Of a stretch of DNA of 64,000 nucleotides, positions 1 to 64,000 are shown piece after piece. The notes under the pieces are model-generated. The model did not search any database, was not told the DNA's origin, and was given only the letters and a program-made list of their open reading frames with translations. This DNA is from a virus. How positions within the stretch are numbered: the stretch's first letter is position 1; every line of letters begins with the position of its first letter. The translations under genes were made by a program, and so were the position numbers. The DNA lies in the UHGV virus genome UHGV-1351772. The stretch is one strand, 5' to 3'.

Positions 1-50
1 AACGACTTCAGAACTGGACGCGTGGCGAGCTAGAGAAAAACCCAGAAGTC

Positions 51-3000
51 ATGAAACGCCTACAGTTGGCGAAGTATGGCTTTGGAAATTTGTCGTCTAT
101 TTCTAACTCGGCAATAGCGGGAGAAACAAGCGGTCCGTTAGCTGATCTGTTTCGACTAATGCACGATTTGGGACTAGTTAACCCGCTACGTCGCGAAACC
201 TTAGCATTAGACGATCGTTCTGCGGAATCTCTTTCTGCGGCGGCGAAGTTCGATCGTAAAGCTTACCTTAGTATCACAGAAGTTATTCCGACGTTACTGT
301 CCGAGATTAACAAATCTATTCGTCGTGGGTATGGCGAACACCACGATCAGGTTTATGACCTGACCACGCGCGGTATGGTGGATCGCAAAGTTATTGGTAA
401 TCGTGTACGTAAGGCCGTTGCTAATGACGATCAGCGCAAACGTTTACAGACGTACATCAACGACACTGTCGACTTTATCGATAAAGATAAAACGCTCGAT
501 AGGAAAACACGTCAAGCGTTAGCGGACTACATCGAGTCTCGTGCCTCGGAAGGGAAAGCGTTCGATGTAGGGTCTTTATTGAAAGACCCGATGCACATGT
601 ATCGATACATGAACGCAAACGCTGTGGAAGCGATTCAGGGTGTTTTAGAAGCCCGTTCTGCGGAACTGGTTGGCGGACACCATGAACTGAGTAATGCGAT
701 TTCAAACAAAATCGCCGCTATCCAGTCAACGATTCGTGCACGTCAAGACACGGTTGATGCTGCGTCTGTGATTTACGGCGAGAACGCACTTCGTGATTCC
801 GGTATTTTTAAATACGATGCGAAGAAAGACATTTTCGAGGTCGATAAGGACATTAACGATCCCTATACGTTATTTAATGACCTGTCGATGGGTAAGACCC
901 GCTCTGGACGTTCGTTAACCCGTGAGCAAGAGATTCAGCGTAAATTGCAAAACGGTTCTGCGCTGGGTGATTACTTGCGACGGATGGGTGCAGGCGCAGA
1001 GCCGAGCTTTGAAGACAAAGAACTGTCCAATGTACGTGGCGGTGGAAAAGGAGGTCGTGGTCGCGGTTTAAGCGCACGCCAACTCGCTGCGGTACTTTAT
1101 GGAGAGAAATCCACTAACTTTGTTGAACTGTTAAGCAGTCGTCCAGACACGAACGCCGGGTTGGAACAGCAATTCGACCGTTTGATTGATGCTGTACGTA
1201 AACAGCCCGAATCTAGCACAGTGCAAGATATCCTCAAACACGTTAAGAACATGGATGAGGAAGGTATTCTCCTAGCCAGTTTAGGCGGTAGTCGTGATGA
1301 CGGTGACGAATCTGAAAGTTCGAGTGACTCGGGTCGTAAACGTCGTCGTAAACGCAAACGTATTGTGCTAGGCGAGACAGGCTTGTTACGCCGTTGGGCT
1401 GGGGTGCTTTGGGATACCGGTTCAGGTGTAGGGCGGTTTGGTAAGAATCTGTTCCTACGTGGGAAAGATCGTCTGCAGGCTTTAGGTGGTTTTATCCGTG
1501 GGAAATTCTCAGGCGGCTCCTCCGAAGGACCCGGTGTATTTAGCCGACTGAAAGGGTTAGTAACAGGTACTCTATCGACAGGTTGGAATTCTGCTGTAGC
1601 TTTCGGTAAAGGCGTTTTAGGTGTTCGTGATATTTACGATGAACGTGGCAACGTCGTATTACAAGGAAGTCGTTTAGAAGCTGGGGAATATTACCAGGCT
1701 GACCCGAAAACTGAGAAGCTGATTCAACTTAAAACCCTCGACGATATTAAACTGGGACGTGATATTGTCGATGAAGCGGGTAATTTAATCTTAGCTGCTG
1801 CTGATTTGGCTGCCGCAGGTAAACTGCGTTTCTACAAAGGTGGTAAAGTTCAAGCGCTTTTCCAGTACATTTCTGGGAAAGCAGGAACGGCGGTAAACAA
1901 AGCTGTGACTTTACCGAAGAAACTTTTAGGCTTCATTTCACCTAAAGCGGCTTCGTTGTTCGAGAAAGCACGTGAGTGGCTAAATGAGGTTCCAGAGGGC
2001 GCAGAGAAAACCCGTTTACAAAGCATGATTTCCCGTGTAACGGGAATGCCAGCGCGTTTGTGGAACAATGCAAAACGCGGGTTTGAGAAGCTCAAAGAGT
2101 TGGCTTCTGATAACCCTCTGACACGTTGGTGGCAGAACCGTAAGGAAGGGGGTTCTGGTGGTGGGTTTAGTGTGTTCTCATGGTCGAACGGCCGTAAAAC
2201 TAACCACATCTTAATCCGTATCTACAAACTCCTTAACCGGAGATTGCCAGGTGAACCAGAAGATGATACCTGGACAGAACAGATGGAGCGGAATACGGGA
2301 GCCAGTTCAGTTAAAGGATTATTCCAACGTGCTAAAGACATACGCGATGGGTTCCGTGAACATTTTCAGGGGTTCCGGGATTGGCGCGGTCGGATGCGTG
2401 ACAGAATGTCCCGTTATCGCGGTGCGGTAGGCGATCGTCTTTCTCGTTGGGGCGGTACCGCACGTGGTTGGTTTGATCGTTTCCGTGGCCGTGCAAGCGA
2501 TATGGTCGATACTTTCCGCGATCCGCGTTACGATATCGGCACACGTTATCGAATGGAGAGTCGTTTAGCAGGACGCGATGACGATGTTGCTGAGTTTTAT
2601 CGTCAACACATCTACGCAAGAGGTAAGGTGTCTAAAACACGTATCATCGATGCGGCAAAAGAAGACTTAGACACCGTAACGGATAGCGCTGGACGTGTGA
2701 TTAATAAAGGGAAACAGAAAGCCCGTAGCGTTGGGTCAGCTTTACTGGAACGCCTGAACCGAATGGTTAATCTTCAGGAAATGTCATGGTTTAACACCAT
2801 GCGTGATTCTGCGGAAAAAGCAGGTGCTTCGGATGGTTTGTTAAGAACTATGTTCAGTAAGTTCGGCCAACGCAATAAACCGCCTGCCAGTGATGAAAAA
2901 CGTGATTACTTCCAGTTCTTCCGACGCCGTCGTCGTTCTAAGGAAGAGGAAAAGGCTAAGAAAGAAGCCGAGAAGAAAGGTGGTAAGCGCGGGGTGATGG

Positions 3001-6000
3001 ATTTCCTTAAAGGACTGCCGTTGGTAGGACCGATTGTGAGTATTTTAGGCACAGTAGGTTCAATCTTAGGTAAAGTCGCGAAATGGGGAATCTTTAAGCC
3101 GGTTGGGTTTGCAGGCAAAGCGTTGTGGAACGTTGGTAAGTTTGCTGTGACTCGTTTGGCTGTCCCTGCGGTGAGTGCTGTCGCGACGGCAGCATCTGCA
3201 GTGGTAACTGCGGTTGGCTGGCCGATTATCGGTTTGGTCGCTGCAGGCGCTGCGCTATCTTGGTTTGCATATAAAACTGCAACCCGTGTGAATGCTCAGT
3301 ATTTGGATAACATGCGATTGGCACAGTACGGATTTAGAGATCACGATGAGTGGTCTTCCGACGATGGCGCAAAAGCACGTTATTTAGAAGACAACTTGAA
3401 ACCGTACATCTCTTATACAGAGAATGGCCAAGCACAGTTGCGTGGTTTGTCCGGTGACGACGTGAAGAAACTGGCCGAAGGGTTTGGTACTAACGTAGAA
3501 GACAAAGGCGAAATGCTGGCGTTTAGTGCGTTTATGCTACAACGTTTTGTGCCGATCTATTTACGTTGGATTACGGCACTGAAATCCATGGATAATGATA
3601 TCGCGTTAGCAGATGTCGGTAATCCTGCGAAAGTGTCGAAGGCAGACATGTTGAATATCTTCAACAAAATGAAGATGTCGAAAGATGCGCCTGCATTCCG
3701 TGCATTAGAAGATCCCCGCAAGGTTAACCAAGGTTGGTTCTCTAAAGCGTGGGATTTCGTAACGTTTACCCCGGCCGAGTTTTTGTCAGGCGAAGAAGTC
3801 GTTGAAGCGCAAGAACGCGTGCTTCGTTCGATTAACATGCGTCGTGATGAAAAACGTAAGGATGTAAATGCTACAGGCGGTGTGGCCGAAGGACACAAAG
3901 TTGCTTCTGTGGCAGAATCGACCCAAGCGTTGGCTCAAGCGGATGCGGAACGCAACAAAGAAGTTGCGAAAGTCGAAGGTTGGGAAGACGGCACCGAACA
4001 AGTTCAGGTTCAAGTCGACTGGAGAAGCTTACCTAAAGAAACCGATCTCCGTGATTTGGAGTCCGTAAGGTTGAAAGCTTATGGTGCGGTGAGTATTACT
4101 CAAACAACCCGTAACCTCTATACGCTCTTGGAACGTCAAGTGTTGCAAGACACCGATGTGAAAAGCTGTACGTATAAAGGCGACTGGAAACGTGCGATTG
4201 CGGTGATTGCGCCTGACGCCATTGGTGGGCCAAAAGAAGATCGGTACAAGAACTGGTTCTATAACCGCTTCTTACCTGTCTTCATGACGTACGTGGTTGG
4301 GGTGAAACGTTATGTCCCTGCTGCCGATCCGATGGACCTACGCGTTACGGGTGGGTTCTTGTATGAAATCGCACTGATGATGCGTGGTGCATACAACCTG
4401 AAAGGGGGTATTCGTCAGTCAGTGTGGGAGGTACCGTTTAACCCGTTAGGGGGAGACGCTAACACCGACGCCGGTTCAGTTGCAACGGAGTTAGAGAACC
4501 TGAAAGAACTGTCTAAGGAAGCTGATTTGGCAGTACGTAAAACGCTGCGTGCTACGCCTTCTGCGGGTTTCCGTGTGAACTGGCAGCGAAAAGATCGCGC
4601 GACTCAGATGTTCTTGACCGACGATGAGAAGGAGCAACCGTCTCGACCACAGATGAACACCTCCTCCTCTTATCGTGACCTATTGCAACCAGCGGCAAAC
4701 GACGGTGGGAATTACGGCACACCAAACGATTTGGCCGGTGCTTACGGTCAGATGGGAGCTAAGAATTACGCTGCATTTACTACCGGTAACTTCGGCGTGA
4801 AACTTGGCGATATGCAAGACGGTGACTATAAAACGTTAGCGGCTAAGTATCCAATTTCAACGTTGGGTGACGGATTGAAGCCTAACTTGAATGCGGTTGC
4901 AGCACTGATTACAGACGTAGCGAAGATGATGGGTGTTCCTCCAGCGTTAGCACTGGGAATGGCACAAGCAGAATCTGGGCTTAGATACGGTATCAAAGCT
5001 AAAGGAAGTTCTGCGGCTGGCTTGTTCCAGTTCATCAACGATACCTGGGGTGCGCAGATGAAAGCTTATGCGAGACGTTATGGTATCCCGCAAACCAACC
5101 AGTATGACCCGTGGGCGAATGCTCTGCTTGGCGTCCGTCATATTCGTGATAATATCGAGAAAGCCAGAAAGGATTTAGGTGGTATCGATCCTCCAGGTGC
5201 AGCTGTTTACCTCTACCACTTCTTAGGACAAGGTGGCGGTAAGAAATTCCTGCAAGAATGGAAGCGTGATCCGAACGGGCCATCGTCGCGTGGTGCGTCG
5301 GCCGATCAAATCGCGGCAAACAGCACAATTTTCTACAAGAATGGAAAATTGCGTAGTTTGGATGAAGTGCTCAACATCATGGGTGGTAAGATTGGTGCTG
5401 TAGGAACAAACGCGATCGCGGCTAACCAGGCATCGCTGAAAGACTTGACGACAGGCGTAACACCAATGCCGTCTTCCCCGGCTATCGCTGCAGGCGCTGC
5501 TAACGATCCGTCTATCACAGGCCCGGCAGATAACCTGCCAGCCGCGAACGAGGCGAATCGCGACTCCGCTTTAGCAGACAAAGGCGCGATGGGTGCTGAA
5601 GATATTAAAGCTGCAACTGGTGGTGGTCCGGCTGTGCCGAGTCCTGGCGGCGATGTCACGCCGAGCGATGCGTCAGTTGTTGTAGAGACGGTGGGTCAAA
5701 ATGCACGTGCTGATGGCCTGGCCGAAGAAGAGGTTGCTAAAGTAAAAGAAGGTGCTAGACAGCAGATGGAGAAATCGGCCCGTCCTGCACCAACGGTAAC
5801 TTCCGATGCTCAGAGCGGTTCTACAGTGAACAGTGGTGATCCGATCAGTGTACAACAGCTGGCGGTTGCAAAAGAGTCTGCAGGCTATCTGAAAGAGATT
5901 GTAACAATTCTTCGCCAGCGGCCACAGGCTATGCAAAACGGTCCGGCTAACCCGGCGTCAACCGCTCCGGGTTCGGCGTCACGTAACGTGTCAATAACTC

Positions 6001-6041
6001 AACCCGCGCCGCAACTCGACGTTAGTCGTAAATCAGCGTAA
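51..6041 (+). CDS. Giant virion-associated protein with lytic transglycosylase (SLT) domain; possibly 5'-partial at window edge
   Basis: 1996-aa ORF; same frame has no stop between position 3 and the ATG at 51, so the gene may start upstream of the window. SLT motif MAQAESGL...SSAAGLFQF...YLYHFLGQGG at about nt 4926-5290. Hydrophobic segment cluster (GLPLVGPIVSILG...AVGWPIIGLVAAGAALSWFAY), basic stretch SGRKRRRKRKR, Ala/Pro/Gly-rich C-terminus. Intrinsic terminator immediately downstream. Confidence 0.7.
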   Translation: MKRLQLAKYGFGNLSSISNSAIAGETSGPLADLFRLMHDLGLVNPLRRETLALDDRSAESLSAAAKFDRKAYLSITEVIPTLLSEINKSIRRGYGEHHDQVYDLTTRGMVDRKVIGNRVRKAVANDDQRKRLQTYINDTVDFIDKDKTLDRKTRQALADYIESRASEGKAFDVGSLLKDPMHMYRYMNANAVEAIQGVLEARSAELVGGHHELSNAISNKIAAIQSTIRARQDTVDAASVIYGENALRDSGIFKYDAKKDIFEVDKDINDPYTLFNDLSMGKTRSGRSLTREQEIQRKLQNGSALGDYLRRMGAGAEPSFEDKELSNVRGGGKGGRGRGLSARQLAAVLYGEKSTNFVELLSSRPDTNAGLEQQFDRLIDAVRKQPESSTVQDILKHVKNMDEEGILLASLGGSRDDGDESESSSDSGRKRRRKRKRIVLGETGLLRRWAGVLWDTGSGVGRFGKNLFLRGKDRLQALGGFIRGKFSGGSSEGPGVFSRLKGLVTGTLSTGWNSAVAFGKGVLGVRDIYDERGNVVLQGSRLEAGEYYQADPKTEKLIQLKTLDDIKLGRDIVDEAGNLILAAADLAAAGKLRFYKGGKVQALFQYISGKAGTAVNKAVTLPKKLLGFISPKAASLFEKAREWLNEVPEGAEKTRLQSMISRVTGMPARLWNNAKRGFEKLKELASDNPLTRWWQNRKEGGSGGGFSVFSWSNGRKTNHILIRIYKLLNRRLPGEPEDDTWTEQMERNTGASSVKGLFQRAKDIRDGFREHFQGFRDWRGRMRDRMSRYRGAVGDRLSRWGGTARGWFDRFRGRASDMVDTFRDPRYDIGTRYRMESRLAGRDDDVAEFYRQHIYARGKVSKTRIIDAAKEDLDTVTDSAGRVINKGKQKARSVGSALLERLNRMVNLQEMSWFNTMRDSAEKAGASDGLLRTMFSKFGQRNKPPASDEKRDYFQFFRRRRRSKEEEKAKKEAEKKGGKRGVMDFLKGLPLVGPIVSILGTVGSILGKVAKWGIFKPVGFAGKALWNVGKFAVTRLAVPAVSAVATAASAVVTAVGWPIIGLVAAGAALSWFAYKTATRVNAQYLDNMRLAQYGFRDHDEWSSDDGAKARYLEDNLKPYISYTENGQAQLRGLSGDDVKKLAEGFGTNVEDKGEMLAFSAFMLQRFVPIYLRWITALKSMDNDIALADVGNPAKVSKADMLNIFNKMKMSKDAPAFRALEDPRKVNQGWFSKAWDFVTFTPAEFLSGEEVVEAQERVLRSINMRRDEKRKDVNATGGVAEGHKVASVAESTQALAQADAERNKEVAKVEGWEDGTEQVQVQVDWRSLPKETDLRDLESVRLKAYGAVSITQTTRNLYTLLERQVLQDTDVKSCTYKGDWKRAIAVIAPDAIGGPKEDRYKNWFYNRFLPVFMTYVVGVKRYVPAADPMDLRVTGGFLYEIALMMRGAYNLKGGIRQSVWEVPFNPLGGDANTDAGSVATELENLKELSKEADLAVRKTLRATPSAGFRVNWQRKDRATQMFLTDDEKEQPSRPQMNTSSSYRDLLQPAANDGGNYGTPNDLAGAYGQMGAKNYAAFTTGNFGVKLGDMQDGDYKTLAAKYPISTLGDGLKPNLNAVAALITDVAKMMGVPPALALGMAQAESGLRYGIKAKGSSAAGLFQFINDTWGAQMKAYARRYGIPQTNQYDPWANALLGVRHIRDNIEKARKDLGGIDPPGAAVYLYHFLGQGGGKKFLQEWKRDPNGPSSRGASADQIAANSTIFYKNGKLRSLDEVLNIMGGKIGAVGTNAIAANQASLKDLTTGVTPMPSSPAIAAGAANDPSITGPADNLPAANEANRDSALADKGAMGAEDIKAATGGGPAVPSPGGDVTPSDASVVVETVGQNARADGLAEEEVAKVKEGARQQMEKSARPAPTVTSDAQSGSTVNSGDPISVQQLAVAKESAGYLKEIVTILRQRPQAMQNGPANPASTAPGSASRNVSITQPAPQLDVSRKSA

Positions 6042-6048
6042 TAACAAC

Positions 6049-6077
6049 AGGGGGGTAGGAAACTACCCCCGTTTTTT
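6049..6077 (+). terminator. Intrinsic terminator after giant SLT gene
   Basis: Stem GGGGGTAG / CTACCCCC, loop GAAA, followed by TTTTTT. Confidence 0.7.
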
Positions 6078-6088
6078 AGAGGTATAAC

Positions 6089-8260
6089 GTGGACGCTAGA
6101 TCAGCTAACGACTCAAGCTGGGTCAGAAATCTATTTAAGGGAGAGTTGGAAGGCCGAGATGAACGTTTTCTGGCCTTGCGACGCTACTCTAACGGTATGA
6201 TGTCTTTTGAAGATACGACCATGGGCGGTAGCAAAGCGATTAATAGCCCTCCACAGTTTACGTGGTTTGCAGACCCCCCATCAACAGGGGCATTTGCACG
6301 ACCCGGTAATCGTGAAGCGGAGAAAAAGGCGTTGGCTAACGGTATGCCAACCTCTTCTTATCGCTTAGGGACGTATTATTACGAAAGCATTAACCAAAAT
6401 TCGTTTTACGTACATTGTCGCTTCGGCAAGCCGAAATATCTGGGAATGGCCGCATTCTTTGCGAATATGTACGATTCCAACTTAGCGTATTTAGCGCGTA
6501 CGGGCGATTATCCGGGAATGATCCGCACGATAGCAAGTTATATCGGTGCGGCAGCGATATGGGCCACTGTAGGCACTGTCGCTTTTGCGGTAATTTTAAT
6601 TACTCCTCGCATTCTCGCAGCAGCGTTGAATAAACAAACGTCGCGTTACTATTACGTTAAACCGACGATGCATCTGTATTTGCGTGCTGTACAGAACATC
6701 TTGAATACGCAGCTTGTTTATCGTCGTTTGGTTCCCACGGGTATCTTAGGTACCTTCCAGGTTAGTCAAGACGGCGATGGAAAAGGGAACAAAAAAGCAC
6801 GTGATGATGCTTTTGAAGCGTTGCCGGAGGTTTGGAAAAAAGACGGTGAATTCGATGTCTTTAAGATGATCAACCGTTATCAAACCCTGGCGAACTATCA
6901 GAATCAACGTTTAAAAGAACTTCGTAAGCAGTCCTCAAGTGACGATGATTTCGCCGAGCGGATACGAAATTTCTATTTGGACAGCACATATGGTGCGGCT
7001 TCGTATTCTGACGATGTGAGAAATTACGAAGTTTCTTTGCAAGACATGGAGCGGTTAGCTGCATCCGAGCGCGGTGGCTATGCGGCGAAAGACGCGTCGG
7101 GCAAAGATATTAATAGTGTTGATGAACTGGAAAAAGGGGTTCTCGATGCGTTTAGTTCCGGGCTACAAACTGGGGGAACGGCAAGCGACCTAGAGGCGCA
7201 GGCGGCAGAAATCCAAAACAAAATGAACGAGGATTTGGAAAATGCCGATGCGAGTAACCTCACCGAGGGACAACAGATTACGATACAGTCCTGGGCGGAT
7301 AAAGGTAAAGAATCGACTATGGAGACGTTCTTCGGCGACTTTGTTAAAGTGGTTGGCGAACAGATTGAAGGGATTAAAGCACAGGCGCTGTCCGAAATCT
7401 ACAACGGTTCTCAGTGGGTAACCTGGAGAATCGATGGGAAGGACACCGTCTCTCGTTCGTTCTCTAACTCTACAAAAGAGCCGGAGATCTCTAGCACAGT
7501 TAACTCAATGACAGCGAAAGCTCGTCAACTTGAAGTAAACTTGTCCGGCGGGCAAACCGGCTTCAACGCGGTCGATTCATTAATTACGGGCTTTAAGTCC
7601 GTAATGCGTGGGTTAGCAGATACGTTGCATCTAACGGGGATTATGTCGTTATATAATTCATCCGTCATTGACTTCCCAGAGGTGTGGGACAGTTCAGATG
7701 CCTCGGGCGATGATATTAACTTGACAATACCTTTACGTGCATGGTCTGGAAGTGACCTGGATATCTTCCAGGAAATTCTAGTGCCACTATCCTTTTGGAT
7801 CGCCGCAGTATGTCCAATTGCGACAGGTAAACAATCGTTCACTCATCCGTTTTATCTGGAGTGTTACTCGCAAGGTCGATTCTCGTTCCGTAATGCTATC
7901 GTAACATCTTTGTCTTTACAATTCGGTGTGGGTGGTTTAGGTTGGCGACCAGGTGATTCTGTTCCACTGTCTTGTGATATCAATGTTACCATCCGTGATT
8001 TGTCGCGTGTGATGTATATGCCCATCGTTACAGACACAGGTGTTTGGGACGACGATAATAAATTCAGTGAGTTTATGGCGTGTTTGGGTGCAGCGACGTT
8101 GTACGAACGTACGAACGGTATAGAGCGTGCCAAGATCCAAGGAAGCATTTGGGCGCAGAACTGGGCATCTGCGTGGTCACAGGGCAGTTTTATTAACTCT
8201 GCGTTTGATGTGCTTCCAGCACGCCAGATCGCGAACATCTTCTTGCCGCAAGCACGTTAA
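6089..8260 (+). CDS. Hypothetical protein with one predicted transmembrane segment (possible virion/ejection-module protein)
   Basis: 723-aa ORF starting at GTG with GAGGT upstream; hydrophobic segment IGAAAIWATVGTVAFAVILITP; directly follows the giant SLT gene. Confidence 0.5.
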   Translation: MDARSANDSSWVRNLFKGELEGRDERFLALRRYSNGMMSFEDTTMGGSKAINSPPQFTWFADPPSTGAFARPGNREAEKKALANGMPTSSYRLGTYYYESINQNSFYVHCRFGKPKYLGMAAFFANMYDSNLAYLARTGDYPGMIRTIASYIGAAAIWATVGTVAFAVILITPRILAAALNKQTSRYYYVKPTMHLYLRAVQNILNTQLVYRRLVPTGILGTFQVSQDGDGKGNKKARDDAFEALPEVWKKDGEFDVFKMINRYQTLANYQNQRLKELRKQSSSDDDFAERIRNFYLDSTYGAASYSDDVRNYEVSLQDMERLAASERGGYAAKDASGKDINSVDELEKGVLDAFSSGLQTGGTASDLEAQAAEIQNKMNEDLENADASNLTEGQQITIQSWADKGKESTMETFFGDFVKVVGEQIEGIKAQALSEIYNGSQWVTWRIDGKDTVSRSFSNSTKEPEISSTVNSMTAKARQLEVNLSGGQTGFNAVDSLITGFKSVMRGLADTLHLTGIMSLYNSSVIDFPEVWDSSDASGDDINLTIPLRAWSGSDLDIFQEILVPLSFWIAAVCPIATGKQSFTHPFYLECYSQGRFSFRNAIVTSLSLQFGVGGLGWRPGDSVPLSCDINVTIRDLSRVMYMPIVTDTGVWDDDNKFSEFMACLGAATLYERTNGIERAKIQGSIWAQNWASAWSQGSFINSAFDVLPARQIANIFLPQAR

Positions 8261-8276
8261 TGTTTGAGAGGAAATA

Positions 8277-8840
8277 ATGGCTAATACGCTATTAGGTAAA
8301 TCAGGAAAACAACTGGTTTATGAGTTATTAGTAAAAAAGAATCCTGGTTTGGTAGAGAAAGGTATTACAATCGATAAGTTGAATTTTGGTACACCGTCAC
8401 ATATTCCTGCGGTAGAAACACCAGAAACCCAATTTACACGATTAAATACCCAACTTAGCGTCCAGGGAATTATTGAACAGAAAACGTTTGGTAAAATCGA
8501 CGTTATTTATCGTCGATTGGATTTAGAGCACCTCTTAGGTGACTTTGTAGTTTCTGTTGCGGGTGTTAATGCGGCTACGGTATCTGAGGTACTACAGCTT
8601 TTCCGCAATAAGTACAATTTACAGATTACCGACGATGAAGTTGAGAACCCAACAGCTGCACCAGACAGCAAAGATAAAACCATCATTATCATGAATGGGA
8701 CATCTTTGGCATGGACAGGGCGGCTGGAAGTGTACTTAACAGAGCTGCCGTCCGACGGTAAGGATATTTCGAAGTTGATTAAAGTCACTGAACTTGACGG
8801 TTTGACGTATATCTCTTCTGGGATTGTTCCAGGCGCTTAA
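8277..8840 (+). CDS. Hypothetical protein
   Basis: 187-aa ORF, ATG preceded by GAGAGGAAATA; ends at bidirectional terminator. Confidence 0.5.
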   Translation: MANTLLGKSGKQLVYELLVKKNPGLVEKGITIDKLNFGTPSHIPAVETPETQFTRLNTQLSVQGIIEQKTFGKIDVIYRRLDLEHLLGDFVVSVAGVNAATVSEVLQLFRNKYNLQITDDEVENPTAAPDSKDKTIIIMNGTSLAWTGRLEVYLTELPSDGKDISKLIKVTELDGLTYISSGIVPGA

Positions 8841-8861
8841 AAAAGAAAAAAAATAAGAAAG

Positions 8862-8902
8862 TCTACCTACCTCCGAAAGGAGGTAGGTACTTTTATTTAT
8901 TT
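8862..8902. terminator. Bidirectional intrinsic terminator between convergent genes
   Basis: Stem TACCTACCTCC / GGAGGTAGGTA with GAAA loop, A-run upstream and T-run (TTTTATTTATTT) downstream. Confidence 0.7.
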
Positions 8903-9727
8903 CGCCAGATCTGCTTCTTTTACAAAGATACCGTCGGCGTTCAGATAACCTTTACGGTCTTTGATTTCGTGCCAGGCCAAAGAGAAACAATGGCGAATGT
9001 TAAGACGATAATAGAGAGCGAGTCGCGCAAGACGATGTAAAGCCCAACCTAACGTAACAGTACCCAGTTCAGTACGTAAGAACGCAGTAGCGAAGATTTC
9101 GGTAGCCTCTAAATACAACTGGTGTGGATATTTGGTATCGTTTAAACGTTCTTCAACGTCAGCGACATCATCTACCTGCAATTGTAAACCGCGTTCGATG
9201 ACTTCAGCGGTTGTCATTCCGCCAGTCACTCTGTCCTTATCCAGTTCCAGGATGTTTACCAGAACCACCAACGCATCGCCGATGCCGTCCATGATCAGTT
9301 CAGGTTTGTTTTTGCTGATACCTGTTGCAATCTCACCAAATTCTTCATAGAACTTTGTGATTTGAGTTTCCAGTTTACCGTTGTCGAGAATACCACGTTC
9401 TTTAGACCAACCTTTAACACGTTCTACACAGTTTTCAATAGAGTAGACCGGAACAGATTCTGTATGCATTACCGTGCCGTTGTAAACAGCATCGGTAAGC
9501 TTAATAGGCGCTACAATTGTTTCGATGTCCAGTTCTTGATTACCGGTGTGACGTTTACCTTCTACACGAATACGGTTGGTACCAGGGTTTACACCAATTG
9601 TGTAAATAGCATCGAACTGTACTGCATTCTCATTCAGAGCGCGCAGTTGTGCGTTAACTTCTTCCAGGTGCTGACCAGGATTAACCACGATGTTGTAAAT
9701 AGTGTTGATGTCAAAACGTTCGCCCAT
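8897..9727 (-). CDS. MazG-like nucleotide pyrophosphohydrolase domain protein with extra N- and C-terminal regions
   Basis: 276 aa; central segment YEEFGEIATGI...MDGIGDALVVLVNILE fits the MazG EExGE...D.hGD.L pattern; flanking regions unassigned. Confidence 0.4.
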   Translation of the reverse strand: MGERFDINTIYNIVVNPGQHLEEVNAQLRALNENAVQFDAIYTIGVNPGTNRIRVEGKRHTGNQELDIETIVAPIKLTDAVYNGTVMHTESVPVYSIENCVERVKGWSKERGILDNGKLETQITKFYEEFGEIATGISKNKPELIMDGIGDALVVLVNILELDKDRVTGGMTTAEVIERGLQLQVDDVADVEERLNDTKYPHQLYLEATEIFATAFLRTELGTVTLGWALHRLARLALYYRLNIRHCFSLAWHEIKDRKGYLNADGIFVKEADLAK

Positions 9728-9748
9728 CTTAAAACTCCATTAGTTTAA

Positions 9749-9788
9749 ACAAAAAGAATAAGGATTAGGGGTGCTACATAAGCACCCC
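9749..9788 (-). terminator. Intrinsic terminator (leftward)
   Basis: Hairpin GGGGTGCT-ACATA-AGCACCCC; on the minus strand it is followed by a T-rich run. Confidence 0.55.
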
Positions 9789-9796
9789 ATGAACTG

Positions 9797-10159
9797 TTAA
9801 ATTTTGCAAGCCCCGCCTGAGCAGTTATCGTCTTCCGTGGTTGGATCAGCACCCTTCTCTACGGTAGCTTCCGGGTCTAACCCAGGGATTGCAAATTCGT
9901 CAGTTTCTTTAACGTTTTCTACTTTAACTTCTTCAGACATTTTAGTTCCCAAATTTCTTACAAAGGGGTTAACAGTTTTGATTTTAAGATTGGCAAATGG
10001 TGATAGTAGCATTGCCAACCGTGGTAGACTTGGCGGTGCCTCTTTATATTGTACAACGCGCACCTTCGACCTACCAGGACCCTTACGTACACGGTTGTAG
10101 CCAATAAAATATACAGTACCTGTAAAGTATCTAAGGCTGTGAAAGCGTGGTTTCTTCAT
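9797..10159 (-). CDS. Hypothetical protein, basic N-terminal half and acidic C-terminal half
   Basis: 120-aa ORF; AAGGAAG ribosome-binding site just upstream of the ATG at 10159; overlapping plus-strand ORF 9804-10100 judged spurious. Confidence 0.4.
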   Translation of the reverse strand: MKKPRFHSLRYFTGTVYFIGYNRVRKGPGRSKVRVVQYKEAPPSLPRLAMLLSPFANLKIKTVNPFVRNLGTKMSEEVKVENVKETDEFAIPGLDPEATVEKGADPTTEDDNCSGGACKI

Positions 10160-10279
10160 CGCACTTCCTTTTCGACAACTAACCCATTAAATGTATTACG
10201 ACGTCTTTAGTTACTGAGTTTGCCAGTAAGCGGAAGAACTTCATGTAACGGAAAATGCTAAAGAAAACCCCAGCGTTAT

Positions 10280-10624
10280 CTACAATAACAAGACTGTATT
10301 TTTCTTTTCTGTACCCATTTGGTAACCGATGATTTGAGTGATACTCTTCGGTAAGTCTTCGAGACCCAAACGGAATAGCACATCGTCCTCTAAGAACCCT
10401 TTTGGATTAACGAACAATACTTTCCCTTTATGGTTCTTAGCTAACTCGACAGCAAAGTCTGTAAGTCCTGTCTGTCTACCTGTACCGTAGCGGATAGTAC
10501 GGAACTCAGATAAAGCTTTGGCTCCATAACGATCGGTAAACGGATTATCTTTAGAATCCAGATCAGTTAAACCTTTTGATAATTCTTCTACTACGATGTT
10601 ATAGTTAACATGAGTTTTAGACAT
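10280..10624 (-). CDS. Hypothetical protein
   Basis: 114-aa ORF in leftward operon. Confidence 0.45.
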   Translation of the reverse strand: MSKTHVNYNIVVEELSKGLTDLDSKDNPFTDRYGAKALSEFRTIRYGTGRQTGLTDFAVELAKNHKGKVLFVNPKGFLEDDVLFRLGLEDLPKSITQIIGYQMGTEKKNTVLLL

Positions 10625-10658
10625 TTCATTGTTCCTTTTAATTACAAGCGAAATAACT

Positions 10659-10955
10659 TTATTGAAAATCTCGTTTGGCCTTGCTGATGATTTGAGATAT
10701 TCGGCTTGGCGTCACTCCGTGTATTTCGGCCAATTTCTTGTTACTTAGGCCACCCAATTTACCAACAAGAATATTCAATACACGTAAGTCTTTTAACGTT
10801 GCCGAAATCTTTTCTAAGATTTCGATATCAGCTTGATCAAACTTACCTTTGGTCTGCAATGCTATCCCAGCACGCTCGGTAATAGTTTTTAGCTCAGCTA
10901 ATCGACTAATGCCGAAAGAAGTTAACTCCGCGTACGATTTCTCATTAATCATCAT
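10659..10955 (-). CDS. Small helix-turn-helix DNA-binding protein (sigma-70 region-4-like)
   Basis: 98 aa; C-terminal segment LSNKKLAEIHGVTPSRISQIISKAKRDF resembles sigma region 4 / HTH regulators. Confidence 0.4.
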   Translation of the reverse strand: MMINEKSYAELTSFGISRLAELKTITERAGIALQTKGKFDQADIEILEKISATLKDLRVLNILVGKLGGLSNKKLAEIHGVTPSRISQIISKAKRDFQ

Positions 10956-10962
10956 GTACCCC

Positions 10963-11997
10963 TTAGACAGCTATGGGAGCTTTAATTGTGTCGTGCGATT
11001 GATATCCAACCAATTCGAAGTCTTCGAATTTGTAATCGAAGATGGAATCAGGTTTACGTTTGATAACCAGTTTAGGTAGCGGGTAAGGTTCGCGAGTAAG
11101 TTGAAGTTTTGCCTGCTCCAGATGGTTAGAGTAAAGATGAACATCTACGCCACTATAAACCAACTCGTCTGGAACCATATTGAGTTGTTGAGCAATCATG
11201 TGAGTTAACAACGCGTAAGAAGCGACGTTAAACGGTGCGCCAAGTAGGTAATCGTTGCTCCGCATCATGTAAAAACACGAAAGTTTACGACGAGGGATAC
11301 CTTCACGATCTAAGGTTTCATGAAGTCGTTCTTCGTTATCGATATCTTCGTGGTTAATAAGCGGTGCGTTCGCAAACTTTTCCGGTTCGTTTACTTCGTA
11401 CCAATCCAGTCGTTCAAGCAACGTCATTTCTGTTGTGTAAAATTGGAAATAGTTGTGACATGGATTGAGTGCCATATCGTCCAGGTCACCTACATTCCAG
11501 GCACTAACGATAATACGGCGGGAGTCAGGGTCTTCACGAAGTTGTTGGATAACTTTACTGATCTGGTCATGTGCTTTTTCATAAACCAAATACGTCGTAC
11601 TATCTTCCTTCATATTCCCGATATACTTGTAACCCCGCTGCATTAGTTGTTGTGTACGTCTTACGTCATGACACTCCACAACTTTACAGTCGCGCCATTC
11701 CCGCCACTGGTGTCCGTAGACAGGACCTAAATTCCCTTCTTCATTCGCCCAAGCATCCCAGATTTTTACCCCGTTCTCTTGCAGGTACTTCACGTTAGTG
11801 TCACCGTTTAAGAACCACAATAGTTCATGAATGATACTTTTCAGGTGAACCTTTTTCGTAGTAACTAATGGGAAACCTTCTTTCAGGTCAAAACGTAGTT
11901 GACGACCAAATACAGAAAGTGTCCCTACACCTGTGCGGTCTTTCTTGACAACACCGTTATCCAGAATGTCTTGCATTAACGCTAAATACTGTTTCAT
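10963..11997 (-). CDS. thyA: Thymidylate synthase family enzyme (ThyA-like) with two internal insertions
   Basis: 344 aa; collinear with E. coli ThyA from N-terminus ([15 protein letters not shown]...DRTG.GTLS.FG) to C-terminus ([24 protein letters not shown]...IKAPIAV); catalytic PCH and [10 protein letters not shown] motifs present; about 35 and 45 extra residues after WREW and after FQFY. Confidence 0.85.
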
Positions 11998-12314
11998 TTG
12001 TTATTATTCCCCATTCGTTTCGTTAAAATGTCTAAATTACGTTGCGCTTGCTCAGGACTAAAAATAATGTTTTCCTGGCTATACGTTACATGGAAATGTT
12101 TTTTGTTAACAATCTCAACCTTAAGGCCACGAACTTCGAATTGCCGTTTAGCCTCTTCAACCTTTTTTGGTGAGATTCTAAGAAGACCCGGAAATAGTTC
12201 GTCTGCAGGAACGTAGTATTTGATTTCCTTAGTTTCGGGAATTAATTCGATTCTATCTAAACTGACGCTTATAATCTCGTCAATCTTTTTCTTTATATTG
12301 TCGTTCACAGTCAT
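11994..12314 (-). CDS. Hypothetical protein
   Basis: 106-aa ORF, 4-nt overlap with upstream gene. Confidence 0.45.
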
Positions 12315-12622
12315 TAGATTTTGTCCTTTTCGAGTTCAGTTAAAATTTCAAATAGGTCTGCGTTGGACTGCAGTACGATTTCACTGCCTTCTGCTACAAC
12401 GGTAATTGAAGGCTTCTTACCACGTAGCAAGAACTCCCAACGCATTGTTCTTACGTGGCTGTCGAGTAACTGCTTTAATTTGTGGTTAACTTCGACTTCC
12501 AATTTGCCCAGTAACTGAGGTGTAATAGCTTCGCCTGAGTTTTTGTTATAAAGTGTACGCACTAAAGAACGTAAAGAATAACCAATGCACTGCGAAATTG
12601 CCCAACCCGAATAGTTTTCCAT
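12314..12622 (-). CDS. Hypothetical protein
   Basis: 102-aa ORF in tightly packed leftward operon. Confidence 0.45.
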   Translation of the reverse strand: MENYSGWAISQCIGYSLRSLVRTLYNKNSGEAITPQLLGKLEVEVNHKLKQLLDSHVRTMRWEFLLRGKKPSITVVAEGSEIVLQSNADLFEILTELEKDKI

Positions 12623-12623
12623 G

Positions 12624-13169
12624 TTAATCCTTCAAAATGTCTTTAAGCTTTAGTTTTGTATAGAACGGAGAACTGCTTAGTTCTTCTGTCCAACTTATAC
12701 GTCCGTTCTGTAGAACCCGGTCGAAGATTAGGCCGTTCATCTTTACAATTCTAGCCAACTGATAAAAGAGCGTCGTGAGGTGTAGTCGACGCTCCATTTG
12801 TGCGCGTGCGGTACAACTACGTACCGCTTTGATAGCAAGTACCGCTTCCGGCATCAACGTCACCGCGATTGTCTCAGGATGTTCGTTTTTCCATTTCTTA
12901 ATGGCTAGTAGTCTGTGTAACGATTTTTCAAGGGGACGTAAATCCCCGTTATTCATCACGTAAACCAAAGCAGCAAGATCCCACAAGGCAATACCTACTG
13001 CTTTAGCAACAAACAGCCCGTCGTGTGTTGTCGTGGATTCACAGACTTTGCCAATACTTCCGTAAACACGTGCAGTCCATGCGTCTGTCTGTTCGCCAGG
13101 TTTTATACCCGCGTTATCCAGAAAGTGTTTAAACGCATTAACGTGTTCAGTTAACTGTATTTGTTTCAT
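12624..13169 (-). CDS. Hypothetical protein
   Basis: 181-aa ORF. Confidence 0.45.
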   Translation of the reverse strand: MKQIQLTEHVNAFKHFLDNAGIKPGEQTDAWTARVYGSIGKVCESTTTHDGLFVAKAVGIALWDLAALVYVMNNGDLRPLEKSLHRLLAIKKWKNEHPETIAVTLMPEAVLAIKAVRSCTARAQMERRLHLTTLFYQLARIVKMNGLIFDRVLQNGRISWTEELSSSPFYTKLKLKDILKD

Positions 13170-13183
13170 TTCCGATACCCGAT

Positions 13184-13648
13184 TTAGTCACGAGACTTTA
13201 TTTTAAGGTACGCAACCGCAGCTCCCATGATTGCAATACCGGCACCCCAACCTATCTTTTCTATTACACTCATATCGTCCCATCTTTTCTCTACGTTACG
13301 TCGTTTGGCCTCTTCTGCCCGTTCTCTCCACATCGCTTCGCGTTCCAGACAGCTGGGATTTATTTCCTCTTCACAACGACGTTTCCGTTCTTCTTCCCCA
13401 ATCAGTTCTTCTAAATAGAGTCTCGTTTCTTCCACAGCTTGTTCATAGACGTCTATGTGATCAGGAAGAACTCTCCTGTGAGCGGCTTTGTTGCGAACGG
13501 AAGCAATCATGTGGAGTTTCCGTTCGTATTTTGGTTCGAGAAGATGAGCTATGCTTTTGGTCTTCCCATGAAGCCCATGACCGGTACCGCCGAGTTTTTC
13601 CACAAGTTCTTCTACAGAAATTGCAAGATCGAGAATATATCCACGCAT
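13184..13648 (-). CDS. HEPN-like (DUF4145-like) protein with C-terminal transmembrane anchor
   Basis: Start set at MRGYILDL (GGAG upstream); motif LHMIASVRNKAAHRR matches the HEPN R-x4-H signature; coiled/charged linker; C-terminal hydrophobic segment IGWGAGIAIMGAAVAYL. Confidence 0.4.
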   Translation of the reverse strand: MRGYILDLAISVEELVEKLGGTGHGLHGKTKSIAHLLEPKYERKLHMIASVRNKAAHRRVLPDHIDVYEQAVEETRLYLEELIGEEERKRRCEEEINPSCLEREAMWRERAEEAKRRNVEKRWDDMSVIEKIGWGAGIAIMGAAVAYLKIKSRD

Positions 13649-13708
13649 AATTGTTTCTCCGCTTAAACGTAGTCTTGGGAGACATAAGTTTGTTCCCAAC
13701 TGTAAAAA

Positions 13709-14077
13709 TCATTTCAACAAAACAAGATGAATTTGGTATTCGTCATCCGCAGGAGAAGAATAATCGCCAGTTACAGGTAACGTTATATCTTCCAGTAGAG
13801 CGTGGAAGGGTAATCCACGAGCAGCCTCAACAATTCGTACAAGCGGAAAACCCGTTCTTTTAATCCAATTGTAATCGACAAACATAACACCGCCAGGATT
13901 TTCCGAACCTTCCCACACACGAATTTCCACAGTCTTTCCCGAAAAGTTGGCCAGAACGGTGCGCAGTCCTAATTGCACATAACGGGGGAAGGGTACTTCA
14001 ATAACTTGTTTTGGTAAAACAAATTCAGGGAATTTAAAACCGAAACCTTTGGGTGTACTAAAAAACTGAGCTTGCAT
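13709..14077 (-). CDS. Hypothetical protein
   Basis: 122-aa ORF. Confidence 0.45.
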   Translation of the reverse strand: MQAQFFSTPKGFGFKFPEFVLPKQVIEVPFPRYVQLGLRTVLANFSGKTVEIRVWEGSENPGGVMFVDYNWIKRTGFPLVRIVEAARGLPFHALLEDITLPVTGDYSSPADDEYQIHLVLLK

Positions 14078-14094
14078 GATAATTCTCCTTTAGG

Positions 14095-14136
14095 GTAAAA
14101 AATGAAAATACCCTACTCCTAGTCAGGAGTAGGGTA
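14095..14136 (-). terminator. Intrinsic terminator (leftward)
   Basis: Stem ACCCTACTCCT / AGGAGTAGGGT, loop AGTC; T-run on the minus strand. Confidence 0.7.
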
Positions 14137-14140
14137 GATG

Positions 14141-14800
14141 TTACATACGGGTAACTGAATCCCAGTAATCACGAAGATATTCTTGGTCTTCTGGGTCTTT
14201 CGGTGTAGCAGGGATATGACCGTCAAACTCAAACGGAATCACAGACAGAACATCGGCAATCTCGTAACGTTCGACTTCCAGTTCAACTTTCACCCAGTCA
14301 CCGACGCTGGTACTGCTACGCATTTCGGTGAGGAGATCGTTAAAGTCACCCGAAACCTCAATTGCTGGGTGTCCGGTGGTGACAGTGAAAATATCAATAT
14401 CCCAATGCTTAGCACCCTTATCGGCTAATTCACCCGGTTCTAAGTGAATACGTTTCACCAGGTGCGCCAAATAACCGTCCTTGTAAAAAGAGAGTGCAGA
14501 ACTAATCCCGATATCCGAATTCTCTTCAACCTTTCCGTCCAGGAATTTACGCTTAAGCGTTAGCTGTGCTGTACCGTCTTCTTTAATACGGATACGGCGA
14601 CGCCCACCTTCTATCGGCATGAGAATGTCCATGAACATCTTAGTGGACTGTGCGTGTAGCCAATCCCATCCCGCTTGCGTAGGTTTAACCCAGACGCAAT
14701 ATTCCTTTTCCACTTCGCGTTTAATGGATTCGCCCGCAACGCGAATAACCTCTTCTTCCTGCGCTTTTTCCAATTGCGCAAGGGTATCGAATAATCCCAT
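14141..14800 (-). CDS. Hypothetical protein
   Basis: 219-aa ORF; TAATG stop-start overlap with upstream gene. Confidence 0.5.
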   Translation of the reverse strand: MGLFDTLAQLEKAQEEEVIRVAGESIKREVEKEYCVWVKPTQAGWDWLHAQSTKMFMDILMPIEGGRRRIRIKEDGTAQLTLKRKFLDGKVEENSDIGISSALSFYKDGYLAHLVKRIHLEPGELADKGAKHWDIDIFTVTTGHPAIEVSGDFNDLLTEMRSSTSVGDWVKVELEVERYEIADVLSVIPFEFDGHIPATPKDPEDQEYLRDYWDSVTRM

Positions 14801-15642
14801 TAGATTAATCCCATACTTTCACTGACGCTCGTAATGTCGAACGTTGTGTCGTTAAAGTCGATGTTTTCTACAATAGAAACCACCAGATTAGGAAGCCATT
14901 CCGAATGGGGTGGTGTAATAACCCGGCCGTTCATAACGTAGTAATGCAAGAACGGTAATCCCATCGAATGGCAGTACGATAACACATTACCTAAGCAGCT
15001 TCCGTCAAACTTCAAGAGTCGGAGCTTACGCAATAATGCGTTTTGAAATGCACCGTTCGCGTAATCGCTAAACTCGCCAGGCCGATAATCCGTGCCCCCG
15101 TAGATACTCGCCTTTAATCGTCGTCCGTGTTGTATACATTCAGCCCCAGTCAGGGTGCGTAATAAACGGATGTCAGGATATTCAGTTTCCAAACGACCCA
15201 AAGCGTTTATTCCGTAGCCTTTGTAGAACAGATAGTCTACGATCCTTAAATAATGATAGTAGCCTTCTAACGTTAAAAACTGACCGTGAATTGTGTCGAA
15301 TTTCGCACCGTTAGGTTGCGCGTAGAAGTTACTGATCATTTTCCCTACGGTAGTACGACCGTTAGAGTAAAGGTTAAGATGGTTGATACCATCGGTAAAA
15401 GGGAGTTTTTCGGGTAACGCACAAACGTAGCCTAAACGACGAAGGTATAGGACATAAACAAAGCGCTCATCAGGAGTAAGCACGATGTTTGACGCGTTAA
15501 CGTATCCATTAGGATTATTTCGCCCAGGTTGATAACCCAGCGTTAATGCCAAAGCTTGATTGTCTTCGCCCTGGCTTTTGATCTTCTTTAATACGGAACG
15601 CAGTAATTGTGGTTCGGACATAACCGGCCTCTTAAATTGCAA
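14800..15642 (-). CDS. Hypothetical protein
   Basis: 280-aa ORF. Confidence 0.5.
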   Translation of the reverse strand: MQFKRPVMSEPQLLRSVLKKIKSQGEDNQALALTLGYQPGRNNPNGYVNASNIVLTPDERFVYVLYLRRLGYVCALPEKLPFTDGINHLNLYSNGRTTVGKMISNFYAQPNGAKFDTIHGQFLTLEGYYHYLRIVDYLFYKGYGINALGRLETEYPDIRLLRTLTGAECIQHGRRLKASIYGGTDYRPGEFSDYANGAFQNALLRKLRLLKFDGSCLGNVLSYCHSMGLPFLHYYVMNGRVITPPHSEWLPNLVVSIVENIDFNDTTFDITSVSESMGLI

Positions 15643-16906
15643 AATAGTCTTCCACGATTTTATCGGTAGACTGGTAACTTACACTGCCTGCAGCAATCAC
15701 GTAATTACGTTTCTCGGTGGTTAGTAGCGCCTGAATCGCATTTACGCCCGCATAGGTGTAAAGTTTAAGTTCAGTCATTTCTGGCGTGATGTTTTTCGCT
15801 TTGTCCCATTTTGCATCTAATCCTTTAAATAGCGTTAATAGACGAGTGCCATACGTTTTGAAACTGACACCGGGTTCAACCCGAAGGTTAGCCATAAGGT
15901 TCTGGATAACGGTGGTTGCGATCTGAGTCCCTTGCCCCGGTTGGAGTTTATCCAGATAGTATTCCGTTGAATCCAGATTACCTGTCGCTGCTGCCTGAAT
16001 CATCAGCTCGCCGTACAGTACCTCTTTCGCTTGTGCATCAGTAATCGCTTGAAGCATCGGTTCGATTTTAGCCGGTAAACCATAACTGTTCAGTTTAGTA
16101 GACAGGCCATAAATCAGCGCTGAAGAGGTATTAATGTCTAACGTGGAGAAACTGTTGCTGCCTTTAAAGCTGTTAATCAGGTTATCGATGGCTAGGAAGT
16201 CGTCTAAGTCTTTGTAGCTGTCGAAAGTATGCTGTACGTCATCAACGATCGAGGTGATTTGATAACGCATACTGTTGACTTCGGACATAAAGCCGTTGAC
16301 TTCTTGACTAACTTCCGAGGGGAGTTTAGCCAGTTGCCCAGCAATGTTCATCGTCCCTTCGAGACGTTTTTTCACTGAGTTAAAGTCGGTGCCGATACCT
16401 GATAAAACAGAGTCGGTTAAGCTGCCGATGCTGTCCCACCCTTTATTTAACAGTTTCCCCATCCCACCCGGACTTAGGTAGTCTAGCGCTTTTAGACCAT
16501 CTTCATCCTTTTTCTTAAAAGGTTCAGAAACGTCACGCTTTTGTGGATCGAGGACAGGAAGTGTTTCTTTGGTATTAGATGCAAACCCGGGAACTTTTTG
16601 TCCCGGAGATACACCGGAAGCCGAACTCCCAGCAGTCTTACTTCCGCCAACACTGGCGGTATCACTACCGCCAAAAAGGTTACCAATTTTGCTGGTCAGT
16701 TCGTTACCACCGCCAATCAGTTTGTTGAATGTTTCACCCGCACGTTCTGACAATCGGTTGACGCTATCGACCGTGCTTTTAATACCACGCTCCGCATTCT
16801 CCACCGTCGATTGTACGCGGTTTGCGGCGTTCTTTGCCGTATTAACGGAATTATCGATTGCTGACTGACCTTTATTTATCTGACTGGTTATTTGGTCGAT
16901 TTTCAT
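15632..16906 (-). CDS. Hypothetical protein with N-terminal coiled-coil and Gly/Ser-rich region
   Basis: Long ORF; start placed at MKIDQ (TGGAGA upstream) rather than the ORF-finder maximum at 16933. Confidence 0.45.
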   Translation of the reverse strand: MKIDQITSQINKGQSAIDNSVNTAKNAANRVQSTVENAERGIKSTVDSVNRLSERAGETFNKLIGGGNELTSKIGNLFGGSDTASVGGSKTAGSSASGVSPGQKVPGFASNTKETLPVLDPQKRDVSEPFKKKDEDGLKALDYLSPGGMGKLLNKGWDSIGSLTDSVLSGIGTDFNSVKKRLEGTMNIAGQLAKLPSEVSQEVNGFMSEVNSMRYQITSIVDDVQHTFDSYKDLDDFLAIDNLINSFKGSNSFSTLDINTSSALIYGLSTKLNSYGLPAKIEPMLQAITDAQAKEVLYGELMIQAAATGNLDSTEYYLDKLQPGQGTQIATTVIQNLMANLRVEPGVSFKTYGTRLLTLFKGLDAKWDKAKNITPEMTELKLYTYAGVNAIQALLTTEKRNYVIAAGSVSYQSTDKIVEDYFAI

Positions 16907-17717
16907 TCTGGTCTCCAATTTGGTATTCGTCAAGGTTTACCGTGACCTGAACTTCGTAGATTTTATTGTCTTTCTGACGCCTTAAGGTCAGAAGGATTTC
17001 GAAACTACGAACATCAATTGCCTTGAGTACCCTCATAAACCATTTCCAGGAAAACTTCTTTTTTAACCTTAGATTGTGCTGCATGTTGTGCCGCAAATCA
17101 TTTCGTTTCGACGGTGTCTGCTCACAGTTAGCAGGATCGTTAACGAAGTTTGTGGAAAGACGGTACCACCAATCCGCATTCATTTTCATGTTTGCGAAGA
17201 TAGTCCAAGTTAGCCGAGATAACGGATGCACCATCATCTTTGCGGTCTCACCACAGTTCTGGAAATAACGGTTCAATTGCGCAGTTGCAGACTCTTTAGG
17301 TCGTTCGTCGTTATCTTCGAACAAATCCCGAGCGAGATCTTCACGCACGCGTGTGGTAATTTCAGATACGGTTTTTGTTTTGAAGTGTCCTCGGTAAGTG
17401 GTTACACAAATCCGCAGTGTCTCCACTCCGGTAATCACCAACCCTTCTGTAAAACCTCGCCAGGTAAGATCGACAGGTAGTGCAGGAATGTTACCTGAAC
17501 TCAGCTTCGTGGAGATACGTTGTATTCGATCGTCCATCGTTGCTTTTGAACGTGTTTTAAATTCCGGAGACAGAATATGTTTGGCGACGGCGAGTTTATA
17601 ATCCGAAGGCTTCCATCCGATCAATTCTTTATAATTCCAATATAGTGTTTGAAGTGGTCCGCCTGCACGTTCGTCTTCAGCGTCCACGACCACACTTACT
17701 TTTTTGCTATCCATCAC
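16872..17717 (-). CDS. Hypothetical protein
   Basis: 281-aa ORF. Confidence 0.45.
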   Translation of the reverse strand: MMDSKKVSVVVDAEDERAGGPLQTLYWNYKELIGWKPSDYKLAVAKHILSPEFKTRSKATMDDRIQRISTKLSSGNIPALPVDLTWRGFTEGLVITGVETLRICVTTYRGHFKTKTVSEITTRVREDLARDLFEDNDERPKESATAQLNRYFQNCGETAKMMVHPLSRLTWTIFANMKMNADWWYRLSTNFVNDPANCEQTPSKRNDLRHNMQHNLRLKKKFSWKWFMRVLKAIDVRSFEILLTLRRQKDNKIYEVQVTVNLDEYQIGDQNENRPNNQSDK

Positions 17718-17747
17718 ATCACCTTGTTACAAGGGGTTACTGGTTTA

Positions 17748-18296
17748 TTAAATAGGACGTTCTAAAAGGTAGTGTTCAATCAACGTTTCCAACTCCCGGA
17801 ATAAATGCGCAGTTTGATTTACCAGCGCTTTGTCTTCGTCGGACTCCGGTTTAAGGAACGCCGATTCATAGGGTTGAATTAGCGCGAGTAATTTACCCAG
17901 CTTATAAGCGGCAACCTCAGGACTGGACGTCCCAAAATAAGTGTCTAGCCATCGGTATTCCGCCAAGTCGTTTCGTTTATTTAAAGCGTCAGGTAATGGC
18001 AGCCATTCGATTGAACTCCTGTTAATTGCTCGTTGGTATTCATTAATGAGAAATGCCAAACGTTGATAAACGAGGTCAATGTTATTGATACGCAATTCGA
18101 GGAAACCGCGAAGGCTGGGACGAAAGGGTTCTTCATTTATGTTTAAAGGCAACGTAAGCAATTGTAAGCCGGTAAAGACTCTGACATAGGGGTTGTGGGT
18201 GTTCTTATGGAACTCCTGCTTCAGAGACTCTCTGAGGGCTTTTAAACGATTATTCTCTAACCGTTGTTTAAAACGAGTTATTATTCCTGTTAACAT
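17748..18296 (-). CDS. Hypothetical protein
   Basis: 182-aa ORF. Confidence 0.45.
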   Translation of the reverse strand: MLTGIITRFKQRLENNRLKALRESLKQEFHKNTHNPYVRVFTGLQLLTLPLNINEEPFRPSLRGFLELRINNIDLVYQRLAFLINEYQRAINRSSIEWLPLPDALNKRNDLAEYRWLDTYFGTSSPEVAAYKLGKLLALIQPYESAFLKPESDEDKALVNQTAHLFRELETLIEHYLLERPI

Positions 18297-18367
18297 AATT
18301 CACTCCTAAAGAATGTCTCACGTAGATAATATCTGTCTGACTTCTTTTTGAAATTGAGGTAGTAAGA

Positions 18368-18832
18368 ATGGCTGACGAAGAAGTGAAATATCAGGCGTTT
18401 GATGGAGATGTGGACGACGAAGAATCGCTTCTCCGCCAAACGCAACAAGCCCGTGTACGGATTGTGAATCTCATCTTAGACGATCCACAAGCACACAAAG
18501 ACTTGAAAACGGTAGACCGATTAGGGTCTTTGCTTAACGACGTTGACAAACAAATCATTTCCAAACGTCGCGTCGCTGCTGCACAGAAAAACAGCGAAGC
18601 TAACCAAGATTTGGCGAATGCACTTAATAGCATCCTCATGCAACGTGGTAATATCAAAATACGTCGTCACGATGAGGAAGTCGAAGAAACCCAGGGCTAC
18701 CAGCCCCCCGTTCCTGTTATTCCGGATGTTGAAGTAACAGAAGGGGAGCTGGCACCAGTAGGCGAACAAATCGATGTTAGGTCCATTATGACGGCGGCGT
18801 TTGCACGTCCTGAGCAGGGCGAGCAAGACTAA
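18368..18832 (+). CDS. Acidic hypothetical protein (rightward island)
   Basis: 154-aa ORF rich in Asp/Glu (MADEEV..., DGDVDDEES, HDEEVEETQ, EQGEQD); opposite in orientation to flanking genes. Confidence 0.45.
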   Translation: MADEEVKYQAFDGDVDDEESLLRQTQQARVRIVNLILDDPQAHKDLKTVDRLGSLLNDVDKQIISKRRVAAAQKNSEANQDLANALNSILMQRGNIKIRRHDEEVEETQGYQPPVPVIPDVEVTEGELAPVGEQIDVRSIMTAAFARPEQGEQD

Positions 18833-19508
18833 ATAAAGCGGCATCTCGTGGGTCGACACCGACCCACTCTGCCATAAACCGGATATGTTCCTTAAACGGG
18901 TTAACCCCGTCTTGTTTGATTTGTTCAACCAATTCCCCGGTCAGTTCTGGTGTGAGCATGGCAGGGTGTGTGATGGTAAAGCTCGGAATCGGTTTTTTCA
19001 AGTGCGTAGCATTAAGCTTAATCCACTCGAACCAATCGTACATTATCCAGCAATCCCACGCCAACGACAATCTCCCCGGTGTGAGATCTTCTAACGACCA
19101 AGACACTAATTCAACTTGTACGTTATTGTAGTACATCCGAAACAGATTCAAAAAGGCTTGAAGTTCTTCGCCCGTTAAATCCGTATAAGGCCACGTATTG
19201 ATGGTCAGAGTGGGTTTTTCAATTGGCGAATGCATTTCGATTTCAAGCAACATACACTCGAATTCGTTTTTCATTGTTGCCAATAATTCAGTAGGCTGCG
19301 CATTAATCAACGCGCGCTTATCCCGCTTCCGCCACACTTCATCCCATTTTTCAAATCCAAGTACGCCAGCCCAAGCTTCTGTATAGCGACGACGATAAAC
19401 GTCGTAGTCTAGCAATGTTAAGCTTTCAGGCTTAACGGCTTTTACCCAACCTAAACGCGTATCAAATAACGTATCAATATCGATTAAGAAACGCCGAGAT
19501 AATCTCAT
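18786..19508 (-). CDS. Hypothetical protein
   Basis: 240-aa ORF; 3' end overlaps the convergent acidic-protein gene. Confidence 0.45.
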   Translation of the reverse strand: MRLSRRFLIDIDTLFDTRLGWVKAVKPESLTLLDYDVYRRRYTEAWAGVLGFEKWDEVWRKRDKRALINAQPTELLATMKNEFECMLLEIEMHSPIEKPTLTINTWPYTDLTGEELQAFLNLFRMYYNNVQVELVSWSLEDLTPGRLSLAWDCWIMYDWFEWIKLNATHLKKPIPSFTITHPAMLTPELTGELVEQIKQDGVNPFKEHIRFMAEWVGVDPRDAALFSLARPAQDVQTPPS

Positions 19509-20173
19509 GACGGATGGCCTATGTTGTTACCGATATGCATCGCTTTTAGGTACGCCGACCACGTACGCGTTGCTTTAGAACTCGTTCGCTCCGCCCCAGG
19601 CAAATCAATACGCCCTTTACCGGTTTGGCGTAGCGACTGATAGAAAGCACGTTGTAATGCGTCGTTACCACCACGCGCCCACAAGAACTCTTTCAGCGTC
19701 CAGTCGTGACCATCGGAATACATGATGTATGCTTCTGGGAAGGACACCCCAGATGCTTTGGAAGGACCAACGACTTGACCGGAGAGCTTATCGCGGACTT
19801 TGTCGTTTTTCGCAACCGCCATTTTCTTTTCTTGCATCTGTGTCTGACGACGGACAGGCAAGCGTAAGACTAAGTGAGGGTAACGAGTACGGTGATAGAC
19901 ACCCGTTTTTGGTTCTGTTAACCAGAGTCGTTGCTCCAGGTTTACCCCGAGAATTTTGCACACCTCGATATTGCGCAGGTGGTCAATTTCGACTTTACTT
20001 CCCACCGGGTTGTAAATAGGTAAACCGTTACGAAGTCGATTAAACTGTTCGTCGGTCATTCGTGCGAAGGCTTTCTTCGCGGCTTCAGCATTAATGCCAG
20101 AAGGGTCTACCAACTTTAAGATTTGTAAGGCGTAGGCTTCCGCCTTTTTACGCCGTGCTGGTTCGAGTTTCAT
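19505..20173 (-). CDS. Hypothetical protein
   Basis: 222-aa ORF. Confidence 0.45.
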   Translation of the reverse strand: MKLEPARRKKAEAYALQILKLVDPSGINAEAAKKAFARMTDEQFNRLRNGLPIYNPVGSKVEIDHLRNIEVCKILGVNLEQRLWLTEPKTGVYHRTRYPHLVLRLPVRRQTQMQEKKMAVAKNDKVRDKLSGQVVGPSKASGVSFPEAYIMYSDGHDWTLKEFLWARGGNDALQRAFYQSLRQTGKGRIDLPGAERTSSKATRTWSAYLKAMHIGNNIGHPS

Positions 20174-20447
20174 TGTCTACCGCCTTACGTAAATTGGATA
20201 ACGTTTCTGCTTCAAGCAGGTCAATCCAGTAGCTGATAGCTTCCGTGTTTTCAGGAAGTTCGGAACGTACTGGCGCATACCCGTAACGTACTAATAGATT
20301 CGAGTAATACTCAGCGACCTTTAAACAAAAAGATTCCAGATCGGGAAACGGAAGAGTGAAGGCTTCACGAAATTCGGCCGCTGTTTCTAAATTAACACTT
20401 GCCAATCCTTCACTTAAGCGTTCCACAATCTCCGTTTGATAACGCAT
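20148..20447 (-). CDS. Hypothetical protein
   Basis: 99-aa ORF with AGGAG upstream. Confidence 0.4.
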   Translation of the reverse strand: MRYQTEIVERLSEGLASVNLETAAEFREAFTLPFPDLESFCLKVAEYYSNLLVRYGYAPVRSELPENTEAISYWIDLLEAETLSNLRKAVDNETRTSTA

Positions 20448-20491
20448 GATGACTCCTTAGGTCGGGTAGGGTTTACCCTACCCGAGCCTAT

Positions 20492-21988
20492 TTATTTCTT
20501 TTTCGTCAGGAACTTCGGTTCTAGTCCATCGACAGCCATACCCAGAATGGTACGTGCAGTCAGTGTACGTTTACCACCTTTGGTTTCCTGGTCTTTAAAC
20601 ATCCAGTATTCTACCGTGTTGTCCAGAATTTCATTCCAGTCCCACTTCTCGTCAATCATTTTGTAAATCTCACCCATGCTGAGATGATACTTCATTTCAA
20701 GACGATGGTAGTTGTTTTGCATATAAGCAATTGCCGCCGTGATCTCTAAAGCGCGACGTAAGCGTGCGTTATCAGAAATCATATCACGGATTGTCGTGCG
20801 TTGGAATTTCACACCAGGTAGAATGTCCAGTTCTTTGATGGAGCCGCCACTACCGCTTGACGTAAAACCAAAGTCTGACTTCTTCAGCGTGTCACTTAAA
20901 TAGTGCCACAGGCTCAGGTGATATAACAGACCCATTTCCTGAGAGAAGATCATCTGGAATTTCACACCAGTGTGACCACCCTTCGCACGATACTGAGTAA
21001 AGGTGATAATCTTCAAGTCGTTTACCGAAGCATTCATCGCTTTAGAACGTGACGTCGGATAAAGTTCTTCGTTAACACCGGTCTGCGCGTTATAGCTCTG
21101 GTCTTTTTTCAGCTCCCCTGATTTCGTCGCGACGATAAAAGAGTTTGTTAAAAAGCTAAGCTGACGGCGAGGAATACCTGCGAATTTTAAATCGTCGTTG
21201 GCATCGTCAAGAATTTTCGCATTTGCTTTTTGTGCCTGACGGCCACCTGCCATCGCTTTCCCAGAGTCATCGGCCATCTGTGCCACGAAGCCCATGTAAA
21301 AACCACCACGTGCAAACGCAGACGGCCAGCGGCTCATCATATTCGATTTTTGCAGCGCATCGTGGGCGTTCAGGATGTTCTGATCAGAATCCCCAATATC
21401 CGTTTTTGCGTGCTTGTCTTCCAGCGAACTGGAATGCCACTCTGACAGGGAGTCGATAGAATAAAGCCAGGGGTCCAGGATTTCTTTTAACTTACGACGA
21501 ACCGGATCGGGGAACGGTGTTACGCGGGTTTTACCAGACATATACTGTTTGAAGCGTTTTTCAACTTCATCACGAATATAATCACTGTAATACTGTTCCC
21601 CAGGCATTACGTCAGAACCGACCAGGTTATAACGACCTTCGTGGATAAGTTCCAGTACGGATGTTCCGTCGTCGATACCGTTGGCGTTCATGGCAGAGAT
21701 GTACCCAGTTTCTAAACGATCGAGGGCAGCTGACACTTCTGTATCGTACTTAGAACCCCACTCTGCTTTATAACGTTGCAGGATTTGGAAAATACAGAAA
21801 TCTAACAAGGTGGATTTAAAAGTGTTACCGCGCCCTGCGAAACCCATGATGTGGGCAAAACCACCGTTAAGGTAGTACAAACCATCTTCACCTTTTTCGT
21901 AGTTACCTAAGGCATGATCCATGATGGTGTAAACGTTAAAACGTGGACGAATTACTTCACCGATAACTTGCTTAGTTGGGCCTGCCAT
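20492..21988 (-). CDS. Hypothetical protein with degenerate P-loop-like motif
   Basis: 498 aa; GGAG ribosome-binding site; N-terminal GFAGRGNTFKST resembles but does not match a Walker A box. Confidence 0.5.
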   Translation of the reverse strand: MAGPTKQVIGEVIRPRFNVYTIMDHALGNYEKGEDGLYYLNGGFAHIMGFAGRGNTFKSTLLDFCIFQILQRYKAEWGSKYDTEVSAALDRLETGYISAMNANGIDDGTSVLELIHEGRYNLVGSDVMPGEQYYSDYIRDEVEKRFKQYMSGKTRVTPFPDPVRRKLKEILDPWLYSIDSLSEWHSSSLEDKHAKTDIGDSDQNILNAHDALQKSNMMSRWPSAFARGGFYMGFVAQMADDSGKAMAGGRQAQKANAKILDDANDDLKFAGIPRRQLSFLTNSFIVATKSGELKKDQSYNAQTGVNEELYPTSRSKAMNASVNDLKIITFTQYRAKGGHTGVKFQMIFSQEMGLLYHLSLWHYLSDTLKKSDFGFTSSGSGGSIKELDILPGVKFQRTTIRDMISDNARLRRALEITAAIAYMQNNYHRLEMKYHLSMGEIYKMIDEKWDWNEILDNTVEYWMFKDQETKGGKRTLTARTILGMAVDGLEPKFLTKKK

Positions 21989-22003
21989 TTAGCGCTCCGA
22001 TAA

Positions 22004-22303
22004 TTAACGATTCTTGGTCGGAAGAAGAAGACGGCGGTTGTGCCAGAATTCAAAGTAGGTCTCTACCCACTCAGTAACTTCTTCCGCATTTTCAGGATAA
22101 GGGTTTTCAATAGACTCGAAACGGCGTTTATTACGCTCGTCAATTTCCAGTTCCATAACACGTTTACCGCTCGGGCACGACGTTACGCTCAAGACTTTTC
22201 CAACTTGAATAGGTTTACCGTTCTGACCTTTTTTAACAGGGGTCAGATAAATTTCCGGTTCTAAACGCGGTGTGGTGTTTCGAGTCAGTAATTTGATTTT
22301 CAT
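22004..22303 (-). CDS. Hypothetical protein
   Basis: 99-aa ORF. Confidence 0.4.
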   Translation of the reverse strand: MKIKLLTRNTTPRLEPEIYLTPVKKGQNGKPIQVGKVLSVTSCPSGKRVMELEIDERNKRRFESIENPYPENAEEVTEWVETYFEFWHNRRLLLPTKNR

Positions 22304-22341
22304 CGAGCTTTACCTTTATGGAAGAGTCTCGGTCATAAGGT

Positions 22342-22371
22342 TTGGGTGAACTGTAAAAAGACTTTACTATG
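22342..22371 (+). promoter_or_regulatory. Candidate sigma70-like promoter for rightward island gene
   Basis: TTGGGT - 18 nt - TACTAT about 30 nt upstream of the ATG at 22402; a perfect TATAAT also lies at about 22383-22388. Confidence 0.25.
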
Positions 22372-22401
22372 TAACCCTGACTTATAATCCGAGGTTTTAG
22401 A

Positions 22402-23190
22402 ATGAATGTAAATCCACTTGCAGCGTTATCTAGCTTCGCCGCTAAAGCGTCTGCAATCTTACCGAAAGGGTTTAGTGGCCCTCAACAAGAGATTGCATTA
22501 ACCACTTATGACGAGATGTCGGACGTTTCCAAGTGGATGCAACAAGAAAAATTCCTACACTTTGCGGGAATGTTGGTTATCGTTCCACCTGGGTTTAATA
22601 CCTACGTGATGGATCACTTGAACCGCTTAGAATCTGTATGGAGTTCACTACAAAACATCTATACGGGTATTCTGCTACCGGTCGATAAACAACTTTCGGC
22701 CCTTACACATGATGTGGGGGTACTGTCATTACCGATTGGTTTCCGTTACAAAAACGTTAATTTACCGTTACGTAATGTTAACCCGAAAGACCTGGTTAAC
22801 TTATTAGCGAAATCGTACACTAATAACGTTATTGACCAGCGACCAATTGAGAAGACGTACCACAGCGCGTCTGAGATTGACGTTGCGTTCAATCGTGCTA
22901 AAGCCCTGAACGTTGAAATTACGAAACGTTTACGGACGAATATCGACAAGTCAATCGAGTCCATTCGCACTACGTCAGAAATCTTGTCCGAACAAAACAT
23001 TCATCCGAATGTAGCAAAAGAACTGACGATGATGTTAGATTTTGCATCCGATTGGGTGGAGCTGTTTGGTCTGTTCATGAAACAGGTTAACGAGTTAATC
23101 GAATGCCTGAACGTTACTGCCGAACGCTTAAAAGCGCTTAAGGCAAACAAAAATAAAAAAGTAAAGTTACCCCTAGACCGTGTGGTCTAG
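22402..23190 (+). CDS. Hypothetical protein (rightward island)
   Basis: 262-aa ORF; GAGG upstream; terminator hairpin overlaps its 3' end. Confidence 0.5.
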   Translation: MNVNPLAALSSFAAKASAILPKGFSGPQQEIALTTYDEMSDVSKWMQQEKFLHFAGMLVIVPPGFNTYVMDHLNRLESVWSSLQNIYTGILLPVDKQLSALTHDVGVLSLPIGFRYKNVNLPLRNVNPKDLVNLLAKSYTNNVIDQRPIEKTYHSASEIDVAFNRAKALNVEITKRLRTNIDKSIESIRTTSEILSEQNIHPNVAKELTMMLDFASDWVELFGLFMKQVNELIECLNVTAERLKALKANKNKKVKLPLDRVV

Positions 23191-23210
23191 GGGTAAACTA
23201 TTTATTTCCC
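23170..23210. terminator. Bidirectional intrinsic terminator
   Basis: Stem CCCCTAGACC / GGTCTAGGGG, loop GTGT, A-run upstream and T-rich run downstream; sits between convergent genes. Confidence 0.6.
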
Positions 23211-24101
23211 ACGATAAAATCCAGAAATGTAACTCGGCGCTATCCATCGCCATTCGCGCCAGCGCATTTCTGACATCTTACCACACCATACACGCTTCCA
23301 ATGCGCACGACGGATATGTGCGGCGCAATAAATCGCCAAACAAACCTCGTGTCCTTCCTTGCGTTGCTGTTCTATATCTTCCCATTGTACCGGACTTACA
23401 TCTAAAACGACTGCTTCACTACGTGGGCGAATCTCTGTATCGGGAACATAACGAATGGTCCTTCCGCGAAATTCTTTCTTCTCACGTTCAGTACGTTTAA
23501 TTCGTGACGAAAGGTATAGTCCGATATAGACAGCGTCGAGTAGTCGTTGATTCTCCTTAACCGAAATAAGGAGCGGCTTTAGCTCGACGAAATCATCTTT
23601 ACTTTTATCGATTTTGTAAATCTCAAACTCCATGTATACCGATTCTTCACGTTCTTCGCATGACATCACAAAGAGAACTTCTTCGCCTTCGTAAAGACGT
23701 CTTCCGATAAATAACGTGATTGGACTTTCGTCGAGATTTACAGTAACCGAGAAAGTAAATGAAGGGATGGTTTCTATCCAGAAGTACGGGATGTTTTTTA
23801 GTCTCTCAGTTTTTGCTAAGAGTGCCATCAGTTCTTCATCCGAGATGATTTCAACAGCAGCGTATTGCCATCCTAGTCCCAGGGACTGCTTAATCAGTCT
23901 GGGAATCTGTTCGGTAACGCCATACTCTCGATAGGTCGGATCTTTAACTGGCATAAACGTTACGGGTATTTGACGTTTATGCTCGTTAATGAACCGAATA
24001 AAGCGGCACTGATCTAATCCGTGAATTGTTTGGTGTGCCTTTTCTATTTGTTCGCTCATGCGTCTTAGCGCTTTCCCGTAAAGTCTATTATTCGTTGTCA
24101 T
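23202..24101 (-). CDS. Hypothetical protein, paralog of 24127-25053 (shared basic Trp-rich C-terminal motif)
   Basis: Start set at MTTNNR with AGGAG upstream; C-terminus CAAHIRRAHWKRVWCG...WIAPSYISG. Confidence 0.5.
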   Translation of the reverse strand: MTTNNRLYGKALRRMSEQIEKAHQTIHGLDQCRFIRFINEHKRQIPVTFMPVKDPTYREYGVTEQIPRLIKQSLGLGWQYAAVEIISDEELMALLAKTERLKNIPYFWIETIPSFTFSVTVNLDESPITLFIGRRLYEGEEVLFVMSCEEREESVYMEFEIYKIDKSKDDFVELKPLLISVKENQRLLDAVYIGLYLSSRIKRTEREKKEFRGRTIRYVPDTEIRPRSEAVVLDVSPVQWEDIEQQRKEGHEVCLAIYCAAHIRRAHWKRVWCGKMSEMRWREWRWIAPSYISGFYRGK

Positions 24102-24126
24102 TTTAATACTCCTAAACACTTTTAGC

Positions 24127-25053
24127 TTAATTGTGGGGTACGTAGCCACGGACAAATGTAGGTGGAATCCAACAAAGTTTTCTCTTTCTTTCACCATTTC
24201 TAGGGCCGACCCAATATCTGCGCCAGTGAGCGCGACGGATGTGGGCAGCCTTAGCATGTTTGATACCCTGCATGGTTTTCAAGTCAGTGTTAAACCCTTT
24301 TAGATAATTCACTTGTCCTGGCGTGATATCTATCTTAACATCGCGTTCACGAGGTTTAACGTCGTAGCTAATACTACCGTTCTTTTTGATTTCTTTGAAC
24401 TTAATATCATTAAAAGACTCCCTGTAATTGGGCGGGATTAGCGTACACAGAAATATCATCGAAGTAGCGGCTTTGGCCAGAGATAACCATAGCATCTTTT
24501 CTTGTTCGTTCTCCACACCGTCGGCATAGTCGATTTCCACAAGCCCGTTTCCTGCGCTACGAAGCTCTAACGAACAAGTGGCAATTGTGGTAACGCCTTC
24601 TGTTAACCCGTAATCAGTATTTGTAGCAATTATAATAAACCTTCTCTTCCCGTTTTTTCGATAGCCGAGAAAGAAAGTCTCATCCTCTTTACCTACGTCG
24701 ATTGCTACAGTCCAAGTAGGTATAAAGTCCAACCATTCTTCAGGGAATTTACTGGGCATCTCAGTCTCGAAAACAAGTTCTCTAAGTGCTTGGTTGGATA
24801 TTAAGGAAGCACCACCGTATAGCCATCCAATTGCCAATGTTTGAGCGTGAAGGGAACGGGGATCTTTGAGACCTAACTCAGCGTCGTAAGGTATAAAGGC
24901 ATTGGTTAAATGGTTACGATTCTTTTTTATCCATTTCGAGACAGGATTTTCCTTTATTCGGTTTTCTTCCATGACATTTTCAAGATGCTGAGACCCCATT
25001 TGTCTAAGGCAGTCTTTAATACCTTTTACTTTTTTACTTTTGTACAAATACAT
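24127..25053 (-). CDS. Hypothetical protein, paralog of 23202-24101
   Basis: 308 aa; AGGAG upstream; C-terminus AAHIRRAHWRRYWVG...WIPPTFVRG. Confidence 0.5.
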   Translation of the reverse strand: MYLYKSKKVKGIKDCLRQMGSQHLENVMEENRIKENPVSKWIKKNRNHLTNAFIPYDAELGLKDPRSLHAQTLAIGWLYGGASLISNQALRELVFETEMPSKFPEEWLDFIPTWTVAIDVGKEDETFFLGYRKNGKRRFIIIATNTDYGLTEGVTTIATCSLELRSAGNGLVEIDYADGVENEQEKMLWLSLAKAATSMIFLCTLIPPNYRESFNDIKFKEIKKNGSISYDVKPRERDVKIDITPGQVNYLKGFNTDLKTMQGIKHAKAAHIRRAHWRRYWVGPRNGERKRKLCWIPPTFVRGYVPHN

Positions 25054-25068
25054 GGTTTATTCTCCTAA

Positions 25069-25107
25069 AATGGTTAAAAATAAAGTAACCCTAGCCGAAG
25101 CTAGGGT
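25069..25107 (-). terminator. Intrinsic terminator (leftward)
   Basis: Stem ACCCTAGC / GCTAGGGT, loop CGAA; T-run on the minus strand. Confidence 0.65.
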
Positions 25108-25112
25108 GTCTA

Positions 25113-25598
25113 TTAATCGATTTGGACGTAGTTCGGATAATTGGCTTTTAACCACTCCCACAACTGATATGCAAGTTGACTTTGATCGGCACTGATAAGA
25201 GCTACTATTTCAAGATAAACGCTTTCATTACTCCAAATCTGGCTATAAAAGCGTCGCCATTCAGGAGCAGTGTAGGGTACTATTACGTCAGGCATGTACC
25301 CGTTGTGCCAGCCATTAACTATCGAACGTAGGGTTTCGATACGGATGTCGTAAAACCGACGTCTGATAGAAGTCCATGTAATAGGCCCTGGCTGATCGAA
25401 GAAATTGTCCAGATTCATTAGTAATGTCGCACGATATCTCGCAACGATAACGCCAGCTGCCTGTGAAGCTATCCAAACAGCGTCCACTGTTTTTGGAGCT
25501 AACAAGTTACGTATCGACTGTTCCATGCGATCGCAGTGGTTCAGAAACTCATGGACAATGTCGCTATTAGAGAGATTGATAATTGCATTTACGTTCAT
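25113..25598 (-). CDS. Hypothetical protein
   Basis: 161-aa ORF. Confidence 0.45.
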   Translation of the reverse strand: MNVNAIINLSNSDIVHEFLNHCDRMEQSIRNLLAPKTVDAVWIASQAAGVIVARYRATLLMNLDNFFDQPGPITWTSIRRRFYDIRIETLRSIVNGWHNGYMPDVIVPYTAPEWRRFYSQIWSNESVYLEIVALISADQSQLAYQLWEWLKANYPNYVQID

Positions 25599-25599
25599 T

Positions 25600-26124
25600 T
25601 TATTGTCCTAAAATTGGGGAGAGTTTGTCTGCGGTGTTTAACAACGCTTTTGTAATTTCGTGGTTGGTCTCTTTTAGGATGGCGCAACAGAGAGTGGTAT
25701 AAACCTCGATTGCTAACGCGATTTCTTGTTCAGTCAGGCACGGTTCGGTACCGTCAATCCCGTAACGTTGCGCCGCATATTCAATTTCAAGTTTCAAACG
25801 TTTTCGTAGTGCCTCATCGTTAGTTAAACGCGTACACGCCCGATCGAAACGTCTATTGTAAGCCTCGATCTTGTGGACAATTTCGCGTCGCAGTTGGTCG
25901 ACATTTACGTTATCATCAAGAGTGATGGTGACGTTGTCAACTAAACAGTAATGTACTGTGTGTCGTAAGTTGTGTAATGTGGCGACAGTAACGACCCGCT
26001 CCTGATGGTCGCTAAAGCCATGAGCACCACAGAGCTTGCGTGCAACCGCGCCAGAGATTTTCTCCTCTAACGCTATCGGCGTGGCAATGGTTGTTTTCTT
26101 ACGAAGCTGAATTAAAATATCCAC
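25600..26124 (-). CDS. Hypothetical protein
   Basis: 174-aa ORF. Confidence 0.45.
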   Translation of the reverse strand: MDILIQLRKKTTIATPIALEEKISGAVARKLCGAHGFSDHQERVVTVATLHNLRHTVHYCLVDNVTITLDDNVNVDQLRREIVHKIEAYNRRFDRACTRLTNDEALRKRLKLEIEYAAQRYGIDGTEPCLTEQEIALAIEVYTTLCCAILKETNHEITKALLNTADKLSPILGQ

Positions 26125-26126
26125 GA

Positions 26127-26669
26127 TTATACTCCTTTAGGTTGACCGTATTTTGATGACAGGTAGATGAGCTCGGCATGGCAGATTTTCTCAACTAACC
26201 CGAGTGTTTCAAGGAAAATATCCCGGATACGGGACATTGTTTCGTTGGTAAGAATATCGCTCCAACACGTTGTGTCTATTATATCCGTCGTTGAAGATTG
26301 CCGCTGCAATATGGCGACATACACTTCGTCGAGGGTATCTGGAGCATTATTCTGTAAGTAATGCGCGGCATGTAGAAAGGCTTTCTCAAGAATCAGGTGA
26401 ATATCCGTATCGGGATCAGTTACCCGCACCAAATGTGGGTATGTCATGGCCGAATGGATTTTTCGCTCTAACTGTTCAATGAGATTATTCACCATCGCTT
26501 CTGAATCCAGGATAGTAATTTCGACCCCACTGTGTTCTTCAGAAATCTTGTTCTCATGTACTGCTATCGCGTCGTGCAGTTCAAACGCAACGCGGCTACG
26601 CATCCCACTTAACAGTTTGTTTAATTTACCCCGTGACTCGCTGAGTGAGAAATCGATAAGTATTTTCAT
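26127..26669 (-). CDS. Hypothetical protein
   Basis: 180-aa ORF. Confidence 0.45.
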   Translation of the reverse strand: MKILIDFSLSESRGKLNKLLSGMRSRVAFELHDAIAVHENKISEEHSGVEITILDSEAMVNNLIEQLERKIHSAMTYPHLVRVTDPDTDIHLILEKAFLHAAHYLQNNAPDTLDEVYVAILQRQSSTTDIIDTTCWSDILTNETMSRIRDIFLETLGLVEKICHAELIYLSSKYGQPKGV

Positions 26670-27412
26670 TATGCATATTCCTGATAAATTGCCCGACCCC
26701 GATCTTCTCGAATCTGGCAGTAAGTTACAACAGCACCATTAGGGATTTGTGCTCCGCTGTCTTCAAGGTAAATAACGCCCGTAGCTTCACAGAGATAAAA
26801 CGACCACAATCGTGAGATACCAAGCCGTGCGTTCTCGTAGTCACTGAATGGCCAGAAACCACAGTGAAGCTCAACATAGTCTCCACGTTCTATCCCGTAA
26901 GCAATCAATTCTTTTTCCCACAACGTACATTCGGCGTCGTAAATCGAAAACCAGAAACCAACGAGGTTCTTTGTTTGTTTAACGTTGAGCAAGTCGTTAT
27001 AAATGGGGAAGAGTGCTTTATTGAAACTTTCTAACATCTCTGGAGAGAATAGAAAATTCATGTAGTATTCTAGCCATTGATAAACGGCCTCCCAGACATC
27101 TTCAGAAGAGAAATGTTCGAATACAGCGTCATCGCAATCGTAGTTATCGAAGATCCCTGAGAGATCTATTTCGACTACGCCGCGAAGGTCAAAGTTTCGG
27201 TTGGTATTGACAGCCTCGATAACTTCGGAGATGAGACGAGTAAAGACGATTGTGCAAGCCGTCTGTGCGGTATAAAAGAATTCTCCTTGTACGGTTGACC
27301 ACTTCGGGTCCTTCAAGTGTTCATTGAAGTATTGTGGCCAAATTTTATAAAAGATTCCCTCGAACAACGAGGGATTGATACGTTGTAATTGAGGGACATA
27401 AACTTTTAGCAT
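26669..27412 (-). CDS. Hypothetical protein
   Basis: 247-aa ORF. Confidence 0.45.
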   Translation of the reverse strand: MLKVYVPQLQRINPSLFEGIFYKIWPQYFNEHLKDPKWSTVQGEFFYTAQTACTIVFTRLISEVIEAVNTNRNFDLRGVVEIDLSGIFDNYDCDDAVFEHFSSEDVWEAVYQWLEYYMNFLFSPEMLESFNKALFPIYNDLLNVKQTKNLVGFWFSIYDAECTLWEKELIAYGIERGDYVELHCGFWPFSDYENARLGISRLWSFYLCEATGVIYLEDSGAQIPNGAVVTYCQIREDRGRAIYQEYA

Positions 27413-27448
27413 TTTAATAACTCCAATGGTGTTACACCTGGATAATAT

Positions 27449-28117
27449 CTATCTAAGAATATTTTTAGCGAAAAAAGGATCGACTGTAAACTCCCTCACC
27501 TGTGAGTCATAACCCGAATGTATCTGATCGCTACTGAGCAAATACCCGTCTAAATCGTGTGGAAGAATCCAAGAATCGCCTTGTTTAAAAATACCATAAT
27601 CTGTTGTTCCAGAGGAAAAAACGATTTCCTCTGGAGACGAATAGATGTGGCGTAAGGCAAGATCTGACGGCTTTAACACGATTAATCGAACGGGATGTTG
27701 ACTGACTGCCTCTTTAATAAACTGTTCACGATTAAACCAAATTATTTTTTCGGGGTAAGTTTCGAATTCAGCCCATGTCCGCGTGATAACTAATTTGGAA
27801 ATCTTTCTCAATTCTTCAGAATGCTCTGCGTAGCCGATACACTCCTTGCGCACTTCATGATTTTCTACCGATGCTGTGAATTTTTGGAATAGGTGTTGTT
27901 GGAAAAAGCCGTTCTCCGGGATATCACAACCCGCGTTGTATAGTGCAATGATCTCCCACAACAACGAAAGAGAAAACACAAATGCTAACTTTTCCACAAC
28001 TTCCCAATCTTCGGAGTAAGGGGCTTTAAAGCCCCAATACTGCCGTGCGTTATACATAAAGTGAGTTTGTAAAAACCGAGGGGCTTTTGACAAGACCTCA
28101 CTATAAACGATCAGCAT
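27449..28117 (-). CDS. Hypothetical protein
   Basis: 222-aa ORF. Confidence 0.45.
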   Translation of the reverse strand: MLIVYSEVLSKAPRFLQTHFMYNARQYWGFKAPYSEDWEVVEKLAFVFSLSLLWEIIALYNAGCDIPENGFFQQHLFQKFTASVENHEVRKECIGYAEHSEELRKISKLVITRTWAEFETYPEKIIWFNREQFIKEAVSQHPVRLIVLKPSDLALRHIYSSPEEIVFSSGTTDYGIFKQGDSWILPHDLDGYLLSSDQIHSGYDSQVREFTVDPFFAKNILR

Positions 28118-29631
28118 TCAAGCTCCTTATCCGTCAATATTCGTTTGTTTGAATAATAGCCGCACCACAACCCATGATATTTTTCCCCAATATAAACCAA
28201 CGCGTACTCGATATACTGCCGTTCTGGACGCCGTACCGCCACGTAGAATCGTCCTTCTGGTTCTTTCATACGGTTGATTTCCGTACGCGTCGGTATGTCG
28301 ATACCACGAGTAAGGATAGTTTTAACCTTGTTTTTACTACCAGGGATATGGATGGTTACGTCAAAACCTTTATCTACGTTACGATAAAAATCTTTCTTCG
28401 GCTTACCTTTCTCATCGTAAAGCAGGTCAGTAATGTCGTTCATCACGACTGAGTTTTTCCCTTCCATGGCATCGCGTAACCAACCTGCAAGCTCATCACG
28501 AATCGTAATGCAGCGATAAGACAATAACGCGGGACGAAGAATTCGTGTAATCGAAAGATCTTCAAACATCCATAGGTTTTTGTCTTCGCTAAAATGCATC
28601 CGATCGACAGGAATACCGTTACCTGCGGCTTCTGCGAACTTCTTACGTTTTACGAATAAGTTAAAAACAACGGCGATGGGATCAAACTGACGTAAACGGG
28701 GCACCCCTTCCCACGCTTTCGCAGAGTGGGTATTTACCAACTCGTATACGTTGTTCCATGGTTCTTTGGTAAACATTACGCAGAATTGCGCGTCTGGAAT
28801 GTACTTACCAACGAAGACGATATCGTCCTTCTGTTTTGCATGGTTCCCACCGAACATGTAATAAAGTTTATTACCGTTAACTGTAACAGTGGGATGCGGT
28901 TCGTTCACCATCGGGTAACAGAACTTCGTAACACAGATATCGGGAAAAGCAGACAAATTGACGCCTTCACCAACAACTTCTGGTTGCTGATCTTCCTCAG
29001 GCATCTCGTCTTTTGACCAATACGGTGTATAGTCTAGCCCATCGCCTCGTGCCGAGATACTTGAACCCTTCCGTGCTAACTCGTCGGCACGCTCGTTTCC
29101 ATAACGTCCTGAATGCCCTTTAATTTTAAGGACACGAACACCTTTCCCTTCTTTCTTTAACCGCTGTTTAACCTCCCACATCCGTTGGATTAATTCCAAG
29201 TTCGCAATGGGCGTACCGTCTGCGCGACGCCAACCGCGTGCAGCCCAACCATCAATCCAATCGTTATACGTGTTGACAACGTAAGATGCGTCGATATAGA
29301 TAACATAGTTTTTAGCAACGAAAGGTGCATGTTCGAAAACGGTCAGGAAAGCCACGAGTTCTGCAACGTCGGAGTGTGACATTTTTGGTACAGGCACAAC
29401 ACCGTCAATAAACTCCACAGCTTCTGGTAAAGATGGAAGTTTTTCATCCTTGTTTATCTGGCGGTATCCTGACGTCGTAATCCCCTCGGGAATAGAGGGA
29501 TGGCGGTAAACCCGACCATCCTCAATCGTTTCACGATTAAATAAGTATCCATGAATCCCCGCTCCTGTACCGAGCGGGGAGGTCAAATGGCTACCATCCG
29601 TGTAAATTACTGCAACATCAACGTTCTTCAT
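28111..29631 (-). CDS. Type-1 RNase H domain protein with ~300-aa C-terminal extension
   Basis: N-terminal ~190 aa: VAVIYTDGS, YIDASYV, IKGHSGRYGNERADELARKG match the RNase HI catalytic core; remaining ~316 aa unassigned. Confidence 0.75.
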   Translation of the reverse strand: MKNVDVAVIYTDGSHLTSPLGTGAGIHGYLFNRETIEDGRVYRHPSIPEGITTSGYRQINKDEKLPSLPEAVEFIDGVVPVPKMSHSDVAELVAFLTVFEHAPFVAKNYVIYIDASYVVNTYNDWIDGWAARGWRRADGTPIANLELIQRMWEVKQRLKKEGKGVRVLKIKGHSGRYGNERADELARKGSSISARGDGLDYTPYWSKDEMPEEDQQPEVVGEGVNLSAFPDICVTKFCYPMVNEPHPTVTVNGNKLYYMFGGNHAKQKDDIVFVGKYIPDAQFCVMFTKEPWNNVYELVNTHSAKAWEGVPRLRQFDPIAVVFNLFVKRKKFAEAAGNGIPVDRMHFSEDKNLWMFEDLSITRILRPALLSYRCITIRDELAGWLRDAMEGKNSVVMNDITDLLYDEKGKPKKDFYRNVDKGFDVTIHIPGSKNKVKTILTRGIDIPTRTEINRMKEPEGRFYVAVRRPERQYIEYALVYIGEKYHGLWCGYYSNKRILTDKELEC

Positions 29632-29633
29632 TC

Positions 29634-30368
29634 TTAATCCCTGGTTAATTGATCACGAATCTGCGGCGCAACATACTCGCCCGTTTTCAGTTCTTCGTGA
29701 CAGGCTTTGGCGCGTTCAAACCCGTATTGGCGAGTGACCAAAGCGAGGTGATAAATACGTGCCGTGGTGTAGGCTTCTTTTGCTGCATCCCACATAGCGT
29801 GGTGCTCAAAAGCGGGCTTACCGCGTGTCCAGTAAATTTGCTCTACGGTTAGGTCAGGCTCGAAACCAAATGCAAAGGCTAAACGTTCTGCGGTACGATC
29901 GCTATCCAGTGCACTGAATTTACGGAACTTCCCTGGCGGAATATCACATTGTGCGAACGCGTTCATGAAAATAGGTGCATCGAAGTCAGGACCACGCATG
30001 GTAATAACAAACTCATGTTTTGCGGTGATCTCCCCGAGCCATTTTTGCATCGCCCACAGCGCGTCTGGCAATGCTGTCGTCCCACCCCATGCTTCCGCAT
30101 AGGCTTCACGAGACGGTGCGTATTCGGGTTCGCCTTTACCTTCCCACCAACCAACGGTTTGTGGGTCTTCGTGGAAAATGGCTTTTGCTTTAGGATCGTT
30201 AGGATCGATCCTGATGTATGAGGAACCGACCATTTTCAATGTAGGGACGTCAAAAGCCACTAAACCTGCACTTAACAGATAAGCATCGGGACGTAATGAT
30301 TTGGTTTCAGCATCAGCGCCAATAACCAGCGTCGGTGTGTACGGGGTGACAATTTTTGGGTAGGTCAT
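29634..30368 (-). CDS. DEDDh-type (DnaQ-like) 3'-5' exonuclease
   Basis: 244 aa; Exo I LVIGADAET, Exo II GPDFDAPIF, Exo III HHAMWDAAKEAY. Confidence 0.6.
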   Translation of the reverse strand: MTYPKIVTPYTPTLVIGADAETKSLRPDAYLLSAGLVAFDVPTLKMVGSSYIRIDPNDPKAKAIFHEDPQTVGWWEGKGEPEYAPSREAYAEAWGGTTALPDALWAMQKWLGEITAKHEFVITMRGPDFDAPIFMNAFAQCDIPPGKFRKFSALDSDRTAERLAFAFGFEPDLTVEQIYWTRGKPAFEHHAMWDAAKEAYTTARIYHLALVTRQYGFERAKACHEELKTGEYVAPQIRDQLTRD

Positions 30369-30407
30369 GTTGAATTCTCCTGTTAGTCTACATTAAAATA
30401 GTTGCAA

Positions 30408-30455
30408 ACGTTAAAAAGAAAGACCCTCCTGTACCACGAAAGGGTACAGGAGGGG
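30408..30455 (-). terminator. Intrinsic terminator (leftward)
   Basis: Stem CCCTCCTGTACC / GGTACAGGAGGG; T-run on the minus strand. Confidence 0.65.
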
Positions 30456-30458
30456 GTG

Positions 30459-30917
30459 TCAGTACAAACACGATGTCAAGTATTGGTTGTACGAATCGAG
30501 TAGTGTCTGACGGTCGGAGCGGTAATTCCACAACAAATTATTGAGTTTACGCGATAGGTCACGGCTAATCTCCTGGGGCGTTAAAGAGCTTTCGTCAAGA
30601 GATAAGCGTTCAGGTACAACATGTAACTTCGGTAACTCATAACGCTCACAAAGTGGAGCCAGCATTGGTGGGCTCCAGCCACGTTTAACGGCTTGTTGGT
30701 TTAAATTTCGGGTGTAGACATAAACGTAGTAAGCATAGGTGTTGACATCCGCAACATACTCACGCATTGCGTTATTGTCAATTTTCCAATTCACCATTAT
30801 TGGTGGTGTAGGAGGAAGTTCCAGTGGCCTATAAGCTGGACGTTTAACTTCGTCGCCGTAGCTATTACTCACCAACCCCACGAACACCATCATGATGAAT
30901 AACAGCATTTTCATCAA
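30459..30917 (-). CDS. Secreted protein (Sec signal peptide)
   Basis: 152 aa; N-terminal MMKMLLFIMMVFVGLVSNSYG; no lipobox. Confidence 0.45.
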   Translation of the reverse strand: MMKMLLFIMMVFVGLVSNSYGDEVKRPAYRPLELPPTPPIMVNWKIDNNAMREYVADVNTYAYYVYVYTRNLNQQAVKRGWSPPMLAPLCERYELPKLHVVPERLSLDESSLTPQEISRDLSRKLNNLLWNYRSDRQTLLDSYNQYLTSCLY

Positions 30918-31421
30918 TCACTCCTTAGAAGACGTTAACGTCTTTATGATCTCCTGTCGAAAACTGTTCGCATTTAAATTGCCAACAGGTCTCGCCGAAG
31001 CCTCTTTACGTTGTTCTGGTGTTGAAGCTGGATTAACAGGAGTTTCTGGTTTTGTCGAAGACAGATCCTTCGCCGTACCGCTCGCTTTCGATGAATTAAA
31101 CGTGCTTTCATATGGCGGTTTCTGGCCGAGGCAAACGAAGAGCCTGTCGTATAACTTCCCATTATCTTCTTTTAGTTTATCTCGATCTTGTTTCATCTCT
31201 TGGTAAGACTGCGACATATACGTGTCATGAGACTGCACTGCAACGAGCGCGTGAAACTGTTGTACATAGGCGTAGGAGACGAAGCCAGAATACGACAACA
31301 AGATCGTGATGATTAAAGTCATTATCTTGCTTGCTCTTGATACGTTTTCTCCTTCTCCTGGTTTAAATGCTTCCATTAACATCTGAAGGAAGAACGGAAG
31401 CACTTTAAAAAATGAACCCAT
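30918..31421 (-). CDS. Membrane protein with one TM segment and Pro/Thr-rich C-terminal region
   Basis: 167 aa; hydrophobic IMTLIITILLSYSGFVSYAYV; coiled-coil-like segment after the TM. Confidence 0.45.
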   Translation of the reverse strand: MGSFFKVLPFFLQMLMEAFKPGEGENVSRASKIMTLIITILLSYSGFVSYAYVQQFHALVAVQSHDTYMSQSYQEMKQDRDKLKEDNGKLYDRLFVCLGQKPPYESTFNSSKASGTAKDLSSTKPETPVNPASTPEQRKEASARPVGNLNANSFRQEIIKTLTSSKE

Positions 31422-31446
31422 TGCTCACCTCGGAGTATTTTTAATT

Positions 31447-32820
31447 ATGTTAGACTTACAAGGTTTTATTCAGATACCGGCACTGTTTGACAATCAGGAC
31501 GGCGTCACCGCTCCGGTGGGCGAGCTGTCGGATTTGACACTCTCGTACGCGAAGAGTAAACAGACGTTTACTAAAACCAATTTGCAAGTTCAATTGGTGA
31601 CTTTTACGTCTAAACGAGAAAAACAGACGGTTGTTGTACCAGCCGAATTTTCTGATCATATTCTAACCGTTTCTCAATGGATTTACCAGCAAGCCATCTT
31701 GGGGAATCTGAGAAATGACGAACTCGAATTCCAGCGCCTGTTATTAGGCCAATTCCAATCAACCATTTCTGGTGTTCAGTCTGGTGCGATGATACAGACG
31801 AACAGTAACTGGTTCCCACGTTGGGTGAGCTGGAAATATGAAGTAACGGCAGATCAAGTACAAGATGACACTGATGTAGATAATCAGATCATTGTTTGGT
31901 TCTCGGATGAAGACTTCGATCAAGATTACACAGGGTTCGAAATCGAAGTACAGATGCCGATTTCGCCAATCGACACATTTTTGTCGACCAAGTCAGTCGT
32001 TGAAAAGGCGATGGAAGGGTTTAACCTTACCGAACACCATAAGAAAATCAATGAGTTAATGGCAGGGTTTCCTTATACCGCCATCCAAACCAACTACTAT
32101 ACTTGGCACGATCAAGAAAACTACGAGTCTACCCTAGTTGTCCCAATGTCGGTTATTATCTACGGACGTGCGGGAAAAAACCCAACGAAAATAAAGCAAG
32201 CGTTGCGAGAACATATTCTCGCTAATTCTAGCTTTACTGTCCCTATCGGGGTAAAAGTATTTCCCGAAATTTTCACTACCACGAAATTTACAATTGTCCC
32301 TGGATGGAAAATTCGTGGGATACCCAATGAGGAAGATGTGGCGGCGCTTTATTCCCCCATCCTTCCATATGATTTCTGGGTCAAAGCTATCAGTCGGTTT
32401 GGAGAATGGGCAGACCAGACGGTAGCAGAAAGAAATACTAAAACGATCAGTAAACCTACAACAGACGTAACTGACTTACCAACAGTTTATAAATCATTAA
32501 ACTGTGTTGTAATCAGTGGGCCGGAAAACGATACACGGAAAGCGACCTTACACGAAACTATCCCGGATTATGCGTTAATTGCGACGACTAACCCTGATAT
32601 TGCGCGTATGTCGAAAACAACGACCGAATGGTTGGCGTTATTCTTCCAGGCACTTATTGCTGCGGAAGAATACCACCCGTATCAAACCAGCTTAGATGTT
32701 GTAAAACTGGTCGATGAGGCTGACCCTGATAACTACTTCTGGGTGTTTGAATACGACAACGTAGAATATCGTATCCTGTCTCGGAAAGCGAAATGGTACA
32801 CCGAGTTAGACGAGGAGTAA
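31447..32820 (+). CDS. Hypothetical protein (rightward island)
   Basis: 457-aa ORF. Confidence 0.5.
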   Translation: MLDLQGFIQIPALFDNQDGVTAPVGELSDLTLSYAKSKQTFTKTNLQVQLVTFTSKREKQTVVVPAEFSDHILTVSQWIYQQAILGNLRNDELEFQRLLLGQFQSTISGVQSGAMIQTNSNWFPRWVSWKYEVTADQVQDDTDVDNQIIVWFSDEDFDQDYTGFEIEVQMPISPIDTFLSTKSVVEKAMEGFNLTEHHKKINELMAGFPYTAIQTNYYTWHDQENYESTLVVPMSVIIYGRAGKNPTKIKQALREHILANSSFTVPIGVKVFPEIFTTTKFTIVPGWKIRGIPNEEDVAALYSPILPYDFWVKAISRFGEWADQTVAERNTKTISKPTTDVTDLPTVYKSLNCVVISGPENDTRKATLHETIPDYALIATTNPDIARMSKTTTEWLALFFQALIAAEEYHPYQTSLDVVKLVDEADPDNYFWVFEYDNVEYRILSRKAKWYTELDEE

Positions 32821-32823
32821 TGA

Positions 32824-33348
32824 ATGGCTACGCGTTTACCACTCCAGGTACCAGTCAACACCACGGGACTGTTTAAAGTAAAAACACCATTTACTTTGGC
32901 CGAGACCGTCATTTATACGGTAGAAGCGTCACGTACCTTCCCAGATTTAGTACGTCAGAATATTGACGTTTATAACTCGTATTACCAGCCAGTAGGGCTA
33001 GGACGTGAAGAATATTTAGCAGATGCGAATGTTAGTGCGTCGATTCTGACATTTAAATCTCGGGACGGTCAAGTTGTATACATACCTGACACCTACCTGG
33101 AATCATACCCAGGTTTATCCGGGATCACGTATCAACGAAATGTGTTAGTGGTAGATTTGGCACTGGTACCGGATTACGTGAAAGTGTCGTCTATAACAAA
33201 AGACGTTTCAGATATTCTCACGCATACACTAGGGATTGAGCCGAAAGTTGAAATTACAACGCTCGAGTATGAGGGGAAGGTAACGGAGGAACAACACTTG
33301 CAGATGGAAGCGGCACGAAAAATAAAATTCGTGAATCTATTCCATTAG
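32824..33348 (+). CDS. Hypothetical protein (rightward island)
   Basis: 174-aa ORF immediately after 31447-32820. Confidence 0.5.
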   Translation: MATRLPLQVPVNTTGLFKVKTPFTLAETVIYTVEASRTFPDLVRQNIDVYNSYYQPVGLGREEYLADANVSASILTFKSRDGQVVYIPDTYLESYPGLSGITYQRNVLVVDLALVPDYVKVSSITKDVSDILTHTLGIEPKVEITTLEYEGKVTEEQHLQMEAARKIKFVNLFH

Positions 33349-33452
33349 GTGAGAAAGTTGCTGCGTTGACAGAAGAGAACAAAAATTAAAAGAGTTAAAC
33401 AACCAAATGTTAGAGATTCTTAAAGCTAACGGGTTAGTTAACTAAAAAAGAT

Positions 33453-33490
33453 TACCCTACTCCTTCGGGAGTAGGGTAGCTTTTATTTTA
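33453..33490. terminator. Bidirectional intrinsic terminator
   Basis: Stem CCCTACTCC / GGAGTAGGG, loop TTCG, T-run TTTTATTTT downstream and A-run upstream. Confidence 0.75.
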
Positions 33491-34039
33491 AATGTCAACT
33501 TCTAGTTTACGGTAATCGATGACGCCTTGAGCAATCATAGCAGCAACATCGTTCCAGGTACGAAAAATGAAGTAAACTGTGTCTCCGTTTAAAAAGATGT
33601 TAGATTCTTTATCCGGAAAATCGTCTTCGCTGAGGTAGTAGTAGGGTTTGTCGAAAGGGAAGTCGCGCTCATCAGAGGAACCAAGTACCGCATAACGATT
33701 GCCACAATCAAAAAGAATCTTCCAACCAGACATTTCACTATTAGCGTCAATACGATCGTCGATTTCAACGGTAATAGGAGAACGATCAAGAAAGCTGATT
33801 GTAACCTCCCCGTTATGCTGTCGTTTAAATCGACGAATATCCGTAGGCACAATTTCAGATGCTGCTATAAGGGAATAAAGTTGTGTTACGGTGATCTTTT
33901 TGTAAACACTATCGCCATCCCACAAACGATCAAATAAGAAATTAGCCAGGAAATTTATATCCTTTAAACGTGAACGGAAAACAGAACCACGACGAATACC
34001 GTAAGCCAGATGAGTTAAATATTCAGACGATGGAAACAT
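33488..34039 (-). CDS. Hypothetical protein, possible paralog of 34101-35033
   Basis: 183 aa; shares MxFPSE... N-terminus and NGDTVYFIF.W-like segment with the next gene. Confidence 0.45.
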   Translation of the reverse strand: MFPSSEYLTHLAYGIRRGSVFRSRLKDINFLANFLFDRLWDGDSVYKKITVTQLYSLIAASEIVPTDIRRFKRQHNGEVTISFLDRSPITVEIDDRIDANSEMSGWKILFDCGNRYAVLGSSDERDFPFDKPYYYLSEDDFPDKESNIFLNGDTVYFIFRTWNDVAAMIAQGVIDYRKLEVDI

Positions 34040-34054
34040 TTTAATACTCCTAAG

Positions 34055-34092
34055 GTGGAAAAAGAATTAACCCTACTCCCGGAGGAGTAGGG
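34055..34092 (-). terminator. Intrinsic terminator (leftward)
   Basis: Stem CCCTACTCC / GGAGTAGGG, loop CGGA; T-run on the minus strand. Confidence 0.7.
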
Positions 34093-34100
34093 GATTTAAA

Positions 34101-35033
34101 TTACTTTTTGGTTTGACCCAGGTTTTCAAGAACCAGTTCACGAATGTACTTCTGAGTACGTTTCTTCGGCGGTAAAGCCATAAGGGTGTCAACGATTCCC
34201 TGCCCACCGATAACCTTGCTGACGAGTTGTTGAACTTGGAAGAGTTCTGCTTCTTCGTCACTGATTTCATTAGCTTGGTCTTTCTGACACAATGCTTCTA
34301 CCAGGTCAGCTACGGATATTTCATTTTCGTCACCAGGGAAATCCAGGTTTAACGATTCGAAAACATCACGCTTAACGAGCACAGATTTCAGATCATCGTA
34401 GTTTTCACAAACGGCGACTTCTGTGCCAGGTACCGTTTCTTCTTCGTCTTGATCTTCATTCTCAGCGGAGAGGTAACTTACTTCTGTTGCGTGGAATGTT
34501 GCGTCAGCTTTTCTCAGGACGTAGCTCACATGCGACCAATTGCTCAGGATGAAGTAGACAACACCCCCATTTAATCCGATATTGCCCTGGCGAAGTTCGA
34601 GAGCAATTTCCAGGCGGCGTGAAATCTGCCCCAAGTCAAAGAAAGACTCGTCGCGTGCCGCAACAACTTCGTACTGATTCACCCCTTGTTCTACAACAAC
34701 GAACCAGTTATCCGGGAGAGGATACGGGTTGCGCATGAAAGAAAGTTCGTTCCCTACGCCTGGGTCAACAGTAACGGATGTATGGCGCATTCCCATGGAG
34801 AAGTTGAACGTATCCCCATTTAGAACCGCAATTGCACCGTCAATCGGAAGAATTTTGGTGGTACGATCAATAGAGAAAATCTCTTTCTGCGTAATTGAAG
34901 GCTGATTACTGCCTAGGAAGTGATTACGCAGAAAAGCAGCGGTTGGGCCTACGCTGGCTTGCAGTATATGGTGGTTATAACGACGACGCAGTGTGTTAGC
35001 CAGTTCGTAAATTACTTCTGATGGAAAAGTCAT
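34101..35033 (-). CDS. Hypothetical protein with acidic C-terminal region
   Basis: 310-aa ORF. Confidence 0.45.
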   Translation of the reverse strand: MTFPSEVIYELANTLRRRYNHHILQASVGPTAAFLRNHFLGSNQPSITQKEIFSIDRTTKILPIDGAIAVLNGDTFNFSMGMRHTSVTVDPGVGNELSFMRNPYPLPDNWFVVVEQGVNQYEVVAARDESFFDLGQISRRLEIALELRQGNIGLNGGVVYFILSNWSHVSYVLRKADATFHATEVSYLSAENEDQDEEETVPGTEVAVCENYDDLKSVLVKRDVFESLNLDFPGDENEISVADLVEALCQKDQANEISDEEAELFQVQQLVSKVIGGQGIVDTLMALPPKKRTQKYIRELVLENLGQTKK

Positions 35034-35086
35034 TTTAATAGTCCTCTTTTAGGTTTGTTCAAATCAACTAAGGGTTATGTAAAAAG

Positions 35087-35566
35087 TTAAAATAATGGCA
35101 AGTTACGCCATTGTCCTACCGAGTAAAAAGCTTTTGGATGTTTACGGATATACGCTTTCGCTTCTTCTGGCAACCAACGGTCACCTACCAGTTTTTGTTG
35201 TGCAACAATTACTGCCATCAACAAATAAGGGTTTTTCGCACCGGGAAACTTTGCATTGGTTTCTAGCGCAATATCCAACATTGACGACCAGCCCAGTAAT
35301 TTATGCTGCGCCGGTAAACGTTCTTCAATATACATCAGCCAGTTCATGATTTGTTTAGGTTTATACGGACAGGTATAATTCGCCCAACACACCATGACGA
35401 ACTTAATAGCCTTCGCAATCACCCATACAGGGACAGTCACGAAAAGGCAGAAAATAGCCAACTGCGATGCGGGCGCTTCGACAAAAGTAATCGCCACAAG
35501 GACCATAAACAATTCAAGTACCACAAACCAAAAACGCGTTGGATAACGCCAAATGAACTTTATCAT
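35087..35566 (-). CDS. Membrane protein (two predicted N-terminal TM segments)
   Basis: 159 aa; FWFVVLELFMVLVAITFV and LAIFCLFVTVPVWVIAKAI. Confidence 0.45.
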   Translation of the reverse strand: MIKFIWRYPTRFWFVVLELFMVLVAITFVEAPASQLAIFCLFVTVPVWVIAKAIKFVMVCWANYTCPYKPKQIMNWLMYIEERLPAQHKLLGWSSMLDIALETNAKFPGAKNPYLLMAVIVAQQKLVGDRWLPEEAKAYIRKHPKAFYSVGQWRNLPLF

Positions 35567-35587
35567 AACTCTGCTCCTTTAGGGAAT

Positions 35588-35628
35588 GAAAATAAAAGTA
35601 CCCCTTACTCCACAAAGGGTAAGGGGTA
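35588..35628 (-). terminator. Intrinsic terminator (leftward)
   Basis: Stem CCCCTTAC(C) / GGTAAGGGG; T-run on the minus strand. Confidence 0.6.
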
Positions 35629-35632
35629 GGGA

Positions 35633-36142
35633 TTAGAAGAACGGCTGATTTGGAATGACAGCGTACTCTAAAATGAACATGTGTTCTGGGGCGTCTTCTT
35701 TACGCCAGACCTTGTGTGTCGACACAAGTTTTTCCAGAATCGTTAGAAAACTACGCTGGCAGTATGTGTTTTCACCAAGCAGTAGATTTTGAAGTTCTAC
35801 AGTAGCGTCCATATACGCCTGTTTAAAGACTAAATTACGGTTATACTGCCCGGTAAAATTCCAAAGCAAGACTTTCCCTTCTTCGGTTTCTTTTACCGTT
35901 GGTCGTAAACCACAAATCCACAGTAAGGCAAGGTTGACGTTCCAGTCAAACTCTAAACCTTCTTCTTCGTCATCACCGAATGCTGTGGGTAAAGCATCGT
36001 AAAATTCGTGTTTCTCTGCGAATTCTTCATCCGACTTAATCTCGTCTTCGATACTGCTTCGGACGATACTGTAAACGTCTTTCGCGGTCAATTGTGCGGC
36101 TTTTGTAATGCCTTTATACCAATCGGTTACTACGATGCTCAA
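35633..36142 (-). CDS. Hypothetical protein
   Basis: 169-aa ORF. Confidence 0.45.
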   Translation of the reverse strand: MSIVVTDWYKGITKAAQLTAKDVYSIVRSSIEDEIKSDEEFAEKHEFYDALPTAFGDDEEEGLEFDWNVNLALLWICGLRPTVKETEEGKVLLWNFTGQYNRNLVFKQAYMDATVELQNLLLGENTYCQRSFLTILEKLVSTHKVWRKEDAPEHMFILEYAVIPNQPFF

Positions 36143-36864
36143 AGGGTAACTCCTCTATTGATTGGAAAACTCGTGTTTATCGTATCCCAAATTCTACTAA
36201 CTTCCGCCAGTTGAATCTGACGTGGTGTTTTCTTCGCAAACGCAAGCTGACGTGGGGCCGAGCCCACAACAACAGGCACATCGATTTTCGCGCTATAGAA
36301 CGCGGCGTCTTTCATAAAGCCTGCCATTTCTCGTTGTGCTGCTCGAGATTTGCTTTTGATTCGCGTGTGAGCGCCACTTTCACCCCAGTGGTAAGCTAAC
36401 GCAATTTCAGCCATGGTGGGCTTGCGTTTGAGTCGTTTGGTTAACCCCTTCTCAAGATGTTTAACATACGCGGCAGCCAGCAAAACAGCATTACGCGGAT
36501 TATATAAATCGGCGTTCTGACTAAGACCTAATTCTTTTCCATAAAGCCTTAGCAGATTACGCTTGGTACTTGGAAGCATCTGTACCAGGCTGTGTGCTCG
36601 TGAGCTTTTGTTGTAAGCCTTGGGATCAAAACGTGATTCGCGATAAATCAGCGTAATCATCAGCTTAGGATCAACGCCTTGCTTTCGTGAGATTTCCACA
36701 ATTAACGGGCTGACTTTTTCGAACCGATGTTGGATTTGTGCAAACTCACGCTGATGCTTAGAATGTGGCGTTGACGTTGACGCCTGTGCGTTAAACGCGA
36801 AAAGTGTTACCAGTAAAAGAAAGAAGATACGAAACATTTTGTTTCTCCAGTTGGATTTATACAT
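36139..36864 (-). CDS. Secreted lytic transglycosylase (SLT domain with signal peptide)
   Basis: 241 aa; signal peptide MFRIFFLLLVTLFAFNAQAS; SLT motif YRESRFDPKAYNKSSRAHSLVQMLPST and ALAYHWGESG. Confidence 0.65.
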   Translation of the reverse strand: MYKSNWRNKMFRIFFLLLVTLFAFNAQASTSTPHSKHQREFAQIQHRFEKVSPLIVEISRKQGVDPKLMITLIYRESRFDPKAYNKSSRAHSLVQMLPSTKRNLLRLYGKELGLSQNADLYNPRNAVLLAAAYVKHLEKGLTKRLKRKPTMAEIALAYHWGESGAHTRIKSKSRAAQREMAGFMKDAAFYSAKIDVPVVVGSAPRQLAFAKKTPRQIQLAEVSRIWDTINTSFPINRGVTL

Positions 36865-36937
36865 TTCCGTATTCCGTAAGACGAAATGACGGCGCGGACA
36901 GCTAATACTCCTTTGTTGTGTGCCCTAATGATAATAT

Positions 36938-37498
36938 CTATTTAAAAGAGTTTGGAATTAATGACTCTGCTTCTTGATACAACTTATCAGGTAAGTATAA
37001 CGTGTAGCGTTGCCTCCTCGGTTCAAGTTTTTTGTAAAGCCACAAAAAGATTTCTTGTCTTTCCCAGGAATCTAACCACCCGTTTGCCATTCCAAGTGGA
37101 GGGATAGCAACGCTGGTATCCAGATCCTCAGCACAATCCGCCAGTGCGGTAATGCCCGCAGTAACATAAGAAACCTGGGACTTTAAGCGCCAATGGGTTT
37201 TCGTGGGGAGCAAGATACACTTTTCGTCAGAGTAAACGTAAACGTTTCCAATCTTAATTTCGTTTTCACGACACCGCTTACGATAATTCTGGTAAAGGTT
37301 GGGGTAGCGTTCACGACACGCGAGTGCAATGCCGCGACCCATCGCTCCTACGCAGTTAATGGTAACGACTTTATAGTCTTCGGGCGCATTAAAAAGATCG
37401 TTATCAATTTCAGATTCTTTACGTACCGTTAACATAACGAAACGCCCGGAGTTGATGTGTAGTATTAAAACGTGTACCGCCGATTGATAGCTCGACAA
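36938..37498 (-). CDS. Macro domain protein (TARG1/OARD1-like, Macro_2 type)
   Basis: DLFNAPEDYKVVTINCVGAMGRGIALACRERYP and VAIPPLGMANGWLD fit the TARG1-like macro-domain pattern; ORF-finder start is TTG, a more likely ATG is at about 37435. Confidence 0.5.
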   Translation of the reverse strand: MSSYQSAVHVLILHINSGRFVMLTVRKESEIDNDLFNAPEDYKVVTINCVGAMGRGIALACRERYPNLYQNYRKRCRENEIKIGNVYVYSDEKCILLPTKTHWRLKSQVSYVTAGITALADCAEDLDTSVAIPPLGMANGWLDSWERQEIFLWLYKKLEPRRQRYTLYLPDKLYQEAESLIPNSFK

Positions 37499-37522
37499 GT
37501 ATAGCGATATATGTTTTACCCA

Positions 37523-37891
37523 TTATCGATTTTTCGTAATCCATTGCTTGACCGCCGCTTCTAAACCCTCGTGTTGTAAGCCCAGGCGTTGCATAGTCAG
37601 TGCCAAGTTAAGCGTGTGTACGACCTGCTCACGGAACCGATGATCGTTCATACGGTCCCAGACCTTCTCTACTGAAATATTGTGTTTCCAGAGCAAATAA
37701 GCTTCACGACACGATGCACGACGAACTAAGCTAGGTTTAACAAAAGGCAACTCGATTTCAGGCAAGTAACCTAAAAGCTTAACTAACGGCGTTACTTGTG
37801 TCTTACCGAAGTCGCCACACTGATAACAAATTTGTAGAATATCAATTTCATTCAACGGTATACCGTAAATTGATGGGTTCTCTGTGAACAT
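37523..37891 (-). CDS. Hypothetical protein
   Basis: 122-aa ORF with GAGGAG ribosome-binding site. Confidence 0.45.
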   Translation of the reverse strand: MFTENPSIYGIPLNEIDILQICYQCGDFGKTQVTPLVKLLGYLPEIELPFVKPSLVRRASCREAYLLWKHNISVEKVWDRMNDHRFREQVVHTLNLALTMQRLGLQHEGLEAAVKQWITKNR

Positions 37892-38093
37892 TCATATTCT
37901 CCTCAGGCTCGAAATGTGTTTCGGGTGGCAACGTCCCTAAAGCCCCTTGGATACAAGCCGTCAGTGAAGGTTTGCCGAAACAGACCTTACCTATTGTCCC
38001 CACATTGGGATGCTGTAAGAACGCTTTCGCACGTTCGTATTCCTTCCAACAAATACTCGTATCCAAACCACCCACTCCGTACGATTTTAACAT
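37848..38093 (-). CDS. Hypothetical protein
   Basis: 81-aa ORF with AGGAGAG upstream; 44-nt overlap with the downstream gene. Confidence 0.35.
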   Translation of the reverse strand: MLKSYGVGGLDTSICWKEYERAKAFLQHPNVGTIGKVCFGKPSLTACIQGALGTLPPETHFEPEENMNVHREPINLRYTVE

Positions 38094-38159
38094 AATTAGC
38101 TCTCCTGACGTAAATTTCTCACACTCATAGTGAGGTACGCCAAGAGAGCTTTATTGTTT

Positions 38160-38609
38160 TTAGAATGTTTTGCTAAAATCGACCCACTCACGATCGCGTG
38201 AGTAAACCGCCTGATAGCCGCGTCGGATGAAATACTCTTTTGCTTCTTTACATTTCGCATACATGCCAGTAACAATCTCGCCGAAAACTTCATCAGCTGC
38301 AATTGCTTTGAAAATCTCTTTCATTACACCCCGTTGACGATAGTCTGGGAGCACGTATACCGAACGTATCTTAAGTGAACCGTTACGATTCCGATAACTA
38401 CAGTATCCTACCGCGACATCATCCTGATACACCAGAACTATGCAGTTACCTTCGATCAGCTGTCGCGCATTTAACTTCGGCACCGACGTTTTGATTTTCA
38501 GTAACGTGGCCTGGTGGTCTAAGTAACGGTAGTGTAGTTTGAGTAAATCGGCAGCTTGTCGCTCACCGACTTTAGAAGATGCGTTCAACAAATAAATTTC
38601 CATTTGCAA
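38160..38609 (-). CDS. GNAT-family N-acetyltransferase
   Basis: 149 aa; motif A-like IRSVYVLPDYRQRGVMKEIFKAI. Confidence 0.55.
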   Translation of the reverse strand: MQMEIYLLNASSKVGERQAADLLKLHYRYLDHQATLLKIKTSVPKLNARQLIEGNCIVLVYQDDVAVGYCSYRNRNGSLKIRSVYVLPDYRQRGVMKEIFKAIAADEVFGEIVTGMYAKCKEAKEYFIRRGYQAVYSRDREWVDFSKTF

Positions 38610-38635
38610 ACCTTAGAGACGCAAAAAAAGTAAAA

Positions 38636-38764
38636 TTAAAACCAACGCGCGATGACGAAAGCCGCAGCGGCTAATATGGCTGTGGTGATTATTAATCCAC
38701 CCCATGAAAGTTCCGCGTCGTATAGTGCGGATATCGCTACATTCGTAGCGTTTATCGTGGTCAT
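38636..38764 (-). CDS. Small hydrophobic peptide (42 aa, C-terminal TM)
   Basis: Hand-translated: MTTINATNVAISALYDAELSWGGLIITTAILAAAAFVIARWF; AGGAG upstream; below ORF-finder length cutoff. Confidence 0.35.
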   Translation of the reverse strand: MTTINATNVAISALYDAELSWGGLIITTAILAAAAFVIARWF

Positions 38765-38821
38765 TTTCTGCTCCTGTCAATACCCTCACACCGGAGGGTA
38801 TCTTCTGGATTATCTGGGTGG

Positions 38822-38920
38822 TTAATCTTCGAATGCCCAACGGTGACGTTTAATCAGCCAGTTTAAACCTTTACCAATTAACCACAACGAGCCAAGTGTT
38901 AACAGAACCCCTACAACCAT
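38822..38920 (-). CDS. Small hydrophobic peptide (32 aa, N-terminal TM, basic tail)
   Basis: Hand-translated: MVVGVLLTLGSLWLIGKGLNWLIKRHRWAFED; AGGAGAGGG upstream. Confidence 0.35.
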   Translation of the reverse strand: MVVGVLLTLGSLWLIGKGLNWLIKRHRWAFED

Positions 38921-38930
38921 ATTCCCTCTC

Positions 38931-39116
38931 CTAATTCCGCCATTCGCATTCGCGTTGACGCCAAATTGAACCCCACGATAGTTTAATCAGATAAGATGAA
39001 ACTACCCATAAAATCATCACCACACAAAACATGACATAAAGAACCGCTAGAATGGACATGAAGCCAAACCCTGCCGCATCCACAATATGACGGAACCAAT
39101 CAGTTTGCATAAACAA
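38931..39116 (-). CDS. Small membrane protein (61 aa)
   Basis: Hydrophobic core FGFMSILAVLYVMFCVVMILWVV; start overlaps the stop of the SbcC-like gene. Confidence 0.35.
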   Translation of the reverse strand: MFMQTDWFRHIVDAAGFGFMSILAVLYVMFCVVMILWVVSSYLIKLSWGSIWRQRECEWRN

Positions 39117-41604
39117 TTTTTACTCCTTCGTTATACACCGCAGGCAATGTCACCCCTTCCGGTTCGATGACACAGTACGATGCTTCATTAAGTTTAGAAT
39201 GAACCTCGGCTTCGTGGGAGACTACCAACAGTTGAGAAAATTCTCCCGAGTTTGCTAACGTTTTAATAAAGCCGACCAGGTTGTTACGGTGCTCCTCATC
39301 CATGCCTTCCGAAGGCTCATCCAAAAGCAATGGAAACTGATGCAACTTCAGCGCTTTGTACGCAGTCAGCCTGAACATCAGATTAAATATCGCACGCTGC
39401 GCCTTAGACCCTTTACGCACGTCAGGAACAGGCTCAGGATGCGTTTTTAGCTGGACAGGAAAAGTATAATCCAAATCGCCGTCAGTGAGGTCACAAGGCA
39501 TAACGCGCATGGGGTACGTCCAGACCTGTTCGATATAACGCGTCATTAACTCTGTGATTCTAACGATAGCGTTGTAAAAATACTTTCTAAGTACACCCTT
39601 TTCTGGAGAGAAGGCTTGAATCATCAGTTTGTTATTGAACTGCTGGGCTTGTAAGTCAGCAAGTTCGCGTTCCAAACTGTTGAGCTGATTCAATTCATTT
39701 TCCATCTGACGATAACGTTCGCGTGCGGTTGTAAAAGCATCCAGCTTCCCTTCTCGTGCACGTAAGAGTTCCTCGACGACCGTATTTGTCAACGTAACCT
39801 TAACATCACTCTCTAACCGTTCGAATAACGCACTGAAATCATCTACAGCACGTTTAACATTCACCAGATAGGTAAGTGTCGTGTTAGCCAGTTCGTGCTC
39901 TCTACGACGCATTGAGAGCATTTCTGTGGCTTTACCTAATCGTGACTGTTGGAAAGCGATTTTCTGTTGTAAAGCACCATCGACGTTACCAACGGCCGCC
40001 ACGGCATCCTGCCATTCTTTTTCCGCCTTCACTAACCGTTGTCGGGTTTCATGGTACTCAATAGCAGAGTACAACTCGCTGTCAAACGCTGCGCATAGAC
40101 TCCCGAACTGTTCACGTGATTCTGTGAAAACGTTACGTTCTTGCAAACGCTTAAAGAACATGCTCAATACCGGGTCCTTTGAATACGTCAGTACAATCTC
40201 ACGAACCTGCCGCATATAAGTTACATCAGATTCTAATTCAACACGATCGCGTAATAAGGTCTCTAACTGCGTTTGCAGTTCCGTGCGCTGCTGTTGTTGT
40301 CCGCGAATCGAAGACTCAAGTTCAGGTAAAGAACGCGTAACACCAGGCCGAAACTTAAACCGACACTGCGGGCAATCCACTTCCGCTGTTTCTAAGTAGT
40401 GATTACGTTCGTGATTTAAATTCTGTAAAACGTTCTCCACTCGCTGGAGTCTATCCCGCAACCCTGCGGTTTTTTGATCCATCACCAGAAGCCGTTCTTC
40501 CAAAACATTGAGTTTTTCAGTTGAATGAATTGCGTCCAGTGTTGTTCCTAACCGTTGCCCCCAGACACGCGCATCGGTAGCCGCACGAAGTTGGTCTAAA
40601 TTGACGTTGTCGTTAAATAGACCCGGAAAGAGATGCTCGGTGTCCCATTTGGTAAGTAACTCACGTAAACGCGCCAATGTATTCTTGAGACCTTCGTGAT
40701 TCCGCATCAGGTAGTCTTGTCGTGTCGATTCATCCATCAATAACGACAAGTCTTTATTCAACATCGATACCTCTGTTTCAGTAGACACGACAGCTTCGCG
40801 GGCCGTCGCTTCGTTTTGTCGCGCGGCCAGTATCTGTTCATCAGTAGGCAGTCCACCACGATGTTGTAATATTGCGTCGATGGTTGGGCCCAAGCTGTTT
40901 AATAACGCTTGGATTGTTTCGATGGTGACGGCACGATTTAATCCTGGCAACTGTTCGATTTCTCGGTTCAGTTCACGTAAATCCGATTCCAAACCTTTTA
41001 ATCTCGTCGCCAACTGCTGCCGTTCTTCCTCGTTCTCAATAACACGCGTCCGCAATTCGGCGATTTTACGGCTGGTGATTTCAATACCCCCATTTAAGGC
41101 AGTAAGGTTTTTACGTAAACGTTGATAAAACCCTAACGCGTAGGTGAGGTCAGAGGTACTTAAACGGTAAAACCACTTACGACGCAGTTCCGTTCCTGCA
41201 TCCGTTAAAAGCACTTCTCCGTTCAGTAGTTCTTTAATCTCTTTTGTAATGCCTGTGATTTCTTCAACACGGGAGTTGTAGACTTTCGCATTACCTTGCT
41301 CGACGATCTTTGCCCCCGTGGTCAAGTTCTCAATATCACAAACCAGTGAGTTCCCTTTACGGGCAACTTTGAATCGATAGCGTTGATCACCAACTAAACA
41401 GTAGTTCGTGTAAGAACCGCCGTCCCTGAATTCGGTTTTGGCCGGTGCTAAGGGTAAGAATACAGACAGTAGACTGGTTTTCCCGCAACCGTTTCCACCC
41501 AGGATAATTGTTGTTGGGGACTGGATAGTGAAATCGAATGTTTCAATTTCATGTAACCCCATCCCCGTAAAACCTTTGAGTATAATGCGTTCAACTTTTA
41601 GCAT
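39100..41604 (-). CDS. SbcC/Rad50-like ATPase (SMC-type, coiled-coil)
   Basis: Start set at MLKVERIILKGF with GGAGGTG upstream; Walker A ILGGNGCGKTSLL; long coiled-coil middle; Walker B/D-loop LLLDEPSEGMDEEHR and LLVVSHE. Confidence 0.65.
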   Translation of the reverse strand: MLKVERIILKGFTGMGLHEIETFDFTIQSPTTIILGGNGCGKTSLLSVFLPLAPAKTEFRDGGSYTNYCLVGDQRYRFKVARKGNSLVCDIENLTTGAKIVEQGNAKVYNSRVEEITGITKEIKELLNGEVLLTDAGTELRRKWFYRLSTSDLTYALGFYQRLRKNLTALNGGIEITSRKIAELRTRVIENEEERQQLATRLKGLESDLRELNREIEQLPGLNRAVTIETIQALLNSLGPTIDAILQHRGGLPTDEQILAARQNEATAREAVVSTETEVSMLNKDLSLLMDESTRQDYLMRNHEGLKNTLARLRELLTKWDTEHLFPGLFNDNVNLDQLRAATDARVWGQRLGTTLDAIHSTEKLNVLEERLLVMDQKTAGLRDRLQRVENVLQNLNHERNHYLETAEVDCPQCRFKFRPGVTRSLPELESSIRGQQQQRTELQTQLETLLRDRVELESDVTYMRQVREIVLTYSKDPVLSMFFKRLQERNVFTESREQFGSLCAAFDSELYSAIEYHETRQRLVKAEKEWQDAVAAVGNVDGALQQKIAFQQSRLGKATEMLSMRRREHELANTTLTYLVNVKRAVDDFSALFERLESDVKVTLTNTVVEELLRAREGKLDAFTTARERYRQMENELNQLNSLERELADLQAQQFNNKLMIQAFSPEKGVLRKYFYNAIVRITELMTRYIEQVWTYPMRVMPCDLTDGDLDYTFPVQLKTHPEPVPDVRKGSKAQRAIFNLMFRLTAYKALKLHQFPLLLDEPSEGMDEEHRNNLVGFIKTLANSGEFSQLLVVSHEAEVHSKLNEASYCVIEPEGVTLPAVYNEGVKIVYAN

Positions 41605-41630
41605 ACCCACCTCCATAAAGACGGAGTGTG

Positions 41631-41676
41631 GTGTAAAAAGAAAAAAATAAAGAAAGGGAGAACCCGAAGGTTCTCC
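41631..41676 (-). terminator. Intrinsic terminator (leftward)
   Basis: Stem GGGAGAACC / GGTTCTCCC, loop CGAA; long T-run on the minus strand. Confidence 0.7.
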
Positions 41677-41682
41677 CAAACG

Positions 41683-42291
41683 TTATTTGGTGTACAGGTG
41701 ATAACCCATTGAAGTCCAATAATCGACGTTCTTCGTGTTTTCTACCCAAACCTGTCCCGCCTTTGTGGCTAAGACTTCCATTGTCAATGTACAGATCAGA
41801 TTTGTTACCGGGATACAATTTCCAGGTGTAACATCATCCAGATAAACCGGATATAAAAACGGCGATTTAATGGATTGGTACGGGTAAGAATAGTGGCTAC
41901 CGACCTTCCACCCTTCTTCTACAGGACAGAGATTAAAAGTGCGTGTTTCAGGAACTGCGTTTTCAGAGATCCAGTTAACAACATCGGCTTTAATTCGATC
42001 GTGGTCGATATAGTAGAACACAACACGTTGTGGGATACTTGTGGTACCAGCCGGGTCTAAAGCCTCCAGCGCCTTGAAAGGCGACGTCAACAACGTTGTA
42101 CTGTTTTCAAGCGCGTAAACCAACTTTTCGTAAGCGGTCGGCGTTTTGCGTTTAAAATATTCCCGTAAGCGAGGGTATGCCAGGAAGCCCTCTACTTCTT
42201 CTTCCATTAAGTCAATGAATAAAGGCGTATGTGAAAAGCGCTCTGCATTTTGCATCGCTTCAAGAAAACGAACTAATGTAATTTCGTTCAT
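41683..42291 (-). CDS. Hypothetical protein
   Basis: 202-aa ORF; no metallophosphatase motifs, so not an SbcD/Mre11 partner. Confidence 0.45.
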   Translation of the reverse strand: MNEITLVRFLEAMQNAERFSHTPLFIDLMEEEVEGFLAYPRLREYFKRKTPTAYEKLVYALENSTTLLTSPFKALEALDPAGTTSIPQRVVFYYIDHDRIKADVVNWISENAVPETRTFNLCPVEEGWKVGSHYSYPYQSIKSPFLYPVYLDDVTPGNCIPVTNLICTLTMEVLATKAGQVWVENTKNVDYWTSMGYHLYTK

Positions 42292-42310
42292 CTGGTCTTT
42301 CCTTTTAGAT

Positions 42311-42339
42311 CAAAAAAAGAAGCCCCGAGTAAACGGGGC
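42311..42339 (-). terminator. Intrinsic terminator (leftward)
   Basis: Stem GCCCCG / CGGGGC; T-run on the minus strand. Confidence 0.6.
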
Positions 42340-42347
42340 CGGGCTAA

Positions 42348-42824
42348 TTACAGCCCTAAGTGCGTGAGTGATAAAATAGGTTGTGTTTCACCTTTAATCG
42401 TCGCGAAGGAACGATACATTTCTGCGTTACTTGAAAAAACTTCGTTAGCAACGATACATTCACCCGTCTCTAAAGAAAGGAGATAAATGTAGTCGCTCCA
42501 TACGCTTTGTACCAATACCCACTCAAGTGCGGTGTCATTTTCGCGTGTTGTTCGCAGGTGATGAAAGTAAGGACGGATCGCATCAACTGCCGCATTAAAA
42601 CGACGGTGATAAATTCGGGTTAAATCAAAGGTCCAGATTGTTTCCAGGTCGACTGGATGTAGTGTGCGCACCGTTTCGATAATTGTCGACTGATCGTTAA
42701 GGCGCGAGGCTTCGGCGATACGCAGCAGTTTCCAGGCCACCGTTAAGTTGTGGCGAATTTGTTCAGGTTTAGCCGACAGGTCATGATGAAATTGCGCAGC
42801 TTGGTAAACGTTAGATAATTGCAT
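42348..42824 (-). CDS. Hypothetical protein
   Basis: 158-aa ORF. Confidence 0.45.
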   Translation of the reverse strand: MQLSNVYQAAQFHHDLSAKPEQIRHNLTVAWKLLRIAEASRLNDQSTIIETVRTLHPVDLETIWTFDLTRIYHRRFNAAVDAIRPYFHHLRTTRENDTALEWVLVQSVWSDYIYLLSLETGECIVANEVFSSNAEMYRSFATIKGETQPILSLTHLGL

Positions 42825-42850
42825 TTTAATACTCCTTTAGGTAAACATGT

Positions 42851-42880
42851 CGTAAAAAGGACCCCGGACGTACCGGGGTC
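42851..42880 (-). terminator. Intrinsic terminator (leftward)
   Basis: Stem GACCCCGG / CCGGGGTC; T-run on the minus strand. Confidence 0.6.
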
Positions 42881-42890
42881 AAGACTACAC

Positions 42891-43280
42891 TCAATGATCT
42901 AATTCAATAGCACCAGCCATCTTGCCCCGTTCTTCGATAACAATCAGATAACGGTCGCGAGATTTGCTTTTAGCGAGAGTTAAGACAACAGTAGGGTCGC
43001 ATGTTTTCGTGGTGATAGGAAGAACCTCTCTTTCGACGGAATCGAGCAGAAAGTAATAACCTGCGGGACACATTGTGCCACCGTCAGCTTTTACCAGAAT
43101 ATAGCGCCCGTCTGCGCCGACTTCTTGGCAGATTGTTTCACCGACTTCGCAAACTTCAAACCCCGGAGGATTGTACTGATAATCGGTATTGTTGTTTGGG
43201 GTTAGCAGTAAATCGTTAACTTGAGTAGATGCTGCTACACTCAGGGAGAAGAAGAATGCTAAAACGCAGACGAGACGCAT
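42891..43280 (-). CDS. Small secreted Cys-containing protein (signal peptide), member of tandem cluster
   Basis: 129 aa; signal peptide MRLVCVLAFFFSLSVAAS; pattern C.E.G..CQ...RY...GG..C shared with 43291-43701. Confidence 0.5.
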   Translation of the reverse strand: MRLVCVLAFFFSLSVAASTQVNDLLLTPNNNTDYQYNPPGFEVCEVGETICQEVGADGRYILVKADGGTMCPAGYYFLLDSVEREVLPITTKTCDPTVVLTLAKSKSRDRYLIVIEERGKMAGAIELDH

Positions 43281-43290
43281 GAGTTACTCC

Positions 43291-43701
43291 TTAAATTTTA
43301 AGTTTATCCATAGCTACAACGATAGGTTTTTCCGAAGTGTCTAATATCCCTACCATTGGCACACCATCTACGACTTCGAAGAATGGTTTGTTATTACCAG
43401 AGCATAGACGTTTGTCGTTGTATTCGAGACGTTGGGCCTTCCACGTTTCGAGGTTGAGTACAGACATTGGGCTGTCGTAGCACCAGGCACCACCTTGCTC
43501 AACGATGAATACGTATCTGCTACCTTTGTATTTAAACAGACTCTTCGCCTGACAGTACAACCCGTCAATTTCCGTACAATAGAAATCATCGGTGCTATTG
43601 ACGTACTTAATATTGTCTGGCAACTGTATTGTCTTTGCTGTAGCGTTGACAGAGAACAGAACAGCCATTGCAATGAGAAGAGTATTAATGATAGTTTTCA
43701 T
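43291..43701 (-). CDS. Small secreted Cys-containing protein (signal peptide), member of tandem cluster
   Basis: 136 aa; signal peptide MKTIINTLLIAMAVLFSVNATA. Confidence 0.5.
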   Translation of the reverse strand: MKTIINTLLIAMAVLFSVNATAKTIQLPDNIKYVNSTDDFYCTEIDGLYCQAKSLFKYKGSRYVFIVEQGGAWCYDSPMSVLNLETWKAQRLEYNDKRLCSGNNKPFFEVVDGVPMVGILDTSEKPIVVAMDKLKI

Positions 43702-43712
43702 GATAAAAGTCC

Positions 43713-44198
43713 TTAGTATTTAGATTGTTCTACGTACTTCTTAACCAGGTAAGCGAATTCGGCAACACCGATATCACCGAACCAAATCAGGTAACCGGGG
43801 TCGATGTTGTAGTAATAACCGACGAGTTTCTTGGTGTGTGGGTTGTATAGCGTTACGATGTATTCCCAACCACAAGCGTTAGCTTTACAACCACCGCTTT
43901 CAATCCAGATTTTGTTGTTGATGTTTACCGGATACATGTTACCGCCAGGGCCATCCATGTAACCTTTAGAGCCGAACATACCATCCAGTCCCACAGGGTC
44001 TAGTGTTTTATCAACAACGGCTTTAAACGACTTATCGGTATCGTACAAGTCGTTGATGTTTGGGCACGCATTTGGCTGACCTTCCCAAGCGTTTCCATCA
44101 CAGGTAAGCAATTCGTCTGCGGAGGCCGCATCTACAGTTGGTGTGACACCGATAAACAAGAAAACCAGAAAGAACATCAGTGCATGTAAACGTTTCAT
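43713..44198 (-). CDS. Small secreted protein (signal peptide), member of tandem cluster
   Basis: 161 aa; signal peptide MKRLHALMFFLVFLFIGVTPTVDA. Confidence 0.5.
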   Translation of the reverse strand: MKRLHALMFFLVFLFIGVTPTVDAASADELLTCDGNAWEGQPNACPNINDLYDTDKSFKAVVDKTLDPVGLDGMFGSKGYMDGPGGNMYPVNINNKIWIESGGCKANACGWEYIVTLYNPHTKKLVGYYYNIDPGYLIWFGDIGVAEFAYLVKKYVEQSKY

Positions 44199-44216
44199 TG
44201 TAACTACTCCTTTAGA

Positions 44217-44609
44217 TTATTCAGCAGGGCGATTCAAGGTAACACGTCCGATTAATTCGGCGTTGTGAAAGAAGTCCACAGCGGTATAGTTACCAACGGA
44301 TAGCGGATGGATACTAACTGACATTACTTTTGGTTGTTCGCAGGCGATATCCGTCAGACGTTGGTAGACTTGCGCACGGGTGTCAGCAATGAGTAACCCC
44401 GTACACGCTTCACCACGCACTAAACGATAAACTTGCAGTTTACCGAAACTGCGCATTAACGTAGGCGTCTCATCCGGGTTGATAATCGGTGAGTCAGGAG
44501 CCGGTTCGTAATAGCGGACATCCGAATCACCGAAAGCATAAGTGCCAGTAATTCCGACCGCACAGAAAATAATGATGGTATAAAGTATAGTTCTGATATT
44601 CATTTTCAC
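44217..44609 (-). CDS. Small secreted protein (signal peptide), member of tandem cluster
   Basis: 130 aa; signal peptide MKMNIRTILYTIIIFCAVGITGTYA. Confidence 0.5.
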   Translation of the reverse strand: MKMNIRTILYTIIIFCAVGITGTYAFGDSDVRYYEPAPDSPIINPDETPTLMRSFGKLQVYRLVRGEACTGLLIADTRAQVYQRLTDIACEQPKVMSVSIHPLSVGNYTAVDFFHNAELIGRVTLNRPAE

Positions 44610-44631
44610 GCACTCTAAAAAAGATTAATAG

Positions 44632-45093
44632 TTATTTGTTAGGACGGGTGTGTCCACAGTTCTGGAAGAAAGTTTCAGACAGACGTTCGCCTTCTACGGT
44701 AAAGTTAGCGGTGTCGTTACCATTGATACTCACACTGAAAGTTTTGGCATTACCGATAGCATTAACGAAAGCAACCCAAGCGTGTTCTGCTTTGTCACTA
44801 CCGTCCACGGTAGGGATGTTATAGGTCTTGCCGTTTACGACAATATCCAACGTGTTATCTTCCGCGTTAGTTGCACCTACGGGTTCACCGTAATACCAAA
44901 CCATGTGACCGTAAAATTTGCGATTCGCAGTTTCTGTGTCACAGTTGATAGACAGTCCGTTTCCGGCGGTGTCTTCAATTTCGTAAACTGCCTGGCCAGG
45001 GTTTTGTATTTGTTCCCAGCTGTTGATAGCGGCGTGTGCGCTATTGAGGCCGAAAGTTAAAATGGTTATTAAGAAAGTGATAAAGGTTTTCAT
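44632..45093 (-). CDS. Small secreted protein (signal peptide), member of tandem cluster
   Basis: 153 aa; signal peptide MKTFITFLITILTFGLNSAHA. Confidence 0.5.
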   Translation of the reverse strand: MKTFITFLITILTFGLNSAHAAINSWEQIQNPGQAVYEIEDTAGNGLSINCDTETANRKFYGHMVWYYGEPVGATNAEDNTLDIVVNGKTYNIPTVDGSDKAEHAWVAFVNAIGNAKTFSVSINGNDTANFTVEGERLSETFFQNCGHTRPNK

Positions 45094-45139
45094 TGAAATG
45101 CTCCTTCGGGTTATGGGGAAATTCCCACAAATTATGAAA

Positions 45140-45511
45140 TTAAATAACTGTGTTGGGTAATGCTTTAATCTGTGTATAACTATCTCCGATACCTCTTATC
45201 ATTTCCAGACGCTCTTCTGTAGAAAGGCTTTGGTTAATGTCTTTGTCAAGATTGAACAGTGTCAAGAGTTTTGCAATTGCAACCGTCAAGTTGTCGGACA
45301 GCTCGTTGTTTTTACGCCATTCTTCGTTACGGAAAATAGAGATAAGGTCTTTCGCCTGGCCTTCAGCGTGCGGTTTGGCTAACTGCGCGTCACGCTGTTC
45401 GATAAGGTATGCTTCGTTAGTAAGTAAACGTTTCAGGTTTTCTGGGTTAGTGGCAGCGCGAGTAACGATCATTAATACAACAAACGGGTCTTTAAATAAT
45501 TCGTTTTTCAT
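45140..45511 (-). CDS. Hypothetical protein
   Basis: 123-aa ORF, first gene of the operon that contains the secreted-protein cluster. Confidence 0.45.
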   Translation of the reverse strand: MKNELFKDPFVVLMIVTRAATNPENLKRLLTNEAYLIEQRDAQLAKPHAEGQAKDLISIFRNEEWRKNNELSDNLTVAIAKLLTLFNLDKDINQSLSTEERLEMIRGIGDSYTQIKALPNTVI

Positions 45512-45541
45512 CTTTAGTTCTCCTAAAATGGTTTTCGTTAA

Positions 45542-45585
45542 GTGAGAGCTTTTGTACTCTCACCTAAGTAATATATATCTGAAAT
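45542..45585 (+). promoter_or_regulatory. Conserved hairpin + 22-bp AT-rich motif (copy A), candidate phage-specific promoter/regulatory element
   Basis: Hairpin GTGAGAG-CTTTTGTA-CTCTCAC followed by CTAAGTAATATATATCTGAAAT; 20 of 22 positions identical to copy B at 49851-49872. Confidence 0.4.
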
Positions 45586-45603
45586 TATTTTTAATAATAA
45601 CGA

Positions 45604-45636
45604 ACAAAAAATAAAAGGTGGGGGTAAACCCCCACC
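45604..45636 (-). terminator. Intrinsic terminator (leftward)
   Basis: Stem GGTGGGGGT / ACCCCCACC, loop AA; T-run on the minus strand. Confidence 0.7.
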
Positions 45637-45640
45637 GATG

Positions 45641-46219
45641 TTATACATCGAACCGGTACTGCCGGGAGTTAATGAGGAACTCGGTATTCAGCTCAATCCA
45701 TTCGAGTAAATCGCCCAACGGTAATCGGTTTGGGTTTTCTAACTCAATAGACGCTACCGGATAAGAGTTTACTAATTCCGTAATTGCCTCAATACCCTCT
45801 TGCGTTCCATCGTCTTCTAAGGTGATTGTAAACGGCATATCGGTACGATCCGCATTAGGATTGTACAAACTGACTTTCGTTGCTTGGACAAACGCAGTCA
45901 GGTCGTCACGTATAATGCGTGTATCAGGCGCTAGAACTACCCAGAGATGTTGTCCAGGCTGGAGTTTACGTTTTGCGTAGTTTAAGAACGGATTAGCCGG
46001 TAAGCTTTCCAAACCACTGCAAATGTTCCGTAAATGAATACCTCGTGGGTCTTTATAGTCCACGCTGAAGATTCCTACCGGTTCCTTCGCTGCCTGTTTT
46101 ATCAGAAAGACCAATACCGTGTCCGCTCTTTCTGGTAAGGAAAGCTCTATTCCCTCAAGCTCCCCATCGACGAGGTTTTCCAACCAAACGTCTTTTCGCA
46201 TTTCTATTAATCGGTACAC
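45641..46219 (-). CDS. Hypothetical protein
   Basis: 192-aa ORF. Confidence 0.45.
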   Translation of the reverse strand: MYRLIEMRKDVWLENLVDGELEGIELSLPERADTVLVFLIKQAAKEPVGIFSVDYKDPRGIHLRNICSGLESLPANPFLNYAKRKLQPGQHLWVVLAPDTRIIRDDLTAFVQATKVSLYNPNADRTDMPFTITLEDDGTQEGIEAITELVNSYPVASIELENPNRLPLGDLLEWIELNTEFLINSRQYRFDV

Positions 46220-46231
46220 GGTACCACCTCA

Positions 46232-47005
46232 CTATTGATTAAGTTTTACATCGGCAATAAACAGCAATTGTTTACCATGTTGCTGCACTTCTTTCCAACC
46301 CAGTTTCATAGCAGCGTCAACAACATCTAACATGCTGTAACGGGACATCAACGCGGTTGATTTTGTTCCTGACATTAAATAAAGTGGCTCATTAGGGCAA
46401 CGGTCTCGAGCATCAGGAAGTTCTCGAATAACCACTGAGCCTTCGGGTACGGTAACAACATGAATCACGGTAAATGGTCTCTTGTGTGTTAAGTAGATAC
46501 GGAACCCAACGTGTTCAGATTCATGAAAGATTTTCTTCACGACCACATCTTTCAGTGTCGTCTGAACATCAGCCCCAGGTAATATCGTGGTTTCACGTGA
46601 AACGAAGCAACGACTATTTTCAATCGTGGAGAAATAATTACGTATCGGCAAACTGGCGTTATGATCGCGCAGTTTTTTGCTCAGTAGATCGAAGTTCAGT
46701 TCTTTAACTTTTTCTAACCACTCTTTGGCTTGTTGAATGTAATAACTACCGACAGCGCGATAAGTTAATACCTTACCTGTGCTCACTTGCCAAAGCTTGA
46801 TGCTTAGTGAATTTGGCTTATAGCGACGATACTCACCCCGCGTATGGTTGATGCGCTCGTAACGCTCTACATCATCAACGGGTGCAGATTCGACCGATTG
46901 TAATTGCAGCGTACGATCTAATCTATCGGCAAATAGTAGTGATGTTAGCGAACCTTCGATCATATACGGTTCGGTTTTAAAGATATCGTCTAAATGGACT
47001 TTCAT
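46232..47005 (-). CDS. Member of tandem paralog family with conserved C-terminal module
   Basis: 257 aa; C-terminus AAMKLGWKEVQQHGKQLLFIADV; N-terminus MKVHLDDIF resembles that of 48841-49578. Confidence 0.5.
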   Translation of the reverse strand: MKVHLDDIFKTEPYMIEGSLTSLLFADRLDRTLQLQSVESAPVDDVERYERINHTRGEYRRYKPNSLSIKLWQVSTGKVLTYRAVGSYYIQQAKEWLEKVKELNFDLLSKKLRDHNASLPIRNYFSTIENSRCFVSRETTILPGADVQTTLKDVVVKKIFHESEHVGFRIYLTHKRPFTVIHVVTVPEGSVVIRELPDARDRCPNEPLYLMSGTKSTALMSRYSMLDVVDAAMKLGWKEVQQHGKQLLFIADVKLNQ

Positions 47006-47027
47006 TTCTATTTCCTTCTTAACAAAA

Positions 47028-47050
47028 GCCGCGACTAAAGCGCGGCAGTT
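47028..47050 (-). terminator. Possible intrinsic terminator (leftward, weak T-tract)
   Basis: Stem GCCGCG / CGCGGC, loop ACTAAA. Confidence 0.35.
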
Positions 47051-47072
47051 AGAGAAAGTGTAGTTTCACTTA

Positions 47073-48224
47073 TTAAATGTTGGCAACAAACAACAGTTGG
47101 CTGCCGTATTTTTGCACGTCAGCCCAACCGTAGTCTTTCCCGATTATAGGTAGATGTAAAGCATCCAGCTTCTCGTCTTTCGCCTTCAGTTTCGCCACTA
47201 ACGCATTGGACTCCTCAGCACCGAGCAGTAATGCGGGTTCTTTTTCAGTACGTCCTTCTGCGGTCGGGAAGAAATCGTAATAGCTGCGAGTAGGTAAATC
47301 GACAGAAAAACTACGATTGCCTATTGTGATGAAGAACGCAACTCCTTCACAGTTAACATCTACACTACACGACCACCCCGCCTCTGTTAAAAGGTCTTTT
47401 AACAGACACCACACTTTAAGTTGGTTCTTAGAAAGTGTACGGTAGATAGCAAGATGGTCAGGAAGTAAATGCACCGCCATAATCATGTTTTCACATTTCT
47501 CGTCAAGCAACCTTGGATGTTGAATCGGGAACAATAATTCACTGATACCCACGTTATCAATTTTGTTAACAAAATCAGTTAATTCATCTTTTAAGGTACG
47601 CACGGATTTTTCTCCTTCGACTTCAATAATCTGGTGGGGTTCGCCGCTAATTAAAATGTGGTAAACGATGTCGTCGGTAGAACGGTAAGTGAGTTTGATA
47701 GCTTTATCACTTAACATTTCGTAGCGGAAGAAACTTTCGTACCAAGTTGACCCGAAATCGTTTCGTGTAAGTTCCTGCTCAACTTTGATGGTTTTTGCTT
47801 CAAAGCCGATTAACCCGCTTAATAACGCGAGTTCTGGTTTAGTTAAAATGCCCGCACCGTGAAAGGGCACTTTCTCAAGCTGAAAACATAAATTACTGAC
47901 TTTACCACTTGGGAAGACCTTAAACATAATCTTCCGGCTGCTACTCTTTTCCCTAACAACGAGTTTACGGTAATTTAGTCCACAATTTGTGTAAACCGCG
48001 AACTTGTAACCTTCAATTTCTTCATCGTAAGTACAGACATCGACAGGTGCGATAATCTCATTGTATTCAGTAAGTACACAGCAGCCCAAGTTATAACCAA
48101 ACAACTCACGTTGTAATGAAGACTCGATGGTTAAGCTTGGTAGTGACCAAACCCGATTATAGCATCTGTCCATCAGTTCTTTTAGGATCTTGGCATGTCC
48201 TGGTTTAGAAATAATATTACGCAT
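47073..48224 (-). CDS. Member of tandem paralog family with conserved C-terminal module
   Basis: 383 aa; C-terminus IIGKDYGWADVQKYGSQLLFVANI. Confidence 0.5.
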   Translation of the reverse strand: MRNIISKPGHAKILKELMDRCYNRVWSLPSLTIESSLQRELFGYNLGCCVLTEYNEIIAPVDVCTYDEEIEGYKFAVYTNCGLNYRKLVVREKSSSRKIMFKVFPSGKVSNLCFQLEKVPFHGAGILTKPELALLSGLIGFEAKTIKVEQELTRNDFGSTWYESFFRYEMLSDKAIKLTYRSTDDIVYHILISGEPHQIIEVEGEKSVRTLKDELTDFVNKIDNVGISELLFPIQHPRLLDEKCENMIMAVHLLPDHLAIYRTLSKNQLKVWCLLKDLLTEAGWSCSVDVNCEGVAFFITIGNRSFSVDLPTRSYYDFFPTAEGRTEKEPALLLGAEESNALVAKLKAKDEKLDALHLPIIGKDYGWADVQKYGSQLLFVANI

Positions 48225-48254
48225 TTTTACTCTCCTTTAGTGTTTTTTCGTTAC

Positions 48255-48809
48255 TTAAGCAGGGTAAGCTAAGAACAACAGCTGCTGGCCGATTTTACGT
48301 ACGGTATACCAACCGTGGGCTTTAGCGACCGCGATCAACGTTTCCCAGTCGTCAACATCGCACTGTTCATTCCGAAGTCTTGTAAAGAGTGCCTCGGCTT
48401 CGCTTTGGTTTAATAACTTACCTGGGTTGTCTGGGGTGCAGTCAGTAGGGGTTGGAAAGAAAGTATACTGACGCGCTAGGAGAAAATCGACCAGATACTT
48501 GGTATTTTCTTTATAAACCAGCGTGGAAGACTTTCCTTCGTGGAAGAAGCTGCCTGTTTTCCAAGCGCTATCCCCCAGTAAGCTCTGAAGGTAATCTGTA
48601 AAGCCCGTTCTGAAAGGGATATGGTTTTTACGTGTGATGTTACGACGCAGCGGGGTTTCCTCTACAGCTTGTACACTTACCCCTACTATCATCGCACCTG
48701 GCTGAATAATGCTATTGGTCAGTACGGTATAAGGACGGACAAAGAAATGTTCGCCTACGCCCTTTTCAAGGGTTTGGATAATTTCATTTTTCAGTTCAGT
48801 TTGAAACAT
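48255..48809 (-). CDS. Member of tandem paralog family with conserved C-terminal module
   Basis: 184 aa; C-terminus VAKAHGWYTVRKIGQQLLFLAYPA. Confidence 0.5.
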   Translation of the reverse strand: MFQTELKNEIIQTLEKGVGEHFFVRPYTVLTNSIIQPGAMIVGVSVQAVEETPLRRNITRKNHIPFRTGFTDYLQSLLGDSAWKTGSFFHEGKSSTLVYKENTKYLVDFLLARQYTFFPTPTDCTPDNPGKLLNQSEAEALFTRLRNEQCDVDDWETLIAVAKAHGWYTVRKIGQQLLFLAYPA

Positions 48810-48840
48810 GGTATATTCTCCTTTTTTTCGGTTTTCTTAA

Positions 48841-49578
48841 TTACGCAGTTTTAATTAACAGCAGATAGTCCTTCGTAATCTCAGCACAACTCCACCCTCT
48901 CATCGTGGCGATTTTACGAAGATCAATTTTCTCGTGATATTTCAATAAGGGATCGTCCGGGTTAATTTCAACCAGGTGTGTGGCTTTAGAAATCGTTTCC
49001 ACATCTGGGATCTGTTTTGCTAAGTCGGATGCAATCAGTTCAATAACGCGGTATCCCTTTAACACAGAAACATAGATGCGCAAGCCATATAGCGTGCCCT
49101 CGTCTTCTAATGGACAAAGATCGATGCCGGGTCCAAGCAGTGATAACTCGACGTTATCGGGAAGGTTTTCTGCATTTCGGAGTAACCCTATCCCATTTCT
49201 AAACAGAGGGAAGTAAGAGAATAGTGGTGGTAAAGGCCAACCGTTCCCAATAAGCACATCATCGATACTAGTAGGCGTGTTCGCAAGAAGACGAATGTGG
49301 TCAGCCACAACTTCAAGTTCGGCATCACTGATCAACTTATAGATTAACATGACGCTGGTTTCGGTATTAAAAACAAAGAAGACGCGGTTGGCGTAACTAC
49401 CTATCACGTATTCGTCAATCAAGCAGTCGATAACGTCACTGTCTGGATAATCTTCAGGTTTAATTGTTCCAGCATCGATTAACTTAGCAGGTTGCGATTG
49501 TTTTATTAGTTCGTTAACCACCGTAGAAGAAAGTTCTAAACTGGTATTGGTAAAGATATCGTCTAATAATTCTCTCAT
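48841..49578 (-). CDS. Member of tandem paralog family (divergent C-terminal module), first gene of leftward block
   Basis: 245 aa; N-terminus MRELLDDIF; C-terminus IATMRGWSCAEITKDYLLLIKTA. Confidence 0.5.
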   Translation of the reverse strand: MRELLDDIFTNTSLELSSTVVNELIKQSQPAKLIDAGTIKPEDYPDSDVIDCLIDEYVIGSYANRVFFVFNTETSVMLIYKLISDAELEVVADHIRLLANTPTSIDDVLIGNGWPLPPLFSYFPLFRNGIGLLRNAENLPDNVELSLLGPGIDLCPLEDEGTLYGLRIYVSVLKGYRVIELIASDLAKQIPDVETISKATHLVEINPDDPLLKYHEKIDLRKIATMRGWSCAEITKDYLLLIKTA

Positions 49579-49672
49579 GATTTACTCGCTAATCCCAATG
49601 AAGGGAAGGCTATTATTATGGATTGTAAAAGAGGTATAAGGAAGTCACTACGTTCCTCTGGGAAGAGTATGT

Positions 49673-49712
49673 CGGTATACTCCGTATACCTCCGCTATTT
49701 ATATCCGTATAC
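49673..49712. promoter_or_regulatory. Three direct repeats of C(C/G)GTATAC in divergent control region (candidate operator)
   Basis: CGGTATAC at 49673-49680, CCGTATAC at 49682-49689 and 49705-49712; each contains the palindrome GTATAC. Confidence 0.35.
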
Positions 49713-49817
49713 ATAATGCCCCTACCCCTACCGGTATCCCGAGTAGCAGAATAAAGGGTCATAATGTAATTTTTTAGTAACCTTTAACGAAAGGTACTAA
49801 AAGGGTAACGTGTCCGT

Positions 49818-49872
49818 AGGGACTGAACTGGTACTTCAGTCCCTATTCACTTAAGTAAAATATATCTGAAAT
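49818..49872 (+). promoter_or_regulatory. Conserved hairpin + 22-bp AT-rich motif (copy B), candidate phage-specific promoter for gene 49898
   Basis: Hairpin AGGGACTGAA-CTGGTAC-TTCAGTCCCT, then TTAAGTAAAATATATCTGAAAT ending about 25 nt before the ATG; AAGGA ribosome-binding site between. Confidence 0.45.
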
Positions 49873-49897
49873 CAATTCCGATCTAAGGAACGTCCCG

Positions 49898-50863
49898 ATG
49901 GAGAAATCCAGTGTTGATTTTTTCTCAATTGGTATCGTCGCGGAAGACAAACCCCGTGGTACAGATCGGGTAAAAGTGATACCAATTGAAACTAACTTTG
50001 CTAACCCTACTGTGGTGCAATCTGTTTCTTCAGCAACTGAAAAGACGCATGAAACATCTGGTGCAACAGATAACCTAACCATTAAGACGGGAAACACGAT
50101 AACGGCAAAGTGGTGGAAGTTTAACTCCAACCGAATTAATTCCCCTGACGTTAAACGAGAAGATTACGTTATCTTGTTACGTTTGGGGAAAACCGATATT
50201 TATTTTTGGATTGATCTGAACTTCGCTAACGTTAAGCGATTAGAAGATGCGGTTTATGCGTGGTCGGCTGACCCTGAAAACCAAATGGCGGATGACTTGT
50301 CCAATGCGTATGTGTTGAACGTTTCGACGATTGACAAACATATCACGCTAAGAACAAGTATGGTGAACGGTGAGAAAGCGGCGTGGTTGTTTCAGTTTGA
50401 TAATGCAAACGGTACGTGGCAGTGCGTTGACCATAAAGGAAACAAGTATTACATTAACTCGGTTGAAGATGATCTCGGGTTTGAGAATGCGATGCTTTCA
50501 AAAGTGAACATCAACAAAGAAGATGCGTTCATTTATTCAAAGCGTTCTATTAACCTGGAAACGAAAACGATTAATGAAAAATGCGAAGTCCGCAATACGG
50601 AAGCAGCGAATTCCGTTACGTTTAAAACACAAACCTGGTTAACAGAAGCGGGCAGTTCGACAACGTTTAAAACGCCGAACTTTAAACAAGAAGGGAAGGA
50701 AGCGATGTTCACCGGTAATTTGGAAGTCGCTAAGAACTTCAAATACGGTGGTACGGGTGAGGGTGTGGGTGTCTTTACGGTTAAAGATGCCGTTATTTCC
50801 GGTATTACCTTTAGCGTTCACATTCACCAAGGTAAACATGGCCCGACATCACCTCCGCAGTAA
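49898..50863 (+). CDS. Hypothetical protein, possibly virion structural (beta-rich, repeated TFKT segments)
   Basis: 321-aa ORF; first rightward gene after the control region; C-terminal repeated TFKTQ/TFKTP motifs. Confidence 0.45.
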   Translation: MEKSSVDFFSIGIVAEDKPRGTDRVKVIPIETNFANPTVVQSVSSATEKTHETSGATDNLTIKTGNTITAKWWKFNSNRINSPDVKREDYVILLRLGKTDIYFWIDLNFANVKRLEDAVYAWSADPENQMADDLSNAYVLNVSTIDKHITLRTSMVNGEKAAWLFQFDNANGTWQCVDHKGNKYYINSVEDDLGFENAMLSKVNINKEDAFIYSKRSINLETKTINEKCEVRNTEAANSVTFKTQTWLTEAGSSTTFKTPNFKQEGKEAMFTGNLEVAKNFKYGGTGEGVGVFTVKDAVISGITFSVHIHQGKHGPTSPPQ

Positions 50864-51069
50864 TTCCCCTTTTTCTTACGTTGTTTTTATATATTGTGAC
50901 CTGACGTTGGTAAAGCTTTTTATCAACACTTTTCTTAAACCCATCGTTTAGTTAAGCAGGCCACTTTTTTCGCGCACTCTACTCCTCCCTACGGGGAGGA
51001 GCTATCTTATGCTTCGGTTGTAACACACGTCGGTCTTAGACCACCTTCCTTTTGAAATGGAGAGCTGTT

Positions 51070-51279
51070 ATGTCTATTAAAGAGTTCTCTTCTGCTGAGC
51101 ATATTCCAGAAGAGTTTAAGAAAATCGGTAACGTTAGCGCTTTCGGCGACACCGTTGATCATGTAACGGGTAAGCTGGCTGCTGAAGCTGAAAAAATTGG
51201 CGGCGACGCATTCAAAGTTATCGGTATTTCCGGCAACAACAAACTGCACGGTAACGCAATTGTCTACAAAAAAGACTAA
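51070..51279 (+). CDS. DUF1471 (YdgH/BhsA/McbA-family) domain protein lacking a signal peptide
   Basis: Start placed at MSIKEF (GGAGAG upstream); IGNVSAFGDTVDHVTGKLAAEAEKIGGDAFKVIGISGNNKLHGNAIVYK matches the DUF1471 core; own upstream hairpin and strong downstream terminator. Confidence 0.55.
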   Translation: MSIKEFSSAEHIPEEFKKIGNVSAFGDTVDHVTGKLAAEAEKIGGDAFKVIGISGNNKLHGNAIVYKKD

Positions 51280-51280
51280 G

Positions 51281-51340
51281 CGAAAAAAAAACGTGCTACT
51301 CCTACCCTCTTAGAGGGTAGGAGGTTACTTTATTTTTTTC
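51281..51340. terminator. Bidirectional intrinsic terminator
   Basis: 11-bp stem CTCCTACCCTC / GAGGGTAGGAG with 3-nt loop, flanked by A-run and T-run. Confidence 0.75.
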
Positions 51341-52592
51341 GTGCTCTAAAGCGATGCATTTCTAAATACACTTTTTCCCAGGGACCGAATGGACCGACGA
51401 TTGCTTGCGCGTCGTTAATCTTCTTCTGATTATACCACCGGGCTTCACGAAAGACGTAGTTTTGACTGTCGAACTCCGTGGTGTTAAATACCCACTCACC
51501 CTCCTCCCATGTAGGCCAATAGCCCACCGTCTTTCCGAAGCGATTATTTAAGTACCCTAATGGTTTTTCAGAATCAGGATCGCTAGGGTCCTTGAGATAA
51601 CAACGTCCCCAAACTGCGTTATGTGATACACCCACAACCTCTTCTTCTAAATACGGATTATCTACCGTAAAGATAAACGAAGACTCGTGGAGTAAAAGCG
51701 CCTTTAATGTTTCGGGGTTGCGAATACGTTGGACATTAGTAGGTGTTGATAAATCCCCCACACCGATGGCGTCCCAGTCGTAATAGCGACGGGTTTCCAG
51801 AACGGTCCGTGCAAGATCAAAATTCGGTAAAGAAATCATGATCGCACGGTCGGAGAAATAACCGCCAGGAGGCAACCAACGTAATAGTCCACCGATGACG
51901 AAACCCACCGTTTTTCCCGTGATAGATTCGGGCAGCGAAATCATTAACGTAGAGTAATAGTCGCGTGTAGTGTCGAGCTTGTTTAGGGTAAGGTTGGCAA
52001 TGGGGTAAGTTTTAACATTCCCTAACTGACCAAAAACCATACAGCCGATATCTGGCGTACAGGCTCTTCGTACGATTTTACCGGCCCCGGGTAATCGGAC
52101 ACCTACGGTATCTGTCTGGTGCGGTACCCATTGACCGTTAATGTTGTACAGTACACTATTACGGTATTTGTCCTTCCACTTGTCCTCACAAACGATGACA
52201 ACGTCATCAGCATCGTCTAAGCTGAAATCTTGACTGTGGTGGTACCCAGGCGGACACAGATATGTTTCAACGGGTACGTCAGCATTAATCGATTGGTAAT
52301 GTGCCCAACTGAATTCGAGTTTCGGCAATCCGGCTTTTAGAGTAGGGATGACGTTTCCGGCTTTTTCATTTAACCAATCTTGTAAAGTGTCTGTTCGGTT
52401 TTGTAGTTCGGCAAGATGGTATTGGCTGACTAACGTATAGTCTTTACCAAGTGCACTTAAACCGATCTCAAAGGTGTGGTAGTCTGAACACAACGTATTT
52501 AAGGGTTGCGTGACATCGATGGCTCCCCAGGTACGGGACTCTCGAGAGAAGCCAAAAGCGCTGTCGGGCCGCACTTGATAAGCAGTAGTCAC
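51330..52592 (-). CDS. Hypothetical protein (leftward gene inside rightward late block)
   Basis: 420-aa ORF, convergent with the DUF1471 gene and divergent from the first tail-fibre gene. Confidence 0.5.
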   Translation of the reverse strand: MTTAYQVRPDSAFGFSRESRTWGAIDVTQPLNTLCSDYHTFEIGLSALGKDYTLVSQYHLAELQNRTDTLQDWLNEKAGNVIPTLKAGLPKLEFSWAHYQSINADVPVETYLCPPGYHHSQDFSLDDADDVVIVCEDKWKDKYRNSVLYNINGQWVPHQTDTVGVRLPGAGKIVRRACTPDIGCMVFGQLGNVKTYPIANLTLNKLDTTRDYYSTLMISLPESITGKTVGFVIGGLLRWLPPGGYFSDRAIMISLPNFDLARTVLETRRYYDWDAIGVGDLSTPTNVQRIRNPETLKALLLHESSFIFTVDNPYLEEEVVGVSHNAVWGRCYLKDPSDPDSEKPLGYLNNRFGKTVGYWPTWEEGEWVFNTTEFDSQNYVFREARWYNQKKINDAQAIVGPFGPWEKVYLEMHRFRARKK

Positions 52593-52660
52593 AGCTCTTT
52601 TCCTCTATAGATTCAAGTCATAGTATGAACTTCGACGCCCACGGACTATAGGAGTAGAGA

Positions 52661-55600
52661 ATGGCTGTCGTCCTAGACCCACACTTCAAAAAACCGGGGA
52701 ATAAAATAACCGGTGAAGCGGTCGCCGTCATTGGTACGAAATACCGAATGTTGGTACCTGCCCACGCCCCTTTTTTCACCACATCCCTGGTGGTCAAGAG
52801 CGGCGGCAAAATACTGACCTTAGGCGACGATTACGTTATTACACACCCGTACGAGACCGGTATGTTGCGCACAGCCTATCTCATTCACGGGATGATTTGG
52901 ATTGTTAATGACAAATACAAATCGAATTTTACGGTAGATTACCACGCCGTTGGTTGTGGTCAGGCTACCCAACAACAGATTACCGCAGAACGCGAACTCA
53001 ATAAAGATAAATACCCGTCTGCGTGTCAGTGGGACACCGTCATCGGGGACGTTTACTTTCCGCCGGTCGATATTCAGTTCGATTGGGAGAATTGGAAAGG
53101 TGAACTGGAATTAATGCAGGCTATTGCTGGATTAGGCGATTCGTTAGGGGAAGTCGTGAGTCGGCTTAACCCCATCGCACGCAATACCCTGGATTTAGAA
53201 TACCGTGCTAATAGCAAGGTTATCACTTCCGAGCAGTATGCCGTATACGACAATAAAGGTGGCTTCACCTACAACACTGCCCGTCATCGTTATAGCTTGA
53301 GTTATAAAACTGCAACCTTTAACGACTACGCCCTGTCAGTGAAACACAGAATTCCTGCTATTCTGCCAGACATGACGAAATTGAATCCAAACGAACAGAT
53401 CGATTGGATGCTCTGTTATGCTAACGGCGGTGCAAGTATTCTACGGCTGCAGCTAAAACAGCGCAAAATCTCACTGGTCTTAACGGTCGCTATTGGTAGC
53501 GGTTCAACAAACTACGATTATACGTTAATCAACGGTTTAACTGACGATGAGTTAAAAAACGATATCGATTTTAGTGTAACCCGTCAACCCGGAAACGGTG
53601 TTTACGTCATCGTAGTAAAAACAAATAAACAGACCATGGATTACACATTCAACGTCGATACACCGCCTGATGAGTTCTCGGCAGGGTATTCGAAAACGGA
53701 TGTTGCTAAATGGTTGAAGTTTAAAACGAACATTAATTTAAACTGGTATGCGGCCGAAAACGATTATATCCAAATTCGTTCTTTACCCGGCGCACCAGAA
53801 CCTGACGTCGATAACGATGTTTACCAGTTAATAGTTAAATATCATCAGTTAGTTGAGCAGCTGTATCGTAACGCGCCTGCACACGAACACGTTACACGTA
53901 AGGACAACCCGCACACCGATACGTGGGGTCCGATCCGTGCGTTAGAGCTGAATGGTATTGCGTCGGATGCCGCGTTAGCTTACGGGAAAACGAAACAACA
54001 GTTAACGGATTACGTTAATGCTAAGTACCCAACACAAGCAACGTTAACCGCACAGAAAAAATTGCTTCGTGAATCGGCGAGCAAGAACGTTAACGGCACG
54101 ATTACCACACTTCCGGGTTTTACTTCGTTCACGACGGAAGTTGATCCGGTTTCGATGTCGAAATACGTGAGTCCTTATTTTAGCGAAAGCTATGTTAGTA
54201 GTGGACACAGATATCACGGTGCGCTTCGTTACACAGGAACGAAAAACGGTTTCAGTGCTAACTTTAATGCGGTGCCTGCCAACCTGCAAGATATTGACTT
54301 TATTGTTACTGGACGTAAGACAGCATCCGGTAATGAAGCGGTCGGTAGGGTTGGTTTACGTTTCTACGAAAACCCGGGTAGTAACTCCGGTAAGTTCGTA
54401 GAGATTACTGGCCAAATCTGGGGTGGTACCCTTACTATCAGTCTGACATTGAACGGTTACGGGAGTCCGTTACCGTCAGTACGTTATATTTCTCAAGCTC
54501 CTAATCCGGCAATACCGGATGGGGATTTTACGCTACGTTTTCAACTGAAGCGTACAGGGAACGTGTTTAACGTCGTTATTACCGTAAACGGTAAAACGTA
54601 TAGCGGTCGGATTAACTTCGATAACATGGACGCTGCGTTAGAAGCATTAGAGAATCAGCACCACTTTAAATCGCTGATCAATAATGTTGCTGACGCCGTC
54701 ACTATTAGTTCGCAAAACAAAGGTAACACGGTTACCATTAAGAAAGCACCGGATGTTGTTGATGGGGTTCGCTTAGGTGCCCAGTTTGTCGTTGATCCGA
54801 AATCCATTAAGTTTATTGGCCAAGGTTCAACTGATGTTAACGTAGGAAATAACCCCGTAACGTTCCAAGCAGGTACTAACCAGCTTATGTTGTATCCTGA
54901 TGATCGTGGGTTACAGTGGCGTGGTAAAAAACTCTTAGACCCCACCACCGTGGCCCCGTATCTACCAGGCAATACCGCAGGTGGCACAGGTTTATTCTAC
55001 GCAAGTTCGACAACAACGGTTACGATCACCGGTAGCGGGATAAAAGCCTCGCCGTTCGTAGCGACCTTTATTCTTCCTACCGCGACCGATACAACAGCTC
55101 TGGCAGCTTGGCAGTTGACCGATGAGTTCGGTACCGCTGAAAACCTTGCAGCAACGCCAGCACTGATTGAAAAACTCGATGCGGAGTTCACCGGTAAGTT
55201 AGTTGCAGTTAAATCGTACATTAACGACATGCAACTTACCAGCTCGGTTACTATCGATAAGATTACCTTTGGTTTAGGTAATGTTGCGAATACGCCCGAT
55301 GCCGATTTACCGATTTCTACAGCACAGCGTGCGGAGTTAGATAAATACTCGCCTAAAGTTCACCAACACCCGTTTACCGCTTTTGGTACTGGGAACGCAA
55401 CCACAGCGCAACGTGGTCTGATTAAATTTGGTCTGGATGTGGATGATGCGACTTTAGCACTCGATGGGAGTGTGGTAATGGCGCAGACTTCTCAGATTGA
55501 AAAATTGGAGCGCGCTGTCAGCGGTGTTGACTCGGAGGCACGTCTTGACATTATACGTTTTGGTGAGTCTGGTAACGACTTAATAGACCTTACGGTCAAA

Positions 55601-56983
55601 GACAAAATTCTGGTCACGCTTCCAGCTTCAACGTATTTTATCGGTGGTGAAACATACGACGTTCCGTTGATGACGATTAACGTCAGTGAACGTTTTCCGA
55701 AATTGAATACAGAAATCTACGCAGGGATTTTTGTTGACATCGTTGACAACAAAGCGAAGTATATTGTCCACGACAGCTACAGTCAGGCTGAAACGGATAC
55801 CATGACGCGTGTAGGGTTGATTGGTGTTAACGACATTTCTGAGGTGTTCGTTACGGAGATGCGTAATGTCACACGGTTGGGTGATTTCCGTGAACTGAAA
55901 GATCATAAAGCCGATGACAACGCACACATTCAGCGCTCCGCGTCACGTGCAGCGCTTGGGTTAGCTAACTTAACGGTAGGCGCGCCTTGCTGGGCTTCTG
56001 GACTCCAGGCAGTAGTACGCGGTGAAGCAGATTGGCGTTATGTTGCCGGTGGGCAGTATAAAGCTTTAGACGGGGTGAAATACGACCAGCTCGCATCCAA
56101 GTGGATTTTTGACGCGAAAGGGGTAAGCGATAACCTTCACGGGTTTATCCACAACATGTTCCCAGCTTTTAAGAACGCAGGAATGCGAGTCAGTTGGGAA
56201 ACAGAAAGCAACGCAAAAACCGGCACGGTGTTAGAAACTGTTTTAGGTTGTTGGAAAAACACCGACGGCGAGTTTATGCGGTTGTCGTTACTTATCACTC
56301 GTGGTTATCGTTTAACTGACAGCAACGGTGAATATTGTTACGCAGGGTTCGGTTTGAACTTCGGTAGCGGGAAATCGGTAGTGTTAGGTTTCACACCAAC
56401 GAAGCATGTTACGCCTGCACCGTGGAATACGTTACAACCTGACGTAACGTTTACCCACACCCGTGCTGCAAATAACGCAATAACGTTTAACGCAACATTG
56501 ACCTTAGCGGGCACTACGTATACCATCGTGGTGTTTTTATCTGCGACTGATAAATACGTAAGTTGCACGGCAGCAGGGGGAGCTACGCAGAAAATCCCTC
56601 TAACTGACCGTTTAACTGGGTTCAATATCGCACCTATCGTTAACGATCCGTATACCCCTATTTACTACGGTTTAGGGGGACTTTATGAGGATGAAGTTCG
56701 TGCCAACATCCGTTCTACGGCAGATAGCGCAACCGCGAATAAAGTCTATGGTACGTTGTTAGACTATATTAGCAACTATTCCTCATTAAATCGTGTGCGC
56801 GTTATGGAATTGACCGGTGTCAGTTCAGACCCCGAAACGCTTAATGCGTTAGTGGCAACTGAATTTAATAACAACCTGGCGGATTACGCTGCGTTACCGA
56901 TACCTCCTTATCTTAACAAGGAGCGCGTAATGTCGTTTATCGACACCAACAATAAAGTGCAGGCGGTAATCATTCGCGATTAA
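52661..56983 (+). CDS. Tail fibre protein
   Basis: 1440 aa; AGGAG ribosome-binding site; N-terminal module shared with 56994 and 61273 ORFs; fibre-repeat-like segment ATTAQRGLIKFG. Confidence 0.7.
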   Translation: MAVVLDPHFKKPGNKITGEAVAVIGTKYRMLVPAHAPFFTTSLVVKSGGKILTLGDDYVITHPYETGMLRTAYLIHGMIWIVNDKYKSNFTVDYHAVGCGQATQQQITAERELNKDKYPSACQWDTVIGDVYFPPVDIQFDWENWKGELELMQAIAGLGDSLGEVVSRLNPIARNTLDLEYRANSKVITSEQYAVYDNKGGFTYNTARHRYSLSYKTATFNDYALSVKHRIPAILPDMTKLNPNEQIDWMLCYANGGASILRLQLKQRKISLVLTVAIGSGSTNYDYTLINGLTDDELKNDIDFSVTRQPGNGVYVIVVKTNKQTMDYTFNVDTPPDEFSAGYSKTDVAKWLKFKTNINLNWYAAENDYIQIRSLPGAPEPDVDNDVYQLIVKYHQLVEQLYRNAPAHEHVTRKDNPHTDTWGPIRALELNGIASDAALAYGKTKQQLTDYVNAKYPTQATLTAQKKLLRESASKNVNGTITTLPGFTSFTTEVDPVSMSKYVSPYFSESYVSSGHRYHGALRYTGTKNGFSANFNAVPANLQDIDFIVTGRKTASGNEAVGRVGLRFYENPGSNSGKFVEITGQIWGGTLTISLTLNGYGSPLPSVRYISQAPNPAIPDGDFTLRFQLKRTGNVFNVVITVNGKTYSGRINFDNMDAALEALENQHHFKSLINNVADAVTISSQNKGNTVTIKKAPDVVDGVRLGAQFVVDPKSIKFIGQGSTDVNVGNNPVTFQAGTNQLMLYPDDRGLQWRGKKLLDPTTVAPYLPGNTAGGTGLFYASSTTTVTITGSGIKASPFVATFILPTATDTTALAAWQLTDEFGTAENLAATPALIEKLDAEFTGKLVAVKSYINDMQLTSSVTIDKITFGLGNVANTPDADLPISTAQRAELDKYSPKVHQHPFTAFGTGNATTAQRGLIKFGLDVDDATLALDGSVVMAQTSQIEKLERAVSGVDSEARLDIIRFGESGNDLIDLTVKDKILVTLPASTYFIGGETYDVPLMTINVSERFPKLNTEIYAGIFVDIVDNKAKYIVHDSYSQAETDTMTRVGLIGVNDISEVFVTEMRNVTRLGDFRELKDHKADDNAHIQRSASRAALGLANLTVGAPCWASGLQAVVRGEADWRYVAGGQYKALDGVKYDQLASKWIFDAKGVSDNLHGFIHNMFPAFKNAGMRVSWETESNAKTGTVLETVLGCWKNTDGEFMRLSLLITRGYRLTDSNGEYCYAGFGLNFGSGKSVVLGFTPTKHVTPAPWNTLQPDVTFTHTRAANNAITFNATLTLAGTTYTIVVFLSATDKYVSCTAAGGATQKIPLTDRLTGFNIAPIVNDPYTPIYYGLGGLYEDEVRANIRSTADSATANKVYGTLLDYISNYSSLNRVRVMELTGVSSDPETLNALVATEFNNNLADYAALPIPPYLNKERVMSFIDTNNKVQAVIIRD

Positions 56984-56993
56984 GGAGATTTTT

Positions 56994-59900
56994 TTGATGA
57001 AAGCGTATCCTTACGATCCTCGGGGGACGAAAGCCGAGAATCACTTCTTAGAGGAGCGTATCATCGGGTCAGAGAACAACAACGATCGGGTGGTGATTTT
57101 AGACCACCGCCCGTTCTTTGAAGATTTGGTCGTCAGACAACCAGGTTCAACCACCCCACTGAGTCGTGGGGTGGACTACGAACTGCAATATCAGCTGACG
57201 GAACTGGATGACTCGGTAGCAGCCAACGTGTATTGTGGGGTACACCTTATCAACCCATCCATCAAGGGTATCGTAACCTTTGAAGGACAAATGCTCGGCG
57301 GTACGTTCTACGACCCGTTTGTTGATATTCTCGATGAACTGGTGAAATATTTGAATAACCCAGTCAGTGCTGACTGGCTGTTATTAGACGGTAGACCATC
57401 GTTATATCCAGCGACGCCAGCAGCAACGTCCTGGGCGGATTTGCTGAACAAAAAATATTTAGCGTCGGCAGTTCACGATATTGAATTGAAAACCGACGAC
57501 GCTAACCAGCTAATTAAAGACAAATTAGCTGAAGTTAAAGCGTTAGTGACTGCGTTGGGTAAAGAAATCGAAGCATTTAACTACCCGGCACATATCGCAG
57601 CGAAGAACCCGCACGAAACCACATCCGCGCAGATTAACGCGCATCCTGTTAACTTGAAAACACCCGACACCTTTATGGCGTACGGGTTAAAGTTGAAAGC
57701 ACTGACGGATGAGCTGAAAGCGTTTCGTTTACCGCAGTCGGTTATCGATACGTATATCTCTCACTGGATTTCTTCGGAAGTGCGGGGCGTGTTTAACTGT
57801 ACGGTGTCAGGAAACCGCGCACAGTTCCGTTCGAAAAACGGTGAGTCCGAAATCATTTTTGCCAACGATGGTTTTACGTTAAAATCCAACGGTTCTGTGG
57901 TGTTAGCGGTAGGGCATCTGGAAGGCACAGGTGCAGGACGCTATATCAACTGGCGTGCCGGTAAAAACACATTACGCATCGAGTCAACAGGCGATGCTTT
58001 AGGGATGAACAAACTCACCCTGAACGGTAACCCGTTACTGACTACCACGGCGTTGATGGAATACCAACAAGATCCAGATGCGGGTTCTGGTGGCGGTGGC
58101 GACCCTGATGACTCGAAGGTGTACATTGAAGGTCGTAATGGGATTAGCTTTACCGGTAAAGGTTCTCGCGCCGACCCTATCGTGGGGACTATCGACCCAA
58201 CAAAAGCGACAACCGCCGAAAAAGGCGTCGCTAAACTTAAAACAGGTAAAGGTACAGAAACGACTGGGGTTGCTGCAACACCGGCTTCGTTAGCACCATA
58301 CTCGACTGACCTATCGGGGTATGTGGCTAAAACGACCATGATTAACGGTAAGCCGATGAATGACGGCTCCAGGACAATCACGAAAGCTGATCTGGGGTTA
58401 GGGCAAGCGGATAACACCGCAGACGTTGACAAGCCGTTGTCTACCGAGTTAAATACGGCGCTTAGTGGTTTAGCGGATGCGGGTCACCACCACGATTGGT
58501 CGGAACTAGGCATTTATAAAGCCTCGCAAACCGTTTACGGTATCGGTCGTTACGCAACTAACCAGAACGGTTTGGTTGAAAACCGTGCTGTGGTGCCGAA
58601 CATCTTAAAAGAACTTTCGGCGCGATTAGATGTGGTTGCTGCGGCAATTGCAAACGCGAAAGAAGGATCGGTAACGGATTTCGCTGCGGTAAAAGGCGCA
58701 GACTGGCGCTTTAATAGTCAGGGTACGGCAATTTCCGTTCAGGATTTGAAATATTTTTATTTGCTGAACGGTACGAAAGCTGATAGCACCGTTACTGGAG
58801 CGATTGACCTGCAAACTACCCCGATGTTTAACTGGTTCTCGCCGAACAACCAAATTGAGACGACGTGGCCTACGGGGAAAGTGAGCGCTGGTAAGGGTAT
58901 TAACTGGACAGGTATTGAAGAACCGCCACTAATGGGTTTCCAATCTGTTCCTGTAGGTAAAACTGCCTCACAGATGGGTGACCAGTCAGTTGTTACTGTG
59001 TTGGCAAAAACACGGGTAAGGGCACGCCAGTCGAAGCTTTGGGTTTATGCCGCAGGGGGTGGTCCGGTTACAGTTTACATTAACGGTATCCAGGCAGCCA
59101 CAGGCCAGTCTCCACTCGTTGCAGTGTACGAAACATCAGCAGACGTTGAAAACTACACCGTAGCGGTTAAAGCTGAGTGTAGCGACACGGCTAAATCCGC
59201 AGCGGTGCAATTCGAAATTTACGACGGTGACTACCCCGTTTATTTCAGTGGCCCTGAAACGCACGTAGAGCTTCTCCAAGAGTTTGTTACAACACACGTA
59301 GGCATTCGTCATTATCTGTACGTTAACATGCTCACAGGCTCTCTGTATTCGCGTACTGAGCCAATTCAGAGTATTGCAGTTGACCCTGAGCGCGGTTATA
59401 TCGGCTACGTTGATATTGTTGCCGGTGAATCTTACTCGAATAAAACCGTGAGTTTTGAAACCACGTTTGATTTCGGGAAAAGTACCGAGGTTAGTGAGCA
59501 CATCGACGCTCGTAAAGCACACGGACTCAGTTCTGTAGACTGGACGTTAACGGATAACCCACGGTTGCCGTTATTAAATCGTGCGATTGCTGAACCGAGA
59601 ACGTGTATTTTTAGAAAAGCGTTAACGGCCGGTACTGGTGATGTTTTTCATCTGGTAAGTCGTGGTCTTTATACCTACGCACACAACCAAAACGTGAAGT
59701 CCAGTCTTCAATACGTTGTGATACCTGAGGGTGCTACACCGTATTGCTGGTTTACACCGTTTAACCCGAAAGAAAACAACGCGCCGACGTTCGAAGGTTC
59801 GTTTGCGTTCGACGTTGACGATGTCGGTGGAACACAAGCGCTCACGGCTGCACCGGATTTGGTGCTGTGTACGTCAACACAAGGTAGCAGCGTTAAACGT

Positions 59901-61178
59901 CGTTACGTACGTATTGACCTAACTGCCAAAGCGTGTAAGCTGGGGATTGGTTCTCGTTCAGATTCTGCTGTTACGGATATCCCGTTAGTGATGGAGGAAT
60001 CTGGGGAAACGGCGGTGGTGGCAACGTTTAAGGATGTGTTGTTCAACGGCGAGGAAACCAACGCAGCGATACTCGACTTGATAGGCTGGGGTCCAAATAA
60101 AGACAAAATCTCTGCAAACCATGCGCCACGTGGTATGATTCGTTATCGTTACAACGTAAACACTCGGGTATTACGTTTAGCACTGTCATTCTCACAGTTC
60201 GGAACGACAACAGTTAAGCAACGTCAGTTGGAAATTCAATTCCCGTTTGATTTAGTGGATTACTTCACCGGTGACGGTGTAGGGTTGTCGTTTAAAGAAC
60301 TGTCTGCGAAATGCCGTGTAACGATTAGCCACGCACTGATTGATCCGGTCACGACTAAAATCGATATTGATAAGTACCATTACTTACGCTCGTTATTTGA
60401 GTCGTATTTGGACGCATCTGTTGGTTATTTGGCTGATACCAAAGACGTCGACTTTAGTCAGTCTGTGATTGACCCAGCGACTTATGAGATTAGTCAGAAA
60501 TACCGCGTTACCGAAAGCATTGCGCTGCCGACCGGCCAGGGAAGTGTTGCTGTTTCCCATGACGGCCAGTTACCTGCGCAGTTCTTTGACCGTAAGCTTT
60601 CTCGTGGTGCTTTGATGGCCAAGAAAGGTGAACTTCATGCCTCCTGGAACAATGAGTGGAGTACATCCAAAGCTGCCGCAAACCGGTATCGGCATAAACT
60701 CATTCTACGCTTTGCACAAGGTGCTGATAAACAGCAGTACCGTGTTGCAAAAGTGACAGGAACGGTGAAGTGTAACTGGCCGGGTAAGGTGATTATCGGT
60801 GATGCTGGGAAGGACGCGTATGTATCAGCTATTGATAGCGTGCCGTTTGCGCTTTCGACCGCCTCTGATACAGGTAAAGCAATTACTCTTACGCCAAAGG
60901 ACTTACGTGTAGGTCAGGACATTTATATTGTCTTAGAACCACCAGGCAATAATCCAGAAGGTTACGAGCTTAACTTTACCTGTTCGTTAGATGTCACTGA
61001 CGAGAAAGGTGTCCGCCAAGATCAACTCAATGCGCAGAGCTTCGAACTCCGTAGCGGCGAAAGTCAGTTCTTAATGGAAAAACGCAATCCGTACCATATC
61101 ACGAGTAAAGCGTGGAAGTGGATTTTGGCTGTACTGAAACGAGAACTTAACGGGAAGCAGTTAGGGGATCGTACTTAG
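56994..61178 (+). CDS. Tail fibre protein
   Basis: 1394 aa; shared N-terminal module (RPFFEDLVV...GVDYELQY); tail-fibre repeat ATTAEKGVAKLKTG...ATPASL; Gly-rich hinge GSGGGGDPDD. Confidence 0.7.
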   Translation: MMKAYPYDPRGTKAENHFLEERIIGSENNNDRVVILDHRPFFEDLVVRQPGSTTPLSRGVDYELQYQLTELDDSVAANVYCGVHLINPSIKGIVTFEGQMLGGTFYDPFVDILDELVKYLNNPVSADWLLLDGRPSLYPATPAATSWADLLNKKYLASAVHDIELKTDDANQLIKDKLAEVKALVTALGKEIEAFNYPAHIAAKNPHETTSAQINAHPVNLKTPDTFMAYGLKLKALTDELKAFRLPQSVIDTYISHWISSEVRGVFNCTVSGNRAQFRSKNGESEIIFANDGFTLKSNGSVVLAVGHLEGTGAGRYINWRAGKNTLRIESTGDALGMNKLTLNGNPLLTTTALMEYQQDPDAGSGGGGDPDDSKVYIEGRNGISFTGKGSRADPIVGTIDPTKATTAEKGVAKLKTGKGTETTGVAATPASLAPYSTDLSGYVAKTTMINGKPMNDGSRTITKADLGLGQADNTADVDKPLSTELNTALSGLADAGHHHDWSELGIYKASQTVYGIGRYATNQNGLVENRAVVPNILKELSARLDVVAAAIANAKEGSVTDFAAVKGADWRFNSQGTAISVQDLKYFYLLNGTKADSTVTGAIDLQTTPMFNWFSPNNQIETTWPTGKVSAGKGINWTGIEEPPLMGFQSVPVGKTASQMGDQSVVTVLAKTRVRARQSKLWVYAAGGGPVTVYINGIQAATGQSPLVAVYETSADVENYTVAVKAECSDTAKSAAVQFEIYDGDYPVYFSGPETHVELLQEFVTTHVGIRHYLYVNMLTGSLYSRTEPIQSIAVDPERGYIGYVDIVAGESYSNKTVSFETTFDFGKSTEVSEHIDARKAHGLSSVDWTLTDNPRLPLLNRAIAEPRTCIFRKALTAGTGDVFHLVSRGLYTYAHNQNVKSSLQYVVIPEGATPYCWFTPFNPKENNAPTFEGSFAFDVDDVGGTQALTAAPDLVLCTSTQGSSVKRRYVRIDLTAKACKLGIGSRSDSAVTDIPLVMEESGETAVVATFKDVLFNGEETNAAILDLIGWGPNKDKISANHAPRGMIRYRYNVNTRVLRLALSFSQFGTTTVKQRQLEIQFPFDLVDYFTGDGVGLSFKELSAKCRVTISHALIDPVTTKIDIDKYHYLRSLFESYLDASVGYLADTKDVDFSQSVIDPATYEISQKYRVTESIALPTGQGSVAVSHDGQLPAQFFDRKLSRGALMAKKGELHASWNNEWSTSKAAANRYRHKLILRFAQGADKQQYRVAKVTGTVKCNWPGKVIIGDAGKDAYVSAIDSVPFALSTASDTGKAITLTPKDLRVGQDIYIVLEPPGNNPEGYELNFTCSLDVTDEKGVRQDQLNAQSFELRSGESQFLMEKRNPYHITSKAWKWILAVLKRELNGKQLGDRT

Positions 61179-61216
61179 GACAGACTGCCTGCGGGCAGTT
61201 GTGTGTCCGTAGGTAA

Positions 61217-61254
61217 CCCCTCCCTGTAACGGGGAGGGGTATCCATTTTATTTA
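61217..61254 (+). terminator. Intrinsic terminator (rightward)
   Basis: Stem CCCCTCCC / GGGGAGGGG, loop TGTAAC, then TATCCATTTTATTT. Confidence 0.65.
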
Positions 61255-61272
61255 AAAGTAGGAGTCTTTACG

Positions 61273-62751
61273 ATGCCGAGAGAAGACGCGGCGCAGTTTA
61301 ACGGTACGTTAAGCACAGCGACGTACCCTAACCGATTTAATGTGGTCATTCCGCCTGAAGGACCTTTTTATCGTATCGGATTAAAACTCACAGTAGCCGA
61401 CGATACCGCGCCTAACGGACGTCGTACTCTGATTGAGGGGTTGGACTACTATTTAGGCTATTACTTTAAAGAACTCGCAGAAGCTGAACAAGATCAGATT
61501 TATGGCGGGTTCATGTTGTTAACCGCAACAGAAATCGAATATGAGATTTTAGGGGCGGCACGTCAGTATCGTGTACCGCAATCTGAAATCGGAAAGTTCT
61601 TAGTTCGTACTGACCTGGAAGACCCACGTAACGTGGATTGGTCAGAGTTAATGGCGTATGCGCCAGTTATTCAACCTATCGACCCGCCCGCTAACTTAGA
61701 AGAAGCGATTCTGAGGGACGAGGTCGTTAAAGCGTTGAACGACATTCGTAAGAAAATCACTCAACGTTCAGCAGAGTTAGACGCGGCTTTCACCGAAGTC
61801 ACTAACCTGATTTACGAGAACGGTAAAAAGGTTTTCGATGAAGAGTTATACCAGCATCATCGTAACCCTAACGCACATCAGTATACGACCAACGATGTTG
61901 GTGCCCTTCCAGTTTTAGGGCGTGCTGTTGACGCGACAAAAGCGTTTGGGCTGACGATCGACGAATTGGCTACGCTGATGGGTTCGGCGGGCATTGAGCA
62001 ATCCGAAGTTGATCAGTTAATGGGTGAAGCCCTCGGTACCGTTTACGGTCGTTGGGGTAGCACGAACGGTAATGAATTAACGTTTAAAACAGCAGGCGGA
62101 CACATCATCAGTATCCGTGGTGATAAGTGGTTAATTACCTCACCGCAACCGTTAGTGATTAAAGCAGACCAGGACAACAACGAATCTGGCTTAGCGGTTG
62201 AGTTTAGTGCGGGGCTGAATACGCTTTGGGTACACTCTGGGTCAGAACAGGAAGTATTAGCGCCGGTTTATAACTCCGTCTATCTCGTTACACCAGAAAT
62301 GGTGAACATGTACCTGACGTCTGTAACGTTACTTGAAGCGAACGCCTATTTCAAACCGTCAGACACCGTAAAACCGTACGGTACAGCGAAGCAGTCTAAC
62401 CCACTAACGTTGAACGCGAATATTCCCACAGCAACCGAGTCGGTTTATGGGGTGTTTTCGATTACGAATATCGCAACCTCCGTAGCGCTAGGCACTGCTA
62501 TTTCCCAAAAGGCGGTGACCGAATTAAAAGACCGGTTAGACTTGTACGTTGACGATGACTACACGGTTAACGGTAAAGGGTTTGTTAAGACAGGCGATAA
62601 AATGGTGTTAACCTTAACGAAAACCGATTTCGGTATCGATAAGATGGATAACACCATGCCGATCGCTAAACCGGTAACAAAAGCGTTAGCGAATGTGCTG
62701 AAAAATAAAAAGTGTGAAGGAGCACACGCACACTACCGCCGATTTGGATAA
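61273..62751 (+). CDS. Tail fibre protein, proximal part (shared N-terminal anchor module)
   Basis: 492 aa; N-terminus PPEGPFYRIGLKLTV...EGLDYYLGYYF aligns with the other two fibres; ends at a single TAA that is in frame with the next ORF. Confidence 0.6.
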   Translation: MPREDAAQFNGTLSTATYPNRFNVVIPPEGPFYRIGLKLTVADDTAPNGRRTLIEGLDYYLGYYFKELAEAEQDQIYGGFMLLTATEIEYEILGAARQYRVPQSEIGKFLVRTDLEDPRNVDWSELMAYAPVIQPIDPPANLEEAILRDEVVKALNDIRKKITQRSAELDAAFTEVTNLIYENGKKVFDEELYQHHRNPNAHQYTTNDVGALPVLGRAVDATKAFGLTIDELATLMGSAGIEQSEVDQLMGEALGTVYGRWGSTNGNELTFKTAGGHIISIRGDKWLITSPQPLVIKADQDNNESGLAVEFSAGLNTLWVHSGSEQEVLAPVYNSVYLVTPEMVNMYLTSVTLLEANAYFKPSDTVKPYGTAKQSNPLTLNANIPTATESVYGVFSITNIATSVALGTAISQKAVTELKDRLDLYVDDDYTVNGKGFVKTGDKMVLTLTKTDFGIDKMDNTMPIAKPVTKALANVLKNKKCEGAHAHYRRFG

Positions 62752-62772
62752 TGTTCCGATTGTAGTGCGACC

Positions 62773-63972
62773 GTGGATGGTATCTTACAGCTGTGGGATG
62801 CGATTGATACCACGAACGATAAAGCTGTCACTTCACGTCAAGGCTGGTTGTTCGCAAAAGAGATCAAGAAGGTTTCCGATAAACTGAATACCATCTTACC
62901 TGCGTGGACTGTCGGTGGGGCGAAGTTCGGTAACAAAAACTTCTTACCCATTCCGGCACTTGGTAATTATTCAGGTTTTACAAAGAATCAGTCTTATCAG
63001 AAAGGTGTCGTAGGTTATCAGCAAGGTAAAGTTTATTCGTTACGTAATGCTTCTAATGGTGTACCTGGTACAGAGGCTATTTACTACGGTTATGCTGATA
63101 TCAATACGTCGAATGCGTTTGTGAACCCTCAGCAAACTTCGGTGAAATACCATCCTGTTGGGATGAGTAAATACCCTGGAGTGACCTTAAAAGCGATTTT
63201 GATCGGTGGCCAGGAAGCGATTATTTGTCTGGGTTCTGACAATAACCGTTATTTGGTGTTGTTCAATGGTTCAATGGACCACAGTAAACACACGGTGGTA
63301 TGTCGTGTTACAATGCCTAAATACCGTAATGGCAACCCCAGCGGTACTACGGAACAAACCTGGAATCCTTGGCCAGAAGCTGACGATGTTGTGTTAGTTG
63401 ACGACCACGTTTATCTTCTTCGTTCTACGGTAAATAACGCTGCTTATGCCGTGGCGGCATGGCGTTTACGTAAAGCCGATTTGACTACCAATACTGAGTT
63501 AGAATTTGAACGTGTAACCCTAACCGGAGAAATGGGGCAATTCGGAGATAACCTCTGTTTACAAATTGGTCAGAAGACCGAAGAGTCGCAAACAGGTCAG
63601 TTCTTTACGTATTACCCGCCAGAGGCACGGGCTAAATGGACAATCGGTCACAACTTTGTTCACGGTCCAGAATGTAACCATGCTTGTGCGGTACGCGACA
63701 GCGTGATTCGTGTGAACCATGTACCCAGCGTGTGGTTTGCGGCTGCCGACGGTACGACGATTAATTTCCGTCAATGGTCAACAAGTTTCACAATCGATAC
63801 GTTAACGGGCAGAGTTACGTTAGAGGGTGCCGAACGTTTCCCCATTAAGGTTGATGCTACCAGACTATCGTACGCGGATGGCTCAACTGTAGAAACCAGT
63901 CGTAAGTGGGGTGCGGCCAAGCAAACAATCGTGTTTGCGACGTATGCTAAACCTAATGTACTCAGGAAATGA
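62773..63972 (+). CDS. Tail fibre distal part / receptor-binding candidate (GTG start or in-frame continuation of 61273-62751)
   Basis: 399-aa ORF in the same frame as the upstream ORF, separated by one TAA plus 7 sense codons; no convincing ribosome-binding site before the GTG. Confidence 0.5.
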   Translation: MDGILQLWDAIDTTNDKAVTSRQGWLFAKEIKKVSDKLNTILPAWTVGGAKFGNKNFLPIPALGNYSGFTKNQSYQKGVVGYQQGKVYSLRNASNGVPGTEAIYYGYADINTSNAFVNPQQTSVKYHPVGMSKYPGVTLKAILIGGQEAIICLGSDNNRYLVLFNGSMDHSKHTVVCRVTMPKYRNGNPSGTTEQTWNPWPEADDVVLVDDHVYLLRSTVNNAAYAVAAWRLRKADLTTNTELEFERVTLTGEMGQFGDNLCLQIGQKTEESQTGQFFTYYPPEARAKWTIGHNFVHGPECNHACAVRDSVIRVNHVPSVWFAAADGTTINFRQWSTSFTIDTLTGRVTLEGAERFPIKVDATRLSYADGSTVETSRKWGAAKQTIVFATYAKPNVLRK

Positions 63973-64000
63973 TGCTTTCCTGCTGGCAGATTAACGATGC

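Follow-up and report, generated by a model that had tools for sequence, protein, structure and literature searches.

A 22-bp AT-rich element that occurs twice beside inverted repeats in a 64,000-nt stretch of viral DNA (UHGV virus genome UHGV-1351772; the whole stretch is hereafter the window) is very probably an early promoter of an SPN3US-like, phiKZ-related jumbo phage, with both copies firing leftward. This reading is the most likely one because of the strand on which the published consensus is found and the co-orientation of sites and genes in the window and in SPN3US. The kind of element, a phiKZ-like early promoter, is already known; the modestly new detail is its coupling to a hairpin. 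The window comes from a new SPN3US-like phage with about 63% protein identity: a 723-aa protein shares 63-64% identity with proteins of SPN3US and phiEaH2, and the window is syntenic with SPN3US. The window and SPN3US both carry genes of a split multisubunit RNA polymerase, represented by a beta subunit fragment gene in the window (Table 1) and by several annotated RNAP beta-subunit genes in SPN3US.

The initial annotation had described two composite elements, each a hairpin followed on the plus strand by a 22-mer, and these sequence facts were confirmed (Table 1). Copies A and B are identical at 20 of 22 positions and differ at two, and 100 shuffles produced no chance match to the 22-mer with up to three mismatches. 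The hairpins were more stable than shuffled sequences when read on the plus strand (z -2.9 for A, -3.7 for B), as were, by RNA folding, the predicted minus-strand leaders, with -10.8 kcal/mol (z -3.45) for copy A and -27.8 kcal/mol (z -4.44) for the 86-nt leader of copy B. A scan for intrinsic terminators, which have a GC-rich stem followed by a U tract, listed neither hairpin. It did list a terminator at 45636-45617, where a leftward one had been noticed next to copy A; none was found adjacent to copy B.

Table 1. Features of the window, with coordinates counted from its first nucleotide.
Feature	Coordinates	Strand	Details
Copy A 22-mer	45564-45585	+	Plus strand reads CTAAGTAATATATATCTGAAAT
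Copy B 22-mer	49851-49872	+	Plus strand reads TTAAGTAAAATATATCTGAAAT
Copy A inverted repeat	45542-45563		GTGAGAG/CTCTCAC, loop CTTTTGTA; directly adjoins the 22-mer
Copy B inverted repeat	49817-49845		11 bp, loop CTGGTAC; 5-nt spacer before the 22-mer
Copy A promoter, class 1	45561-45596	-	TATTAAAAATAATTTCAGATATATATTAC-TTAGGT-G; predicted +1 G 45561; 52.7 bits; fits the class-1 pattern of IMG/VR exactly
Copy B promoter, class 1 variant	49848-49883	-	ATATTTTAC; predicted +1 G 49848; 32.0 bits
Class 2 promoter	18319-18354	-	AGACAGATATTATCTACGTG; predicted +1 18319; 26.5 bits; upstream of leftward gene 17748-18296
Class 2 promoter	27435-27470	-	AGATAGATATTATCCAGGTG; predicted +1 27435; 38.7 bits; upstream of leftward gene 26669-27412
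Class 2 promoter	36924-36959	-	AAATAGATATTATCATTAGG; predicted +1 36924; 22.7 bits; upstream of leftward transglycosylase-like gene 36139-36864
Copy A leader hairpin, predicted	45544-45561	-	RNA +1 to +18, GAGAGU-ACAAAA-GCUCUC; DNA inverted repeat spans 45542-45563
Copy B leader hairpin, predicted	49817-49845	-	RNA +4 to +32; 11-bp stem, 7-nt loop
Second predicted hairpin in copy B leader	49772-49802	-	From folding
Leader element after copy B, conserved and probably non-coding	49600-49745	-	Overlaps doubtful 48-aa ORF 49616-49762
Intrinsic terminator of upstream leftward gene 45641-46219	45607-45636	-	GGTGGGGGTTTACCCCCACC then TTTTATTTTT; terminator scan, 45636-45617
Shine-Dalgarno AGGAG (45520-45524) and copy A first gene (45140-45511)	45140-45524	-	123 aa, function unknown, phrog_27024
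Split multisubunit RNA polymerase beta subunit fragment gene	19505-20173	-	phrog_3233 'RNA polymerase beta subunit', E 6e-93

Read on the minus strand, the element is AAAAATAATTTCAGATATATATTAC-TTAGGT-G, in which an A/T-rich upstream tract is followed by TTTC, an extended -10-like core AGATATAT(A/T)TTAC and a conserved G six bases on. Published early-promoter consensus sequences are TATATTAC for phiKZ (PMC7058600) and AAATATATATTAT-(6N)-G+1 for AR9, transcription starting 6 nt past the core in phiKZ and phiR1-37 (PMC5312081). The early motif of N1M2, TBYAWWWWWTTTCARRYAKATATTATYWAAGTGWA, and the similar motif of OBP are both summarised as TTTCARRYAKATATTATYWAAGTG, and that of 201phi2-1 reads ..TTTRARR_BTATATTACDWHDGTG (PMC7058600). 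AT-rich extended -10-like cores are present as ATATATTAC in copy A, ATATTTTAC in copy B and AGATATTAT at three class 2 sites presented below. An upstream T-rich/TTT element and A/T tract, in the -20 and -30 regions, were also found, with ATTAAAAATnATTTC as the consensus before class-1 cores; in phiKZ, tttaaacag precedes TATATTAC. A G at the predicted start position, the mapped start in phiKZ, AR9 and phiR1-37 but here a sequence feature only, occurs at 5/5 window sites and, within the first 50 kb of the phiKZ genome, at all seven TATATTAC sites. By the AR9/phiKZ rule, the predicted +1 is this G, 6 nt past the core, and start site, early timing and polymerase identity are proposed by analogy with phiKZ, AR9, phiR1-37 and 201phi2-1. 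Such promoters would be read, as proposed for the phiKZ-like family, by a virion-packaged multisubunit RNA polymerase. Literature searches turned up transcript data neither for this phage nor for other SPN3US-like ones, and no map of start sites in that clade.

Use of the promoter by phage-encoded transcription machinery, as initially suggested, gains support by analogy from the consensus and the beta subunit fragment gene. The sigma-region-4-like ORF at 10659-10955 that had been offered as a candidate factor was not supported in that role, giving sub-threshold helix-turn-helix matches only (Sigma70_r4 at 17 bits, against a cut-off of 24.1), and no sigma factor has been reported in this phage group (PMC7824862). 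In a consensus scan for -35/-10 hexamers with 16-18 nt spacing, the minus strand of 45561-45600 and 49848-49890 gave no sigma-70-like promoter, in agreement with the earlier description of a promoter lacking a sigma70-type -35 box. This argues against a host sigma-70 early promoter with a terminator-like stem-loop, that is, a true T4-type PeSL, an explanation to which the TATATT-like AT-rich hexamers would lend themselves and which would account for copy A adjoining a terminator at a mosaic junction, as PeSLs do (PMC4122927). It is nevertheless very improbable: the conserved positions TTTC, TTAC and GTG are not those of sigma-70, the hairpin comes after the promoter and has no terminator-type U tract, and this phage family reportedly infects its hosts without relying on their RNA polymerase (PMC7598289, PMC13282480).

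A weight matrix built from relatives only, with the window excluded, found exactly five sites in the window, scoring 22.7-52.7 bits against 2.0 for the next best and a shuffle maximum of 6.4. Each of them reads on the minus strand and precedes the start codon of a leftward gene by 20-90 nt. Three sites had been recognised initially; the additional predicted starts are at 27435 and 36924. The degenerate relative reported near 18368 is real (18319-18354), but instead of serving a rightward gene it precedes leftward gene 17748-18296 as a class 2 promoter. SPN3US has orthologous sites at 191602 (upstream of gp045), 184044 and 174954 for those at 18319, 27435 and 36924, respectively. Of the 29 SPN3US motif matches, 26 fall on the main coding strand; each of the 15 with two or fewer mismatches is followed within 150 nt by an annotated gene in the same orientation, and the seven ATATATTAC-type sites are all between co-directional genes. 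The element is multi-copy and co-oriented at gene or operon starts at 5/5 window sites and 15/15 SPN3US matches. In relatives, the motif was found in 76 phage records, at 4-6 places per record, which bears out the expectation that it would be recurrent and conserved.

The sites fall into two separable sub-consensus forms, ATATATTAC (class 1) and AGATATTATC (class 2), with different leader architectures. This separation, together with the AT-richness of both early and middle promoters in phiKZ (PMC8244752), could mean that one subclass, either ATATATTAC with its hairpin or AGATATTATC, is a middle-type promoter of the non-virion polymerase. We consider this improbable, as both forms share AGATA-N-AT(A/T)TTA-YYT-NN-GTG and lie inside the single OBP/N1M2 consensus, and the phiKZ middle motif (TACT near -22) looks different.

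The initial annotation had taken both copies as rightward promoters dependent on a phage factor, with the hairpin upstream as in N4, copy B driving the late baseplate gene that begins at 49898 and an antisense or small RNA arising from copy A. The 25 nt between the end of the copy B 22-mer and the ATG at 49898 are compatible with this, as is the use of hairpin promoters by the N4 virion polymerase (PMC4496689); moreover, no promoter of the baseplate gene was found, the late-type TATG that relatives have being absent within 135 nt upstream. However, the published consensus was matched on the minus strand only, and the co-orientation of sites with downstream genes described above would be left unexplained: since all seven SPN3US ATATATTAC-type sites lie between co-directional genes, a rightward reading would make every one of them antisense. 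In addition, the baseplate genes of SPN3US and of the related phages L040 and L041 have no 22-mer-type motif upstream, and in N4 the hairpins precede the start, with their centre at -11, and serve a single-subunit polymerase. The rightward orientation is thus extremely improbable. Copy B fits the early promoter class of the phage family and not the late one; the hairpin follows the predicted start instead of preceding it; and an antisense or small RNA from copy A is not needed, as this copy follows a terminator and lies 50 nt before leftward gene 45140-45511. Because the promoter of gene 49898 was not found, the copy B region could conceivably have an overlapping rightward function.

As a leftward early promoter, copy B would start a block consisting of a structured leader and then gene 48841-49578. 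An identical 21-mer occupies the syntenic copy B site in three IMG/VR phages. The leader element at 49600-49745 aligns with syntenic intergenic DNA of SPN3US, L040 and L041, shows frame-breaking indels among relatives L045-L047, and gave no Rfam match.

In the ATATATTAC subclass, the hairpin starts exactly at the predicted +1 in 26 of 40 distinct sites and within 3 nt of it in 32, compared with 6% in shuffles, a significance that is overstated as the 40 sites come from about 13 related phages, include orthologues and are not independent. This position-locking supports the original proposal that the hairpin belongs to a composite element. Local stems of at least 5 bp were found at 29/40 class-1 and 8/22 class-2 sites, versus 16% of random genomic controls. 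Class-1 stems are mostly short (5-9 bp) and AU-rich, with at least 15 different sequences between sites, and loops measure 3-11 nt without sequence conservation. The GTAC loop ending, previously singled out as a feature, is a coincidence: copy B orthologues have loops CTCGCAC and GTGCGAA, and GTAC occurs within 30 nt at 7/40 related sites versus 10% in random controls. At copy B the stem covaries: three distinct orthologues keep 100% pairing although three base pairs have compensatory changes in both arms, and their loops diverge. An uncompensated A.A mismatch is present in hairpin A of L046, a 96.5%-identical relative. In phiKZ, a +1 hairpin was found at only two of seven sites examined, and the promoter-hairpin coupling is therefore specific to the SPN3US clade and subclass; no mention of it was found in the literature searched on phiKZ-like early promoters.

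Class-1 leaders are uniform in length, with the ATG at +47 to +64. Transcription from the predicted starts would include the hairpin, so that early mRNAs would carry a 5'-terminal stem-loop, its stem beginning 0 nt (26/40) or at most 3 nt (32/40) from the 5' end. Such a stem-loop would most likely shield the message from RNase E- and RppH-mediated decay that depends on the 5' end, and we give an mRNA-stabilising role slightly less than an even chance. Alternatively, the promoter may be correctly identified and the hairpin act as DNA, the +1 inverted repeat extruding or easing melting for a sigma-less virion polymerase, or being a recombination site. In 11 of the 26 sites with a +1 hairpin, the repeat also pairs the untranscribed positions -1 and -2, which an RNA-only hairpin from +1 does not require; furthermore, the cassette coincides with a recombination junction. 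A role as DNA is nonetheless unlikely. G.U pairs lengthen stems at 24/40 sites on the leftward transcript and at 9/40 on the opposite strand, and this enrichment of G.T wobble on the sense strand fits RNA better; class 2 and most phiKZ promoters have the same core without a repeat, and stem sequences vary freely.

As an early promoter, copy A would open a new leftward transcript comprising 45140-45511 and the genes beyond. Its terminator-promoter layout recurs in phiEaH2, Asesino and L016, with different first genes behind a copy A-type promoter in L016, L012, L036 and phiEaH2. Gene 45140-45511 is absent from L016, in which homology (93.5%) breaks at 45106-45556, and its orthologue in L036 stands behind a different hairpin. 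In a megablast search of 44000-51000 against GenBank phages, the element was the sole part matched, with 91% identity to phiEaH2, where the same terminator-promoter-hairpin-RBS layout stands ahead of an unrelated gene. This mosaic junction suggests that the promoters contribute to the turnover of accessory genes in jumbo phages. More tentatively, and with the balance against it, the ATATATTAC promoter, +1 stem-loop and uniform leader could form a portable 'terminator - promoter - +1 hairpin - leader box - Shine-Dalgarno' cassette, a jumbo-phage counterpart of the T4 PeSL, that would confer special stability or identity on immediate-early host-takeover mRNAs and provide a homology patch for accessory-gene shuffling. 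The first role might, for example, be protection from 5'-end-dependent decay or recognition on leaving the early infection vesicle.

Combined, these results give a transcription map of the region with five leftward early units (predicted starts 49848, 45561, 36924, 27435 and 18319) and remove a spurious antisense RNA and late promoter from its annotation. The sub-consensus split and the tight +1-hairpin coupling of one form can be tested cheaply in SPN3US/Salmonella and bear on promoter recognition by a sigma-less virion polymerase. The cassette might, in addition, find use where a compact, phage-specific expression signal is wanted.

With the early promoters of phiKZ, 201phi2-1, OBP, N1M2 and AR9, the element shares its AT-rich, extended -10-like core, with a TTT element some 10 nt before it and a conserved G 6 nt after it, as well as many copies per genome at co-oriented operon starts and split multisubunit RNA polymerases. 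The SPN3US-clade form differs in having two sub-consensus forms, the ATATATTAC one tied to a +1 hairpin and a uniform leader. The E. coli ompA and T7 gene 10 leaders have 5'-terminal stabilising stem-loops with 0-3 unpaired 5' nucleotides, after which come an unstructured spacer and then a Shine-Dalgarno sequence. The predicted class-1 leaders would share this order, given the inferred start, but in most copies their stems are short (5-9 bp, AU-rich). N4 virion RNA polymerase promoters, in which a hairpin with conserved loop and stem bases, centred at -11 on the template DNA strand, is used by a single-subunit polymerase (PMC4496689), are likewise early, read by a virion polymerase and marked by a short inverted repeat with variable stem sequence; here, by contrast, the repeat begins at the predicted +1 to +4, its loop is not conserved, and the polymerase is presumed multisubunit. 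T4-type PeSLs are small terminator/promoter cassettes repeated in variable regions at accessory-gene swap junctions (PMC4122927). They combine a host sigma-70 promoter with a terminator as the stem-loop, whereas here a phage-polymerase-type promoter is followed by a hairpin after the start, separate from the terminator, which is adjacent at copy A only. The two have in common the small, repeated cassette form and the location: copy A sits exactly at a gene-replacement junction.

Copies A and B each consist of an inverted repeat adjoining an AT-rich 22-mer. In copy A, the GTGAGAG/CTCTCAC repeat at 45542-45563 is followed by CTAAGTAATATATATCTGAAAT at 45564-45585; in copy B, an 11-bp repeat at 49817-49845 is separated by a 5-nt spacer from TTAAGTAAAATATATCTGAAAT at 49851-49872, whose end lies 25 nt from the ATG at 49898. 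The two 22-mers differ at 2 positions, no match with three or fewer mismatches appeared in 100 shuffles of the window, and both hairpins gave better folds than dinucleotide-shuffled sequences. Since coordinates, shuffle test and folding all hold, the two composite copies described in the initial annotation are real. The GTAC ending of the loops, also described there, is a coincidence, as GTAC is not conserved in the loops of related sites. A terminator scan led to rejection of both hairpins as terminators.

The element is conserved in related phages. Megablast of window 44000-51000 against 50,697 GenBank phages matched only the promoter-hairpin element itself, with a match of ~90% between 45541-45611 and the Erwinia jumbo phages phiEaH2, Stratton and Asesino. 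When 45520-45640 was searched at higher sensitivity, 76 records were matched, nearly all of them SPN3US-like jumbo phages with matches in 4-6 places per genome. The 723-aa product of 6089-8260 shares 63-64% identity with its counterparts in SPN3US and phiEaH2, and SPN3US is syntenic with the window, in reverse, from ~145 to 212 kb. Phages of the phiKZ-related group carry two multisubunit RNA polymerases, one packaged in the virion and one non-virion, and a fragment gene of a split beta subunit was found in the window (see table).

In reviews and mapping studies, a motif centred near -10 characterizes the early promoters of such phages, with the virion polymerase as presumed reader (PMC7598289, PMC8244752, PMC11512511). 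The published early consensus is TATATTAC for phiKZ, TBYAWWWWWTTTCARRYAKATATTATYWAAGTGWA for N1M2, with that of OBP nearly identical, and ..TTTRARR_BTATATTACDWHDGTG for 201phi2-1 (PMC7058600). The AR9 early promoter is AAATATATATTAT-(6N)-G+1, and phiKZ and phiR1-37 transcripts likewise start 6 nt past the core (PMC5312081); in the first 50 kb of phiKZ, G was the seventh base after the C in 7/7 TATATTAC sites. Copy A, taken on the minus strand, is AAAAATAATTTCAGATATATATTAC-TTAGGT-G. The predicted promoter strand is the one reading TTTCAGATAT..., with the predicted start G 7 nt after TATATTAC/ATATTAT, and at the level of sequence the element has every feature of a phiKZ-family early promoter. 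By analogy with phiKZ, AR9, phiR1-37 and 201phi2-1, a virion polymerase injected with the DNA would initiate at the G 6 nt past the core, early in infection and with no need for the host polymerase. A sigma-70 consensus scan gave no minus-strand site at either copy, ruling out a promoter of that type, in agreement with the initial annotation.

An exact search of the window for TATATTAC was uninformative (1 match vs 2.4 expected), and a loose 17-mer pattern allowing 2 mismatches stayed at chance level (15 vs 18.5); real sites could be told apart only by a longer consensus or a weight matrix. A search with a degenerate consensus yielded five sites in the window, each of them on the minus strand, and the same five were found by a weight matrix built from related phages only, with the window left out. 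The highest score elsewhere in the window was 2.0, and shuffled windows reached at most 6.4.

Predicted early-promoter starts and neighbouring features of the window
Feature	Position	Strand	Score or match
Predicted +1, copy A	45561	minus	52.7 bits
Predicted +1	27435	minus	38.7 bits
Predicted +1, copy B	49848	minus	32.0 bits
Predicted +1	18319	minus	26.5 bits
Predicted +1	36924	minus	22.7 bits
Terminator beside copy A	45636-45617		
Split RNA polymerase beta subunit, fragment gene	19505-20173		phrog_3233, E 6e-93

A leftward start codon lies 20-90 nt downstream of each window site. In the fully annotated SPN3US genome, the main coding strand holds 26/29 matches, each of the 15 matches with at most two mismatches is followed within 150 nt by a co-oriented gene, and 7/7 ATATATTAC-type sites are flanked by co-directional genes. 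The near-identical element of phiEaH2 and Asesino is arranged in the order leftward gene stop, terminator, A-rich tract, motif, hairpin, RBS and leftward gene start. The rightward orientation originally proposed is therefore rejected, on the basis of the minus-strand consensus, the site positions and the gene order in SPN3US, phiEaH2 and Asesino. An antisense or small-RNA promoter at copy A becomes a needless explanation, this being a probable leftward promoter placed after a terminator, and copy B, formerly read as a late promoter, matches the early class instead. Copy B was absent from the syntenic site in SPN3US and in the related phages L040 and L041, and present only in nearer relatives of the window (L045-L047). 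The degenerate relative noticed near 18368 is a real site, but a leftward promoter for 17748-18296 rather than a rightward one. Its class-2 core (18319-18342) is quasi-palindromic (AGACAGATATTATCTACG) and lies within a divergent intergenic region, SPN3US 15613/15614 being similar; as its rightward reading scores only 2.0 bits, bidirectional function appears unlikely.

The ORF at 10659-10955, formerly put forward as a sigma-like factor, is on the minus strand, adjoins thymidylate synthase and encodes 98 aa with a C-terminal helix-turn-helix (KKLAEIHGVTPSRISQIISKAKRDF). Its Pfam matches all fall below curated cut-offs (HTH_3, 19.7 bits against 23; Sigma70_r4, 17.0 against 24.1), so that the product is probably a DNA-binding protein of a generic kind, and not demonstrably part of a sigma factor; it has no PHROG. 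For this phage group, a comparative study reported no sigma factor (PMC7824862).

Two promoter sub-consensus forms were distinguished: class 1, TTTCAGATATATATTACYTAGGTG, whose members include copies A and B, and class 2, AGATAGATATTATCTNNGTG, which includes the remaining three window sites. SPN3US has 7 class-1 and about 15 class-2 sites. An exact scan of IMG/VR with the class-1 21-mer gave 38 matches, all in ~13 jumbo-phage contigs of 107-246 kb. In SPN3US and the window, the ATATATTAC-YTAGGTG form with hairpin precedes small genes without known function; the AGATAGATATTATCT form without hairpin precedes conserved genes, including the RNA polymerase beta-subunit genes at SPN3US 29014. Leaders of class 1 have a uniform length (ATG at +47 to +64), and a conserved (A)ATCGAC(T/C)AT box between hairpin and Shine-Dalgarno was present in 16/40 class-1 vs 1/22 class-2 leaders. 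Examples in SPN3US are at 65413, 94239, 113986 and 223277, with the box at about +25 to +45; the copy A leader has only a weak version (AACGAAAACCATT).

In class 1 the hairpin is locked to the predicted start. Taking the final conserved G as +1 and counting predicted hairpins of -3 kcal/mol or better, the hairpin began exactly at +1 in 26 of 40 distinct sites and no more than 3 nt from it in 32, figures that overstate independence because orthologues are among the sites; in shuffles, 6% had a hairpin at +1 and 66% had none. Contiguous stems of at least 5 bp starting from +1 to +3 were found in 29/40 class-1 and 8/22 class-2 sites, against 16% of random genomic positions beginning GA and 15% of shuffles. 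Leaders folded from the GTG gave a mean z of -1.99 for class 1 and +0.23 for class 2. Class-1 stems comprise at least 15 different sequences, and the hairpin covaries: among copy B orthologues of three related phages, 11/11 pairs are kept, 3 of them changed on both sides, and 5/7 loop bases differ between them. The clade genome IMGVR_UViG_3300029126_000001 shares 96.5% identity with window 41152-55089. In L046, the nearest relative (96.5% over 41152-55089), copy A (at 9511) has TTAAGTG vs TTAGGTG in the window, and hairpin A an uncompensated A.A mismatch (GCACTC vs GCTCTC).

G.U pairing lengthened the stem at 24/40 sites on the leftward transcript vs 9/40 on the opposite strand, which speaks for a structure formed by the sense transcript as RNA. 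The inverted repeat also pairs -1 and -2 in 11 of the 26 sites with a hairpin at +1; action of the repeat at the DNA level, in promoter opening, is an alternative of low probability. In E. coli mRNA decay, RppH and 5'-end-dependent RNase E are impeded by a stem-loop placed right at the 5' end, which is how the leaders of ompA and of T7 gene 10 stabilize their messages. An RNA hairpin at +1 may, by analogy, hinder both enzymes and stabilize the phage message. A +1 hairpin occurred at just 2/7 phiKZ sites examined, so that the coupling is specific to the SPN3US clade and to class 1. No Rfam family reached its gathering score anywhere in the window, and 49500-49900 had only a chance-level U5 match (E 0.27).

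A mosaic junction falls exactly at the copy A promoter (window 45094-45563 vs L016:2700-2870). The related phage L016, 93.5% identical over 35086-45106, has the same terminator and promoter; it lacks the extra module of the window, made up of hairpin A, the leader and gene 45140-45511, and its promoter directly drives, via a different hairpin, the orthologue of 44632-45093 (a signal-peptide protein). In a second relative (L036), the orthologue of 45140-45511 sits behind a class-1 promoter with a different hairpin, and in a third (L012) a different gene lies downstream of the same hairpin as copy A. The phiEaH2 copy precedes an unrelated gene, no homology being found between it and the gene behind copy A. 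Between genes 45140-45511 and 44632-45093, the minus strand of 45094-45139 reads ...TTTGTG-GGAATTTCC-CCATAACCCGAAGGAG and resembles what would be left of a GTG-plus-hairpin leader after loss of the promoter.

Other elements were observed near copy B. The minus strand of 49600-49745 contains a G-rich GGGGTAGGGG tract, CGGAGGT, a short hairpin of varying stem and ACCGACAT(A/C)C, in common with syntenic intergenic DNA of SPN3US (161470-161593), L040 and L041. It overlaps a 48-aa ORF (49616-49762) with frame-breaking indels among L045-L047, had no Rfam match, and is probably a conserved, non-coding leader. Late-type (A/C)TA(G/C)TATG(A/T) motifs, similar to the late TATG motif of phiKZ, lie upstream of structural-module genes 22402(+), 52661(+) and 52592(-); none was found within 135 nt upstream of the rightward baseplate gene 49898 (49763-49897). 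Upstream of the baseplate gene, SPN3US, L040 and L041 have GTA(G/A)TATGA, and L045/L047 have TACTATGA ~230 nt upstream.

A literature search did not find the SPN3US-clade motif, hairpins at jumbo-phage early promoters or start-site mapping in SPN3US; Ceyssens 2014, Lavysh 2016 and Cornelissen 2012, outside its coverage, may describe the SPN3US logo or hairpin. The kind of promoter is already known, and the coupling of class 1 to a +1 hairpin is a modestly new detail, as is the cassette-like behaviour. N4-type promoters have a hairpin centred at -11 (PMC4496689), and the window hairpin is not of that type. The likeness to T4-type PeSLs (PMC4122927) is in one respect, the position of the window element at a mosaic junction.

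Follow-up and report, generated by a model that had tools for sequence, protein, structure and literature searches.

At the hyperplastic internal-protein locus of phage T4, which includes the anti-restriction protein IPI*, hypervariable cargo is joined to a conserved capsid-targeting sequence that serves as a common address label. In the Bro-N and KilA-N fusion families, a small conserved domain is fused to a wide range of unrelated partner regions, occurs as several paralogs per genome and also in stand-alone versions, and is found in early or accessory regions. Polymorphic toxins (Rhs, CDI, and MuF-type) keep one part of the protein and swap the other end by recombination at a sharp junction. 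The genes described here recall all of these systems and have direct homologs in SPN3US gp175, phiEaH2 gp097, and a CR5 protein, which Thomas et al. (2016, supplement) reported as homologous to one another and as lacking a counterpart in phiKZ. The PHROGs to which these homologs belong (26772, 33648, 24489, and 18480) are all labeled "unknown function." Literature matches to "SPN3US gp175" all refer to the gp175 protease of phiKZ and have no bearing on this family.

We analyzed a 64,000-nucleotide stretch of the virus genome UHGV-1351772 (here, the window), which is from an SPN3US/phiEaH2-like jumbo phage of enterobacteria. An initial annotation had placed four consecutive leftward genes at 46232 to 49578, and the ORF list bears this out to the nucleotide, with the quoted C-terminal strings; PGAP makes the same gene calls in a related record. 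The four genes, A to D, and the conserved neighbor E are as follows.

46232 to 47005, minus strand: gene A, 257 aa, with a D-like N-terminal region and the module (~46235-46426)
47073 to 48224, minus strand: gene B, 383 aa, with a unique N-terminal half, a C-like C-terminal half, and the module (~47076-47285)
48255 to 48809, minus strand: gene C, 184 aa, with an N-terminal alpha/beta region and the module (~48258-48467)
48841 to 49578, minus strand: gene D, 245 aa, an A-like paralog with a probably eroded C-terminal module (~48844-49023)
45641 to 46219, minus strand: gene E, 192 aa, a conserved neighbor similar to SPN3US gp177 (phrog_20879)

Gene E is outside the module family, yet it lies within the same transcription unit. 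PHROG matches were obtained for A and B, the module of A matching the four PHROGs named above, and every database name for members of the family is "hypothetical protein."

A, B, and C are paralogs with a common C-terminal domain. BLASTP and HHalign of ortholog profiles gave E values of 4e-9 and 6.5e-9, respectively, for A with B, 1e-6 and 1e-4 for A with C, and 1e-12 and 9e-11 for B with C; the last alignment joins B residues 210-381 to C residues 5-181, and the similarity of this pair spans ~108 to 167 aa, beyond the module. When all ORFs in the six frames of the 64-kb window were scanned with an HMM of the module, only A, B, and C matched (E values of 1e-19 to 1e-23). Gene D had no match to this HMM and no similarity to B or C. 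It did show a weak collinear match to A over its full length (BLASTP, 0.003; HHalign, E = 0.004, probability 9%), which was also found with the N-terminal parts alone (HHalign, E = 0.003) and which pairs LDDIF, GxRIY, [LI]PD, NxDP, GW, and LLxI. In this weak alignment, ~11 residues corresponding to helix alpha-1 are gone from the D module, and the conserved G and Q are lost. D is probably a degenerate A-like copy with an eroded module, and its membership is statistically marginal. Of the four-gene module originally proposed, then, the significance and profile comparisons uphold three members and leave the fourth at the margin. The N-terminal regions had been called largely different, and those of the A/D pair indeed bear no relationship to those of the B/C pair. 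We rejected the idea that the N termini are arrays of a repeated alpha/beta unit, as, of the segments B(1-209), B(210-315), C(1-115), and the N termini of A and D, HHalign detected similarity only between the last two.

The module had been taken to be ~25 residues long. The alignment instead gives a domain of ~65 to 70 aa, which takes in a PDxxDRSxNEPxYLMS block upstream of the GW...QLLF stretch (consensus, [IL]PDxxDR[ST]xN[ED]PxYLMS...GWxxVxxxGxQLLF[IV]A). An AlphaFold model of C built from the alignment reached a pLDDT of 82, with >88 in the module, and superseded a single-sequence model with a pLDDT of 45. It orders the module as beta-alpha-alpha-beta-beta (E130-133, H135-147, H155-164, E169-173, E176-180) and predicts a winged-helix-like unit with a C-terminal beta-hairpin as the wing. 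The C-terminal domain as modeled would fold autonomously, with an extended PDxxDRSxNEP segment preceding this unit. The initial annotation did not recognize the module, and our searches agree: there was no match in Pfam, PDB, NCBIfam, or PADLOC and no significant structural neighbor, the BFVD structural matches being only uncharacterized jumbo-phage proteins. Judged by its sequence, the module is a small domain not described before.

With such a predicted fold, the module could be a nucleic-acid-binding winged helix following excisionase, MerR, or Bro-like logic, and the proteins could be early regulators of transcription, replication, or RNA whose N termini sense or recruit different factors. 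We regard this as doubtful. The beta-alpha-alpha-beta-beta order and the C-terminal wing fit it, but the module is near neutral and has no basic recognition helix or wing (mean charge of alpha-2 plus wing, +0.8), and the alignment shows a variable insert of 0 to 30 aa between the two helices rather than a tight turn. None of 29 module sequences matched the HTH_17 or MerR model at E <= 1, there was no PDB sequence match, and no significant superposition on solved excisionase or MerR members was obtained; a specific excisionase/MerR identity, having no support beyond topology, was set aside. The Bro-N and KilA-N domains differ from the module: they are N-terminal, present in Pfam, and DNA-binding, whereas the module is C-terminal, near neutral, and without a profile match.

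An exhaustive HMMER scan placed the module family in ~37 clusters of proteins of 72 to 423 aa; the scan matches P0067 and P0074 were discarded as repetitive false positives. The module is C-terminal in nearly every member, a few extending 20 to 30 residues past it, and stand-alone module proteins of 72 to 130 aa occur in other, unrelated phages. Word-indexed protein searches returned almost exclusively close orthologs of C, a CR5-type module query returned one protein, and neither a megablast comparison of the block with the phage collection nor a tblastn search with B gave any match. SPN3US, phiEaH2, CR5, Phobos, and the relatives L004, L005, and L011 each carry one module gene beside the baseplate gene, and the window lineage carries three module copies plus D at this same site; in this lineage and its relatives, the module genes are divergently oriented from the baseplate gene. 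The homologs gp175, gp097, and that of CR5 thus share with the block the C-terminal domain (HMM E values of 1e-9 to 1e-25), a position separated from the baseplate gene by one short gene, and a variable N-terminal region. They differ in being single copies, compared with the three tandem copies and degenerate fourth of the window lineage, and no similarity could be detected between the N-terminal regions in the window and those of gp175 or gp097. Neighboring gene content varies as well, gene F being present only in L013 and gp176, gp178, and gp179 only in SPN3US.

The noncoding sequence around the block contains the following elements.

49847 to 49871, minus strand: early-type phage promoter motif TTTCAGATATATTTTACTTAAGTGA, at the head of the D-C-B(-A-E) unit
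49819 to 49843, minus strand: 9-bp stem-loop GGGACTGAA-GTACCAG-TTCAGTCCC, closely following the promoter motif
49633 to 49760, minus strand: noncoding leader element between the promoter and the D start codon, with two G-tracts followed by GCGGAGGT-hairpin-ACCGACAT...CCTTAT
47028 to 47046, minus strand: terminator-like hairpin and T-run between B and A, GCCGCGCTTTAGTCGCGGC TTTTGTTAAG
45617 to 45636, minus strand: strong terminator-like hairpin ending the unit, GGTGGGGGTTTACCCCCACC TTTTATTTTT
45560 to 45584, minus strand: second early-type promoter copy, at the start of the next unit leftward (F and the genes downstream of it)

The promoter 25-mer occurs in exactly two copies in the window, compared to none expected. 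It fits the published early-promoter consensus of phiKZ (TATATTAC), 201phi2-1, OBP, and N1M2 (PMC7058600, Table 2); the window motif, TTTCAGATATAT(A/T)TTACTTA(A/G)GTGA, includes the phiKZ core and is almost identical to the extended consensus given for the other three phages. Many genomes of the clade, at many loci, keep this motif in the same architecture, and an AT-rich element of the TATATTAC type is found at multiple operon starts. In SPN3US and phiEaH2, the early-type motif is missing directly upstream of gp174/gp175. Equivalent hairpins trail the motif at its other copies in relatives, and the stem-loop at 49819 to 49843 is the probable 5′-end hairpin of the transcript. Predicted host sigma-70 promoters were dismissed, as their number was at chance level (16 sites versus 16.2 expected). 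From the similarity of the motif to known early promoters, we infer that the A-D block is expressed early. The initial annotation had presented these as the first genes transcribed leftward from a 49.6-kb control region. They are the first behind a phage promoter of the phiKZ-group consensus in the 49.6- to 49.9-kb intergenic region, but this region is a divergent junction with the baseplate gene and not a genome-wide early control region.

The leader of D is unusually long, at 269 nt versus ~55 to 75 nt at other copies of the motif, and regulation may therefore be more complex here. The leader element is kept in the window lineage, phiEaH2, L011, and SPN3US and is absent from CR5-like phages. 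Its central hairpin has two compensatory pairs, and an Rfam search of the leader returned only a chance U5 match (E = 0.3).

The block adjoins baseplate and other virion structural genes, and its hypervariable cargo on a conserved tag recalls the T4 internal-protein locus, so that the module might be a packaging or ejection tag in the manner of the capsid-targeting sequence, or the proteins might be structural components of the baseplate or tail. The analogy extends to the recombination-prone locus in a large lytic phage. It ends at the unit itself, which in the window is a folded, C-terminal domain of ~65 aa with no protease-site signature and not a short cleaved N-terminal peptide, and the genes diverge from the baseplate gene behind an early-type promoter. 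In the virion proteomes of wild-type and mutant SPN3US, gp168 to gp171, gp173, and then gp193 were found, gp175 was undetected, and gp174 to gp192 are missing from the mass spectrometry tables (PMC5694885). A structural or packaged role is thus disfavored, and we consider it very improbable. Because gp175 lies outside the SPN3US virion proteome, the objection that the module belongs to a structural protein, raised with the initial annotation, fails against an effector reading.

Among close relatives, allele identity ranges from 41 to 98% for B, 42 to 95% for C, and 73 to 98% for D, compared with 91 to 100% for the flanking genes. In CR5-like phages, the modules share 81% identity (median) and the N termini 9%, and dS is discontinuous at the N-terminus/module junction. 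The alleles are mosaic, with recombination joints at the module boundary, and the description of the block as a diversified array on a conserved module holds up in this respect. Purifying but relaxed selection acts on all four genes, in which dS is substantial and dN/dS far below 1: the ratio is 0.12 to 0.37 in the block (D, 0.12 to 0.37; A, ~0.15) versus 0.01 to 0.11 in neighboring genes. We note that relaxed selection and mosaicism are also expected of dispensable genes without a host-directed role.

Indeed, the block could consist of dispensable, fast-drifting ORFan paralogs, with the domain a folding or dimerization scaffold kept by descent and the array a product of neutral duplication in a recombination-prone accessory region. 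The dN/dS above that of the neighbors, the coming and going of nearby genes, the apparent shedding of the module by D, and the lack of any functional annotation for the family all fit this account, which we nonetheless judge unlikely. The purifying selection on all four genes, the conservation of the module (~81%) where the N termini are unalignable, its retention at one syntenic site across genera, and its persistence as a stand-alone gene in unrelated phages argue for a selected function of the module itself.

Taken together, the data support an early, diversifying, modular reading of the locus. The explanation we prefer, though we would put it at slightly below an even chance, is a lineage-restricted accessory family of SPN3US/phiEaH2/CR5-like phages that is expressed early and is absent from the virion, in which the module docks and the N terminus gives host specificity. 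An ancestral single gene beside the baseplate gene would have expanded into the array in the window lineage, and recombination would keep joining different N-terminal regions to the module. The injected virion RNA polymerase would presumably start transcription at the phiKZ-type early promoter and proceed through D-C-B as one unit, with partial termination before A-E. The A-D products would be nonvirion proteins whose conserved domain binds one invariant partner, which may be a phage protein, a host protein, or the domain itself through oligomerization. The variable N-terminal region would supply a changing specificity for host factors, and this combination would make the block an early host-interaction or counter-defense family. 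We infer a host-directed function, which may include anti-defense activity; judged from sequence comparison, the genes are good but unproven host-interaction candidates.

A bolder version, which we consider speculative and rather improbable, casts the module as a docking element through which swappable N-terminal "warheads" are plugged, early in infection, into a single conserved machine of the phage or the host. The family would then be a cassette of counter-defense or host-takeover effectors in SPN3US-like nucleus-forming phages, with exchange between phages taking place at the module junction and an array having arisen in this lineage; the machine docked onto might be the compartment of early infection or the nuclear shell, a host protease, or RNA polymerase. 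The initial term, polymorphic effector family, is apt insofar as these are genuine paralogs built on a conserved module. It is less so by comparison with classical polymorphic toxins, whose polarity is reversed here (variable N terminus, conserved C terminus); in the block, we found no toxin domain (Pfam), no recurrent small immunity-like downstream partner gene, and no link to secretion or packaging. What the locus presents is an uncharacterized domain family on a known evolutionary pattern.

Although jumbo nucleus-forming phages are under development as therapeutics, the majority of their early genes have no assigned function. The block offers a defined handle on these genes: a small domain outside Pfam and PDB that is kept across several genera and also occurs alone, and whose partner regions are exchanged between otherwise near-identical phages. 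If docking is true, it would provide a simple sequence rule for finding host-interaction and anti-defense genes in jumbo phages and a natural scaffold for swapping specificities. Even if the docking reading fails, the locus clearly exemplifies a recombination hot spot and marks the probable early promoter of the clade.

The four leftward open reading frames of the initial annotation were reproduced in the ORF listing at the same coordinates and with the C-terminal strings as reported:

46232-47005, minus strand, gene A, 257 aa
47073-48224, minus strand, gene B, 383 aa
48255-48809, minus strand, gene C, 184 aa
48841-49578, minus strand, gene D, 245 aa

Pairwise BLASTP connected A with B (E=4e-9, 65 aa), A with C (E=1e-6, 64 aa), and B with C (E=1e-12, 108 aa), while D matched A only (E=0.003, 131 aa, 17% identity). 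When all six-frame ORFs of the window were scanned with an HMM derived from the A, B, and C sequences, these three were the only matches. HHalign comparison of ortholog profiles linked A to B (6.5e-9, 61 columns), A to C (1e-4), and B to C (9e-11, 167 columns), with the C-terminal half of B as the counterpart of C; it gave no signal for B-D or C-D. For A-D, the E value was 0.004 (probability 9%, 222 collinear columns) and 0.003 with the N-terminal parts alone, and the elements M[KR]xxLDDIF, G[FL]RIY, [LI]PD, NxDP, GW, and LLxI were matched in the same order. About 11 residues at the expected position of helix alpha-1 are absent from D, as are the conserved G and Q. Taken together, these comparisons establish the family as real, with two sub-pairs, A/D and B/C. 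The C-terminal module ascribed to all four genes is thus solid for A, B, and C; D, for which the statistics are marginal, is most plausibly a diverged copy whose module has eroded.

The module, first put at ~25 residues, proved to be a larger unit of ~65-70 aa in the family alignment. Its first part, [IL]PDxxDR[ST]xN[ED]PxYLMS[AS], is followed by a helix and a variable insert of 0-30 aa, and its second part is a helix with GW at the end, followed by xxVxxxGxQLLF[IV][AS]. When 1.8 billion representatives were scanned exhaustively with HMMER, ~37 true clusters carried the module in proteins of 72-423 aa, at the C terminus in nearly all of them, with a few small proteins extending 20-30 residues beyond it. 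A 312-kb contig and a smaller phage encode stand-alone module proteins, the gene of the smaller phage being flanked by DNA methyltransferase and Bro-N genes; the module is thus autonomous and also present outside the SPN3US-like clade. As at first reading, the module went unrecognized: Pfam, PDB sequences, NCBIfam, and PADLOC returned no match, and the only families it is assigned to are four PHROGs whose function is unknown. For C, AlphaFold run on an alignment yielded a confident model (pLDDT 82, pTM 0.72, >88 in the module), which predicts beta(130-133)-alpha(135-147)-alpha(155-164)-beta(169-173)-beta(176-180) for the module, preceded by an alpha/beta region. Foldseek found nothing significant for this model in the PDB, and the matches in BFVD were only uncharacterized Erwinia and Klebsiella jumbo-phage proteins, phiEaH2 gp097 among them. 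Read as a winged helix, the predicted arrangement would make these proteins nucleic-acid-binding regulators, which we consider unlikely; the net charge of the module is close to zero (mean -0.6 overall, +0.8 for alpha-2 plus wing), and this charge and the variable inter-helix insert make a classical DNA-binding helix-turn-helix less likely.

The divergent neighbor of the block (49898-50863) encodes a baseplate protein whose identity is 73% with phiEaH2 gp095 and 62% with the SPN3US counterpart. This, together with SbcC-like, UvsX-like, and RNase H-like genes and large virion proteins, places the window in a phiKZ-group jumbo phage that resembles SPN3US and phiEaH2. At the DNA level, the A-D block has no match among cultured phage records. 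The lineage is nevertheless common as ~225-kb contigs in metagenomes and in IMG/VR, and orthologs on such contigs also bear Shigella, Salmonella, and Enterobacter isolate labels. It also occurs as 222-kb circular "plasmid" records within complete bacterial genome assemblies, one from an E. coli isolate (98232; NZ_CP173450.1, 221,873 bp, circular) and one from an Enterobacter ludwigii isolate (NZ_CP134650.1, 222,441 bp), in which PGAP predicts the same genes and labels every one a hypothetical protein. These records and labels suggest that the phage persists in a carrier state or as a pseudolysogen, or that it contaminated the cultures. We note that a small DUF1471/YdgH-BhsA-like protein (51052-51279, plus strand), of a bacterial stress/periplasmic family, adjoins the baseplate gene; in SPN3US, the homologous gp172 (7 kDa) is reported to be the smallest virion protein (PMC5694885).

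A single module gene, located at the same site and divergent from the baseplate gene with 0-1 short gene between, is present in each of SPN3US (gp175, 412 aa), phiEaH2 (gp097, 223 aa), CR5, Phobos, and three metagenomic relatives, whereas the window and five close relatives (loci L008-L010, L012, and L013) have the order D-C-B-A. The array thus arose by expansion, in this lineage only, of a gene that is otherwise conserved as a single copy. Amino-acid identities to the five relatives were 71, 71, 42, 41, and 98% for B, 42, 46, 42, 87, and 95% for C, and 96, 83, 78, 98, and 73% for D, compared with 93-100% for the baseplate gene and 91-99% for E, a gene farther leftward. The discordant patterns of B, C, and D across loci indicate allele replacement. 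Within single genes, synonymous divergence shifts abruptly at the junction of N terminus and module: from 0.20 to 1.46 in C and from 0.81 to 0.31 in A (both versus L012), and from 0.50 to 1.29 in B versus L008. In CR5-like phages, the median module identity is 81%, and the N-terminal regions are unalignable (median 9%). Such jumps and contrasts show that recombination repeatedly couples differing N-terminal regions to a conserved module, and they bear out the modular, diversifying array originally proposed. The dN/dS values were 0.14-0.15 for A, 0.22-0.35 for B, 0.15-0.24 for C, and 0.12-0.37 for D, against 0.01-0.11 for E, the baseplate gene, and the 51330 gene, which marks all of A-D as genuine coding genes whose purifying selection is relaxed. 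Dispensable, drifting paralogs, with the module merely a scaffold, would be another reading, to which we give a low probability.

Sigma-70-like sites occur in the window at chance level (16 observed versus 16.2 expected), consistent with phages whose transcription relies on polymerases of their own. The window has exactly two copies, versus 0 expected, of a 25-nt motif, TTTCAGATATAT(A/T)TTACTTA(A/G)GTGA. The candidate control elements are as follows:

49847-49871, minus strand, early-type motif, copy 1, upstream of D
49770-49795, minus strand, TACT plus A-rich run (GGTTACTAAAAAATTACA), between this motif and the leader
49633-49760, minus strand, conserved non-coding leader upstream of D
47046-47028, minus strand, intrinsic-terminator-like hairpin within the array, separating B from A
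45636-45617, minus strand, strong terminator-like hairpin after E
45560-45584, minus strand, early-type motif, copy 2, directly after that terminator

The motif includes the phiKZ early-promoter core TATATTAC and hardly differs from the extended early-promoter consensus published for 201phi2-1, OBP, and N1M2 (PMC7058600 Table 2). According to reviews, the virion RNA polymerase that phages of the phiKZ group inject uses AT-rich elements of this type as its promoters. The motif recurs at many loci of SPN3US, phiEaH2, CR5, Phobos, and further genomes of 205-246 kb (L026-L091), with a constant layout of A/T tract, motif, short 5' stem-loop, 20-30 nt, Shine-Dalgarno, and ATG; the clade-wide element can also be written (A/T tract)-TCAGATATATWTTAC-YTRRGTGA. 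CR5-like phages have it directly ahead of the single module gene, and it is absent at that site in SPN3US and phiEaH2. The element is apparently not described for SPN3US-like phages in the literature searched. Promoter homology favors the early expression initially proposed for the block; a search for a transcriptome from this clade returned none. Downstream of copy 2, three consecutive small proteins (43713-44198, 44217-44609, and 44632-45093, all minus strand) have signal-peptide-like hydrophobic N termini, e.g., MKRLHALMFFLVFLFIGVTPTVDA|AS and MKTFITFLITILTFGLNSAHA|A; these phage proteins may be exported or reside in the periplasm. Gene F (45140-45511, minus strand, 123 aa, phrog_27024), an accessory insertion directly after copy 2, is confined to the window and L013 within the set of six close relatives.

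The leader of D is 269 nt long, compared with ~55-75 nt at other promoter copies, because it holds the non-coding element, which is conserved upstream of gp174 in SPN3US (L016, 3457-3617) and of gp096 in phiEaH2 (L014, 8971-9131). Its order is two G-tracts, GCGGAGGT, a hairpin whose stem has compensatory changes between lineages, and ACCGACAT...CCTTAT. The element may act as a structured regulatory RNA; Rfam returned no match. An overlapping 48-aa ORF (49616-49762) is probably no gene. The TACT plus A-rich run, which has equivalents in L008, L012, and L013, resembles phiKZ middle promoters as described in PMC8244752 (TACT plus an A-repeat), so the block may have dual early and middle promoters. 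We infer a transcription unit of promoter, 269-nt leader, D-C-B, partial stop, A-E, and stop, in which the B/A hairpin could set D-C-B and A-E expression at different levels.

A virion or packaging role was also weighed. The gp175 protein is common to SPN3US, phiEaH2, and CR5, without a phiKZ counterpart (PMC5105663, comparative table). The SPN3US virion proteome tables list 168-171 and 173 and next 193, and proteins 174-192, gp175 included, were undetected in wild-type and mutant particles (PMC5694885 supplements). The refutation proposed at first reading, that the module belongs to a structural protein, therefore falls away, function as a packaging tag is disfavored, and we regard a virion or packaging role as very improbable.

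We tentatively favor an early, non-virion accessory family in which the module has a constant task and the N terminus is exchangeable, a pattern that would fit host-interaction or counter-defense genes and leaves the effector or anti-defense role first suggested as a candidate function. The constant task would most likely be binding of an invariant partner, or self-association, and the N-terminal region would be the source of changing specificity. A sharp conserved/variable junction is also seen in T4 internal proteins with a capsid-targeting tag, Bro-N/KilA-N modular families, and polymorphic toxins. However, the window family lacks the virion presence and cleaved N-terminal tag that define the first, the profile match and DNA-binding character of the second, and the N-terminal conservation with toxin and immunity genes of the third; the sole group to which it belongs is the unnamed gp175/gp097 one, covered by PHROGs whose function is unknown. 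It is thus an uncharacterized domain family with an evolutionary pattern that is already known. The locus holds no surprise for a phage specialist and offers a useful, well-delimited lead.

Follow-up and report, generated by a model that had tools for sequence, protein, structure and literature searches.

The window examined here, a stretch of 64,000 nucleotides of the virus genome UHGV-1351772, carries a small gene for a protein of the DUF1471 (BhsA-like) family together with several non-coding elements (Table 1). At the DNA level, the surroundings of the gene share about 74% identity with jumbo phages of the SPN3US-like group, among them Salmonella phage SPAsTU and Erwinia phage phiEaH2. The gene had been placed inside a block of tail genes by a sequence-only reading of the window, and the identity of its neighbours bears this out: a baseplate assembly protein is encoded upstream, while downstream lie a convergent homolog of SPN3US gp171 and, beyond it, two giant genes for gp170/169-like virion proteins. 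SPN3US gp171 is essential and tail-associated (PMC5105663), and gp168-170 are candidates for baseplate or fibre proteins (PMC5105663, PMC5694885).

The limits of the reading frame were read off the sequence and its 69-residue product, MSIKEFSSAEHIPEEFKKIGNVSAFGDTVDHVTGKLAAEAEKIGGDAFKVIGISGNNKLHGNAIVYKKD, includes without change the peptide quoted previously; it contains no cysteine. The ATG is preceded by an equivalent TGGAGA context in most orthologs, the Derbicusvirus group having GAGGA instead. A prohead-protease site of the A-x-E type was considered and rejected, the sole AAE of the window protein not being conserved in SPN3US gp172 (alignment inspected by eye).

Table 1. Genes and non-coding features at the DUF1471 locus, in window positions.
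Feature	Position	Strand	Details
Baseplate assembly protein, SPN3US gp173 homolog	49898..50863	+	phrog_3216, E 1.4e-113
Distal promoter-like motif CTTACG-N14-TGTG, contains TATATT	50876..50898	+	TTTACG/TTTACA-N14-TGTG in SPN3US, SPAsTU and SNUABM29
Conserved non-coding element GCCACTTTTTTCGC	50960..50973	+	core CACTTTTTT in all relatives examined
Upstream hairpin, 8-bp GC-rich stem, TACG loop	50982..51001	+	-17.2 kcal/mol, z -3.0; also listed by the terminator scan
Proximal promoter-like motif TACG-N14-TATG	50990..51011	+	putative start G at 51011, 58-nt leader
Shine-Dalgarno GGAG	51059..51062	+	7 nt 5' of the ATG, seen in the sequence
DUF1471 (BhsA-like) CDS, signal-less, 69 aa	51070..51279	+	ATG 51070, TAA stop 51277-51279; ortholog of SPN3US gp172 / PHROG 8068 (very probable)
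Bidirectional intrinsic terminator	51280..51340	.	A9 51283-51291, stem-loop 51299-51323, T7 51333-51339
SPN3US gp171 homolog, convergent neighbour	51330..52592	-	phrog_3337, E 6e-144; 76% identical to SPN3US gp171

Terminators and promoter-like elements around the gene

The hairpin and the strong bidirectional terminator that the sequence-only reading had assigned to the gene were both found. The 11-bp stem of the terminator reaches -25.1 and -25.6 kcal/mol, with z-scores of -5.8 on the plus strand and -6.5 on the minus strand, and since it is flanked by the A9 and T7 runs it can terminate in both directions; it is common to the gp172-like gene and the convergent gp171-like gene. This downstream hairpin is kept in 11 relatives, with compensatory changes on both sides at 7 of the 11 pairs. 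Upstream, a GC-rich hairpin followed by a T-run stands at the corresponding place in most relatives, the window copy being without a good T-run, and this element probably ends transcription of the baseplate gene and insulates the unit that follows. A scan of positions 50700-51500 against Rfam gave no match at E values up to 1.

In the 206-nt intergenic region upstream of the gene, several blocks have been kept from genus to genus amid a diverged remainder. Their order is TTTACG-N9-TATAWT-GTGAC, then an invariant GCCACTTTTTTC element and the GC-rich hairpin, followed by TTTAC(G/A)-N14/15-TATGC and a leader of about 60 nt. The core CACTTTTTT occurs 100-180 nt upstream of the ATG in 16 distinct upstream sequences. 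The longer CCACTTTTTTC, with one exact copy in the window and one in the SPN3US genome, was rejected as a repeated phage motif (3 matches with at most one mismatch against 2.2 expected, and a single exact copy). TATAATGTGAC was likewise rejected as a general motif and became meaningful when re-read as TTTACG-N14-TGTG. TATG(C/T), mostly TATGC, lies 45-69 nt 5' of the ATG in all relatives and is usually preceded by TTTAC(G/A) at N14-15; the boxes of the window are degenerate, reading CTTACG and, in the hairpin loop, CCTACG, against TTTACG.

The class TTTAC(G/A)-N14-T(A/G)TG has 24 copies in SPN3US compared with 1.8 in shuffled sequences. Sixteen of these copies fall in intergenic DNA, which makes up 6% of the genome, and every one of the sixteen is directed towards a gene that starts 17-99 nt further on; the genes behind them are non-virion genes, including those for an HslV-like peptidase, thymidylate kinase, an HTH protein, GNAT, SbcC/SMC and an exoribonuclease. 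In its TATG portion the motif resembles the late promoters of phiKZ, which have the form T(-3)ATG(+1) (PMC7598289); a sigma-70 scan returned no promoter near the gene. Judged by these patterns, the TTTACG-N14-TRTG boxes may drive the gene, and a candidate promoter motif emerges for SPN3US-like phages. With moderate confidence, the whole may be described as an insulated monocistronic unit consisting of the hairpin, one or two promoter-like motifs, a leader of ~58 nt, the Shine-Dalgarno sequence, the ORF and the bidirectional terminator.

Family, fold and missing signal peptide

The assignment to DUF1471 was upheld by profile search as well as by structure prediction, with BhsA as the closest subfamily. 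The protein matched PF07338 (DUF1471 / YdgH_BhsA-like) with 38.2 bits against a gathering threshold of 27 (E 1.4e-9, profile positions 2-55 of 55), and among NCBIfam subfamilies the BhsA equivalog NF047859 scored highest at 46.8 bits, below its curated cutoff of 90; structures of YahO were also retrieved by sequence search. An AlphaFold2 model computed from 34 input sequences (pLDDT 87) has the topology beta-beta-alpha-beta-beta. Foldseek related this model with a probability of 1.0 to YdgH/SssB (2M2J, 4EVU), SrfN (2MA8, 2JNA), YahO (2NOC) and RcsF (2Y1B), at TM-scores of 0.60-0.74 for the DUF1471 domains and 0.84 for RcsF, while identity in the structural alignments with the solved structures was 12-24%. 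The fold of the model is thus common to these structures and to the second YahO entry 2MA4, and the result agrees with the published description of RcsF as the fold most similar to DUF1471 (PMC4092069). RcsF has redox-active disulfides (PMC4092069), whereas the RcsF-like phage protein is devoid of cysteine.

The Pfam domain, the alpha+beta fold and the C-terminal GNNxxHGxAIxY motif, which is kept in the phage protein when aligned with its bacterial homologs, are shared with bacterial BhsA/YcfR, YbiJ, YahO, McbA and YhcN. Outside phages the family is confined to Enterobacteriaceae, and most of its members carry an N-terminal Sec signal peptide and reside in the periplasm or the outer membrane (PMC4092069). 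The restriction of PF07338 to Enterobacterales fits the present data: bacterial matches to the window protein come from Serratia, Yersinia, Erwinia, Pantoea and similar genera, and the phages carrying the gene infect Salmonella, Escherichia, Erwinia, Cronobacter and Proteus. Compared with the bacterial single-domain DUF1471 proteins, to which it is ~30-49% identical, the phage protein has no signal peptide; compared with bacterial BhsA, its gene sits in the tail module of a lytic jumbo phage and, to judge by codon bias, is expressed at a much higher level.

The absence of a signal peptide, also claimed from the sequence alone, was examined for both possible forms of the protein. The N-terminus of the ATG form is hydrophilic (highest 10-residue Kyte-Doolittle mean 0.40) and the in-frame extension from TTG-51052, beginning MKWRAV, reaches 0.54 and yields no signal peptide either; the N-terminal maximum is 2.0-2.6 in bacterial homologs (n=8) and 0.4-1.2 in the window protein and the phage orthologs. 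None of the phage orthologs examined has a signal peptide and all use the equivalent start position. The MKWRAV extension is not conserved, and in SPN3US an in-frame stop codon immediately precedes the ATG of gp172. Alignment with the bacterial homologs likewise agrees with the earlier statement that the phage copy begins directly at the mature domain. The prediction of a cytoplasmic protein stands for the site of synthesis; the SPN3US ortholog gp172, however, was detected in virion preparations (PMC5694885, PMC7411985).

Orthologs, codon adaptation and age of the gene

Residues 1-69 of the window protein match the profile of PHROG 8068 over positions 1-70 of 70 (E 4.5e-32), so that the family is already catalogued, and the window gene adds to it a new member of moderate divergence. 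The RefSeq record of SPN3US names the product of gp094 (originally gp172) a "DUF1471 domain-containing protein", and several Erwinia phage records say putative BhsA. Of 50,697 phage records searched by tblastn, 60 matched, all of them SPN3US-like jumbo phages, with 40-80% identity, and 13 loci with the gene were found in IMG/VR on contigs of 107-248 kb, 2 of which encode the identical protein. The genera that carry the gene are Seoulvirus, Erskinevirus, Wellingtonvirus and Derbicusvirus. Synteny was identical in every genome inspected (SPN3US, SPAsTU, Asesino, Wellington, Phobos, CR5, Derbicus and SNUABM29), with a gp173-like baseplate gene followed by the DUF1471 gene and the convergent gp171-like gene; this place in the baseplate module is common to all 60 matching GenBank records and to the 13 IMG/VR loci. 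The window protein is a variant of the SPAsTU/phiEaH2/ChrisDB type (72-80% identical), matches of 99-100% being found only among metagenomic sequences, and it is 45% identical to SPN3US gp172 (SPN3US_0172, YP_009153466), with which it shares a length of about 69 aa, the locus, the terminator, the extreme codon bias and the absent signal peptide.

On the bacterial side the best relatives are BhsA precursors of 85 aa with signal peptides, from Serratia, Yersinia, Erwinia and Pantoea, and these are no nearer to the window protein than are its remotest phage orthologs. When the single sequence was used in a word-indexed protein search, only 7 phage-type proteins were retrieved; the bacterial relatives emerged by exhaustive search and with the profile. 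The phage sequences cluster together in 121 of 200 bootstraps of a neighbour-joining tree, a modest support obtained on 56 columns. Values of dN/dS were 0.03-0.25 for pairs unsaturated at synonymous sites, and purifying selection acts on the gene along with an unusually strong pressure for efficient translation; values of 0.6-0.8 against SPN3US gp172 were discarded, as they came from an ungapped comparison across an indel with synonymous sites saturated. Homologs of gp171 occur in 140 records that include phiKZ-like phages without the DUF1471 gene, which places the capture at the base of the SPN3US-like clade, and a published comparison table for SPN3US lists gp172 without a phiKZ counterpart. 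The window ORF is therefore very probably the ortholog of SPN3US gp172, going back to an ancestral capture of a BhsA-like gene that lost its signal and was then inherited at a fixed place.

The codon usage had been likened to that of highly expressed host genes, and the resemblance to highly expressed enterobacterial genes was borne out. The gene has a CAI of 0.633 against a mean of 0.285 (sd 0.076) and ranks first among 66 ORFs of the window, the weights following the Sharp-Li table for E. coli, which may differ from those of the true host. No random 69-codon window from 20 other genes reached this value in 20,000 draws (maximum 0.586). Eight orthologs have CAI values of 0.54-0.68 compared with 0.29-0.37 for neighbouring genes, although their synonymous sites are largely saturated. 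Among the 271 ORFs of the whole SPN3US genome, gp172 ranks third (0.683), behind the major capsid protein gp75 (0.716) and the internal head protein gp53 (0.693) and ahead of gp22 (0.661) and gp54 (0.649). The ORF at fourth rank (15768-17621, 617 aa) is equated with gp22 by gene order and mass, gp22 being described as a 67.1-kDa "scaffold candidate" (PMC7411985 Table S2). These four companions, gp75, gp53, gp22 and gp54, are the most abundant proteins of infection (PMC5694885, PMC7411985). For a bias kept so long, and at the level of the capsid protein, the best explanation is that very high expression has been selected for, rather than transfer; the codons point to translational selection and not to a relic of recent transfer.

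These data bear on the proposal of the sequence-only reading that a host stress or biofilm gene was recently acquired, its codons reflecting its origin and its product acting in the cytoplasm. A domain of a host family, a missing signal peptide, host-like codons and a moron-like layout are what such an event would leave behind, and the window unit indeed recalls a moron in that one small gene of host origin, equipped with promoter-like elements and a terminator, stands between tail genes. Morons, however, are classically genes of temperate phages that are active in the prophage and have a patchy distribution, whereas the window unit occurs in lytic jumbo phages, is old and is apparently among the most strongly expressed lytic genes. 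The comparison with related phages showed no patchy insertion but a gene present in every clade member examined, syntenic across several genera at identities down to 40%, with bacterial homologs all below 50% identity, a GC content equal to the phage background, phage copies that group in the tree and a codon bias that persists in every lineage tested in spite of synonymous saturation. Recent capture is accordingly regarded as highly improbable, and an ancient one, as set out above, is preferred.

Detection in particles and possible roles of the protein

The available proteomics concern SPN3US gp172, which was reported as the smallest protein of the virion (7 kDa, 4 peptides, 81% coverage, 6 spectra) and was missing from a gp47 mutant; the authors caution that the bottom of the gel was possibly lost (PMC5694885). 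The data of 2016 contain gp172 in no sample, tailed particles included, while gp167-171 and gp173 are detected and disappear together with the tail (PMC5105663 Table S4); this failure of detection thus extends to tailed samples in which the neighbours of gp172 appear. The data of 2020 label gp172 as "Tail" (PMC7411985 Table S2), a label that rests on its absence from tailless particles in the earlier data set, where gp172 was undetected throughout. Counted in peptide-spectrum matches (PSM), gp172 gave 6 in the wild type and 3 in am59-supD after a CsCl step, and 2 in DNA-full, tail-less heads; a pellet prepared by nothing more than differential centrifugation gave 13, or 1.86 per kDa, a count exceeding that of most tail proteins there (PMC7411985 Table S2). 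No PSM was counted in tailed virions purified by step and buoyant-density gradients, in the lower CsCl-step band (debris, flagella, tails and proheads) or in three double-gradient, tail-rich samples (PMC7411985 Table S2). The neighbours gp171 and gp173 gave 17-39 PSM in the double-gradient tailed virions and tail-rich samples, with 23-39 for gp171 and 3-27 for gp173 listed for the tail-rich samples.

This pattern fits an abundant protein held to particles or debris by a weak, salt-labile bond, and fits less well a fixed component of the baseplate. The zero counts could also reflect loss of a 7-kDa protein from gels, and the gp172 of the crude pellet could be carry-over of an abundant soluble protein. 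On the strength of its codons, gp172 probably ranks with the most abundant proteins made during infection although it is listed as a minor "tail" protein. The capsid-level bias and the occurrence of the motif class before non-virion genes together suggest that the protein is very abundant and that its regulation is separate from that of the adjoining tail genes. No mention of this extreme, conserved codon adaptation or of its mismatch with the label of a minor tail protein was found in the publications consulted.

The reading judged best overall, which is put forward tentatively, is that of an insulated, monocistronic gene for an abundant accessory protein that would be loosely bound to particles and would act on envelope or surface material after lysis. 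The protein would be made in the cytoplasm, leaving it only through lysis or by riding on particles. That the released protein acts outside the cytoplasm on envelope or surface material, for example on anionic polysaccharides, is a somewhat weaker part of this reading, conceivable by analogy with the bacterial family: the GNNxxHGxAIxY motif is retained and every characterised relative is periplasmic or surface-located, SrfN binding sulfated (anionic) polysaccharides (PMC4092069). Progeny particles might carry the protein as a salt-labile coat or adaptor, or it might act as a free factor liberated at lysis. A role as a cytoplasmic stress protein is not favoured.

The same particle data have to be weighed for two other explanations. 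A stable, low-copy structural protein of the tail or baseplate, close to gp171 and gp173 and reaching the envelope on the virion, would account for the conserved position inside the baseplate/fibre module and for the peptide coverage in CsCl-step wild-type virions, where 0.86 spectra per kDa were obtained, like the portal. Such a component should however follow gp171 and gp173, and it is precisely where these two are well detected, in double-gradient tailed virions and tail-rich samples, that gp172 disappears, whereas it is seen in heads that have no tail and is most frequent in the crudest sample; neither its absence from every sample of 2016 nor the promoter-like motif it has in common with non-virion genes speaks for a tail part, and capsid-level codon bias is ill-fitted to a few copies per virion. 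This explanation is considered unlikely. Slightly less so, but still rather doubtful, is an abundant non-structural protein of the cytoplasm, either a chaperone of baseplate or fibre assembly or a titrator of a host component, whose detections in virions would be contamination. The lack of a signal peptide in all orthologs, the very high codon adaptation, the removal of gp172 by stringent purification and the class of promoter-like motif are all consistent with it, and adjacency to gp168-171 fits a helper specific to the module. Against it, DUF1471 proteins are not known from anywhere but the periplasm or outer membrane (PMC4092069), the retained family motif argues for a partner of the ancestral kind, and there is no similarity to known phage chaperones; moreover, a soluble 7-kDa protein should not concentrate in a pellet spun at 18,000 g without being attached to something large. 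PADLOC, which covers host defence-system proteins and not phage effectors, gave no match for the gene.

A bolder version of the tentatively favoured reading, of an accessory protein acting after lysis, would be that these phages make a BhsA-like envelope protein at the level of a capsid protein without an export signal and use lysis as the route of delivery, a proposal that is regarded as distinctly improbable. Once released by lysis, or loosely carried by progeny particles, the protein would attach to debris or neighbouring cells through their surface polysaccharide or outer-membrane material, and such binding would alter adsorption, aggregation or biofilm formation, or envelope-stress signalling (in view of the RcsF-like fold), to the benefit of the phage. 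A literature search combining BhsA with jumbo phages and with phage adsorption returned nothing relevant. If true, the protein would represent a "lysis-secreted" public good of the phage.

For the scanning of genomes, the gene carries a caution, in that host-like codons in a phage gene may reflect selection for expression and not recent transfer. For the DUF1471 family, whose members recur in enterobacterial screens for stress and biofilm phenotypes, a signal-less copy kept for so long by phages, and apparently expressed as strongly as their capsid proteins, is a second, genetically tractable handle on the ligand of the domain, and amber genetics already exist for SPN3US.

Conserved sequence elements upstream of the DUF1471 gene

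In the relatives' loci carrying the gp172 ortholog, a GCCACTTTTTTC(G/A) element is found 100-180 nt 5' of this gene (L001, L002, L004, L005, L009 and L015-L025), and its core, CACTTTTTT, is identical across every relative examined (16 distinct upstream sequences), the intergenic DNA around the core having diverged. The window and the SPN3US genome each contain a single copy of the longer CCACTTTTTTC. An A-run comes after the element in some phages and could base-pair with the T-run. The element may act as an operator, an RNA element or part of a promoter.

A bipartite motif, TTTAC(G/A)-N14-T(A/G)TG, was matched 24 times in SPN3US vs 1.8 in shuffles, which represents an enrichment of about 13-fold. 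Sixteen of these copies are intergenic, each with a gene start 17-99 nt downstream, and the genes that follow them are mostly non-virion. A terminator T-run often immediately precedes the motif. This motif is a candidate promoter class in SPN3US-like phages.

Coordinates of the sequence elements and genes described in this section
Feature	Genome	Position	Strand	Remark
GCCACTTTTTTC(G/A) element	Window	50960-50973		Core CACTTTTTT
Bipartite motif, examples	SPN3US	1161, 93484, 168867, 181038	all (+)	
Bipartite motif, sites	Window	13683, 22334, 50898, 51011	(-), (-), (+), (+)	
gp171-like ORF	Window	51330-52592	(-)	Called start GTG
Codon-adapted ORF	Window	8897-9727	(-)	CAI within 0.42-0.46
Codon-adapted ORF	Window	20492-21988	(-)	CAI within 0.42-0.46
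Codon-adapted ORF	Window	43713-44198	(-)	CAI within 0.42-0.46
Codon-adapted ORF	Window	44632-45093	(-)	CAI within 0.42-0.46
gp189, tandem second DUF1471 gene	Erwinia phage Wellington (L005)	2787-3347	(+)	Directly 3' of first DUF1471 gene

Further DUF1471 proteins

Wellington gp189 is a lineage-specific duplication of the gp172-type DUF1471 unit. Its residues 1-68 form a DUF1471 domain with no signal peptide (29.7 bits in Pfam), to which an acidic, low-complexity tail of roughly 120 aa is joined; the CAI of gp189 is also raised (0.50-0.61). P0005 is a signal-less copy of the phage type (69 aa, 77% identical) deposited at NCBI as 'TPA: DUF1471 domain-containing protein [Salmonella enterica]' on a 23-kb contig under a Salmonella assembly, which is probably jumbo-phage DNA within a bacterial data set and not a chromosomal gene. 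Separately, P0013 (1883 aa), a very large protein with three DUF1471-like stretches, matched the window protein at E 1.5e-4 in the exhaustive protein search.

Convergent gene and codon-adapted ORFs of the window

The convergent gp171-like ORF has GTG as its called start codon, as does SPN3US gp171 in its annotation, and the stop and final codons of this ORF overlap the T-run of the shared bidirectional terminator. Among the window ORFs, the next-highest CAI values (0.42-0.46, four ORFs) all lie far under that of the DUF1471 gene; the products of these four ORFs are likely abundant proteins.
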